Counted from the stretch's first letter, positions 1 through 64,000 are shown. The stretch: 64,000 bases of DNA from Anaeramoeba ignava BMAN (GCA_028826165.1 JAPDFW010000118.1:62001-126000), one strand, 5' to 3'. Program-made: numbers and translations. Notes: a model not told the origin generated them from the sequence alone.

Positions 1-395
1 TTTTAATTTTAATTTTGATTTTGATTTTAATTTTAATTTTAATTTTAATTTTAAATTTTAATTATGATTTTAAATTTTAATTTTAATTTTAATTTTAATT
101 TTAATTTTGATTTTAATTTTAAATTTTAATTTTAATTTTGATTTTAATATTGATTTTAATTTTAATTTTAATTTTAATATTAATTTTAATTTTAATTTTA
201 ATATTAATTTTGAATTTAATTTTAATTTTAATTTTAATTTTAATTTTAATTTTGATTTTAATTTTAATTTTAATTTTAATATTAATTTTAATTTAATTTT
301 AATTTTAATTTTAATTTTAATTTTAATTTTAATTATAATTTTAATTTTATAAATGAATTTTAATTTTGAATTCAAAATTAATAAGGAATAAGTAC

Positions 396-3300
396 CCAGT
401 AACACTAAGATAAGGATAATCATCTTCGAATTCTATACCACCCATTCCCATCAAAGCTTCATAAGCAAATTCCTGAGAACTACCATCACAACCATAAGAA
501 GGATGAGTTGCATTCCAAGAACAATCAATAACATTTTGCTCACTAAATTGTTTAAAATTTCCTGTTGCCAAATAATATTGTCCTTCAATCACTCCAACTG
601 TACTAAATGCCCAGCAAGAACCACAGAATGCTTGATCTTTTACTGGAGATACTGCTCCAAGTTCGGTCCAATTTAAATTCGTTGGAAGTGAACTTGTGGG
701 TATTCGTGGTTCGTATTCTTCAATTTTATGATTCACTTTTCTTTGTAACATCCCTTTAGGCATTAACATTACAGATCGGAATTCTTCAATTGTCATATCT
801 GCAAAATGATTGACTCCCACTTTTAATTTTAATTTTAATTTTATTTTTTAAATTTTAATTTTAATTTTAATTTTAATTTTAATTTTAATTTTAATTTTAA
901 ATTTTTAATTTAATTTTAATTTTAATTTTAATTTCAATTTTAATTTTAAATTTTTAATTTAATTTGAATTTTAATTTTGATTTTAATTTTAATTTTAATT
1001 TTAATTTTAATTTTAATTTTAATTTTAATTTTAATTTTAATTTTAATTTTAATTTTAATTTTTAATTTTAATTTTAATTTTAATTTTAATTTTAATTTTA
1101 ATTTTAATTTTAATTTTAATTTTTAATTTTAATTTTAATTTTTAATTTTAATTTTAATTTTAATTTTAATTTTAATTTTAATTTTAATTTTAATTTTTAA
1201 TTTTAATTTTAATTTTTAATTTTTAATTTTAATTTTAATTTTTAATTTTAATTTTAATTTTAATTTATAATTTTAATTTTAATTTTAATTTTAATTTTAA
1301 TATTAATATTTAATTTATATTTTTAATTTTAATTTTAATTTTAATTTTAATTTTAATTTTAATTTTAATTTTAATTTTAATTTTAATTTTTAATTTTAAT
1401 TTTAATTTTAATTTTAATTATAAATGAATTTTAATTTTAATTTTAATTTTAATTTTAATTTTAATATTTAATTTTAATTTTAATTTTAATTTTAATTTTA
1501 ATTTTAATTTTAATTTTAATTTTAATTTTAATTTTAATTTTAATTTTAATTTTAATTTTAATTTTAATTTTAATATTAATATTTAATTTACATGTCATAT
1601 CTGTATGTTCTTGATTAAATTCATTAATGTAGCGATAATTATTATAGAAAATTTCTTGTCTTTCTTGTTGTTCCTTTTCATTTGGATAATTTTTGGAATA
1701 CTTTGATTTAAATAAATCAAATAAAGTTTCTGAATTTGAAGATTTTAATGGAGTTAATTTTTTGAAATGAAGAGAATTTCTTCCAAATTTATGTTCTTTA
1801 AGAGAAAAAACAATTTAAAGAATTTTTTTTAATTTAATTCTTATTTGAAAAATTATTATTTTGTTAATTAATTTACCAGGATGAGATGAAGCATTATTAC
1901 AAATTGCAGGAAGAACAAAAGCATTTGGATTAACTTGATTTGGAATATAAGAATAATAATCCATTCTATGAAAAATAATTTAATTTTAATATTAATTTTA
2001 ATTATAATTAAATTTTAATTTTAATTTTGATATTAATTTTAATTTAATTTTAATTTTAATTTTAATTTTAATTTTAATATTAATTTTAATTTTAATTTTA
2101 ATTTTTAATTTTAAATTTTAATTTTAAATTTAAATTTTAATTTTAAATTTTAATTTTAATTTTAATTTTAAATTTAAATTTTAATTTTAAATTTTAATTT
2201 TAATTTTAATTTTAAATTTAAATTCAATTTTAGAAAATTTACACATATTCATCAAAATGAGAACCAAAAACAATATCATAACCAAGCATATGATATTGAA
2301 CAGGAGAGTTTGTATTAAAATCAACATAGAAATGATAAACATTTGTTTTATTATAACCAGGAGGTTGATAAATATATTCCCAAACATTGCATTTAAATCC
2401 TCTAGCAACACCTACTCCAATATAAGTCCAAGTAGACAAATCAGGGAACATTCCAACAAGAGTTTGATTTACTGCATGTGGTTCTGGGTTTTTGTAGCAG
2501 GTTTGATTTGTTTGTGTTGTCCATATTTCATAGTTGTCAACCGTTAAATAATAATCAAGTGTTAATCCACTGTAATAAATTATTCGTTCGTTGTTTGTTG
2601 TGTTGTCATAATCTGTGGATACTGGAATGTGTATGTTTGCATAAGGTAATGAAAATAGCAAATCAACATGATACTTTATTTTTAAAAATTAATTAATTTA
2701 TTTAATAATTTAATAATAATAAATAAAATTATAAATAAAATTATAAATAAAATTATAAATTAAATTATAAATAAAATTATAAATTAAATTATATATAAAA
2801 TTATAAATTAAATAATAAATAAAATTATAAATAAAATTATAAATAAAATTATAAATTAAATCATAAATTAAATTATAAATAAAATTATAAATTAAATTAT
2901 AAATAAAATTATAAATTAAATTATAAATTAAATTATAAATTAAATTATAAATTAAATTATAAATTAAATTATAAATTAAATTATAAATTAAATTATAAAT
3001 AAAATTATAAATAAAATTATAAATAAAATTATAAATTAAATTATAAATAAAATTATAAATAAAATAATAAAATAAAATTATAAATTAAATTATAAATAAA
3101 AATTATAAATTAAATTATAAATAAAATTATAAATAAAAATTATAAATTAAATTATATATAAAATTATAAATTAAATAATAAATAAAATAATAAATAAAAT
3201 TATAAATTAAATTATAAATAAAATAATAAATTAAATTATAAATAAAAATTATAAATAAAATTATAAATAAAATTATAAATAAAATTATAAATAAAAATTA

Positions 3301-4835
3301 TAAATAAAATTATAAATAAAATTATAAATTAAATTATAAATTAAATTATAAATTAAAATTATAAATAAAATAATAAATTAAATTATAAATTAAATTATAA
3401 ATAAAATTATAAATAAAATTATAAATTAAATTATAAATTAAATTATAAATAAAATTATAAATAAAATTATAAATAAAATTATAAATAAAATTATAAATAA
3501 AATTATAAATTAAAATTATAAATAAAATTATAAATTAAAAATTATAAATAAAATAATAAATAAAATTATAAATAAAATTATAAATAAAAATTATAAATTA
3601 AAAATTATAAATAAAATTATAAATTAAATTATAAATAAAATTATAAATTAAATTATAAATAAAATTATAAATTAAAATTATAAATTAAATTATAAATTAA
3701 ATTATAAATTAAATTATAAATAAAATTATAAATAAAATTATAAATAAAATTATAAATAAAATTATAAAATAAAATCATAAATAAAATTATAAATAAAATT
3801 ATAAAATAAAATTATAAATTAAAATTATAAATTAAATTATAAATTAAATTATAAATTAAATTATAAAATAAAATTATAAATTAAATTATAAATAAAATTA
3901 TAAATAAAATTATAAATTAAATTATAAATAAAATTATAAAATAAAATAATAAATAAAATTATAAATAAAATTATAAAATAAAAATTATAAATAAAATTAT
4001 AAATAAAATCATAAATAAAATTATAAATAAAATTATAAATAAAATTATAAATAAAATTATAAATGGAATTATAAATAAAATTATAAATAAAATTATAAAT
4101 AAAATTATAAATAAAATTATAAAATAAATTATAAATAAAATTATAAATTAAATTATAAATAAAAATTATAAATTAAATTATAAATAAAATTATAAATAAA
4201 ATTTATAAATTGAATTTATAAATAAAATTATAAATAAATTTTATATAAAAATTTTAAATAAATTTATAAATAAAATTATAAAATAAATTTATAAATAAAA
4301 TTATAAATTAAATTATAAATTAAATTATAAATTAAAATTATAAATTAAAATATAAATTAAATTATAAATAAAATTATATATTAAATTAAAAAATAAAATA
4401 AAAATTATAAAAAAATAAAATTATAAAAAAATTATTAAATTAAATTATAAATAAATTTATAAATTAAATTATAAATTAAATTATAAATAAAATTATATAT
4501 TAAATTATAAATAAAATTATAAATTAAATTATAAATAAACTTATAAATAAACTTATAAATAAACTTATAAATAAACTTATAAATAAAATTATAAATAAAA
4601 ATATAAATAAAATTATAAATAAATTATAAATAAAAATATAAATAAAATTATAAATAAATTTATAAATTAAAATTATAAATAAAATTATAAATAAAATTAT
4701 AAATTAAATTATAAATTAAATTATAAATTAAATTAGATGTATTTTATTTACAATTTCTGGCCAAGTTGGTGGGACTGGATCTGAAAAAGCAAAAAACAAA
4801 AATAAAACAAAGAAAATTAAACTTGTAAATTTCAT
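396..4835 (-). CDS. Cathepsin L-like 26/29-kDa cysteine protease (CfaD-like); 3' end runs off the window start
   Basis: Exons 4835-4752 (signal peptide MKFTSLIFFVLFLFFAFS, then DPVPPTWPEI), 2673-2243, 1965-1877, 1795-1592 (I29 propeptide, ERFNIN-like) and 819-396 (GVNHFADM; catalytic QAFCGSCWAFS). All introns GT-AG and phases join in frame. Confidence 0.9.
822..1590. repeat. Intronic (TTTTAA)n hexamer tract (also 1-350 and 1980-2220)
   Basis: Fills cathepsin introns; source of spurious IL/KI/NF ORFs. Confidence 0.9.
2720..4735. repeat. ~2 kb intronic tandem repeat of an 11-nt unit (AAATTATAAAT / ATAAAATTATA variants)
   Basis: Fills cathepsin intron 1; directly visible. Confidence 0.9.
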
Positions 4836-5045
4836 AATTAAATGAAAATGAAAAAATGAAAAAAAATGAAAAAAAAAATTTTAATTTTTAAATAAAAAAC
4901 ATAAATTTAAAATAATATTAATATATTAAAAGTTATATATAAGAATTATTATAATTATTATTTTTATTTTTTATTTTTTTTATTTTTTTTTTCATTTTTT
5001 TTCTCTTTTAAAAAAATTTTAAAAAAAACAAAACATAACAAGAAA

Positions 5046-8000
5046 ATGGAAGAAAATGAAAGACAGATCTTAATTTACTTAGCAAAATTATGTGAACAAG
5101 CTGAAAGATATGATGGTAAGGATTTTTTATTCTCAAAAAAAAAAAAAAAATTTTAAACAAAAAAAAAAAATAAACTTAATTAATTATTTAAGAGAAAAAA
5201 TAAAAAGAAAATAAGCAAATAAAAAAAAAAACCAACAACAATCGAATTAATTTCTTTTGTTGTAAATTACAAGTTGATAATTTTAATTTCAATTTCAATT
5301 TCAATTTCAATTTCAATTTCAATTTCAATTTCAATTTCAATTTCAATTTCAATTTCAATTTCAATTTTAATTTCAATTTTAATTTCAATTTCAATTTCAA
5401 TTTCAATTTTAATTTTAATTTCAATTTTAATTTTAATTTTAATTTTAATTTCAATTTCAATTTCAATTTCAATTTTAATTTCAATTTCAATTTCAATTTT
5501 AATTTCAATTTCAATTTCAATTTCAATTTTAATTTCAAAATTAATTTTAATTTCAATTTCAAATTCAAATTCAAATTCAATTTTAATTTTAAATTCAATA
5601 TCAATTTTAATTTCAATTTCAATTTTAATTTAAATTTAAATTTCAAAATTAATTTTAATTTCAATTTCAAATTCAAATTCAAATTCAATTTTAATTTTAA
5701 ATTCAATATCAATTTCAATTTTAATTTCAATTTTAATTTTAATTTCAATATCAATTTCAATTTCAATTTCAATTTTAATTTCAATTTCAATTTTAATTTC
5801 AATTTCAATTTCAATTTCAATTTTAATTTCAAAATTAATTTTAATTTCAATTTCAATTTTAATTTTAATTTAAATTTAATATCAATTTCAATTTCAATTT
5901 TAATTTTAATATCAATTTTAATTTTAATATCAATTTTAATTTTAATTTCAATTTTAATTTCAAATTTAATTTTAAATTTTAATATCAAAATTAATTTCAA
6001 TTTCAAATTTTAATTTCAAATTCAATTTTAATTTAAATATCAATATCAATTTTAATTTATAATTTAATTTTAATTTCAATTTCAAATTCAATTTTAATAT
6101 CAAAATTTCAATTTCAATTTCAATTTTAATTTTAATTTCAATTTCAATTTTAATTTCAATTTCAATTTCAATTTCAATTTCAATTTCAATTTCAATTTTA
6201 ATTTCAATTTCAATTTCAATTTCAATTTTAATTTCAATTTCAATTTCAATTTTAATTTTAATTTTAATTTTAATTTTAATTTTAATTTTAATTTTAATTT
6301 TAATTTTAATTTCAATTTCAAATTTAATTTCAATTTCAATTTTAATTTTAATTTTAATATCAATTTTAATTTTAATTTTAATTTCAATTTTAATTTCAAA
6401 TTTAATTTTAATTTTAATTCCAAATTCAAATTCAAATTCAAAATTAAATTTAAAATTAAAATTTTTAATTTCAATTTTAATTTCAATTTCAATTTTAATT
6501 TTAATTTAAATTTCAATTTTAATTTTAATTTCAATTTTAATATCGAATTTAAATTTCAATTTCAAATTTAAATTAAAAATATCAATATCAATTTAAAATT
6601 AAAATCAAAATTTTAAATTTAAATTTTTAAAATTTTTAATTTAAATTTTTAAAATTAAATTTTAAAATTAAAATTTAAATTTTAATTTTAATTTTAAAAA
6701 TTAAAATTAAAATTTAAAATTAAAATTTAAAATTTCAATTTCAATTTTAAAATTAAAATTTTAATTTTAATTTTAATATCAATTTCAATTTCAAATTTAA
6801 TTTTAATTTTAAATTTTAATTTTAATTTTAATTTTAATTTTAATTTTAATTTTAATTTTAATTTTAATTTTAATATCAATTTTAATTTCAATTTTAATTT
6901 TAATTTTAATTTTAATTTCAATTTTAATTTTAATTTCAATTTTAATTTTAATTTTAATTTCAATTTTAATTTTAATTTCAATTTTAATATCAATTTTAAT
7001 TTTAAATTTAAATTTAATTTTAATTTCAATTTTAATATCAATTTTAATTTTAATTTCAATTTCAATTTCAATTTTAAATTTAATTTTAATTTCAATTTCA
7101 AATTTAAATTTAATTTCAATTTTAATTTTAATTCCAAATTCAAATTCAAATTCAATTTATAAATTTAGAAATGGTTGATGCAATGAAACAAATTGCACAA
7201 AAAAAAGGAGCTGAATTAACTGTTGAAGAAAGAAATTTATTATCAGCTGGTTATAAAAATCTTATTGGAGCAAGAAGAAATTCATGGAGAATAATATCAT
7301 CAATTCAACAAAAAGAAGCAAATCAAGGAAATCAAGAATATTCTTCAAAAATCCAAAGTTATAGAACTAAAGTTGAACAAGAATTAACAAAAATTTCTGA
7401 AGAAATTCTTGTTATACTTGATAAAAATTTGATCCCACTTGCAACATCAGATGAAAGTCAAGTTTTTTATTATAAATTGTAAAAAATCAAAATTCATTTA
7501 TTAAAATTAAAATTAAAATTAAAAATTAAAATCAAAATAATTAAAATTAAATAAAAATCAAAATTAAAATTTAAAATTAAAATTAAAATTAAAATTAAAA
7601 TTAAAATTAAAATTAAAATTAAAATTAAAATTAACAGAAAAGGAGATTATTATCGATATCTTGCAGAATTTTCACAAAAAGATGAACGAAAACAAGCTTC
7701 TGAAAAAAGTTTAGAATCATATCAAAAAGCAACAGAAATTTCAGAACGAGCATTAAAACCATCGAATCCAATTCGATTAGGATTAGCATTAAATTTTTCA
7801 GTTTTTTATTATGAAATTCTTAATCTTCAAGAAAAAGCTTGTGATGTTGCAAAACAAGCTTTTGATGAAGCTGTTGTTGAAATTGATTCTTTAACTGATG
7901 AATCTTTAAAAGACTCAACTTTAATTCTCCAATTATTAAGAGATAACTTAAAACTTTGGACTGCTGAAGATTATTTGGAAGATGATAATGATGATGACGA

Positions 8001-8076
8001 TGATGATGATGATGAAGATGATGATGATGATTTGTCTGATGATCAACAAGATGATCAAAAAGATGATCAAAAATAA
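5046..8076 (+). CDS. 14-3-3: 14-3-3 protein with poly-Asp C-terminal tail
   Basis: Exons 5046-5115 ([12 protein letters not shown]), 7169-7478 ([22 protein letters not shown]) and 7638-8076 ([36 protein letters not shown]). Phases match. Confidence 0.97.
5281..7160. repeat. Intronic (ATTTCA/ATTTTA)n hexamer tract
   Basis: Fills 14-3-3 intron 1. Confidence 0.9.
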
Positions 8077-8094
8077 AATTTTTTTTTTCATCCA

Positions 8095-8285
8095 AAAAAT
8101 CAAATAACAAGACATTTACAAAAAATCAAATAACAAAACATTTACAAAAACATTTACAAAAACATTTACAAAAAATCAAATAACAAAACATTTACAAAAA
8201 CATTTACAAAAACATTTACAAAAAATCAAATAACAAAACATTTACAAAAACATTTACAAAAACATTTACAAAAACATTTACAAAA
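8095..8285 (+). repeat. Tandem repeat (AAAAACATTTAC / AAAATCAAATAAC units) just 3' of the 14-3-3 stop
   Basis: About ten CATTTACAAAAA copies interleaved with ATCAAATAACAA. Confidence 0.85.
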
Positions 8286-9046
8286 AAAAAAAAGACACTT
8301 TCTTTTCGTGATTTCTTTTTTTTTTCTTTTTCTCTTTGACAAACTTTAATTCATTTTTTGATCCACTTTTTTTTTTTTTTTTTGATAATTTCTTTTCCAA
8401 AAAAAAATTCCAATAAAAAAAAATCAAATTCAATTACATTTTAATTAATATTTATTTATAAAATTAATAAATAATATTTATTTAATATTTATTTATAAAA
8501 TTAATAAGAAAAATAAATAATATTTAATTAATATTTATTTATTAAATTAATAAGGAAAAAGCAAATAATATTTAATTAATATTTATTTATAAAATTAATA
8601 AGAAAAATAAATAATTTTTATTTAATTTTTATTTATTAAATTAATAAATAGTTTTTATTTAATATTTATTTTATTAAATTTAATAAAGAAAAAGCAAATA
8701 ATATTTCTGTTTTCTTTATTAAGGTTCCAATTTTAATTTATTTATAAAATTAATAAGGAAAAGCAAATAATATTTATTTAATATTTATTTAATTTATTTA
8801 TAAAATTAAAATAATATTTATTTAATATTTATTTTTAAATTGTTTTTAAATTAAAATAATATTTAATTAATATTTATTTATAAATTTAATAAAGAAAAAG
8901 CAAATAATATTTCTGCTTTTCTTTATTAAGGTTCCAATTTTAATTTATTTTTATTTTAAAAGGAAAAAAAATTTATTTTTTCAAATTATTTTTTTTTTTT
9001 TTTTTATTTTTTTTTGTTTTTTTTCGTTTTTTTTTTTAAATTAAAA

Positions 9047-10435
9047 ATGGATCAAAACAATTCAAATAATAAAATAAATACAAATCAACAAATTAATGAA
9101 ATGCACAAACAATCCCCCAAAAAAGAAAATCCCGAAAAAAATAAGGAAATAATAATTGAACCTAATTTAGAACAAGATGACGAACAAGAACTTGATGAAT
9201 TTAATACAAAAAAAGTATTCGAAAACGCACAAACAATCGATGCAAATGAAACAGCAAGTTTTTTAGTGTCAGCAGAAAAATTATTTGGGAATAAAATTTT
9301 ACGACATTTTTTCCAGCATCTTTTTTTTTGGTTAAAATTCTTTGGGGTTTTCCATTCTTGTTATTTACACAAAAAAAACGGAAAAATTTGGAAATTTTTA
9401 AGGAATTTATACCGTTTTTTAATTATTATTCTTCTTCTTTGGTCAATGGGCGGATCAGCTTTTTCTTTTATCGATTCAATAAGAAAAAAGGGGGAAGGAA
9501 TGGAATCGCGAACTTTTGTTCCTGGTTTTTGGGAGGTCACATTGAATAATACAATAACCTCATTTGGGGCAGTTTTTATGTGCACAATCCCATTTGCAAG
9601 TTGGGTTTTTTGCTATCGATTTTTTCGCAAACCACATTTTAATCGGTTATTGAAAAATTTTTTCACTTGCCCAATTAACGGACCTCGTTTGGCAAAGAAA
9701 GTGAGAAAATACATGCTTTTCATAATTGTTTATCCTATTGTGGCGACAGGTGTGAGTTTGACAATAAATTATTCCCAACCTGATCTCAAAGAGCAGATCA
9801 GCAAGCAAAAACATCTTTTTGTTGCCGATCTGCTTTTGACTATTATCGCCTATTGGTTCCAATTCGGAATTGTTACTTTGGCTTCCATTTTGATTCTTTT
9901 TCTTTGCGAACTTCATCTTTTGAGATTGCGCGCATTTCTGGAGATGTTTTTAGATCCAGAAACACCAACAGGATCACTAATGGATATGCATATGGATATG
10001 CAACAAGAAATTGAGAAAACCGCCGAATCTTTTGAAACTTATATTGCTTATGCAACTGGTGCTTTTGGCGTTGGAACTCTTCTTTTGATCTATGCTGTTT
10101 TTGCCATTCCAAAACTTGTCGGTTTCCGTTTTATTTATGTTCTTTTATATTTGGTTCTTGTTTTTTCAATGCTTTGGTCTCCTGCAAAAGTTACTAGTTC
10201 TGCTAGTTCTTTGGCTTCAAAGATCACGTCAACTCATGTTGCTCAGAATTTTTCTCATGAAAAAGTCAATGAATTAACCCTTTTTCATACTTATATTCAA
10301 TCTTGGAAACCTAATTCTGGTTTCCAAATTTTTGATATTACAATTTCAAAAAGTTTGATTACAAAATTGCTTTATATGGTTTTTTCTTTGGTTTTGATTT
10401 TGGTTCAAAAACAATTAATGGATTTTGGATTTTGA
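9047..10435 (+). CDS. Multi-pass membrane protein resembling gustatory-receptor-like (GRL/DUF3537, 7TM ion channel) family
   Basis: Intronless ORF from ATG 9047. About 7 hydrophobic segments after a hydrophilic N-terminus. C-terminal GFQIFDITISKSLITKLLYMVFSLVLILVQ resembles the GR/GRL TM7 signature. Confidence 0.6.
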   Translation: MDQNNSNNKINTNQQINEMHKQSPKKENPEKNKEIIIEPNLEQDDEQELDEFNTKKVFENAQTIDANETASFLVSAEKLFGNKILRHFFQHLFFWLKFFGVFHSCYLHKKNGKIWKFLRNLYRFLIIILLLWSMGGSAFSFIDSIRKKGEGMESRTFVPGFWEVTLNNTITSFGAVFMCTIPFASWVFCYRFFRKPHFNRLLKNFFTCPINGPRLAKKVRKYMLFIIVYPIVATGVSLTINYSQPDLKEQISKQKHLFVADLLLTIIAYWFQFGIVTLASILILFLCELHLLRLRAFLEMFLDPETPTGSLMDMHMDMQQEIEKTAESFETYIAYATGAFGVGTLLLIYAVFAIPKLVGFRFIYVLLYLVLVFSMLWSPAKVTSSASSLASKITSTHVAQNFSHEKVNELTLFHTYIQSWKPNSGFQIFDITISKSLITKLLYMVFSLVLILVQKQLMDFGF

Positions 10436-10566
10436 AATTTTTTCAAATTCTTTTTTTCAAATTCTTTTTTCTTTTTTTTTTTGGGAATGAAAAATAAAAA
10501 ATTATTTTGAAATTTATTTTGGAATTTATTTTAGAATTTATTTTAGAATTTATTTTAGAATTTATT

Positions 10567-12117
10567 TTAAAAATTATTTGTATTAAAAAGTTGTTGAGTT
10601 TGTTCAAGAAGTAAATCTAAATCATCTTCTTGATTTTGATTTAAATTTTCATTTGAATTTTGATTTAAATTTTCATTTAAATTTTGAATTAGATTTTCAT
10701 TTAAATTTTGATTTAAATTTTCATTTAAATTTTGATTTAAATTTTCATTTAAATTTTCATTTAAATTTTGATATTGATTTAGATTTTCATTTGAATTTTC
10801 ATTTGAATTTTCATTTAAATTTTGATTTAAATTTAGATTTAAATTTTGATTTTGATTTAGATTTAAATTTGAATTTTCATTTAAATTTTCATTTAAATTT
10901 TCATTTGGTAATAAAGAATGTAATAAACTTAAATCATCTTGTTTCAACTCAAATTCAATTTTTCCTTGTTTTGATATAGTTTCCAAATTGGAAACAGTAT
11001 CCAAAAAATTCATTTCTTGAATATTAGAAGGAATATAAGAAATAGATTCCAAATCATAAATAATTTGATTTTCAGTTTTTTGTTCTTGTTGAAAAATATC
11101 ACTTGGTTCAAATTCAGAATTTAAATTAGAAATATAATCAACAATGGCTTGTTTCCCTTGAATACAAACATTTATTGGAGGGAATCGCATTGGATTATCA
11201 ACCAAAACAATACTTTTCAATGTGGAAATCAAAGGTAATGTAACAGGAATTTCTGTCAATAAATTCGAAGAAAGAATCAACGTTTCCAAATTAGAAAGTT
11301 GACAAAGTGAATCACTAATTTGAGAAATTTTGTTATTTGATAAATTAAGTATTTGAAGCCTTTTGAAGTATTTGATTGAATAAGGAATTGATTCAATTTG
11401 ATTAAAACTCAAATCCAAAAAAATCAATGAAGATATTCTTTTTAAACCTTGAAGAAATTTAATCATTTTATTATGAGAAATATCTAAATATTTGAGTTCT
11501 TTGAGTAATCTAAACTTGTGCAATCTTGTCAATAAATTGTAACTGAAATCAATTCGTGTAATTTTACTGGAAATATTTTTGATGATTTTGGATCCAATTG
11601 ATTTAATTTGATTTGATGAACAATTGAAAACTTGAAGATCCTTTAATTCTGTTATTGAATCTGGAATTTTATTTAATTTATTATGCGAAATATTAAGGGT
11701 TTGCAAATATTTTAAATTCCCAATCTCTTTTGGGATATTTTCCAGTTTATTTGATGATAAATCCAATTCTAATAATTGAGATACTTGATGAAAAAATTCT
11801 GGATTGATTTTTTCAATTCCACAAAAAGTTGCTGCAATCCATTTTAAATTTTGCAGTCGATTTTCTTGTTCTTTGTTGCTTTTTTTGTTCTTTTTCCGAT
11901 CTTCAATGATTTGTTTCATTTCTTGAGTTGTTAAAAATAATTTTCCTTGATGATAAAAATTATCATTTAAAATTTCTATTTTTTCTTCTGAACAATTTAT
12001 TCTTTCTATTAAAATTGGTGACTTAGTTTCTCCAAGAAAAATTTCAGGAACATAAATTCGAGAGTTTGTTTGTAAAGAATAATGAGATTTTCCAGTTAAA
12101 ATTGTTTCATTTCCCAT
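10567..12117 (-). CDS. Leucine-rich repeat protein with Asn-rich tail
   Basis: Repeated LxxLxLSxNxLxxIP motifs, NPMRFPP cap, NENLNQNL repeats. Confidence 0.9.
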   Translation of the reverse strand: MGNETILTGKSHYSLQTNSRIYVPEIFLGETKSPILIERINCSEEKIEILNDNFYHQGKLFLTTQEMKQIIEDRKKNKKSNKEQENRLQNLKWIAATFCGIEKINPEFFHQVSQLLELDLSSNKLENIPKEIGNLKYLQTLNISHNKLNKIPDSITELKDLQVFNCSSNQIKSIGSKIIKNISSKITRIDFSYNLLTRLHKFRLLKELKYLDISHNKMIKFLQGLKRISSLIFLDLSFNQIESIPYSIKYFKRLQILNLSNNKISQISDSLCQLSNLETLILSSNLLTEIPVTLPLISTLKSIVLVDNPMRFPPINVCIQGKQAIVDYISNLNSEFEPSDIFQQEQKTENQIIYDLESISYIPSNIQEMNFLDTVSNLETISKQGKIEFELKQDDLSLLHSLLPNENLNENLNENSNLNLNQNQNLNLNLNQNLNENSNENSNENLNQYQNLNENLNENLNQNLNENLNQNLNENLIQNLNENLNQNSNENLNQNQEDDLDLLLEQTQQLFNTNNF

Positions 12118-12261
12118 TTTGGAAAAAAAATGTGAAGAAAAAAAATGAAAAATTAATTTTGAATTTAATTTAAAAAAACATTTTAATCCAAAAATAAAAT
12201 TTGTTCCACTTTTTTGTTTAGAAAATATTTTTATTCATCTTTTTTAAAAAATAAAAATATC

Positions 12262-12804
<543 letters not shown>

Positions 12805-12992
12805 TTATTTTTTTTTTGTTTTTTTTTTTAATTTAAAATAATAAAAATAATAAAAATAATAAAAAAAAGAATGAGAAGAATAAAAAAGAATTTTCCATTT
12901 TCTTTTAAACTAAAAAAAAAAGATTAAAAAAAACACGAATTTTGAAAAACGTTTTTTTTTCTTTTTTTTTAAATCTTTTTTAAAATTTGATT

Positions 12993-15900
12993 TTATTTTT
13001 TGTTTTGATTTAAATTTTGATCTGTAAAATATCCTATTTTTATAAATCCATTTTTTAATCCAATAATTAAAAATACTTTTTGAATAATTGAAATTGAATA
13101 AATTGTTTCATTTAAATCAAATTCTTGAATTGTTTTTAAATTAAATATTTTACGAATTTCAAGTTTTCCTTTTTCTCCTCCTGTAATTATAAATTTTGAA
13201 TCTTCTGAAATTGAAATTGAATAAATATTTTCTGAACATTGGATTCTTCTTAGTAAAAATCCATTAATTGTAAATAATCTTAATATATTAGAATTTTCTG
13301 AAAATGTGATAATATCTCCTTCTTTAGTTATTTTAATTTTTGTAATTGGTTTTTCATCTTCTGATGTTATTGTTTGAATATGTTTCCCTTTGTTTAATGA
13401 ATGAAATATTAATTTCCCATCAATAGATCCACTTAATACAATATCATATTCAATTGATATTGCAACACTTTTAACTTCTTTTTTATGTTCAAAAAATATA
13501 TGTTTCGCAATTTCTTTAACTTTGTTTTCTTTTAATTCAATTTCCCAAACAATTACTGTTGTATCTTTTGATCCTGTAACAATATATTTCCAATCATTAG
13601 ATAAACAATTTACAATATCTTGATGTTTGGAAATACTTTTTATTATTTCATAATTTTGAACATTAATTATTTTGAAACTATTATCATTAAATCCACAACA
13701 AAATAAATATTTAGAATCTTTATCAATTAATAAACATTCTTGATAATTATTGAAATCTTGTGGAAATATAATTTCAATTTGATTTTTCATTTTCTTTTTG
13801 TTTTTCTTTTTGTTTTGATTAATATTTAAATTTGGTATAATTATTTCTTGTTTTGAATTTTGGATTCCTTTTTGTTTTTGTGATTTTTTATCACGAATCA
13901 ATTGAAAAAATCTATTCTTTTCATTTGATTTTTCAAGAATATCACCTGAATATTTACCAATAATTCCTTCTTTATCCATTGTAATGATTTTATATGAGAA
14001 TTTTGATTTATTTTCTTTGGGAATTTCTTGGAAATTTATTAATATTATTGGATTTGAACTGATTTCATATTTTGTTAATTGAAAATATTTATATTTGGAA
14101 ATATTTTCCCATTCAAAAAATATTGGAAAAAAATTTGTTATTTTTTGTTTTTTTTCAATTTCTGTTTTTGAAAATCTTTTTGGATGTTTTTTTGTAAATA
14201 ATTGAATTGGAGTTTGTTCTTTTTGTTTTACTTGTTTATATCCAAATATTAAATCAATCCATTTATTAAGATATTTTGAAACATATTCTGATTCAAGTGC
14301 TTCTTTTTGTATTTGAATAAACTTTTCTGCTGTATTTGCCCAATTTGGAAGTTTAACATTTTTGATTTTTTTTAAAATTGTTTTTTGATTTTCATTTTTG
14401 AATATTTCTGGTTTTCTTAAAAAATCTGGTAAATGATAAAATTCTGGAATAAGTTCTCCAATAAATTTATTGTTTTTATTCTTATTCTTATTCTTATTTT
14501 TGATTTCATTGATCATTTTCCATTGTTTTGGAATTGATTTAAATATTGGATATTTTTCTTTTAAACAAATTGTTGTAAATGGTTCTAATCTAATTAAATA
14601 AGATGAAACAATTTCAGAATTTGAATAATATTGATAATAATTGATATTTTCATTATCATTTTCAAATTGAATTTGATTTTGATTTTGATTTTGATTTTGA
14701 TTTTGAATTTGAATTTATGATTATGAATTTTTTGATTTTGATTTTGATTTTGATTTTGATTTTGATTTTGATTTTGATTTTGATTTAATTTTGTAATAGG
14801 TTTTGATAAATCTCGAAATATTTTTGGATTATTAATATCTATTAAATATGATTCATAATCTGAAATTATCCATGGGAAAATTGGATATTGTGAAAGATCT
14901 TGATATGTTCTTCCTGATATTGTGTTTAAATACATAAGATATTCAAAATTATTAATTTTTCTTTCTTGCCATTGTTTTGTTATATTGTTCATTTCATTTG
15001 TTGAATAATTATATTGAATTATATTGTTATTACTATTATTATTTAGTAATTTGTATTTTTGGATTTTTTCATAAATTTCATCTCTTTCTTTTTCTGTTTT
15101 GAAATTGAAAAATATATATTTTCGATTATTTTCAAAAAATATTTCTATTGATGTATTTTGATAAAAATATTTTCTTTTTTGAATTGTTTTAATCATTTCA
15201 ATTTTCCATAAATAATTTTTGATTTCTTTTTCTTCATTTTCATCATCTTCATCATCTTCATCATCTTCTTTTTTTAAATCAAATTTAACAAAAAAATTGA
15301 TTGAATTTTTTATAATTTCAATTTTTCCTTTGATTATTTTGTTTTTTGAAATTATTTCACATTTCTTTGTAATTATTTCATTTTCATTTTTATTTTCATT
15401 TTTATTTTCATTTTGATTTTTATTTTTATTTTCATTTTCATTTTCATTTTTATTTTTATTTTGATTTTGATTTTTATTTTTATTTTGATTTTGATTTTGA
15501 TTTTCATTTTCATTTTGATTTTGATTTTCATTTTGATTTTCATTTTTATTTTTATTTTGATTTTGATTTTGATTTTGATTTTGATTTTCATTTTCATTTT
15601 CATTTTCATTTTCATTTTGATTTTCATTTTCATTTTGATTTTGATTTTTATTTTTATTTTTATTTTTATTTTTAGATAATTTATTTGAAATTTCAATTAT
15701 TTCTTTTTGGATTTTTTGCTTTAATTTTATCAATTTATTCTTTTCTTTTTGATTTTGATTTTGATTTTGATTTTGATTTTGATTTTGATTTTGATTTTGA
15801 TTTTGATTTTGATTTTGATTTTGATTTTGATTTTGATTTTGATTTTGATTTTCATTTGTTGAATAAAATTTTAATTTTTTTTGTCTTCTTATTTCATCTT

Positions 15901-18900
15901 CTTTTTCTGAAAGTTTCAAATAAAATTGTTCTTTTTCAAGTTTATAATCTAAAATAGGTATTATATTGGAATTCCATGGATATTTTTTCATTATTGATTT
16001 TTTAATCATTTGCTTTAATTTTTCTAAATAAATTATTTCTTTTCTTTTTTTCATTTTTGTTTTCAATTTGTTTATTTTTCTTTTGAAATTAATTTTTGTT
16101 TTTGATTTTCAATTTTTTTTGAAATGATTTTGATTTGATTTTGTTTTTTTTCAATTTCTTCTTTCATATAAAATAAATTATTACATTGAATTTTAATAAA
16201 TTCTTTTTCATTTTCTTCAATATCTTCTGAAATTTTTTCAATTATTGGAATGAAAATTATGTTTATGATTTGTTTCCATTTTTCTTTTTTGATTTCTTCT
16301 TCAAATTTTTCAATATTTTTCTTAAAATTATTAAAATATTGTAAATTTATTTGAATTGTATTTTGTTGTTGATTAGATTTTAAAATTAATTCATTTAAAA
16401 TTTCTTGATAATCTAGAATAATAATTTGTAAAAGCATTAAAAAATTATTATTTCTTGCTTTTCTTTCTTTTTCATTTTCATTTAAATTTGAAAATATGTG
16501 TTGATTTTGAATATAATAAAATAATAATGAAAAACAAATTTGAATTAATTCATTTGATTCTTTTTTGTTAAATTTGTTTGAAATATTTGTTCGATTTATT
16601 ATTTTAATTAATTTTGAAGAAATATTCGCTGTTGATATCATATCTGTTTTAAGAATTATTACAAAAATGAATAAAATTATTATTTTATAAATTATTCTTT
16701 TTTCTTTTTTCTTTTTAAATTGGATTTTGTTTTGATTATCAAATTCAAATTTTTCAAATAAATTAATTGTATTTTCCAAAATTTCTTTTTCAAATGAATT
16801 AAATTCAATTTTTAAAATATTATTTAATTTATCTATTCTGTTGAAATTTGTGATTTGATTTGATTTTTCTGTTTTAAGAATTTTTGTAAATCTTTCTGAA
16901 AAATTTGTTTGAATAAATCCATCTTTTTGTGTTTTTTTTGGTTTTATAACTTGATATTCTTCTTTTGGTAAATGAAATATTATTCCATTTATTATTTTGA
17001 TTAAATAAAATAAATTTTTATAAAATATTTCAATTTCAATATCTGTTGATGTTGATTGTGATAATATCATAATTGATTTTTGTTCATTATATTTTATTTG
17101 GGTATTTTGAATAATATCATTAATTAAATCATTTAAAATTCTTTGAATAATTTTGTTTCTTGTTTCTTGTTTTTCAAAAATATTAATTAAATTAAATGAA
17201 GAAAGAAATTGTTCAAATAATCTTGGAAAATTATATAATGAATTATGAAAAGAATAAATAAATAATACTCTGAGAATCTTCATAATAATTTCATTTAAAA
17301 ATTCTTCATTATCAATTTGATTTTGAATTTGAATTTGATTTTGATTTTGATTTTGATTTTGAATTTGAATTTGAATTTGATTTTGATTTTGATTTTGATT
17401 TTGATTTTGATTTTGAATTTGATTTTGATTTTGATTTTGATTTTGATTTTGATTTTGAATTTGATTTTGATTTTGATTTTGATTTTGATTTTGATTTTGA
17501 TTTTGATTTTCATTTTGATTTTGATTTTCAATTTGATTTTGATTTTCAATTTGAATTTGAATTTGATTTTCAATTTGATTTTGATTTTCAGTTTGATTTT
17601 CAATTTGATTTTGATTTTCAATTTGATTTTGAATTTGATTTTGATTTTGAATCTGATTTTGAATTAAATATTTAGAATTTATTAATGGAATCATCCATTT
17701 TGTCCATTCAATTTCTGAAATAATTTTTTGTTTATTATAATTATTTTCTGCAATTATTTTAAATAAATTTTGAAATTCATAAATATTAATTAATTTGGAT
17801 TTTTGTTTAAATAATTCACAAATTGTTTCTAAAATAAATACATTTTGAATTATTGTTCTTTCTTTTTGATTTTTTGGATTTTCATAAATCAACATTTTGA
17901 AAAGAATATTAATTATTTTTTTGGAAATATTATTGATATTTTCAATTATTATTTGATGAATTAAATAATAATTATTTTTTAATTTATCATTTTGGTTTTT
18001 GTTTTTGTTTTTGTTTTTGTTTAATAATTTTAATATTTCATTTCCATTTTCATTAATAGAAAAATCAATAAAATAAATAATTTCTAAACTTATTTCAATT
18101 ATTTTTGTATTTTCTTTGTTTTCTTTCATTATTTGAATAAATGGATAAAATATTTGTTTTGAAAATATAATTTCTTTCCAAATTGTTTTTAAATTATTTG
18201 AAATGTAATTATGAATTAATTCAAGTATTTTTTCAATAAAATATTTTGTTTTGAAAATGAAACATCTATTAATTAAATAATTAATTTTTTCATTTTGTAA
18301 TTGTGATTTAATATTATTTTCTAAAATAAATTTAATCATTGAAAATATTTTTTCAATTATTTCATTATTTTGATTTTGATTTTGATTTTGATTTTGATTT
18401 TGATTTTGATTTTGATTTTGATTTTGATTTTGATTTTGATTTTGATTTTGATTTTGAATTTGATTTTGAATTTTTTTGATTTTGATTTTCATTTTGGTTT
18501 TGATTTTGATTTTGATTTTGATTTTCATTTTCATTTTGATTTTCATTTTCATTTTGAATTTGATTTTGATTTTCATTTTCATTTTGATTTTCATTTTCAT
18601 TTTGAATTTGAATATATTGAGATTTTTGTTTTTTAGATAATAATTTATCATAAAAATCAATTAAAATTAATAAATCAATAATTGTTATATTTGATGTTTT
18701 TGAAAATTCAATTTGATTTTCAAATTCATTTTGATTTTGATTTTGATTTTGATTTTGATTTATATTTTGATTTTGATTTTGATTTTGATTTTGAATTTTA
18801 ATATAAGTTCCAATAGTTTCAATTAATTTTTTTTGAATTTCAAAATTGAAATTTTTCCAAAATTTATGATCAATAATGAAATATTTTTTAAATTTAATTT

Positions 18901-21900
18901 GAAATTTTTCATTTTCAATATTTTTTGTTAATATTTTAATGAAAAAATCATAAATTTGTTTTGGAAAATATTTTTTTTGAATTTTTTTAAGTAAAATTTT
19001 GAATAATTGAAATCCTTTTTTTTGAATCATTTCTTCTTGAAGATAATGATTATATAATAAACAATTTTCAAATATTTCTAATATTTTTTCAAATATTCTT
19101 ATTCTTTGCTTTTCATTTTGATTTTGATTTTGATTTTCTTCAAATAATTCATCAATTTCAAAAATTAAATAAAAAAATGTTTCAATTCCTCCTGAAAATT
19201 GAATAATATCTTGAATATTTGTTAATGTAAATGTTTTAATTTTTGTTATTTTTGAATTTTCTTTGATAATATTTTTTGGATTTTCATTTAAACAAATATC
19301 TTCTTTAATTGATTTTGGATTATAACAAATTATTATTTTTTCATTTAATTTTTCATTAAATATTTCTTTTAATTCTTTTTCAAATTTTGAATTAGAATAA
19401 TGAAATATTTCATTTTCATCAAAAAATGTTTTGTAATTTGGTCCAAGAAAATGAATTGTTTTAATTTGTTTTGAATTAAGAATTTCTTGAAAAATATAAA
19501 TTGTTGATATTTGTCCATAAATTGAATTTTGATTTTCATTTGAAAATATAACATTTGAACCTATTCGATTTTGATTAAAAAGTTCTTTTGAATTCTCATT
19601 TTCAGTTTGATTGTTAATTTCGATTTTATGTGTTGTGTTTTTATTTCCATTAATATAAATTTTTATTTCAATTTCATTTTCAATTTCATTTTCAATTTCT
19701 TTTTTTGATTTTAATTTTGATCTTGATTTTTGATTTGTATATTTTTGTGTAAAAACTAAAAAGTTCCATTCTTTATTTTGAATTTTAATTGGAAAATTTC
19801 TTTTGATTTTTTCATTTTTATCAATATAAATTTGATAAATAATTGATTTTGTTTGATTTTTGTTGTTGTTATCAATTTCAAAATATAATTCAATTCCTTT
19901 TTTATTTTCTGTTAAAAAACTAAATATTCTTGGTTTATATCTTTTATTTTCATTTTTTGTAATATTTGTTCTTTTAAATTCTTCAATTCTTATCCAACAA
20001 CAAAAACTAAATTGTTTGAAAATTATTGAACTTTCAAATTTTGGAATTTCAATATTTGAGTTTTCTTCATAAAAATCAAATATATTTATTGCTTCTTTAT
20101 TTGGATTTTTGTTCATTTTGCTTAATTCATTTATCATTATTTCAAATAATTCTTGATTTTTATTTTTGTTTTTGTTATTGTTTTGATTAAATTGATTTTC
20201 AATTATTTTAAAATATTGTTTCATTTCTGAAATATTCATTTTAAATTTTGCAAATTTTCCAATAATTTCAATAATTTTTTTGAATATTTTGATATTTTGA
20301 ATTTTAGGAATTAATTTAAGTAAAAATGAAATTATTCCTTTTTCACAAATACAACAAATATTATGAATTGATTTTTCACTTATTTCTTCAAATACTTCCA
20401 ATACTTCAATAAAAGAAATTTCTTTTTCATTTTCATTTTCAATTTGATTTTGATTTTCAATTTCATTTTCATTTTCATTTTCATTTTCATTTTCATTTTC
20501 AATTTGATTTTTGAAATTTTGTGAATAAAGTTCTAAAATAATATTAATCATATTTGTGTTTCTGATAATAAAATTGTCTTTGATTGAAAATTTTCCATTA
20601 TCAATCATTAAATCTAAAAGAATTTCAAATATTTCTTTTTTTGGTTTTCTTTTTTCATATTCATAAATTATTTTTACAAATTTTGTTATTGGAATTAATT
20701 CTTGAAATTGTTTTATTAATATTTCATTATTTTCAATAATTTCTTTGATTATTTTTAATGAAAAATTTTTTTTATTTGTATTTTGATCTTCAAAAAATGT
20801 TGTTAAAATTATTAATGATTTTGTTTTCAAAAATATTTCTTGAATAACTTTTCGATTTTTGGAAATTGATTTTAAACATTCTTCAAAAAGTTTATTCATA
20901 AATTTTTGATTTTCAATTTCTTTTTCTTTTTGATTTTGATTTTGATTTTGATTTTCAATTTCTTTTTCTTTTTGATTTTGATTTTGAATTTCATTTTGAT
21001 TTTGAATTTCATTTTGATTTTGATTTTGAATTTCATTTTCATTTTCATTTTCATTTTTAATTTGATTTTTGAAAAATAATTGTTGAATTGAATAAATAAT
21101 AAATTGTTGTTCATCTTGTTCTTCATAATTTTTTACTTTTTCTAAAAATTTTGGAATATAATTTAATGAAAGTTTTTGAATAAATTGATAATTAATTGAT
21201 TCAATCAAAAAATTAATAATTATTATATTTTTTGAAATAATTTCAATAGATCCATTTTGAAATATTAAATTTAAAATTTCAAAATATAATTCTTTTGCTT
21301 TTTCATTTCCATTTTCATTTTCATTTTCATTTTCATTTTCATTTTCATTTTCATTTTCATTTTGATTTTGAATTTGATTTTGATTTTGATTTTGATTTTG
21401 ATTTTGAATTTGATTTTGATTTTGATTTTGAATTTGATTTTGATTTTGATTTTGATTTTCATTTTGAATTTGAATTTGATTTTGATTTTGAATTTTTTGA
21501 ATTTGATTTTGATTTTGATTTTCTTTAATTAATTTTAATAAATTTTCTTTAATTAATTGAAATCCACTATTTTCAATAATTTTGTTTGATGAAATTTTTG
21601 GATTATTTTGAATAATTTCAATTATCATTTCTAAAAATTGATTTAATAAAAATAAATTTGAAATTATTTTTGAATTTTTTAAAATTTGATTAAATAAAAT
21701 TTGATATTCAAAATTATTTTGATATTTTATGATAATATTTTTAAGGAAATCGATTAATAATATTTGTAAGTTTAAATTCATTTCTTCTATTTTAATCTTT
21801 TCTTTTTCTTCAATCTAATCAAAATTAAAATTAAAATTAAAATTTAAAATTAAAATTAAAATTAAAATTAAAATTAAAATTAAAATTAAAATTAAATTAA

Positions 21901-24676
21901 AAATTAAATTAAAATATTTACATTAAAATTATTGATATTTGTTCTTATAAAATAATCTGAAAAACAGATTTTCCATCCTCCATTTTCTCAAAAAATTTAA
22001 TAATTTCTTTATCATCATTGTTATTTTCTTCAATTATCATTTTCTTTAATTCAAATAAAATATACATTTGAAGTTCTGGATAAATATCTTTGTTATATTT
22101 TTGAATTTTCTTAATTTTTTCTTTTTTTAAATAATAATTTTTGTATTTATATTGAAGATTTGAATTTAATTCTTCTTCACTTTTAAATAAATCAAAATAA
22201 ATTAAAATTAATCTTTCTTTAAAATTATTCACTTTGATTTTAATTTCATTTGTATATTTTTCAATTTCTTTTCTTATATTTTCTTTTGATAAATTTGTAT
22301 TATTTGATTTTTGTATTTTTTGAAAAGATCTTAAATGATTAAAAAGTGAATCAAAATAAGGATGATATAATTTAATTTCTGAAATTTTTCTTTTTGATTT
22401 TGAATTTGAATTTGATTTTGATTTTGATTTTGATTTTGATTTTGATTTTGATTTTTGAATTTGAATGATGTTTTGAATGATGTTTTGAATGATGTTTTGA
22501 TTTTTGATTTGAATGATGTTTTGATTTTGAATGTGAATGATGTTTTGAATGTTTTGTTTTTGAATTTGAATGATGTTTTGAATTTTTTGAATTGGAATGA
22601 ATTAATTTTTTTAATTTATTTGATAATTTTGTTTTGAAAGTATAAGAAATCCAAAGAATAAAATCTTTAAGATTTAAAATATTATTGTTATTAATAAATT
22701 CTTCAATAATATTTTCTTCTTCAACAATAAAACTAAGGAAATCAAAAATATTAAATCGAAAATCAACTTCTAAATGAATTAAATCTTCTTTTTTCATTTT
22801 TAAATTTTCTAAAATATTTGGATTTTCTTTTTCTTCTTTGATTTCTTCATTAAATATAAAAAAATTTGTTTCAAAAATATCTTCAAGTTTTTCAATTTCT
22901 ATTTTTTTAATTTTTTGATTTTGATTTTGAATTTCAATTTTGAATTGATTTTTGTTATTAATATTAATTCCAAGATTTGGAATATTTGATAATTTTGGAA
23001 CTTCAAAAAATGTTAAAAGAATTAAAATTAAATCAATTTTTTCTGTTTCTATTAATAATCCAAATTCATAACAACTTTCAATAATTTCAAAAATTGATAA
23101 TTGAATATTATATTGTTTTTTTGTAAATAAGAAACTTTTTTTGAGTTCTAAATTATTTAAAAGAAATGCTATTTTTGAAATTAAAAGAATAATTAATTAT
23201 TTTGTTTTTTATAAATAAATTTCAAATTATTTACATATTAATAATGAAATTATTTTTGATTCTTGAATTGATTTTAAAATTCCTTTATTTGGATAAAAAT
23301 CTTTTCCTTTTAAAAATTTTTTCATAATTCCCATAATTTCTGAAATAATAAATTGAGTTTCAATTAAATAATAAATTAAAAGTTTTGGTTTTGTTTCCTT
23401 TTTTTTTTAAAAGAATAAATTCAAATTGATTAATTGATAAATAAATATTTTTCATTTTAAATTGATTTTACTCTTATTTGTTTCATTAAATCAAAAATAT
23501 TTTTGGTAGTTTCCAATAAATTACAAAATATTGCAAAAATTCCATTTTCAGATAAAATTTGTTGATTAAATTTGGATTTTGAAAGGATTGAAATGATAGA
23601 TAAAGAAATTAAATTTTTGTGTGGATTAATTTCAATTTCGATTTCAATTTGAATTTGATTTTGAATTTGATTTTGATTTTGATTTTGATTTTGATTTTGA
23701 TTTTGATTTTGATTTTCAATTTTATTTTCAATTTCATTTTGATTTTCATTTTCAATTTGATTTTCATTTTCAATTTGGTTTTGATTTTGATTTTGATTTT
23801 CAATTTGATTTTGATTTTGAATTTGATTTTGATTTTGAATTTTATTTTCAATTTCAATTTGAATTTTATTTTCAATTTCAATTTGATTTTCAATTTGATT
23901 TTGATTTTGATTTTCATTTTCAATTTGGTTTTGATTTTGATTTTGAATTTGAATTTGGTTTTGATTTTGATTTTGATTTTGATTTTGAATTTGGTTTTGA
24001 TTTTGATTTTGATTTTGAAAAAAATCTATTTTAAATTTAAATTTTAAATTGATAAAAAAATTAATAATTATTTTAGTTTTTTTTTAAAAGAAAAAAGAGA
24101 AAAAGGAAAAATACTTTTAATAAAAAAATCTGAATAAATTAAATTATTTAATATAAAATTAATAAATCTTATTGGATGTGCTTGTTTTTGTGAAATTGCT
24201 TCATAAATTTCTTCTAATTCAAAATATTTTTCAAATTCATTCTTTTTTTGATTTAAATTTGATTTATTTTGATTTGGATTCCAATTTTGAGATAATTCTC
24301 GAAATAATAAACAAAATTCAACAAATTCTTCTGTTTTTATCTTTTTAAATTTTAAATTTTTTTTAATTCTTTAAATTTTTAATTCTTTTAATTTTAAATT
24401 ACTTCTTGTAACATGTTTTGTTTTTAAAGTTTTCCATTTTTGATAAAATTGTTTTCCATTTTCATTTCCATTTTGATTTTCATTTTCAAAATGTAAAAAA
24501 AATTCTTTTTCAAGTTCTTCTTGTTGTTTTTCTTCTTCGTTTGTTTTGTTAATTGCATTTTGTTTTTCTTCTTCAATTTCTTCTTCCTTTGTTTTGTTAA
24601 TTACATTTTGTTTTTCTTCTTCAATTTCTTCTTCCTTTGTTTTGTTAATTGCATTTTGTTTTTCTTCTTCGTTCAT
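12993..24676 (-). CDS. BEACH-domain (neurobeachin/LvsB-like) protein: ARM-like, ConA-like, PH, BEACH, WD40; several introns at the 5' end and several apparent frameshifts
   Basis: ConA-like FSFCCWIR; PH KRKYFYQNTSIEIFF; BEACH WQERKINNFEYLMYLNTISGRTYQDLSQYPIFPW, RDLSKP, ELIPEFY, LPNWA, ALESEYVS, WIDLIFGYKQ; C-terminal WD40. Pieces lie in consecutive ORFs broken within QN/homopolymer runs. 5' boundary is approximate. Confidence 0.8.
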
Positions 24677-24739
24677 ATTATTAAAAAAATGAAAAAAATG
24701 AAAAAAAAAAATGAAAAAAATGAAAAAGAAAATTTAATT

Positions 24740-25087
24740 AAAAAAAAAAGTGGAATAAAAAATATTAAATCTAAATAAATAATATTAAATTATTAATGTC
24801 AAATTTAATAAATAAATCTAAATAAATAAGATTAAATTGTTAATGTCAAATTTAAATAAATAAATCTAAATAAATAAGATTAAATTTAATTAAAAAAAAA
24901 AGTGGAATAAAAAATATTAAATTGTTAATGTCAAATTTAAATAAATAAATCTAAATAAATGATATTAAATTTAATTAAAAAAAAAGTGGAATAAAAAATA
25001 TTAAATCTAAATAAATGATATTAAATTGTTAATGTCAAATTTAATAAATAAATCTAAATAAATAAGATTAAATTGTTAATGTCAAAT
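24740..25087. repeat. Degenerate tandem repeat in the divergent BEACH/homeobox promoter; five TGTCA and three AAGTGGAA copies
   Basis: Units ATTAAATTGTTAATGTCAAATTT, AATAAATCTAAATAAAT and AAAAGTGGAATAAAAAAT recur. Confidence 0.85.
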
Positions 25088-25148
25088 TTTCTGATTTAAG
25101 AATTTGAATAATTTTCAAAAAAAATTTTTTTAATCATTTTTCTTAAAA

Positions 25149-25790
25149 ATGGATTTTTTTAATTCAAAACAAAATTTAGAAGAAAATTTAATTGAAAATT
25201 ATTCAAATCCACTTTTTACATTTTTTTTCAAAACACAAATAGCAAAAAATGAAGAAGAAATCAAAGAAATTTTAGAAAAAACAGAAAAATTTTGGATTTC
25301 AAAAACAAAAAAGAACAAAAAATCAAAAGAAGAAAATTCACAAAAAGAAATTCAAATGATTGATTTTTTTTTATTGAATCTTATTGTAAAAAATTCAATT
25401 GAAAAAATTAAATCATTTCAAATTCAAAATGAAATTAATTTAAAATTTGAATCTATTTTAAAAGAAAGTGGATCATTTTTTTCTAATTTATTTTCATTTG
25501 AAAAAAATCCAAAAAAAAGAAAAAAAGAAAAAGAAAAAGAATCAATTCTTTCAAATAATTCTTTTAATAAAAAGAAAATTGAAAAAATCTCACTTAAAAA
25601 AAGAAGAAAAAATCTTCCTTTTCAAGCAAAAAAGATTCTTAAAGAATTTTTTTTAGAAAATATTGAAAATCCTTATCCTTCAAAAAATGAAAAAGAAAAT
25701 TTATCAGAAAAAACTGGATTAAGTATTCGGCAAATTAATACTTGGTTTATTAATGCAAGAAGAAGAAAAGTAAAGAAAGAAAATAATTGA
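25149..25790 (+). CDS. TALE-class homeodomain protein (TGIF/MEIS/KNOX-like)
   Basis: KKRRKNLP...NPYPS...LSEKTGLSIRQINTWFINARRR: PYP three-residue loop extension and WFIN (I50). Confidence 0.9.
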   Translation: MDFFNSKQNLEENLIENYSNPLFTFFFKTQIAKNEEEIKEILEKTEKFWISKTKKNKKSKEENSQKEIQMIDFFLLNLIVKNSIEKIKSFQIQNEINLKFESILKESGSFFSNLFSFEKNPKKRKKEKEKESILSNNSFNKKKIEKISLKKRRKNLPFQAKKILKEFFLENIENPYPSKNEKENLSEKTGLSIRQINTWFINARRRKVKKENN

Positions 25791-25895
25791 AAAAAATTTG
25801 GATTGAAAAAATTTGGATTGAAAAAAAAAAATTTGCTTTTTTTTGTTTCTCATAAATTTCAAGTATTTTTTACACTTAAAAAAAAAATTTCCAAT

Positions 25896-28800
25896 TCAAA
25901 TATCAGAACAAGAATCTAAATAAACTTGAAATTTTTGAACCAAAGAAAATAAACTTTCAGGTTTTTCTTTAAAAATTGAATCTTTTTCAATCCAACCCAA
26001 ATTTTCAGTTAAAAAATTAATAAAAGATTGGACTTGATTTTGATAATTTGGTAAAAAACGAGAAAAAGAAATAAAATTTTCAATTTCCAATTCGAATTCT
26101 TTAAGAAGATTCAACCGAAAAGTGTTCCAATTAATTGACATCCAGTTGATAAGATGGGAAAGAGAAATATAGAAAGGAGAGTTGAATTTAGGATTTAATT
26201 GAGGAGAAGAAAATAAAGCTGAGAAATCAAAAGAATAAGAACCAATTTGATTTTTTCGATTTTTTTGATTTGAATTTTGATTTGGATTTTGATTTGAATT
26301 TTGATTTGAATTTTGATTTGGATTTTCATTGGAATTTTCGTTTGAATTTTCATTTGAATTTTTTGGATCATCAAGGATTTCAATTTTCGAATTTAGAATG
26401 GGAATTGCAAAATCCGAATCAGAAATTGTTTGTAATCCCAAATCAATTAGTTTTTTAATGATTCCTTTTATGGTTATTTGATGTTCCAGCATCTCATTTA
26501 TCAACACAATTAGCTTTTGTTTTGTTGTGTCGAAATTATGGTATCTTGCAATTTGCGCAAGAACAACCAAAAGTTGACTTTCAGAAAGAAGATATTTGGT
26601 CGTTTCCCTTTGAACAAAAGGACGAGCTGAAGCGAGAATTTCCCAAAAAACAAGCGTAAGATTGGATAAATCGGATTTAAATGGATTCGTTATTTTCTGA
26701 TTAAAAAGTTCTGACTTCAAATTCTGATAGAAAACTCCAGTGCTTGAAGACGTTATTTTTGGCGTGTTTTCTTTATCCACCAAAATATCATCAGTGATGA
26801 AACGATATAAAGGAAGACGTAGCTTTGTGTGTACAAAATCAAGGCTTTGAGCAAGTGTTTTTGCGATGTGAAGAACTTCCCGTGTTTTCAAAACTTCCTT
26901 TTTTTCTGTTCTTTCTTCAATTATATTTCTCAGTGTTTTTTGTGTATATGCTTCAAAAATCGCAACAAGTTTGGCCTCATTTGCACTTCCAATATGCACA
27001 AAATATCCGAGAAAACGTGCAAATCCAGGTTGGCTATTTGGCTCAACTAATTTCCAAACTTGAGGGATTAATTCTTCAATTTTCACTAATCTTTTATGGA
27101 TTTTAATCGCGATTTTTGATCCATGAAAAGTCCCTATTTTTAATCCTGTCATTTCCGAAATTTTAATATCTTCATTCAATTCTATTTCAGTTTTTGGATC
27201 GATCCAAAAATTAATTGGTGTCATTTCTTGAAGTTGATTCTTCAAATTTTGTGATGGTTTTTCAAGGCATTCTGGAAATTTTTTCAATAATTCATTCATC
27301 ACATAAACTACTTCTTGATGTGGAATATTTTCTGGAATTGATTCCATTCTTGCTCCATAAATAAATAAAAGTGTAAGCATTTTAATATTCCCTGTTTTGA
27401 ATGGAATTTCAATTGCTTTTGTTTTGTTTTTGTCTTCTTTTGTTGGGTTTTTGTATTTTTCTAAAAGAAGTTTCACAAGTTCGTAATTTGATTCGTAAAT
27501 TGCGTAATGAATTAATGGTGTTCCAAATTCATCAATTAATAAATCGAGATCAAATTCAGAATTTATAAGATCTTTGATATTTTCTGTGAATTGGTTACTG
27601 AGTGCAATTTTGAAAAGTTTCTTTATTATTTATAAATTAAATATTATTTATAAATTAAATATTAATTATAAATTAAATATTATTTATAAATTAAATATTA
27701 TTTTGAAATTAAATATTATTTATAAATTAAATATTATTTATAAATTAAATATTATTTTGAAATTAAATATTATTTATAAATTAAATATTATTTATAAATT
27801 AAATATTATTTATAAATTAAATATTATTTATAAATTAAATATTATTTATAAATTAAATATTATTTTGAAATTAAATATTATTTTGAAATTAAATATTATT
27901 TATAAATTAAATATTATTTATAAATTAAATATTATTTTATAAATTAAATATTATTTATAAATTAAATATTATTTATAAATTAAATATTATTTATAAATTA
28001 AATATTATTTATAAATTAAATATTATTTATAAATTAAATATTATTTATAAATTAAATATTATTTATAAATTAAATATTATTTATAAATTAAATATTATTT
28101 ATAAAATTAAATATTATTTATAAATTAAATATTATTTCCAAATTAAATATTATTTTTGAATTAAATATTATTTATAAATTAAATATTATTTTATAAATTA
28201 AATATTATTTATAAATTAAATATTATATATAAATTACATCAACATCTTCTTTTTCTAGTTCTTGAGATTGAGTTAATTTTAAATTATTAATCCAATTCTC
28301 AGTTTCTTGTCTTTGATTTTGATCTTTAAAAGATGGATAATTTGGAAAAACATCAATCATCAACTTTTTTAAAGCAGATAAAACATGAATAGAAGAAGAG
28401 AGATGATAAGGAGTGTAACCAGAATGATTTCTAATAAGAGGGTCAGCATTATAAGAAAGAAGAAGCTTAAGACATTTCATCTTGTTTGTCTCTGCGACAT
28501 AATGCAAAGGAGTTTGCCCGTTTTGGAATATATTTGGATTTGCTCCAAATTCTAAAAGTATTTTCAAAATTGCGTGTTTATTTGCTTCAAGTGCATAAAA
28601 TATAGGATATTTTCCTGTCCAATCCTTTTTGCTTAGTGATTCTTTTGATTTGATTAATTCACTTCGTACTTTTGATTCATCCATTAATTTAATTGCAATA
28701 ACAATTGGTTCATCATTTGGTGATAATGATAAATTTGAATTTTGCATTTCATACCAAAAATTAATTGATTGCTATTTTTTTGAAATTAAAGTTCCAAATT

Positions 28801-29042
28801 TTATTTTTAATTTTAATTTTAATTTTAATTTTCAAAATGAATTTTAATTTTAATTTTAATTTTAATTTTAATTTTAATTTTGAATTTTAATTTTAATTTT
28901 AATTTTAATTTTAATTTTATTTTTAATTTTAATTTTAATTAACCTGTAAATTCCCATTAAATCTTTCTAAAATAATTAATGTTTGTTGTTGAGATGCATT
29001 TGTTAAAGTTTGAAATTCTGAAATTTTTTCAGGTAAATTCAT
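25896..29042 (-). CDS. UBA-like + ankyrin repeat + kinase-like (probable pseudokinase) protein
   Basis: Exons 29042-28944, 28771-28238 and 27620-25896, both introns phase 0. N-terminal ISEFQTLTNA...NGNLQQSINFWY is UBA-like; GQTPLHY and GYTPYH ankyrins; kinase-like IAIK lobe without HRD/DFG. Confidence 0.75.
27622..28230. repeat. Intronic 18-nt tandem repeat (ATAAATTAAATATTATTT)n
   Basis: Over 30 near-identical copies filling intron 2 of the ANK-pseudokinase gene. Confidence 0.92.
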
Positions 29043-29129
29043 TTTCTCTTTAAAATAATAAAAAAAGGAAGAAAAAAAATGAAAATTGAATTTTTTTTTT
29101 AAATTTTTTTTTTATTAAAATTTCCTTTT

Positions 29130-29705
29130 AATTTTAAATTCAAATTTAAATTCAAATTCAAATTTAAATTCAAATTCAAATTGAAATCCAAATTCAAAAT
29201 CAAATCCAAATTTAAATTCAAATCCAAATTCAAATCAAATTCAAATTCAAAAGTCCAAAAAATTGAATTTTCAAATTCAAATTCAAATTCAAATTCAAAT
29301 TGAAATCCAAATCGAAATTCAAATTCAAATTCAAATTCAAATTTAAATTCAAATTTAAATTCAAATTCAAATTCAAATTCAAATTCAAATTGAAATCCAA
29401 ATCGAAATTCAAATTCAAATTTAAATTCAAATTTAAATTCAAATTAAATCAAATCCAAATTCAAATTCAAATTCAAATTCAAATTCAAATTCAAATTGAA
29501 ATTCAAATTCAAATTCAAATTCAAATTCAAATTCAAATTTAAATCCAAATCCAAATCCAAATTCAAATTCAAATTCAAATCCAAATTTAAATTTAAATTC
29601 AAATTCAAATTCAAATTGAAATCCAAATCGAAATTCAAATTTAAATTTAAATTTAAATTTAAATCCAAATCCAAATTCAAATTCAAATCCAAATTCAAAT
29701 CCAAA
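29130..29705. repeat. Intergenic (AAATTC/AAATCC)n hexamer tract
   Basis: Directly visible, with a recurring higher-order AAATTGAAATCCAAATCG unit. Confidence 0.85.
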
Positions 29706-29719
29706 ATGAACTCTTTTGT

Positions 29720-32700
29720 TCATTTCTTTTCGGTTTCATCCAATTCAATAACATCACTATCACTATCAGTTTCTAACTTCTCATTCTTTTGAATTTGGTT
29801 ATTGTTATTGTTATTATTGTTGTTATTGTTATTGTTATTATTATTGTTATTGTTATTGTTATTGTTGTTGTTATTGTTGTTATTGTTATTATTGTTGTTA
29901 TTGTTTTCTAATATTATTTCCGTTTTTTGTTTTTCAGTTTCACTCCAAGTTTGATGAACAAAAACTCTTGTGAATTCATCATCAACAATCTCTCTTAATA
30001 AAAAATCAAAACTTGAATCATCTTCAAATTGGTAAAATTCCATTGCATTTTTTAACTCATCAATAATATCAAGAGATAAATTCAAATCAAGTCTATCAGT
30101 ATAAAAGAACTTAATCAAAACATTCATTGCTTCAAAACTTTTTTCACTATAATCTTTAACTGTATTTGAATCATCAATAACATTAATAAACATATTCCGA
30201 AAAAGTTCCGATCTTGCAAATAAAAGAATTTTATGAACTTTCACAACTTTATCATCAACAACAATTCCAAAGTCTTTGCCTTCTTCATCTTCATACATTC
30301 TCTTTAAATCTTTCAATAGATTTTCCTTTCCTGATTTTGACTTTACTTCTTGAGCTGAAATTCCAATTTCTTTGGCAAATCTTTCTGTAAATGATTTATT
30401 TCTTATAAATCCTGAATAAATCCATTTCATGAAATCTATTGTTTCCTTTAGTGTCTTTTTTTTCAAAATGGGTCTTAGTTTTTTATCATAATCTTCCCCA
30501 ATTCTAAACTTTAAAATTTGACTATGAAGTTTAATTGGTGTATCGATTGTTTCAAATTCAACATCTCCTAAATGAAATGGTTCTTTCACAACATTTTCTA
30601 GTTCGAATTGAATTGATCTTGATTGTTGAATCATTTTTTTCTTATCGGAAAATGTTCCACAAACATCTTCTGGTGTTTGACCCTTTTAAAAAAATTGATA
30701 TTTAAATTATTTCCTTAAAATTTTGATATATTTTTCAAATTACAGACTATTTAAATTGAAGAAAAAAATTTTGTAAAATTGTTGATTTACACAATTAATT
30801 TTATTCTTACATTCTAAAATAATAATAATAATATAATATTAATATTATATTAATTATCTCATTTTATTTTTACATTTTTAATATCGATATAAGATCCATG
30901 AAGTAATAATAATCTTAAAACAAGAAGGTTTTGGTGATATCTACAAGCAAGATGAAATGCTGTATCACCCTTAAATTAAAATATAAATCAAATTAAATTA
31001 AATCAAATTAAATCAAATTAAATTAAATTCAAATCAAATTAAATTAAATTAAAATCAAATCAAATTAAATCAATTCAAATTAAATTAATTTTTTTACTCC
31101 ATAAATTGTATATTTCACTATATTAGAATCTTTCTTCCATGATACTTCCTAGTTAAATTTATCCCAAAATTTATTCTCTTATCAGAAAATAATAATAATA
31201 AAAAAATAAAATAATTTTTCTTTTGTTTTACATGTTGTTTTGGAACTTTTTCATTAATTTCAATTCCTTGAGAAAGAATTAATTTCACAGTTTCATAAGG
31301 AGAATTACAAACACATGCAAGATGAAGTAAATTGATATCATTTTTCTGAATTTTTTGTTTTTGTTTTTGTTTTATTTAAGTTTCTAAATTTTCATTTATT
31401 GAAAAATAATTGAAAAATTATCAATCAAAAATACATATTTCATTTTAGGATCTGATCCCATATCAATTAAAAATTGTATAATTATTGGGCCAACTCCTGA
31501 AAGAACAGCAGAAATTAAAGGAGGTTGATCCTATTCATATAATCAATTTAAATTAAATTTTCAATAAGAAAACAAAAAATTACCGAAAAAAAATAAACTC
31601 ACAAACTAATTCAAAAAATATATTTATATTTATATTTATATTTATATTATATTTATATTTATATTTATATTTATATTGATATTTACATTCTAATCTCAAA
31701 AAAGAAAAAATCTTTATTCAGAAAAGAAAATGATTTGATGAATTATTTTTTCTTTAATATACATTGAATTTATTAAGATCTGCTCCATGATCAATCATAT
31801 TTCTAAAAAAAGCTAAATCAAAAATGTTAATACAAGCATAATGTAAAAGAGTGTTTCCCTGAAAATTATTTTTTGATAATAAATTAAAGGATTAGATTTC
31901 TCTTTCTAATAATAGAGAAAAAAAACAAAAAAACAAACATCCTATTTTTTTTTTGTTTAAATTGAAATGAATTCTAATTAAATTTTTGTTTTAATATTTT
32001 TTTACATTCTAAAATTTGAAAAAGTTTTGTTTATTTTTATTTTTATTTTTATTTTTATTTTTAGAATAAATTTACATCAGGAATATTTGGATCAGCTCCT
32101 CTTTCAATCAAATATTCACAATTTTTCAAACACATTCCCTGACAAGCACAAACTGCTGCAGTTAAACCCTGTTTATGATTTATTATTATTATTTATTATT
32201 ATTACTATTTTTTTCTCTAAAAAATTTACATTCTTTTTTTTTAAAATAATTAATATCATTTGTTTTTAAGTAATATAATTGAATTTACAAACTAAATTCC
32301 ATAATATAAATAAATACTAAAATAAATATTAAAAGGAAATGCTGATAATTTACTGTTCTTTTGTTAATATCAACTCCAGCATTTAAAAAAATATCTAATT
32401 TTTGGGATTGAATACGATCATTTTTTGCTAAAATATGAAGACATGTTTCTCCCTATTATTTTATTTTTTATTATTTTATTATTTTTATTATTTTATTTTC
32501 ATTATTTTATTTTTATTATTTTATTTTTATTATTGAATCAAAATAAAGAAAAATTTACTGCCTAATTAATTTTTGGGTTTTTTTTTTGAAAAGATAAATA
32601 TGAAAAAAAAAATTGGCTTCTTTTTTTTTCTTCAATTTACATCCTAAAAATCCAAAAAAGAAAAGATAGTTTTCGAATTTAGATTTTGAATTTAGATTTT

Positions 32701-35700
32701 GAATTTAAATTACATCCTGTTGATTAACATCAACTCCCATTTCAATTAAAGTTTGATGAAGAAGAGAGGTAAAAGGATAAATTGTAGTTGCTAAATGAAG
32801 TAATGTTTGATCCTATTTTATTAATAAAGTGAATTTTTTTCTTTTAGAAATAATTTCTTTCAATTCAATTCTAAAATTATTTTTTACTTTATGCTAAAAT
32901 TATAAACGAGATGATTATTAAAAAAAAATTAATTGTAAATGGTTGATTTTTACATTTTTGATTTTAGCATCTGTTCCTTTCAATTTCAATAAATCAAAAA
33001 TATAATTAATTGGTTGAGAATGAATCATTGCTGTATGAATTGGTGTATTTCCCTAAATTAAAATATTTTAAAAAACAATTTTTAGTTTTACTTTTGTTTT
33101 TGTTTTTTGAATTAAAAGTTACAATCTGAAATATGATAATTAATTCATTATTTTAGAAATTTATATATCAAAATAAATTATGATTTCTCTTTTCTTACAT
33201 TCTAAAAAAAAAAAAGGAAAATTAATTTGAATTTGAATTTGAATTTGAATTTGAATTTGAGAAGAAAAATAAGTTAATACATTCGGAATATCAGATGCAC
33301 TTCCTGCTGAAATAAGAGCTTTGAAAATATTGTCACTTAATAGTCTTTGAGATCCATACTTAAGTGCATAATTTAAAGGTGTATCTCCCTTAAATAATAT
33401 TATTATTATTTATTTTTTTTATTAAAAAAAAATTAATCCTCTTTTTTATCGTAGAAAGTCAAAAAATATCAAACAGACTAAAATGAATAAAATTAAATTT
33501 TTCATAAATTGATTGATTGATTGAATAAAAATTATTGGTATTACTTTCTGTTTTTGGTTAAAAATTTTTTTTTGAATAAGAATATTTTTTTTTTGAATAA
33601 GAATATTACGTCTTGTAAATTCATATTAGGTTTATATTCCAATAGAAGAGAAATAGATCTAAATGGATGATTATATTCAAAAGCACAATGAAGTGGTGCT
33701 AATAACTAATTTAATATTTTTGATACAGAACAAAAAAAAAGAAGCATTTTTTCAATTTATCAAAAAAATTTATATTCATTTAAACACTAATTAATACAGC
33801 CTATTTTAATGTTTAAAAACAACAAATAAATAATTTCTATTAACTTTCAAAACTAAAAATAAATTGATTACATCCGTCTAATTTTAATTATTAATTTAAT
33901 TTTAATTATTAATTTAATTTATTTAGCAAACAGTTTGAAGATCAATATTTGCTCCTTTATCAAGTATTACTTTCGTAATTTCAGGTTCATGATGATGAAC
34001 AAAACAATAATGTAATGCAGAAAATCCCTAATTCGAAAATTTTATTAAGAGATGATTACTTGAAAATTTGTAAAAAAAATAATAAATTTATCCAAACCAT
34101 CTTATATGAAAAAAAAAAAAAAAAGAAAATTAAATTAAATTTAAATTAAAAGAAGAAGAAGAAAGAAAAAATTACATTCTTTTTAAATTAAATTGAAAAT
34201 TAATTTTTGATTAAATTATTATTATTTTAAAATTGATTCAAAATTTAATAAAAAAATTTATTTTCAATACATCTTGTGTATCAATTTTAGTAACATCTGC
34301 CAATGCTTGATATCCAACTTTTTGCATTCTTTTTGAAATTAATGCACAATGTAATGGTGTTTGACCCTAAATTCAAAATCAAAATCAAAATCAAAATCAA
34401 AATCAAAATTAAAATTAAAATTAAAATTAAAATTAAAATTAAAATCAAAATCAAAATTCAAAATTAAAATTAAAATTGAAATTAAATTCAAAATTAAAAT
34501 TAAAATTAAAATCAAAATCAAAATCAAAATTAAAATTAAAATTAAAATTAAAATCAAAATTAAAATTAAAATTAAATGAGAAATTAAATGAGAAATTTTT
34601 CAATTCTATTATTTTTACCGACTTAGATTAAATTTTGAATTTTATTGAATTTTGAATTTTATTAAATTTGATTAGATTTTGGATTTTATTGAAAATTTAC
34701 TTTCTAAATCAAATCAAAAAAAAAATTATTTACTTTTTCTTGTTCACTTTCTTGAATGAAATTTTTTTATATAAAAAAAATATTTGTTTGATATACATTG
34801 CGAAGATTTGGATTAGATCCTGCTGCAATATACATTTGAACAGTTCTAGTATCACAAGAAAGAGCAGCATAATGTAAAGGAGAATTTCCCTTAAAATAAT
34901 AATTTTAAATTTAATTATTTTTTTTTACTCAAATCCAAAAAAAAAAGGATTTTTTTTATATTTGGATTTACTTTCTATTTTTTTTTTAATAAAAAAATTA
35001 AATATAAAACATAAACTCTAAATTAATTTACATTCTTTTATTTGATTTGATTTGATTTGATTTGATTTTTTTTAGTTGATTATTTTAATTGATTTTGAAA
35101 ATGGAAAATTCTTACATCAACCGAATTAACATCTCCATAAGAATTTAATAATCTATTTAAAATATCTGCATTTTTATGTAATTCTGTTGCAAGAGAAAGA
35201 ACAGATTGATCCTTTTTTTTATATATATAAAAAAATATGATAAAAATTTTTGTTTTACAAACAAAAAAGAAAGATTTGTTACATCCTAAATTATTCCAAA
35301 AAATAAAATGATAAAAATAAAATATTGCAACTAAAACAAAACAAGGATGATTTTTTTTTCTTACATGCTAAAATAATGAAATTCAATAAGAAGACTAAAA
35401 ATAAGAATAATATTCTTTGAATTTTTTTACATTTAGAGAATTAACATTTGCTTCATCTTTTAAAAAAAGTCTAATAATCTCAGTATCAAAAGGAGGAGAG
35501 TATTTAAGAGCTAAATGAAAAGGTGTTTCAATCTAAAATATAATTTAATATAACTTATTTTAATTTTAAAGTGATTACTCCCTATAAAAAATATGAACAA
35601 ATAATAAAATAAATTTTTATTGTTTAAATAAATACATTAGAAATATCGGGATTTGCATTATATGAAATTAAAGTTTTAATGAAATCATATTCAACTTTGT

Positions 35701-38700
35701 GATTCATTAAAATATGTAATGGTGTATCATTCTAAATGAATTTTTCAAATATTTTTATAAAGTAAATTAAATTTAATTACTGTATAAAAAATTTTGAATT
35801 ACAAAACATACTTTCTATTTATGAATAAAGTGATGATAAAATTTAAATAATTGTTTGTTTTCTTTATGTTTTTTTTTTGTTGTTTTACATTCTTTAAAAT
35901 ATCCAAAAAAAAAAAGAGATGAATTTAAAAATAAATTTCCAGAAATTATAATAAATACATCTTTTGCGTCTGGGTTTGAATCATATTTAAGTAAAATTTC
36001 AATAAATTTCAATGGAAGACGTCCAGAACAAGCATAATGAAGAGGAATATGATGCTTTATAAAATAATTTTAAATGAAGAAAATGATTATTTATTTTTCC
36101 AAAAAAAAAAAGAAAAAAAGAGGAATAAAACTTTGATTTAATAATTACAACCTAATAATTCCAAAAAGAATTAGAAAAATAATGAATGTGAAAATTATTA
36201 TTTTTTTCGGTTTGATAATTTACATTCTTTCAGAAAAATATTTAAAAAAGGGATTATAATTAGTTTCGTTTTTGTTTTGTAAGATTTTTTTTATAAATAA
36301 TTACATCAAAAATATTAACTGGTGATTGTTTTTCAAGCAATAAAGAAACAATTTTAAAAGAAGGTTCACTATTCATAAGTTCTAAATGAAGAGGCAGAGC
36401 TCCCTGAAAATGAAATTATTTAAAATGGATTTCTGTTAAAAACAAAAAAAAAAGAAAATGTTAATCAAAATAATATTTACTTTCTAAATAAATAAAAATT
36501 AAGATATCAATAAGCAATTATTATGATAAAATGAATTATTTACATTCTAAGGAAGAAGATAAATGAATCATTTAAAACAAAATAAAACAAAGTAAATTGA
36601 TTATTTTTATTACATTGACTAAACTTGTATTTGCCTTTGAATTAAGTAGTAATTGAACAATTTTAAGTCTTTTGTTGATATTTACGTGAACAAACTTCAT
36701 GAAGAGTAGTGTTTCCCTATTTTTTGGAAAAATATATTATACACAAAATCAATAAAAATAAAACAAATCAATCACTCCCTTTTTTTACTTCCTATTGAAT
36801 AAAAATTAAAATATTAACAAAAAATAAATTAATTAACCTAAAATTATTTACATTCTAAAAGTCAAAAAAAAAGATTATTGAATGATAAGTGATTAATGAT
36901 TAAATGTTTTGTTTTCTCTTCTTATTTTGATTGATTTATTATTTTCTAAAAATTTTAATTACATTGGCTATATTAGGATCACTTCCTGCTTTTAATAATA
37001 TTTTTACAATTTTGGGAGTAACTTGACCTCTTCTAAGATAGATATTAAGTGCATTTTGATTCTTGATTTTTTATTTCAAAAAAAACAAAACAAAACTAAT
37101 ATGTAAAAATGATAAATATTTGTTTTCTTACAAACTAAATTTATCAAGAGAGAAAAGAAATGAAATGAACACAAAAAAAAGAAAGAAAAGAAAAGAAAGA
37201 TACATTCTAAAAAATAAAAAAAGATTTAAAATTTGAATTATAATTGGCAAATAGTTATAAAAAAAATAAGATTTACATTAACAGCAGAAAGATTAGCTTT
37301 TGATTCAAGAAATAAATTTAATAAAGAAGTCTCAAAAGCACCAATATGAAGAAAGAATAAATGAAGACATGTATAATTCTATAAACATTATTGATTAATT
37401 TATTTGTTATGATTAGAATTAAATGCAAAATAATTGGAAAAAATACATCCTATTTATTATTAATATTAATCCAAAAAAAAATAAAGTAAAGTAAAATTCA
37501 CATTGTTTTTGAAATGAATAACACAGTATTAAATAATAAATTTATAGTGATTTTTACAGACTAGTTTGAATTTATGAGAAAACCAAATTTAAAATGTATT
37601 AATTTTTTTTGTCTCTCTTAAATTATACATTTTTAGCATTCACATCTGCTCCAAGTCGAACAATTTTTTCAGTGATATTATTGGGAACAATATTTATTAA
37701 CGCGCAATGCAAAGGAGTTAAATTCTTTTTTTTTTTCAATTTAATTTTAATAATAATATTATTTATAAAAAATAATAGAGAATGAAATAGTGAAATTTTT
37801 ACATTTTCCTAAAAAAAAAATAAAAACAATAAAATAGAATAAGAAAGAAAAAAATAAATCTTAATTACATTTGTCACATTTAAATTAATAGCTTGAGTTA
37901 GGAGAAAATCTATCATTTTAAGACGATTATGATGATTTCCAAGAAGATATGTAATTGGATAATTCTATTAGTTAATAAATATTATATTTTAAGAAAAATC
38001 ATCCAAAAAAAAAAAGAAAGAAAATCCAAAGAGAATTATTTACTTGTTTCTAAAAAAAAAAAGTGTTTAAATGAAAAATTAATTCTTTCTCAAAAAGTTA
38101 ATTAATCAAAAAAAATACATTCTAAAAAAGATTTAATTTAAATTAATAATTTTATAATTCCAAAAAAAAAAAGCTCAATTATTAATAATATTAATATTAC
38201 GTTTGGAATATTAATATCAGCTCCATTTTTAACAAGAGTTTGAATAATACTAAGATCCGTATCTGGTGAATCATGTCTTCTTGGTCTAGAACATGCAATA
38301 TATAAAGGAGTTTCTCCCTAAAAAATGAAAAAATTGATAATTTTATTTTGGAATGAAATTTCATTATTTTTCTCATTTTTAATAAGAAAAAATCAAACAT
38401 AAAAAAAGATTTACTTGCTAAATTTATTTGATCTTTTAAGATGATTTCAAAAATAATTTGATTTTGTTTTAAAATACATTCTAAAATGAATATAAAAAAA
38501 GAATTTGGTTTTCGTTTTTGTTTTTGAATAAAAAATAAGTTGAAGAGAAAATACATTTTTTGCATTAACATCTGCTTTATATTTTATTGCTACTTTAACT
38601 CCTTTATGAAATAAAGATGTGCAAAATTTATGAAGAACGGTTTGTTTCTTTTTTGGATTTTATATTAATTTTTTGAGAATTTTCTACAAAAGAAAAAAAA

Positions 38701-40460
38701 TACTTGCTAAATAAAAAATAAAAAAATTTTTTTAATTTGGATTTGAAACCAAAAAAAAAAATCAAATCATTTATTTATTTACATTCTTTTTGTTTTTTTT
38801 TTTTGGTAAGAAAAATTAAAAAGAAAAAGTTGTTTTGTTTTTAGATGAGAAATTATACATTTGCACAATTAACATCAGATCCAATTTGAAGAAGATATTT
38901 AATTCCAGAAATTTTTAAAGAAGAAGCATAAATGAAAAAAGGTGTTTCATCCTAGATTATATTTTTATTAATCAAATGATTTTATCTTTCTTTGAAAAAT
39001 AAAATAAAATAAATTGATTACTGCCTACAAATTTTTTTCATAAAAAAGAAAGAAGAATTGGAATAAATTATTTTTTACGTTCTAAAATTAAAATTAATTA
39101 TAAATATAAATATAAATGAAAAAATATATATATAAATATAAACATTAGTTCGATCAATATCAGCTCCAGATAAAATGAGTAATTTAATGGTTTCTAATGA
39201 AACAACATTATTACAAGCTATATGAAGAGGTGCATTTCCCTAAAAGAAAAATAGATAATTAAATTTGAATAAAAGAAATGTGAAAAAAAAATAATTTTTG
39301 ATTACAGACTAAAAAATCAAAAAAAAAATAATTAAAAATTTGGAAAATGAAATTATAATTGAAAATTACATGCTGAAAACAATAAAGAAAAGAAGGAAAA
39401 AAAAAAAGAATTTAATGAATTTTCATTTAAAAATCTTGGAATAAATTTTCATTTAAAAATTACATTTGGTTCATTAACATTTGGATGTTCATTTAAAATT
39501 ATTCGAATAATTTTCTCTGAACAACGTTTATAACAAGCAATATGTAAAGCTTGATTTCCCTAATAAATTACATTTATATTTATAAAACAAAATGGATTAA
39601 AAAGGAAGGAAGAAAGAAAGAAAGAAAGAAAGAAAAATTACATTGAACTATGTTTATATTTATATTTATATTTATATTTATATTTATATTTATATTTGAA
39701 AAAGAAATGTAAGATAAAAAATACATCTCTTTCATTAACATCTGCCCCTTTTTCGATTAAAAATTGAACAATAGTTGGATCATTGTTTAAAATTGCTTTG
39801 TGAAGAAATGTAAAACCCTTTTAAAGAAAACAAAATATCAATAATAAATTCTTTTCTTTTTTAAATGAAGAAAATTTGATTTTACACCCTTTTTTATTAA
39901 AAGAAATGATAAGTATTTGAGTATTTAAAAAAAAATTTGATTTACAATTTTGGATGAAACAGAAAGACCACATTCAATTAAATATTCTTTAATCTTTTGG
40001 CTTGATTTAAGAAAAACAGCTAAATGAAGAGCATTTTCATCCTAAATAAAAAATTTTTTTCTTAGAATTTTTTGAATTTAATGGAAAAAGAAAATTTACA
40101 TTCTATTCCAAAAAAAAAAAAATTGGAAAAATTTCAATAATAAATTAATTTATATTTAAAATGAGAAAATGATTTACTTTCTAAAATTAAAATTAAAATT
40201 AAAATTAAAATTTAAATTAAAATTTATTTTTATTTTTATTATTTTTATTTTACATTTCTCGCTAAAATATTTATTCCTCTTTCAACAAGTAATTGAACCA
40301 TTTTAAAAGAACCAATACGAACAGCTTTATGAAGAGCTGTTTCTAAATCTGAAGAATCGAATAAATTAAGTTGTCCTTGTTCAATTGCCTTCAATACTTT
40401 TTTTTTGCTTTTTTTATTAACTCCTCGAAAAATTAATGGAATTTGTGGAGGATTTTGCAT
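29720..40460 (-). CDS. Ankyrin-repeat (~31 repeats) + BTB/POZ protein encoded by ~86 exons including 53 microexons
   Basis: Large exons: 40460-40254, 40041-39946, 39817-39725, 39559-39464, 39239-39144, 38951-38859, 38647-38555, 38317-38201, 37964-37869, 37724-37629, 37378-37277, 37061-36963, 36716-36614, 36403-36305, 36054-35959, 35731-35636, 35532-35431, 35211-35116, 34889-34797, 34366-34271, 34027-33932, 33705-33610, 33388-33281, 33052-32954, 32812-32714, 32452-32354, 32168-32076, 31858-31763, 31530-31435, 31345-31232, 31148-31098, 30969-30874, 30682-29720. Nearly all translate as G/D/N-x-T-P-L-H...GAD(V/I)NxxN/D. The last exon carries BTB motifs (KDFGIVVDDKVVKVHKILLFARSELFRNMF). Confidence 0.9.
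30744..40180 (-). other. Array of 48 three-nt and 5 six-nt phase-0 microexons (AG|NNN|GT) between ankyrin exons
   Basis: Lowest coordinate and residue of each: 40178K,40100N; 39886G; 39642FN; 39370H,39306S; 39079N,39022A; 38783N,38704Q; 38478N,38415Q; 38119N,38044KQ; 37803EN; 37558S,37447D; 37204N,37132F; 36852N,36789E; 36544N,36481K; 36224N,36149V; 35889N,35812K; 35579G; 35365H,35283D; 35032N,34972K; 34701K,34619S; 34176N,34098M; 33872TD,33798A; 33545K,33475S; 33199N,33123I; 32888HK; 32641D,32559A; 32289F,32230N; 32006N,31939D; 31687N,31603F; 30811N,30744S. Confidence 0.85.
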
Positions 40461-40559
40461 TTTTTAAAAAAAGAAAAAGAAAAGAAAGAAAAATGAAAAA
40501 TATTTTTGAAATATTTTTTTTATTGAATATTAAATCAATTCTTATTTTGTTGATTCAAT

Positions 40560-42356
40560 TTAAAAAATTAAGCAATTTTCTTTTTTTTGATTTTGATTAT
40601 TAAATTTTTTAATTAATAAATCAAATAAATTTGGATTTGTTTGATTTAATTGAAAATAATCAATTCCTCTTTTGATTTCATTAATTATTTTTCTTTGTAA
40701 TTTGAATTTCTTCTTTAATTTGATTTGAATAAATCCAATATTCAAATATTTGAAATGATTTATTACTTAATTTACTATAATCTGTAACTTTATTTGATTT
40801 ATCATTTGTTACAGATAAAAACATTCCTCGATATAATTCACTTCTCATTATTAATATTAATTTAGGAAATTTATATTGTTTTTCTTTTCTTTCAATAATA
40901 AAATCTTTTTCATTTTCATTTAAATAAATTCTTTTAATTGTTTCTTCAATTTTTCATTTGAATTTATAATTCCTTTAATTTCACAATATAATATTGGATT
41001 TATTTTGGAATTATTTGAATAAATCATTTCAAATATTTGATTTGATTCTTTAATTGATTTATTTGAAATAATTTCTTGAAGTTTTTCAATTCGATTTTGA
41101 TCTTGATTTTGATTTAATCTATATTTTAATATTAATTTATGAGCTTCAATTATTTCTCCATTTTCTATTTTAAATGAAATATCACAAAATTGTTTTCTTC
41201 TAAATAATTTTATCAAATCTTCTTCAAGATTGGAAAAAGAAGGAGGAGAATAATAAAGAAATGAATTTTCATATCCACAAGAAATATGATAATTAGAAAT
41301 ATCTTCATTGAATCTTAATTTAGGAAGTTCAATTTCAATTGGAATAAATTGAAATTTGTGATTTTCGTTTCCTGTTTTATCAAATTTGATATCTCCAAAA
41401 ATGATAAGTTTTCCATTATAAGTTAAAATCAAAGTATGATAACCTCCAATAGAAAATTCAAGAATATCATCATTTTGAAATAAATATGATTTGAGTTCAG
41501 TAAATTCTTTTTCATTTTCATTTTTGACAAGTCCATTATATCTCAAATCTCCACATGAATAAAGTTTTCTTTTTGGATTTTGATTTTGGTTTTCAATCAA
41601 CATTATTGAATGAAAAAATCCAGCTTGAATATCAATTATTTTGCCTTTTGGAATATTTTGGATTTTGGTTAATTTTTGGATTCGATCTTGTGGTTGTCTA
41701 ATTGGTTTTCCTATTCCCAGTTGATCCCAAAAATTATTCCCACATACAAATAATTCTTGATTTGAATTTAAAACAAAAACATGATTTGAATAAATTCCTG
41801 AAAATATTTTAGAAACATTTTTCATCATTAAAACTAGTTTTTGTGTTTCATAAGGTGGCTCAGCATCAAAACCAAGTTGACCATAATTATTTAAACCAGT
41901 TCCATAAGCATTTTGATTTGAAGTTAATAAGTAAACTGAACTCCCTCCAGAAACAATATCTTTAATTATTCTATCATTTGTATCTTCAATTAACGATGAA
42001 ATATTGATAAATTCATTTGGATTTTTTGGATTAATATCTTTTCCTTTGGCAAATACATTTCCTTCTATTGTTAAAATAACTTCATTTGAAAAACCAACAG
42101 TTACTTTTTGAATATTTTCTTCAATTTGGATTTTTTCAGGATTTTGTTTTGAATCTCTTAAATATTCTATTGCTTTTCCATTTTCAAAAAGGAAAATTGT
42201 TGAAAAAAAACCTGATGAAATTTGTTTAATTTGTTTTTCATTTTCATTTTCATTTTCATTTTCATTTTCAAATTGAATTGGTTTTGTTATTTCATTTGGT
42301 TCATTTTTGATAAGTTTTGGCTCTTTATTTGCACCAAAAAATAAAATTTCATTCAT
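40560..42356 (-). CDS. RCC1-repeat + tandem BTB protein (apparent frameshifts near 40.85-40.95 kb)
   Basis: RCC1 motifs GLNNYGQLG, CGNNFWDQLG, GFFHS, GGYHT; BTB FCDISF...AHKLIL. A second BTB (RSELYRGMFLSVTND...FEYWIY) continues in shifted frames to about 40560. Confidence 0.85.
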
Positions 42357-42446
42357 TTTTGAAAAGAAAAAAATGAAAAAAATGATTTTTAAATTAATTT
42401 TAATTTTGATTTTGTTTATTTAAAAAAGAAAAAGAAAAATAAGTTT

Positions 42447-45400
42447 CTATTTAATAAAAGCATTTAAAGATTTTTTTGAACCAGTTTGAAATTTAGCCAT
42501 TTTCTTATTTAATAAAGATGCTTTAATATCAATTTTCCAATGACCTTGAAAAGGAAAATTAATTAATTTTGAAATGGAAAAATATTTTGAAATAAATGGA
42601 GTTTTTGAATATAAAGAGAATTTTTGATTGAGTTTTTTTTGGATATTTTCTTTGTTTTTTTCCGAATCCAAATTTGATGTGATATTTGATTTTGTTTGTT
42701 CATTAATTAATTGTGAAGTGATTTCAATTTCCAAAAATTGGATATTTTTGAGTAATTTTTCCATTTCTGATTCGATTTTTCCAGAAATCGTAATTGTTGT
42801 TTCTTCGATTATTGAAGATTGAATTTCTGAAGGTTGAATTTGCGAGAAATTTAGGGAAAGTTTTGGTTTTAAACAAAAGAAATATTTTGGGAATGGTAGT
42901 CTCAATGATAAGAATAATGAATTTGATAAAAAATCAAGGATTTGAACGAAATGAGAAAATTGAAGTTGGTTTTGTTTGTAATTATTGATAAACCAAATGA
43001 GTAATTGATGTAAGTTTTGGGGTTGGTGATTTTCTGAAGCAAAAAGTGGAGATTCAATGATTTGAGTAAATTTCATTTGAATATTTTTGACAAGTTGATT
43101 TTCCAGAAATAGAAGTACTTGAGAAGATTTTGAATGAAAATGGAACTGATTTTCTTTTTGGATTTGGTTTTCATTCAATTCAACAATTTTGGTTAATGAA
43201 AGAATAATCATTGAAGCGATCACTTGGTATACTTCAATGATAAAGTAGCTTTGTTTATCAATATCAAAGCACATTGTTTTGATTTTTTCGTAGTTTTCCC
43301 AGTTTTCAAGAGCCAAATCTTGAAGACTCATCAATTTACTAACAAATTCTTTTTTGATATTATTTGATTTGGTTTCTTGATCATTTTTTTCAGATTGAAG
43401 CAAAATTTCTTTCAAATTATGTATGAATTTTTGCATTTTAATTTTTGCAGAAAGGAATTTTTTTTGGAATCTGAGTGATTCTTTTTTGCCAAATGAATTT
43501 AAGCATTGCAATGATTTTGAGAGTGTGTCCGCATTATCAGGATCACTTGAAAGTAAAGACATTATGTGAATAAAATACTCCTTATCATTTGGGAATTTCT
43601 GATGGAGCATTGTGAAGAGTAAATGGGAAAATTGTTCATATCCTTGAAGAAAAGCGTTTTTAGCAAATAAATAAACTATCCAAGCATTATTTGAGGAGAT
43701 TATTTGATGAGAAATGGAAAGAATTTCTTGGAAGATGAATAAATATGAAAAATTTTGATTTTGGTTTTCATTTTCAATTTCAATTTGATTTTCATTTTCA
43801 TAATCACTATTTGAATGGTAAGTTTCAATCTCTTGATTTGAATTATTTTCAATTTCCATTTCGATATTTGGTATCATCAATTTGAGTTGTATTTTTTCGT
43901 TTTTGATCAAACTAGAAATATTTTCTGAAGAAAGAACAAAATTATTGAGTTTACAAGTTTGAAATAAAGGAATAGTTAAATAATGGATGTTGTTTGTTGC
44001 TTTGGAAATATCGATGTTTGAATTAATTTTATCTGAATTTTGGTTGTTTTGTTGTTGAGTTAACACAGAAGAAATATGAAGAAAAAGTTTTTGGATAATT
44101 AGACCATCGTCTTCAAGCATGAGAGAGTGATTTAAATATACAAGTTCTGATAGGCAATTTGCAATCAATTTCTGGTGATGAGGGACTAAGAAAAGAAAAT
44201 CAATTAATTGTTTGAGATAAACAGTTTGTGTTGTGATTAATGAGCTGTCAAGAATTTCTGCGGTTGTTTTTTTGGCTTTTTCTGTTTGAATTGCTGTTGT
44301 TAAACAAGAAAGAAATCTCTTGAACTGTGAATGGGAAATGGAAGAAATGTTCGGGTTGTTTTTCATTTGTTGAAGAAGGATTTGGATGTATTGCAATAAA
44401 GCCTTGTTTTCCTCATCATTTTTTGTTGAAATGACAAGAATTTCCAACGACAAAATGGATATTTCAAGATCCAAATGGAAAATCAAATTCCAAGAGTATT
44501 TTTTACTTTGTTCCAACAAAAACCCAATTTCCAAATTTGGATCGTTTGTTTTTTGGGGAATTAAATTGGATGGTGTTTCACAAGAAACTTGAGAATTCAA
44601 GTATTGCCAAATGAGGGATTTGATGCAATGCATAACTTCTGTGATTATTTGCAAATCAACAACGCCTTTTAAATTATCCAACAACGATTGTAAAACCAAT
44701 TTCCACAGAGAATCCAATTGAGAAAAATGGTTGACAAGCAAAAAATTAAGCATTTTCAAGGAAACCAAACGGATATCCTTTCTTGGATCGTAAGAAATAT
44801 AAGTCATCAAAACAATAATAAAATTTGGAACCAAAACAAGAATTTTCGATATGAAAACATTCATGCTTTTCAAAGTTGGCAAGACAAACTGGTGTGAAGG
44901 GAACAAATACAACAAGTTGATTCCGATCTGGTAAGCTTTTTTTGCAAGCTCGGAATCGTGATACATGTGCTTAAGAAGCGAGGAAAAAATAATCATGTTG
45001 TCAAGACTTGAATACACTTCATTTTGAATATTATTTTCAATCATTTCAAGAATACTTTTTGCAAAAACAGGAGATTGAGCACACATTTTGTGAGGAAGTC
45101 CAAATTGCCGATTTGCGTTCATATTTAAACTTGGAGCTCAATGCATTCCTGATTTTTTGATGAACCTGAATACGATCCACTAGCAAAAAAGCCAAACTTC
45201 CAAACATTCTAATTGCTAAAGCACGAGCTATTGGATCGTTACTTTCGGTTACAAGTTGAATTCTTGATATTGCTTCAAATGGATTGAGAAAATTTTCAGG
45301 TATAAGATTGATTTCCAAAAATACTTGCAAAATATGATATCTTATTAAATTTGTTCCATTACAAAATAAATCAGTGAATTTTAATATTAGTGAGTTGATT

Positions 45401-45537
45401 ACTACTGGATTTGGATATTTTTGAACAAGATCATAAAATGATGAAATGGCTTCATATTGTTCTTGAATATTTGAAGAACAAAGTTTTTTATCCAAATCAG
45501 AAATTTCTTTGAAATGATTATTGAATAATGAAGACAT
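42447..45537 (-). CDS. INTS7: Integrator complex subunit 7 (one apparent frameshift near 45090)
   Basis: N-terminus DLDKKLCS..EQYEAI...QKYPNPVVINSLILKFTDLF..GTNLIR...SNDPIARALAIRMFGSLA...VHQKIRNALSS matches the INTS7 N-terminal HEAT region as I recall it; continues in ORF 42447-45122. Confidence 0.8.
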
Positions 45538-45548
45538 TTTTTAAAACA

Positions 45549-45595
45549 AATGAAAAATGAAAAATGAAAAAAATGAAAAATGAAAAATGAAAAAA
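45549..45595 (-). promoter_or_regulatory. Tandem TCATTTT initiator-like elements just upstream of the INTS7 ATG
   Basis: Six TCATTT copies within 60 nt of the ATG. The same motif precedes most ATGs in the window and matches the Trichomonas Inr consensus TCAY(T/A). Confidence 0.55.
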
Positions 45596-45664
45596 TTCAA
45601 AAAAAAAATTTTTTATTAACAAAAAAAAAATCAATTTAATAATCAATTTTAAAAATTTTTTTTT

Positions 45665-48600
45665 TCAATTAATTTTTGGATTTTTCTTTTGATTTGAATT
45701 ATCTTCGTTTGTTTCACTTATTTCATCTTCTGAATTATCAGTTTCATCATCTGAATTTTCATCATCACTTCCAAAACTATCATCATCATTATCATTATCT
45801 CTTATAAAAGAAAATCTATCAAACATATTATCTGGGAAAATTGGTGCTATTGAAAATGGAAGTGATTCACTATTTTGTGTAACTTCTTTTGAAGTAAAAT
45901 CACGATCAAAACATTCTGTATTTTGAGGATCATTATCCTAATTTTCAAAATGAATTTTAATTTTCAAAATGAATTTTAATTTTAATTTTCATTTTAATTT
46001 TAATTTTAATTTTCAAAATGAATTTTAATTATAATTATATTAATTTTAATTTTAATTTTGATTTTAATTTTAATTTTCAAAATGAATTTTAATTTTCAAA
46101 ATGAATTTTAATTTTCAATTTAATTTTAATTTTAATTTTAATTTTAATTTTATAAATGAATTTTAATTTTAATATTAATTTAAATTTAATTTTAATTTTA
46201 ATTTTAATTTTAATATTGATTTTAATTTTAATTTTAATTTTAATATTAATTTTGAATTTTAATTTTAATTTTAATTTTAATTTTAATTTTAATTTTAATT
46301 TTAATTTTAATTTTAATTTTAATTTAAATTTAATTTTAATTTTAATTTTAATTTTAATTTTAATTTTAATTTTAATTTTAATTTTAATTTTAATTTTAAT
46401 TTTAATTTTAATTTTTATTTTAATTTTAATTTTAATTTTAATTTTAATTTTAATTATAAATTTTAATTTTAATCTTAATTTTAATTTTAATTTTTATTTT
46501 AATTTTATAAATGAATTTTAATTTTATAAATGAATTTTAATTTTATAAATGAATTTTAATTTTAATTGTGTTCAATCATCCAAAATACTTCAATTTTTGG
46601 TTTAAAAGGAGGTTGTAATTTCTTTTTCAAAAGTTTATCCCAATCAAGATCTTCAAAAAAGGGATGGTCTTTAATATCTTGAGCACCATTAGCACCCAAT
46701 CTTTGAGAAGGGTCTCTTTTAAGCAATTTACTAAGAAGATCTACAGCATCAGGATGTAAATAGTCAGGAAATTCAGGGTTTGCACGAATAACTTTAAGGA
46801 ACATATCATTTCTATTTGTTGAAAAAAAGGGAGAATTTCCAGTTAACATTTCATATAAAAGAACTCCCAAAGACCACCAATCAACAGCCTTGCCGTGGCC
46901 TTCACATGTTATTATCTCAGGTGCTAAATACTCTGCTGTTCCGCAGAATGTGTTTGCTTTCCCATTGTCCGCTTTTCCATCATTGCTTAATATTCCTTCT
47001 TTTGATAATCCAAAATCTGTCACTTTGATATGTCCTGATGGCTCAAGTAATACGTTTTCAGGCTTTAAATCTCGATAGATTATGTTTTGTTTGTGTAGAT
47101 ATTCAATTGCTAATACTATTTCTGCTATGTAAAATCTGGCTAAAATAGGTGGAAATCTTTTTTGTCCAGCTCTATTTCATTTAATATTAATTTTAATTTT
47201 AATTTTGAAATGAATTTAAATTTTAATTTTGATTTTTAATTTTAATTTTAATTTTAATTTTAATTTTAATTTTAATTTTAAATTTAATTTTAATTTTAAT
47301 TTTAAAATTTTAATTTTAATTTTAATTTTAATTTTAAAATGAATTTTAATTTTAATTTTAAAATGAATTTTAATTTTAATTTTAATTTTAATTTTAATTT
47401 TAATTTTAATTTTAATTTTAATTTTAATTTTGATTTTAATTTTTATTTTAATTATAATTTTAATTTTAATTTTAATTTTAATTTTAATTTTAATTTTAAT
47501 TTTAATTTTAAAATGAATTTAAATTTAAATTTTTAATTTTGATTTGATTTTAATTTTAATTTTTAATTTTGAAATGAATTTAAATTTTAATTTTGATTTT
47601 TAATTTTAATTTTAATTTTAATTTTGATTTTAATTTTTATTTTAATTATAATTTTAATTTTAATATTAATTTTAATTTTAATTTTAATTTTAATTTTAAT
47701 TTTAATTTTAATTTTAATTTTAATTTTAATTTTAATTTTAATTTTAAATTTATTAATTTTAATTTTAATTTTAATTTTAAATTTATTAATTTTAATTTTT
47801 AATTTTAAATTTATTAATTTTAATTTTGATTTTAAATTTAATTTTAATTTTAAATTTTAATTTTAAAATGAATTTTAATTTTAATTTTTAATTTTAATTG
47901 AAATTAACCTTTTAAGATGAAAAAATAATTCTCCTCCTTTAACATAATCTAATATCAAATATAATTTATGTTTTGTTTGAAATGAAAAATGTAAAGTAAC
48001 AATAAATGGATTTCTTAAACTTGATAAAATTCTTTGTTCTGTTTTTGTATGTTCAATTTGTTTTCTTTTAAAAACTTCTGATTTAACAAGAACTTTCATA
48101 GCAAAAAATTTCCCAGTATCTCGATGTCTAACAAGATAAACCTAAATTAAATATTTAATTTAATATTTAATTTAATATTTATTTATAATATTTATTTATA
48201 ATATTTATTTATAATATTTATTTATAATATTTATTTATAATATTTATTTATAATATTTTAATATTTAATTTAATATTTATTTATAATATTTATTTATAAT
48301 ATTTATTTTAATATTTATTTTAATATTTATTTTAATATTTATTTATAATATTTATTTATAATATTTATTTATAATATTTATTTATAATATTTATTTATAA
48401 TATTTATTTATAATATTTTAATATTTATTTATAATATTTTAATATTTATTTATAATATTTATTTTTAATGTTTTATTTTTTTATTTATAATATTTATTTT
48501 ATAATATTTTTTTATTTTTAATATTTTAATATTTATTTATAATATTTATTTATAATATTTATTTATAATATTTATTTATAATATTTATTTATAATATTTA

Positions 48601-50137
48601 TTTATAATATTTATTTATAATATTTTAATATTTATTTATAATATTTATAATATTTATTTATAATATTTATAATATTTATTTACTTTTCCAAAACTTCCTT
48701 CTCCAATTAATTTAAGTTGTTCAAATGAATTAGGTCCAATTTTTTCTCTATCATCTTGTTTTATTTCTTGAATTTCTGGTTTTTTAGTTTTTGAATGTTT
48801 TGTATTTTCTGAATTAGTATTTTTTGTTGAAACTTTTTCTTTTGGTTCTTCGTTTTCATCAATAAAATAAACAGGTTTATCTGGAGGATCCATTGCAAGA
48901 CATAAATCTAAATCACGAAAACCTTGAAGTATTTGATCAGAAACAGTTTCATTTTCACATTGGAAACGATAACGATAAAAAGTAACTAAACTAAATCGAT
49001 TTGGTTTTTTTGATTTATGTATTCTATATAAAAAAACAAACCAAAAATTTATTATTAAAATTATTATTAAATTAATTATTAAATTTATTATTAAATTTAT
49101 TATTAAAATTATTATTAAAATTAATTATTAAATTTATTATTAAATTAATTATTAAATTTATTATTAAATTTATTATTAAATTTATTATTAAATTTATTAT
49201 TAAAATTATTATTAAAATTATTATTAAAATTATTATTAAAATTATTATTAAAATTATTATTATATTTATTATTAAATTTATTATTAAAATTATTATTATT
49301 AAATTTATTATTAAAATTATTATTAAATTTATTATTAAATTTATTATTATATTTATTATTAAAATTATTATTATTAAAATTAAATTTATTATTAAATTTA
49401 TTATTATATTTATTATTAAATTTTATTATTTTATTTATTATTAAACTTATTATTATATTTATTATTAAATTTATTATTATATTTATTATTAAATTTATTA
49501 TTATATTTATTATTAAATTTATTATTATATTTATTATTAAATTTATTATTATATTTATTATTAAATTTATTATTAAAATTATTATTAAAATTATTATTAA
49601 AATTATTATTAAAATTATTATTAAATTTATTATTAAATTTATTATTAAATTTATTATTAAAATTATTAAAATTATTATTAAATTTATTATTAAAATTATT
49701 ATTAAAATTATTATTATATTAATTATTAAAATTATTATTAAATTTATTATTATATTTATTATTAAATTTATTATTATATTTATTATTAAATTTATTATTA
49801 AATTTATTATTAAAATTATTAAAATTATTATTATATTTACCCATAAATATCTTTTGAACTTATAAACCATTTTGTTTTTTTACCATCTGAATTACTTAAA
49901 CCATCTTCAGAAAGTGTAATATTTCTATTAAAATAAAAAGAAAATGAATAAAAATTTATTATTTTAATAAATAAATTAATAAATATTTTTTTACCTTCTT
50001 TGCTTTTTTCCATGTGAATTAATTTTAATTAAATCAAATTGAATTGTTGCACTATTATGTGAATTTGTTGAAACTTTATTATGAACTGTTCTTCTTCTTG
50101 GCCAAAATCTAGCTCTATTTTTTGGTTTTGTTGACAT
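45665..50137 (-). CDS. AGC-family Ser/Thr kinase (PKB/S6K/RSK-like) with N-terminal PH-like region
   Basis: Exons 50137-49995, 49924-49841, 49023-48684, 48141-47909, 47171-46589 and 45937-45665. GEGSFGKV, AMK, YRDLKPEN, DFG, TFCGTAEYLAPE, hydrophobic motif FDRFSF. Confidence 0.92.
48145..49840. repeat. Intronic AT-only tandem repeats in the kinase gene (TATTTATTTATAA at 48145-48680; TTATTATTAAAT at 49050-49835)
   Basis: Directly visible; introns at 45940-46560 and 47180-47900 are (TTTTAA)n. Confidence 0.85.
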
Positions 50138-50468
50138 TATTTAAAAAAAAAAAAAAAAGAAAATGAAAAAGAAAAAATGAAAAATATTTTTTGATTTTTT
50201 TTATTTTTTTTTTGGAATTGATTTTGTTAAAAAAAAAATCTTCAACAAATTAAATTATCCTTTTTTTAAAAATCAACAATAAATTTCATGTAAATAAATT
50301 TGGATCAATTTTTGTTCCGAAAAGAAAAAGAAAAAAGAAAAAAGAAAAAGAAAAGAAGAAAGAAAAAAAAGAAGAAAAAAAAAAATTATCAAATTAAGAT
50401 CTGAATTAATTAAATGATTAAATGATTTTTTTTTTATGATAAAATTTTCTCTAATAATTTTTGATTAA

Positions 50469-53400
50469 TTATTTTTCAAGATATCTGTTTTTTAAATTTA
50501 ATAATTGAGTTGCAAAATGTTTTCTAAGTTCAGTAGTTTCAAAAGAAACAATATAATCTGCTTGATAAACTGTAATTTTGCAAACTGTTTCACGTTTTGG
50601 ATGAAGAAAAGCTTTTGTTGCTTCATGAAATTCGTAAAAATAGCAATATCTATTATTTTCATCATCATTAAAACACATTTCAGTTCCATTTTCATAAATT
50701 TGAATTCGAACTTTTTTTTCTGTTTGTCTTTTTTCACTTGTTTGAATAATAATAGCAGAATAAGAATTTTCATTTTCATTTTTTAATTGATTTTGATTTT
50801 CATTTTTTAATTCATTTTGATTTTCATTTTTCAATTGATTTTCATTTTCATTTTTTAATTCATTTTGATTTTCATTTTTTAATTCATTTTGATTTTCATT
50901 TTTTAATTCATTTTGATTTTCATTTTTTAATTGATTTTCATTTTTTAATTCATTTTGATTTTTTAATTGATTTTGTTTTGATTTTAAAAGAAATCTTTTC
51001 ACTTTGAAATTTTGTATAAATTTCTTTCGATCATGTGAATTTGCAAAAGAGAAAACATAATCCATTTTATCTTGAACATTAATTCTTGAAAGTGAATCAT
51101 ATGTTGGATGAGTTGAAATTCTAGTTAAATCTGTAATGTAAGAAAATTCTAAAGTTTGATCATCCAAATAAACTTTAAAACTGTCTCCAATTTCCAAAGT
51201 TGCTTTTGCAATTTTTTTATAATTAGTATCAATAATATCGACTTCAAAAGAAGAATTTGGATCAGCTAAAACATCTGAATTATTTAAATTTTGATTTTCA
51301 TTTTTTAATTGATTTTTTAATTGATTTTGATTTTCATTTTTTAATTGATTTTCATTTTCATTTTCATATAAAATTAGTTCATTATCTCCATTTTCAAAAA
51401 TATTTGGTTCCATATCATCATTAACAATCATTTCTTCTTGATCTTGTAATTCTTGTAATGATTTCCGTTTCTCCTCTTCTTTTTCTTTCTCTTTTTCTTT
51501 TTCTTCTTCTTCTTGTTTAATTTGCATCCAAAGAAGTTTTTCTTCTTGGAAAACTTTAAGAAAACGAGAAAATTCAGATGATTTTTTTAAAGACACACGA
51601 ACAACTCTTCCGTCACTAAAATTAATTGCAGCTGATCTTTTCTTTGTGTCAATTTGAGACATGTTGATCACATCACTTGGTAATTTAGTTAGATTATCGC
51701 GGGTAGTTTTGATGAAAAACTCACCGTGATCAAACTCAACTCTTGCATTTTCAATTTTTTTGAATTTCTCATTAAGAATATTGACTCTAAAAGTTTCATG
51801 CAAATTTGTTGTTCTTGAAACAGAAGATTTTGGTTGGTTTTCAAGCCCTTCTTTGATGGTTGATTTGATTGCATTGCTTTCTTCTGTGTCAAGAAGTTTG
51901 TATTGAGCCACGCGTTTGCGCGAGAAAATGTTCATTGAAATTGAGCGTTTCTTTTTGAAATGAGTAAAGAAGTTAATACGCTCGTCTGAGTTTGGAAATG
52001 AAAGAATAAACTTGGATTCATCATTGAAATAAATAGTGAGGATATTCTTGTTTTTGGAATACAAGGAGAATTTGATTGATTCCTTATAAGGTTTTATAAC
52101 TTCGGGTGATTTTGTCGGTTGAAGAATAAATTGGTTGTTTGTGACCTGGATTGTTCCTTGGTCGTATTGTTGGTATTCGTCATTTAAAATCCCCACTTTG
52201 TGAATGCGAGTGTTCAATACCGGACCAGATGGTACTTGAATCTTCTCTTGAAGATCACTTTCCTTATTCGTAATTTCGTTAATCTCCTTTGTGTTCGGTT
52301 TTTGAGCAGATTGGCTTTTTTGCTCTTGATTTGGTTTCAAACTTCTCATTTGATAAAGTGGTTTTCGTGATTGATTTTTATCATCTGTTGTAACGGTCGA
52401 TAAATTCTGTAAGTTGGGACTGTTTTTATCGTGACCCACAATAGTTCCTTTTTTGAAAGAAGTTAAACTCATTGATAATGATCTGTTTCTCTTGAAAATT
52501 TGCGCGAATTTTGCTCTTTCTTCGGAATTTTTGAATCGGAGAATAAACATTGAACCATTGCTAAAAATGGTCTTGATTGATTCTTGATTTGAAGAGTTCA
52601 TTGATATTTTGATTGATTTGCTGTATGATTGCGAGACAAATGTTTGCCGCGCATGAAGAACAATCTCGTCAACATTAACCTTAATGACTCCGTTATCAAA
52701 AGTTGATTTTTTGACATCGGGATCAATAATTTGGATGTCAAAGCAACTTTCTTGTGGTTTTTTGGATTGTGTGTCCATATCTTCCAATGCTTTTGTTTTA
52801 GGCGCGTTTTCTTTCTGAGGAGCATTTTCATCTTTACTATCTGTTGTTAATGGTGTAAAAAAATTAAGTCTTTTGCGATTTAATTGCGAAATTAAGTCGA
52901 TTATTTTCCTTGGATCAACAAGCGAGAAAAGAAGTTTTCTTCCGTCATCAAGAATCACTTTGTATGTGTTTACATTTGAGTAATCTGCAATGATTCCAAT
53001 TTCTTGTGATAATTTTTGTGTGATTGGTTGTGATCCATTGAATTCAATCACAAAATCCTTTTTGGTTATTTTTATTGTTCCCCGTTTTATTTGTTGCAAA
53101 TCTGGTGATAAAATATAAATATCGAAGCTGCTTCCTTGAAGAGAAGATTTGCTTTTTGTTTCGTCTTTTGTTTTTTTGGGGAAATCCTTTATGTTTTGGT
53201 TTGGTTCGTTGTTTTTATCGTTATCCTCATTATCAATGTTTGTTGGAGTTGACATTGTTCTTCTTAATTCTTGCATAATTAATTCCTTTTTTTCATTGAA
53301 TTTTTCTGAGAATTTGTTTCTGTTGGAATTCTTGAATCCAACAATAATTCCGAAATTATCGTTTTCAAACTCAATTCGACATCCTTGTTCATTTGTTGGA

Positions 53401-56171
53401 TGTAATTGTAGTTCTGCATCTGCAAGAAATTTCTTCATTTCTTCCCCATTGTCTTTGTGTATAATAAGGAAATTTTCCATAATTTCAAGACTTCCTGTTG
53501 AAAAGAGTTTTCCTTCTTCTGTAAAGAAGTTTACTATAAACAACAAATCTGATGGTTTTTTGATTTCAATTTGATTTTGATTTTCATTTTTTAATTGATT
53601 TTCATTTTTTAATTGATTTTGAATTGAAAAAGCAATAAATGATTTATTAAATTTATCTAAATCTTGCTCGTCTTGGAAAATTATATTCAAAATCAAAGGA
53701 TCTTTTTGTGGAGAAGCTTGGATTTTTATTTTTTGATTGAGAATTTTCTGTTTATCATCTTCACTTATTTTTGGTTGTGGATCAATTAAAACAACTTCAG
53801 AACCATCAAGTTTGTAACTTGAAGAAGTTAATTTAACAATAAATGTTATAATAGATGTTGTCAAAATGATTGTTGAAAGACCGATAGTATTATTTGAGCT
53901 GTCGAAAAGTTCAACACTAAAAGATTCGAAATCTGAACCAAAACAATGAGCAAAAAATCTTTCTTTATATTCTGTAAATTTTCGAGAAAAGCTTTTGAGA
54001 TCCTTTGTTGTGCTAAATTTCATTAGCAAAGAATCTCTTGTTTCCAAATTCAGAACCACAGAATTGGGTGTTTTGGATGATAATTCAAGAGAGTCTGCAA
54101 GTGAATACATTTTTGGATAAAGATCTTTTCCGCATTCAATCGAATAAAATGTACTTTCAAGATGAATTTTGCATTTTTGGGTTTTTTTGTCAGAATTTTC
54201 AGTTAGTAAATCTGAATTGAAAATGAATTCAAGAGGTTGTTGGAATTGCTCGATATATTTCTTTTCTTCCATATTTGAATTTAAATTTGAATCGAAAATT
54301 GATTTGAATTCTTTGATAAATTGTTTCAGAGTTGATTTGCTCGAAAATTCTGCGCGAATAAATTGAAGTTCATCAAAATAAATCTTGCAAATGCATAAAG
54401 ATTCGTTATCAAAAATAAAGCGGAAATAATGACTGTATTTTCTGTCAATTGTAAGTTCTGGAAGAGTAATTTGGAAATGGTCATCAAAAAGAGAAATTGA
54501 AGCCGATCCAATTTTTTCTGAAAAAGAATTAAAGAAATCAAACTTGTATTTTGATTTTGGCTGGATGCTACTTTGACTAAATGTTCTGCTATTTTCTTTG
54601 AATTCTTTCGATTTTAAATTAATAGATGAAAATTTCTCCTCTTCCCAGAAATATTTGCTTGTTGGTTCTTTATTCTCTTTCTTTGGAAATAAATGATTTG
54701 CCTTGATCTTTGTCTTCGTATTGCTTTGCAAATGAAGAAGAAGAAAGAACAATAAAGTTGTCGAATTGCTTATCCTTATTAAATGCGTTGTGGATGAACA
54801 TTAAAAATGAATTTGCAATTAAATCTCGCTCAAATGGTGTTTTTGAAAAGGCAATAAAACGTGTTGATGAGTTGAATTGAATGGCAAATTTTCTGTAATC
54901 TTGAGAATGAACAAAAATACGTTGTGTTTTGTCATAAGATCCCTCATAAATTATGCTTTTCTCTTTGTCCTGATTCTGATATTCTTGGGGTTGATCCGAT
55001 TGGTTATTTTGATTCGCAGTATTTTCAGTAAATAATTTAATCTTATTCTGCTTCAACTTGATTTTAGCAGTTTTCAAAGTGGAATCATCTGTTAAAATTT
55101 CAATTGAAAAATTTGCATATCCGATTTTGAATGTGCTTGTCATAGATTTGCGGATTTTCTTAAGTTTCTTGCGATATGTTTCATTAACAAAAAAAGATCC
55201 AGAAATGCTGTCAAAACTTGGTATGTGATTTTGAATCAAAACAGGTTCGCATTTTGAATTAAATTCTGCGATAACAGAAGTGCCATCCAAATTGAGTATT
55301 TGATGATTTTGAGGATGAGGGAAAACGATTGCTGTTTTCCCACAAAGAGTTGCCATTTTGGATCTTTTATTTTTTTCCTTTGGAATTTTTTCTTTTAAAA
55401 TTTTTTCTTTTTCTTCTTTTAAAATTTTTTCTTTTTCTTTTTCTTTTAAAATTTTTTCTTTTTCTTTTTCTTTTTCTTTTTCTTTTTCTTTTTCTTCTGA
55501 TTCAATTTGCTTTCGAGACTTTTTCACAAGTCGATATATTTTGGATTCCTTTGTTCCTTTTTTCAAATCTTGAAGAATTTCTTGAGAAATTTCTGTATCT
55601 TTAACTTGATTACCTAAATTTTGTGAACTTTTTTTTTTAACAATTCTAACTCTTGTTACTTTTGATTTGGATTTTGGATTTGGATTCGTTGAATCGTCTT
55701 TTTTAACAACACGAACCTTCAATTTTCTTCCAGAGATATTTGTGCTTTCCTTTTCTAGTTAAATTACTTTCACTAACTTTTTCTTTTGAATTTTTTTCTT
55801 TTGAATTTTTTTCTTTTAATTTTAAAATTAAATCAATTAAATCTTCATTTTTAAATTTTTCAAGATTAAGAAGAAATTGATCATCAATTCCTAATTTTTT
55901 GCAACCTTCATTAAATTTCTTTAAATATTCTTGTGGTGATTCTCTATATTTTTTTAAATAATAAATTAAATTAAATTAAATTAAAATTTTTTTTGATTTT
56001 TATTTTGATTTTTTTTTTTTACTTTTCGTTAATTTCAATAGTTTTTTCTTGAATTGAATTTATTAATTTGCATAAAGTTTTGTAATCTTCTTCTTTTATT
56101 GTTTCATTTTTAAATTCATCAATTCCTGTTTGTGTTTTTATCCAATTAATAATTTCTTTTTGTTTAGACAT
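50469..56171 (-). CDS. Large protein with N-terminal calponin-homology-like domain and ~11 tandem PH-like domains (apparent frameshifts near 55750 and 54700)
   Basis: Exon 1 from ATG 56171 (EIINWIKTQTG...LCKLINSIQ), intron, then KFNEGCKKLGI. ORFs 54670-55722 and 50469-54752 contain repeated F-x-(I/V)-x-(I/L)...F...(ER)xxF units. Confidence 0.65.
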
Positions 56172-56439
56172 TGAAAAATAAAAATAAAAAAATGAAAAAA
56201 AAAAAATGAAATTAAAAAAAATTTAATTCTTTTTTTTTTTTTTTAACGATTTGGCAAAAAGAAAAATTAAAAAAATTAAAATTAAAATTAAAAAAAAAAA
56301 GAATTAAAAAAAAATCAAAAAGAATTATTTTTTTTGTTTTATTTTCCCATTCCACTTAATTTTTTTTTAATCTGATCATTTTTTAAAAAAAAGAAAAAAA
56401 AGAAAAAAAAAAAAAAATTGTTTGTTTTTGTTTTTGTTT

Positions 56440-58785
56440 TTAGATATCAACCCAAAGACTAGAATCACCAAGATCATCATCATTCTTTTTTCTATCCCAA
56501 TAAACAAAGTAATAAAGTGTTGCAGTCATAAATGATCCACCAATAATATTACCAAGAGTAGCAGGAATTAAATTGTTCTAAATAAATTAATAAAAAAATA
56601 AATTAATAAAAAAATAACGGAAAAAAGTGGAATAAAAAAATTTTTTTTTGCTTTTTTGCTTTTTTTTTCTTTTTAAAAAATTTACCCAAATGAAATCTCC
56701 AAAATTAAAGTTTGCTCCATACATTAACCCAAGTGGAATAAAATACATGTTCGCGACACAATGCTCAAATCCAATTGCTACGAAGGCCATAATTGGAAAC
56801 CAAATTCCTAAAATTTTTCCTCCAACATCTTTTGCTGCAACTGCAAGATAAATTGATAAGCAAACAAGCCAATTGCATCCAATTCCTCTAAAAAATACTG
56901 CTCCCCAACTAAGTGCAACTTTTTTTTCTGCTATTCCAATTGCAAATGATCGATATGGATCTTCATGAAAAAGTTTAGCTCCATATGTTAAAACACCTTT
57001 TTAAATTTTAATTTTTGATTTGAATTTTATTTTGATTTTGATTTTTATTTTGATTTTGAATTTGTTTTTGATTTTGAATTTGAATTTGAATTTAAATTTG
57101 AATTTGGATTTGAATTTGAATTTGAATTTGATTTGGATTTGATTTGGATTTGATTTTGAATTTGAATTTGAATTTGAATTTGAATTTGAATTTGATTTTG
57201 AATTTGAATTTGATTTTGAATTTGAATTTGAATTTGAATTTGAATTTGAATTTAATTTTGATTTTGATTTTGAATTTGATTTTAAATTTGATTTTGAATT
57301 TGATTTTAAATTTGATTTTATTTTTGATTTTGAATTTGAATTTAATTTTGAATTTGAATTTGAATTTGAATTTGAATTTGAATTTGAATTTAAATTTGAT
57401 TTTGATTTTGGATTTGAATTTGAATTTGAATTTGAATTTGAATTTGATTTTGAATTTGAATTTGAATTTGAATTTGAATTTGAATTTGAATTTGATTTGG
57501 ATTTGATTTGGATTTGATTTTTATTTTGATTTTGAATTTGATTTTGATTTTGATTTTGATTTTGAATTTGAATTTGAATTTGAATTTGAATTTGAATTTG
57601 ATTTTGATTTGAATTTTGATTTTGATTTTTGAATTTGAATTTGAATTTAATTTTGATTTTGAATTTGATTTTGATTTTGAATTTAAATTTAAATTTGAAT
57701 TTGAATTTGATTTTGATTTTGATTTTGATTTTAAATTTGAATTTGATTTTGAATTTGATTTTGAATTTTGAATTTTGAATTTAATTTTGATTTGAATTTT
57801 GATTTTGATTTTGATTTTGATTTTGAATTTAAATTTGATTTTGATTTTAAATTTGAATTTGATTTTGAATTTGATTTTGAATTTTAATTTTGAATTTGAT
57901 TTTAAATTTGATTGTAATTTTGATTTTGATTTTAAATTTGAATTTGAATTTAATTTTGATTTTGATTTTGATTTTGATTTTGAATTTGAATTTGATTGTA
58001 ATTTTTCTACCAGAAACAAAAATAGAACCAATAAAATTAGTAACATAAACATTTAACCAATTCCAAAGTAATTTTTTCCATTTAGAATCTTTTGAATAAA
58101 CTGCAGGAATTAAAAACATAGTATTTCCAGTAAAAAGTTCAGCACCAGCAATTACAACAAGCATAAGGCCGCCTTTAATAAAATTAAAAGAAATTTTATT
58201 TTGATTTTGAATTTGAATTTTGATTTTGATTTTGGTTTTGATTTTGAATTTGATTTTAATTTTGAATTTAATTTTAAATTTGAATTTAAATTTTAATTTT
58301 GATTTTGAATTTTGAATTTGAATTTGATTTTGATTTTGAATTTAATTTTGATTTTGATTTTGAATTTAAATTTGAATTTGATTTTGAATTTGATTTAGAA
58401 TTTGATTTTGAATTTGATTTTGATTTTGATTTTGAATTTAATTTTGATTTGAATTTAAATTTAATTTTGAATTTGAATTTGATTTTGATTTTGATTTTGA
58501 ATTTGATTTTGATTTTGATTTTGATTTTGATTTAAATGTCGAAATGATTTAAAAATAAATCTTACATGGAAAAACTCCTCCAAAAAGTAATTTTGTTATT
58601 CCAGGATAACTAGCTCTAAAATCAGAAGGTTGACCAGCAACTGAAATTGCTAATAAAGAACCAAGTCCAATATAAGCACCTGCTAAAAATCCAAGTATTG
58701 AAATTTTATACCAAGGTGTATTTGCTTTTTTTACTCCTATTGCTTCAACTGCTGAAAATGTTTGTTGAGGGGTGTTAAATCCCAT
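56440..58785 (-). CDS. Formate/nitrite transporter (FNT; FocA/NirC/FdhC family)
   Basis: Exons 58785-58566, 58172-58011, 56996-56686 and 56577-56440. Motifs [44 protein letters not shown]. Confidence 0.95.
57000..58000. repeat. Intronic (TTTGAA/TTTTGA)n hexamer tract (also 58200-58535)
   Basis: Fills FNT introns. Confidence 0.88.
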
Positions 58786-58981
58786 TGTTAAATTTTTTTT
58801 TTAAATTAAATTAAAAAATTAAAAATGAAAAAATGAAAAAAACCAAAAAAAAACTTTGGAAAAAAAAATTTTCTTTTTCTCTTTAGTTTCTTTTGATTAA
58901 ATTTCTTTTATTTAATGATTAATTTAATAAAATGATTAATAATTTCGAATTAAAAACAATCAAAAAAAAAATTAACGAAAG

Positions 58982-59019
58982 AAAAAAAAAGTGGAAAAAA
59001 TTTATTCCACTTTTTTTTT
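58982..59019. promoter_or_regulatory. Inverted pair of AAAAGTGGAA motifs (15-bp perfect stem) upstream of FNT
   Basis: AAAAAAAAAGTGGAA-AAAATTTA-TTCCACTTTTTTTTT. Confidence 0.4.
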
Positions 59020-59095
59020 TGTTGTTTTATTTTCGAATTTAATTTTGATTATTTTTCCTTTTTTGAAAATTAAAAAAAAAAAAAGAGAATCCGTT

Positions 59096-61329
59096 TTAGA
59101 AATATCTCTGATATTCACTAGGTTCAAATAAATTTGCATCAATCAAATCTTCGATACTTTTCTCTGGATTAAGTTCAATTTGATGAAGATTTTTTTCAAT
59201 AATATGAGTAGCAATAATAACCGCCAATTTAAAAGAAATATCTCTAATATTATCGATATCAGGAAGAAGAGAACCACGTTCCAAATCAGCCGTAGGAACA
59301 AGACTGGACAAGCCTCTTGCTGCAACTTCAAAGATTGAATCAGTCACATGTCTTGCTCTTGTTGAAACAATTGCTTGACCCAAAGCAGGAAAGATCCAAA
59401 CATTATTTGCTTGTGCCGGAATAATCGTTTTTCCGTTAGGAAGTTGAACTGGTGGAAATGGTGATCCACTTGCAAACAAAACTTTCCCTTTACTCCATTC
59501 ATACGCTTGTTCTGCGGTACACTCTGATTTTGATGTTGGATTGCTTAATGCAAAAATAACTGGTTTTTCATTCAGTTTTGACATTGTTTCCACAACTTGT
59601 TTTGTGAATAATCCCCCAGCGCCGCTTACTCCAATCAAAACCGTCGGTTTTAATGTTTCGATCGTGTCATGTAAATTCTTAATATACGGATGATCATGTG
59701 CATATGGAATATTATGAGGCGCTAAATCTGTTCTTTCTTTGCAAACAAGTCCGTTAACATCTGTGAACCAAATGTGTTTCGCAGCTTCTTCAGAAGAGAT
59801 CCCTAATTCCTTCTCAATTACAGAACGTATTAAATTGCCAATTCCTGTTCCTGCTGATCCAGCTCCTACAAATAAGAACTTATTTTCCCCAAATTTTTTC
59901 CCTGTTATTCTCATTGCTGAAAAAAGTGTTGCACAAACAATTGCCGCTGTTCCTTGGATATCCTAATAAGAATTAATATATATTTTTTTTTTCAAAATAA
60001 TAAACAATTATTTTGACAAAATTCTCAAATTTGATCAAATTTGATCAAAAAGAAAAAGAAAAAATTCTTTTTTTTTTTTACATCATTAAAACAACAAATC
60101 TTATCTTTCCAAATGTCAAGTAAAGGAAAAGCATTTTGTAAACCAAAATCTATTCAAATAGAATTAAATTAAATTTTAAAAAATATAGATTAAAGTTTGT
60201 TTTTGTTTTACCTTCAAATTGAACTAAAATATGTCCATATCTAGTGTAAAGTGCATTAATAAATTCTTCAACAAGATCAAAGTATCTTTTTCCTGTTAAT
60301 CTGTGATGAGGCCATCCATGATAAAAAGGACTTGTTAACAATCCTTCGTTATTTGTTCCAACATCTAATTGAACTGGAAGACAATATTTTGGATCGACTT
60401 GTCCGCATAAAGTGTAAAGGAGAAGTTTTCCAATCTTATTTGTATTTAATAGATAAATAATTGATTAATTTCTTTTCTTTTCTTTTCTTTCCTTTCCTTT
60501 CTTGTAAAAAGAAAAAAAAATTTAATTACCGGAATCTATTCAAAATAAAAATTAATTTCAAAATTTTGATTATGAATTGTTTTGTTTTAATTTTTTTACA
60601 GGAAGTCCATTAGCTCCTTGATCTCCTAAACCTAATATTCTTCCTCCATCAGTAACAACACAACATCTTACATCATCATCATAGAAATTATCAACAATTT
60701 GTTGAATGTTTCCTTGATCTTCAGGTGTTATCCACAAACCTCTATATCTTTGTCTTGTTAGAGCATATTTTTGGCAAGCTTCACCAACAACCGGAGTATA
60801 CAAACTAAATCGATATTTATTTTAATATTTAATTTAATATTTTTATAAATATTTATTATAATATTTTAATATTTATTTATTAAGTGATTTAAATCAATCC
60901 AAAAATTGGAAAATAATTAATAATAATAAATAATTATACATTGGCATAACTTCAGAAGGAGGACGAGAAAAACAATAATTCCAGAATAATTGAGTATTTT
61001 TATCTCTTTCACCAGTAAGAAAAAGATATTTAGCCAAAGGAGTAGGTTGAGAATCAACTAACCATTTAACTCTAGTAGTTTGTTCTTGAAGGGTAAATTG
61101 TTTATAAGGAAGAAGACCTCTAATATGAAATCTATCTCTTTCTCTCATTGAAAAACCTGTTCCTTTATTCAAATCTGGATCATGTAACAAATCAGCATTT
61201 ACTTTTCTTATATTTTTTGCTTTATTTTCTAATTTTTTTTTAAATGGTTTTGTTAATTTTAAACTTGTATATCTTGCTATTATTGGTGTTTGTGCTTTGT
61301 TTAATTTTTCTTTTATAATTTTGTAACAT
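59096..61329 (-). CDS. ME: Malic enzyme, hydrogenosomal (Trichomonas AP65) type
   Basis: Exons ~61329-60940, 60804-60600, microexon 60535-60530, 60434-60212, 60149-60082 and 59962-59096. Motifs MPILYTP, VTDGGRILGLGD, IPIGK, FEDF, FNDDIQGT, GAGSAG, LSNPT. ATG 61329 is one base out of frame (probable indel error). Confidence 0.93.
60530..60535 (-). other. 6-nt microexon (ATT CCG = Ile-Pro) in malic enzyme
   Basis: Minus strand reads aatag|ATTCCG|gtaatt, lying between exons ending GANGLP and starting IGKLLLY. Confidence 0.9.
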
Positions 61330-61521
61330 TTTTTTTTGTTTTGTTTTTGTTTTTGATTATTTTGTTTTATTTTAAATAAAACTATGAAAAAAAAAAATTT
61401 AATTTAATTTTTTTATTTTATTTTTTTTTTATTTAATGAGTTGGAATTATTATTTGTTTTTCATTTTTTTTTCAGCATTTCTTTTTTTCTTCTTTTTATT
61501 TATTATTTTATTAATTTAAAA

Positions 61522-63387
61522 ATGGAATTTTTTATCAACCTAATTTAATTTTTTAAATCAATTACTCAAGAAAATATTACTGAACTTAAAATTTTAGATG
61601 TAAATTCAATCATTTTTCTTTTTTATTTTTAAATTTTTGTTTTTGTCTTTTTGATTTATTTTTTTTTTTAATTTAAACTATGAAAAAAATTTTAATTTAA
61701 TTTTTATAATTTTATTTTTAATTTTAATGAGTTTTAATTTTTATTTTTTTTTTAATTTTAATTCTAATTTTAATTTTTTTATTATTTATTAATTTATTAA
61801 AAATAAAATTGGAATTTTTGTTAATTCAATTTTAATTTAATTTTTAATTCTAATTTTAATTATAATTCTAATTTTAATTCTAATTTAAAATTTTAATTTT
61901 AATTTAATTCAATTTTAATTTTAATTTAATTTTAATTTTAATTTTAATTTTAATTTTTTAATTATAATTTTAATTTTTAATTCTAATTTTAATTTTAATT
62001 TTAATTTTTAATTTTAATTTTAAATTCTAATTCAAATTTTAATTTTAATTATAATTTTAATTCTAATTTTAATTTTATTTTTTAATTTCTAATTTTAATT
62101 CTAATTCTAATTTTAATTATAATTTTAATTATAATTTTAATTTTAATAAATGAATTCTAATTTAATTTTCTAATTCCAATTCTAATTCTAATTTTAATTT
62201 AATTTCTAATTTTAATTTTAATTTTTTTTTTTTAATTTTAATTTTAATTCTAAATTCTAATTTTAATTTTAATTCTAATTTAATTTTAATTTTAATTCTA
62301 ATTCTAATTTTAATTATAATTTTAATTCTAATTAAATTTAATTTTAATTTAATTCTAATTCTAATTCTAATTTAATTCTAATTCTAATTTAATTTTAATT
62401 TTAATTATAATTCTAATTTTAATTTTAATTCTAATTCTAATTTAATTTTAATTCTAATTTTAATTTTATAAGTGAATTCTAATTTTAATTTTAATTCTAA
62501 TTTTAATTTTAATTTTAATTTTAATTCTAATTTTAATTCTAATTTTAATTATAATTCTAATTTTAATTCCAATTTTAATTTTAATTCTAATTTTATAAAT
62601 GAATTTTAATTCTAATTCTAATTTTAATTTTAATTTTAATTCTAATTTTAATTATAATTCTAATTTTAATTTAAATTTAATTTTATAAATGAATTCTAAT
62701 TATAATTCAAATTTTAAGAAAACTTTATTCCCTTATGAATATCCTGATTCTCATTATCAAAAATTATTTGAAGAAGGTTTTTATTCACAAATTGCACTTG
62801 ATCCAAATTCAACTAAAGTTTGGATTTTTTTAAAATTGAAATTCAAAATTAAAAAATATGTTTTGTTTTTCTAATTTAAAAAAAAAGGTTATTGGAGAAA
62901 TCACAGCAAAAATTGAACCAAATTTTTCTGGTTGTTTAACAAAACCTCATCAAAGTGCTTATATATTAGTATATTTTCCAAAAACAAGAAATTTGAAAAA
63001 ATTAAAAATTTAAAAAATTAAAAAATTAACAAGACATTTGGAGTTGCAGAAGAAATGAGAAGAAAAGGAATTGGAACTGAATTATTTCAAAGATTACTTT
63101 CTGAAATCAGACAACATGAAAAAATAGAAGAAGTTACACTTCATGTTAATTGTCAAAATGAATCAGCAATTGGATTGTATCGTAAATTAGGGTTCTCTAT
63201 CGATACTAAAATTCATAATTATTATCAATATCATGGAAAATATCATGATGCTTATTGGATGATTTATGAAATTTCTTGTGGAGAAAAAGAAAAAAAAGAA
63301 AAGAATAAAAAATCCTTTTCTGGTTTTTGTCAAAATGTGAAAATGTGTTGTGGAAGTATTTATAATACTTATAAGTTATTTTTTTAA
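61522..63387 (+). CDS. GNAT N-acetyltransferase, NAA50/NAA60-like
   Basis: Exons ~61522-61599, 62719-62817, 62888-62968 and 63034-63387. LFPYEY, YILTFGV, RRKGIG, LHV..N..AI.LY.K.GF, NYY. Exon 1 as given has an in-frame TAA between two T-runs (probable compensating indel errors). Confidence 0.8.
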
Positions 63388-63533
63388 ATTTAAATTCAAA
63401 ATAATAAATTGATTAAAAATTTTCTTTTTTTATGAGACTTTTTAGTTAAATTTAAAAACTTTAAAAAAAACTTAAAAAAAATGGAAAAAAAAAAAAACTT
63501 TTATGATGATTTCTTATTAAAATTGATTAAAAA

Positions 63534-64000
63534 TTAAAAATCATCTTCAACTCTTGTGAAAGGAATAATTGAATGTTCTTCAAATTCACCTCTTCCACAA
63601 CAACCTTTAGCCATAGAACGCATTCCACCAGTGATATTTTTAACGTTATTGAATCCATGTTGACGAAGAACTCTCAAAGCAAAATAACCTCTTTGACCAG
63701 CAAGACAATGAACAATGACTTCTTTATTCTTATCAATTTTATGCATATTTTCTCTGAATTTGTTTTCGAAATCAACTAACAAAGCATCAGGAAGATGAGA
63801 GATTTGATATTCTTCAGGAGTTCGAACATCGATAACTTGAATATTTTCTTTGTTTTTCTTCATTTTTTCTTTGAAGTCATCAAGTGTGATATTTGTTGAT
63901 TCTCCTCGAATATGATTAGCAGCAACCATTCCAATTTGGTTGACACATTCTTTTGCTTTTCCGAATTGAGGTGAATAACAAAGATCGAGATCTTCAAGAT
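63534..64000 (-). CDS. C-terminus of CoA-disulfide reductase-rhodanese fusion (Npsr/CDR-RHD-like); 5' part outside the window
   Basis: LEDLDLCYSPQFGKAKECVNQIGMVAAN (dimerisation domain) followed by rhodanese IDVRTPEEY...HLPDA...HCLAGQRG...NITGG. Confidence 0.85.
   Translation of the reverse strand, partial: LEDLDLCYSPQFGKAKECVNQIGMVAANHIRGESTNITLDDFKEKMKKNKENIQVIDVRTPEEYQISHLPDALLVDFENKFRENMHKIDKNKEVIVHCLAGQRGYFALRVLRQHGFNNVKNITGGMRSMAKGCCGRGEFEEHSIIPFTRVEDDF

What the first reader, a model, noticed from the sequence alone, without database searches (positions are those of the whole stretch)
29720..40460. Ankyrin-BTB gene whose beta-hairpin residues are each encoded by single-codon (3-nt) microexons
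Seen: ~31 ankyrin exons each begin at the G position of GxTPLH and end at the D/N of the next repeat, so direct joining would delete the x-x of D/N-x-x-G. In 29 junctions the intervening sequence is split into roughly equal introns (mostly ~45-120 nt) by AG|NNN|GT or AG|NNNNNN|GT elements, 53 in all (48 of 3 nt, 5 of 6 nt), none a stop codon. Including them gives textbook hairpins: RN-K-N-DENALH, KN-N-Q-GETPL, VD-N-K-GNSPLH, RN-K-S-GQTPLH, PD-N-D-GNTLLH, QD-D-A-GETCLH. A 93-nt exon plus two codons equals the canonical 33-aa repeat. Established: isolated 3-nt microexons exist, but I know of no gene with dozens of consecutive single-codon exons. Inference: all are really spliced in, giving about 85 introns in 10.7 kb that gene predictors and short-read aligners would miss.
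Basis: partly seen in the sequence, partly recalled or inferred. Interest (0 to 1): 0.96.

Follow-up and report, generated by a model that had tools for sequence, protein, structure and literature searches.

The report
Ankyrin gene with 49 one-codon exons
In the anaerobic amoeba Anaeramoeba ignava, this ankyrin-repeat gene appears to encode the loop-tip amino acids of its repeats on separate 3-base exons (49 in one gene); an RNA-derived protein of a sister gene shows that such one-codon exons really are spliced in, although the public gene models inspected omit them.

Summary
Observation confirmed. The minus-strand ANK-BTB gene (40460-29720) of Anaeramoeba ignava parses into 32 large exons, 49 three-nt and 5 six-nt exons. 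All 85 introns are GT-AG and phase 0 (median 71 nt; genome mode 76). AG-N3-GT occurs 49 times against 2.6 in shuffles, with no stop codons.

Key evidence: a transcriptome-derived EukProt protein of a paralog has two extra residues at each of four hairpins relative to its GenBank model. It maps without mismatch to eight AG|NNN|GT exons; a second transcript confirms another pair.

The layout is family-wide (roughly 3,400 such exons, my estimate), with unverified runs of up to 10. It also occurs in A. flamelloides.

One exon has a surplus base, probably an assembly error. Most likely mechanism: constitutive splicing by intron definition, one short intron at a time. Alternative use of the codons is untested.

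The scan noted this layout before on other DNA of this genome, without RNA-derived support. I found no paper describing it.

The parts
29720..40460 (-). ANK-BTB gene: 86 exons, 85 phase-0 GT-AG introns, CDS 4,297 nt as assembled (about 1,431 aa allowing for one surplus base), about 31 ankyrin repeats plus C-terminal BTB region
40254..40460 (-). First exon (207 nt, ATG at 40460), N-terminal cap and first ankyrin repeat
   Evidence: Pfam Ank E 3.7e-6
30874..40041 (-). 30 internal repeat exons of 93-117 nt, starting at 40041, 39817, 39559, 39239, 38951, 38647, 38317, 37964, 37724, 37378, 37061, 36716, 36403, 36054, 35731, 35532, 35211, 34889, 34366, 34027, 33705, 33388, 33052, 32812, 32452, 32168, 31858, 31530, 31345, 30969
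   Evidence: four tested singly hit Pfam Ank models
37132..40180 (-). Three-nt exons, 5' third; first base at 40180, 40102, 39888, 39372, 39308, 39081, 39024, 38785, 38706, 38480, 38417, 38121, 37560, 37449, 37206, 37134
33475..36854 (-). Three-nt exons, middle; first base at 36854, 36791, 36546, 36483, 36226, 36151, 35891, 35814, 35581, 35367, 35285, 35034, 34974, 34703, 34621, 34178, 34100, 33800, 33547, 33477
30744..33201 (-). Three-nt exons, 3' third; first base at 33201, 33125, 32643, 32561, 32291, 32232, 32008, 31941, 31689, 31605, 31148 (weak), 30813, 30746
32888..39647 (-). Five six-nt (two-codon) exons; first base at 39647, 38049, 37808, 33877, 32893
   Evidence: not significant as a class on its own
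36614..36716 (-). Repeat exon of 103 nt, one base too long at the A4 run 36673-36670; stop at 36665-36663 as assembled; probably an assembly indel
   Evidence: similar frameshifts in neighbouring INTS7, RCC1-BTB and BEACH-type genes
31346..31434 (-). The only junction with a single 89-nt intron and no microexon; the next large exon carries the two hairpin codons (K, N) itself, an internal control
29720..30682 (-). Last exon (963 nt): final partial repeat, BTB/POZ region, poly-Asn tail, stop
   Evidence: Pfam BTB E 5e-11

Best explanation
This is a spliceosomal gene in which almost every ankyrin repeat is one 93-117 nt helix-pair exon plus, usually, two separate one-codon exons. These supply the two residues after D/N/T in the beta-hairpin loop, and they are normally all included.

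Splicing most likely works by intron definition. Each intron is an ordinary short intron for this genome (about 70 nt, very AU-rich, strong GTA donor) and is recognised across its own length. The introns around a 3-nt exon must be removed one after another, because the 3' and 5' splice-site machinery cannot sit on the same three bases at once. After the first removal the codon is just the end of a larger exon. The narrow preferred intron length guards against skipping.

The architecture is old (shared with A. flamelloides) and spread by duplication of the repeat unit and of whole genes, with sporadic intron loss or gain giving the 6-nt and intron-free junctions. The product is probably a BTB-containing substrate adaptor with a long ankyrin binding groove.

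Shown: the elements, their statistics, inclusion in two paralogs, family-wide and cross-species occurrence. Inferred: inclusion in this gene, ordered intron-defined splicing, the evolutionary route, the adaptor function.
For: Enrichment 49 vs 2.6. All 85 introns GT-AG and phase 0; median 71 nt and only two above 108 nt, against a genome mode of 76 (PMC11550330 Table S3A). Donors and acceptors at microexons are as strong as at large exons.

Transcript-derived P0151 (EukProt EP01156 P006866, 374 aa) differs from GenBank KAJ5069692.1 (366 aa) only by QE, KV, YM and MF at four hairpins. These map with zero mismatches to eight AG|NNN|GT exons, introns 58-127 nt. P0153 confirms a K,T pair the same way. 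P0154 has KS where its GenBank model has a gap (locus not fetched).

Intronless ANK paralogs keep the full spacing in 48 of 50 hairpins, while many annotated intron-containing ones are 2 short. Asn dominates the first position in both classes (14/25 vs 19/48). In 20 loci picked only by their BTB exon, AG-N3-GTA is 208 vs 10-41 for other spacings, with 0 stops. Annotated 'intron' lengths step up by about 70 nt per embedded codon. A. flamelloides locus: 25 vs 0-9. The AlphaFold model of P0151 (pLDDT 96) places the added residues in the inter-repeat loops; the Pfam Ank_2 score rises from 60.9 to 71.6 bits with them.
Against: Only 3 of 30 annotated proteins looked up had a transcript-derived cluster partner, so direct confirmation covers 5 mapped junctions in 2 genes. 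An assembled contig shows only a major isoform. One exon is frameshifted as assembled. No branch-point motif was found. The order of splicing was not tested.
Confidence: 0.86

Rival explanations
1. The one-codon exons are real but alternatively spliced to a substantial degree, so one gene yields many loop variants at the target-binding positions: a splicing-based receptor library, working like Schistosoma micro-exon genes.
For: All exons are phase 0, so any skip keeps the frame. The encoded positions are the hairpin residues randomised in DARPins (own knowledge). Paralogs carry runs of 5, 7 and 10 codons, and A. flamelloides runs of 4-6 or more. The family is much expanded.
Against: Every junction seen in transcript-derived proteins is fully included. 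In this gene the codons exactly fill the canonical hairpin. Long runs in paralogs align as conserved loops (F-Y-D vs H-F-D before the same next exon type), and equally long loops occur inside ordinary exons.
Confidence: 0.12
2. This copy is a recent pseudogene, or makes a truncated or repeat-skipping product: the microexon layout is inherited but the surplus base in exon 36716-36614 is real.
For: 103-nt exon with a stop at 36665-36663, and no GT-AG pair inside it that restores the frame. No transcript-derived protein of this gene found.
Against: No other lesion in 4.3 kb of CDS and all 170 splice sites intact. The conserved INTS7 gene and other neighbours on this contig show the same kind of one-base frameshift. 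The assembly is polished nanopore data.
Confidence: 0.2
3. The elements are not exons: each gap is removed as one 130-260 nt intron, as GenBank models it, or the AG..GT sites are recursive-splicing relics, giving ankyrin repeats two residues short.
For: Public models join large exons directly. Direct joining keeps the frame.
Against: Transcript-derived proteins contain the residues. No stops in 59 codons here or in 208 elsewhere. The spacing is 3, not 0 (N0 = 2). Intronless paralogs never show the shortened hairpin.
Confidence: 0.03

Closest known systems
Schistosoma micro-exon genes (MEGs; PMC10526429)
   Same: Multigene family with arrays of very short, mostly frame-preserving exons that automatic annotation misses.
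   Different: MEG exons are mostly 15 bp (usually 6-81), 10-20 per gene, in introns of 0.1-5 kb; they encode secreted, largely disordered proteins and are alternatively spliced. Here the exons are single codons in 50-110 nt introns, at one fixed position of a folded repeat domain, and included in the transcripts seen.
Plant and fungal ultra-short microexons (PMC8831610; PMC12230235)
   Same: 1-15 nt internal exons, conserved, misannotated, flanking introns removed consecutively.
   Different: The Coprinopsis genome has 27 three-nt exons in 26 genes; this one gene has 49. In plants 9 nt is the commonest size, and the word 'tandem' does not occur in that paper's main text.
Animal neural microexons (3-27 nt, SRRM4 programme)
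   Same: Frame-preserving inserts on protein-interaction surfaces, 3 nt at the minimum.
   Different: Regulated cassette exons in long introns, usually one per gene (own knowledge). Here they appear constitutive and structurally required, in a unicellular metamonad.
One-exon-per-repeat genes, e.g. brown-algal ROCO LRR and NB-ARC TPR candidate receptors (PMC3341825, PMC11378527; titles and abstracts only)
   Same: Repeat domains built from repeat-sized exons in an expanded protein family.
   Different: There the whole repeat is one exon; here the loop residues are split off codon by codon.
Ankyrin-BTB/POZ proteins (putative Cullin-3 adaptors)
   Same: N-terminal ankyrin array and C-terminal BTB region.
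   Different: About 31 repeats; part of an Anaeramoeba expansion with both intronless and microexon members; Cullin binding untested.

Membership tests
Ankyrin-BTB protein | Ankyrin repeats and a BTB/POZ domain in one reading frame | tested here: met
   Pfam Ank on five exons tested singly (four above the Ank cut-off, one at 21.0 vs 21.1) and BTB on the last exon; phase-0 joins; one surplus base noted
Ankyrin-BTB protein | Binds Cullin-3 or a substrate | not testable with these tools
   inferred from domain content only
Microexon | Internal exon of at most 15-30 nt flanked by canonical AG and GT, above chance | tested here: met
Microexon | Present in mature mRNA, in paralogous genes | tested here: met
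   transcript-derived P0151 and P0153 map exactly to 10 three-nt exons
Microexon | Present in mature mRNA of this gene | tested here: inconclusive
Schistosoma-type micro-exon gene | Most of the coding sequence made of microexons | tested here: not met
   177 of 4,297 coding nt
Schistosoma-type micro-exon gene | Extensive alternative splicing of the microexons | tested here: inconclusive
   the three transcript-derived proteins show full inclusion; one contig per gene cannot show minor isoforms
Schistosoma-type micro-exon gene | Secreted, largely disordered product | tested here: not met
   folded ANK-BTB architecture; paralog model pLDDT 96; signal peptide not formally predicted
Recursive splicing (zero-length exon, AG|GT) | Acceptor directly followed by donor, no bases retained | tested here: not met
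   N0 count 2 vs 4.8 in shuffles; three bases retained in transcripts

The most novel reading that the evidence does not exclude
The one-codon exons form a residue-level diversification system for ankyrin binding loops. Codons are included or skipped combinatorially, and whole acceptor-codon-donor units are gained and lost in evolution. A large ANK-BTB family would then act as a natural DARPin-like receptor library, possibly for recognising symbionts or prey.
Probability: 0.15. Interest if true: 0.96.

Novelty: new variant of a known kind. Interest (0 to 1): 0.84.

Why it matters
It pushes exon size to the single-codon limit at scale: dozens per gene, an estimated few thousand per genome, and apparent runs of up to ten in a row. 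That gives a natural test system for two open questions: how spliceosomes order the removal of introns only three bases apart, and how introns come to sit at consecutive codon boundaries. It also means the Anaeramoeba ankyrin proteins inspected in GenBank and UniProt lack their hairpin-tip residues, and that published intron counts and lengths for these genomes are probably biased. The split-off residues are the classic target-binding positions of ankyrin repeats, so a role in diversifying binding loops is directly testable with the published RNA-seq.

Tried and rejected
**Reads.** The message did not call the DNA human-like, named no places and said to go on with other tools. I therefore later sent exon references from inside that stretch to protein-level tools. 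The DNA patterns I searched were generic splice-site motifs.

**Joined model.** It was never sent to any search or folding tool; exons were searched one by one by reference, and scripts used coordinates only for frame and junction checks.

**Genome letters.** Later genome searches fetched no loci, so the loci of P0071 and P0154 were not read.

**Dead ends.**
- The window gene's own protein or transcript was not found.
- No branch-point motif above shuffle.
- No trace of recent tandem duplication of microexon units: adjacent codons identical 28 vs 23.4 expected (p 0.17), and adjacent introns no more alike than random pairs.
- The two A. flamelloides strains are too close (96-99%) to test selection.
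- The backwards-read control of the single-element pattern is high for both spacings (521 and 437), so it is uninformative; the N4 spacing (36 vs 380) is the usable control.
- The apparent N2 excess is mostly GAT codons ending large exons.
- Paper searches for Anaeramoeba plus microexon, and for consecutive 3-nt microexons in protists, returned nothing.

Full report
Source. The window is contig 119 of a 42,843,398-bp assembly in 147 contigs. These figures equal Table S1 for Anaeramoeba ignava BMAN in PMC11550330, a free-living anaerobic metamonad with very AT-rich introns (mode 76 nt, median 102). The family hits looked up are annotated Anaeramoeba proteins.

The observation. On the minus strand of 29600-40600, [TC]AG-N3-GTA occurs 39 times; most other spacings give 0-2, N6 gives 5 and N12 gives 4. 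The plus strand and the rest of the window show no peak at 3. A full parse by coordinates gives 32 large exons, 49 three-nt and 5 six-nt exons. All 85 introns are GT-AG and phase 0, 46-252 nt long, median 71, only two longer than 108. Of 31 junctions, 22 have two 3-nt exons, 3 have one, 2 have a 3-nt plus a 6-nt, 3 have one 6-nt, and 1 has none. At that last junction the next large exon carries the two codons itself. Shuffled gaps give 2.6 such elements (max 7) against 49 observed, and none of 59 codons is a stop (P about 0.006). Splice sites at microexons are as strong as those at large exons. The six-nt class and the GAA at 31148 are less secure.

One lesion. Exon 36716-36614 is 103 nt and changes frame at an A4 run, giving a stop at 36665-36663. 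The adjacent RCC1-BTB gene, the conserved INTS7 gene and a BEACH-type gene on the same contig also change frame without an intron, and the assembly is polished nanopore data. An assembly indel is therefore the likelier reading (about 80%, my estimate).

Are the codons spliced in? The joined model was not sent to any search tool; exons were searched singly by reference. Evidence came from protein collections instead. A search with the last exon returned 150 relatives. Many have hairpins two residues short, whereas intronless ankyrin ORFs of the same genome keep the full spacing in 48 of 50 cases. Cluster look-up showed that GenBank model KAJ5069692.1 (P0002, 366 aa) has a partner from the EukProt A. 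ignava set (P0151, 374 aa). Its name has the form of a TransDecoder call on a de novo transcript contig; that it is transcriptome-derived is my inference from the name and from what I know of EukProt. The two differ only by two extra residues at each of four hairpins. A spliced alignment to its locus on contig 93 places all eight residues, without mismatch, on AG|NNN|GT exons separated by 58-127 nt introns. A second transcript-derived protein confirms a K,T pair on contig 66, and a third has KS where its GenBank model has a gap. So single-codon exons are real in this family and the public annotation skips them. For the window gene the same is inferred from identical architecture.

Extent. A strict pattern for two tandem 3-nt exons matches 55 places in the genome against 3 for its control; of 30 inspected, 27 had a parsed flanking exon, ankyrin-like in each case, and 3 gave no parse there. 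A strict single-element pattern matches 380 places against 36 for a 4-nt spacing. About 10% of elements fit that strict pattern (5/49 and 21/208), which suggests roughly 3,400 three-nt exons genome-wide; this is an estimate. In 20 loci chosen only by their BTB exon, 16 carry six or more elements and none of 208 codons is a stop. A non-ankyrin BTB gene with seven introns has none (P0024). Annotated intron lengths step up by about 70 nt per embedded codon. Some paralogs have runs of 5, 7 and 10 evenly spaced codons between repeat exons; these lack transcript evidence. An A. flamelloides ANK-BTB gene shows the same elements (25 vs 0-9 for other spacings), in clusters of ordinary-length introns, including runs of four to six. 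Orthologous proteins of the two species average 37% identity (PMC11550330), so the architecture is old.

How it works. The introns flanking the microexons have the genome's ordinary length (median 69 nt between adjacent microexons) and strong GTA donors, which is what intron definition needs. From established spliceosome geometry, U1 and U5 contact the last three exon bases at a donor while the acceptor machinery covers the first exon bases. Both sides of a 3-nt exon therefore cannot be engaged together, and removal must be sequential, as reported for plant microexons (PMC8831610). Skipping would require a 130-220 nt intron, disfavoured where the mode is 76. This part is inference. The added residues lie in the inter-repeat loops of a confident model of P0151 and match intronless paralogs in composition, so they are probably structurally needed and constitutive. 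The three-intron unit most simply spread by duplication of repeats and genes, with each of the three introns missing in some junction of this gene. I found no sequence trace of recent duplication, so gain versus loss is unresolved.

Comparison and novelty. Three-nt exons are known singly (27 in the whole Coprinopsis genome, PMC12230235), and arrays of microexons are known in Schistosoma MEGs (mostly 15 bp, long introns, alternatively spliced; PMC10526429). I found no paper on microexons in Anaeramoeba or on consecutive single-codon exons, within the limits of the library. The gene fails MEG membership and uses the ordinary spliceosome, so I class it as a new and extreme variant of a known kind. 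Earlier scan notes describe the same layout elsewhere in this genome and state that no RNA could be checked. The library reading matches one of those notes and reuses its wording; it remains untested and is not favoured by the few transcripts seen.

Noticed in passing
L012 (- strand) 986-1662; L021 (-) 1507-1991 and 2245-2922; L029 (-) 1085-1770: A. ignava paralogs with runs of 7-10 consecutive 3-nt elements, mostly spaced 55-100 nt apart, between repeat exons, apparently spelling long loops codon by codon; no transcript evidence.
   Followed up: partly
L047 17379-17823, 18140-18448, 23939-25690 (A. flamelloides SCHOONER1, model KAJ6234995.1): Runs of 4-6 or more 3-nt elements, an unannotated 93-nt ankyrin exon at 25792, and multi-kb insertions inside the runs; nearly all elements are shared with strain BUSSELTON2, with one Ser/Tyr difference at 24348.
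   Followed up: partly
window 40560-42356 (-), 42447-45537 (-), 16072-21781 (-): RCC1-BTB, INTS7 and BEACH-type genes each change reading frame without an intron; likely unpolished indels in this contig.
   Followed up: partly
P0153 vs L028: The N-terminal 100 residues of this transcript-derived protein do not match the genomic exons upstream of its last repeat; probably a chimeric assembly of two paralogs, but recombination or trans-splicing is not excluded.
   Followed up: partly
G000 C93 194894-196976 (P0154/P0129): ANK-BTB gene with all repeats but the last junction in one long ORF; only the 3'-most junction seems to keep introns and hides two residues. Useful for polarising intron gain versus loss.
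   Followed up: no
genome-wide: Many long intronless ankyrin ORFs of 800-2,300 aa coexist with the microexon class, often in tandem clusters.
   Followed up: no
window 28223-28747 (-): Small intron-free ankyrin ORF (174 aa) just downstream of the gene, with full-length hairpins.
   Followed up: partly
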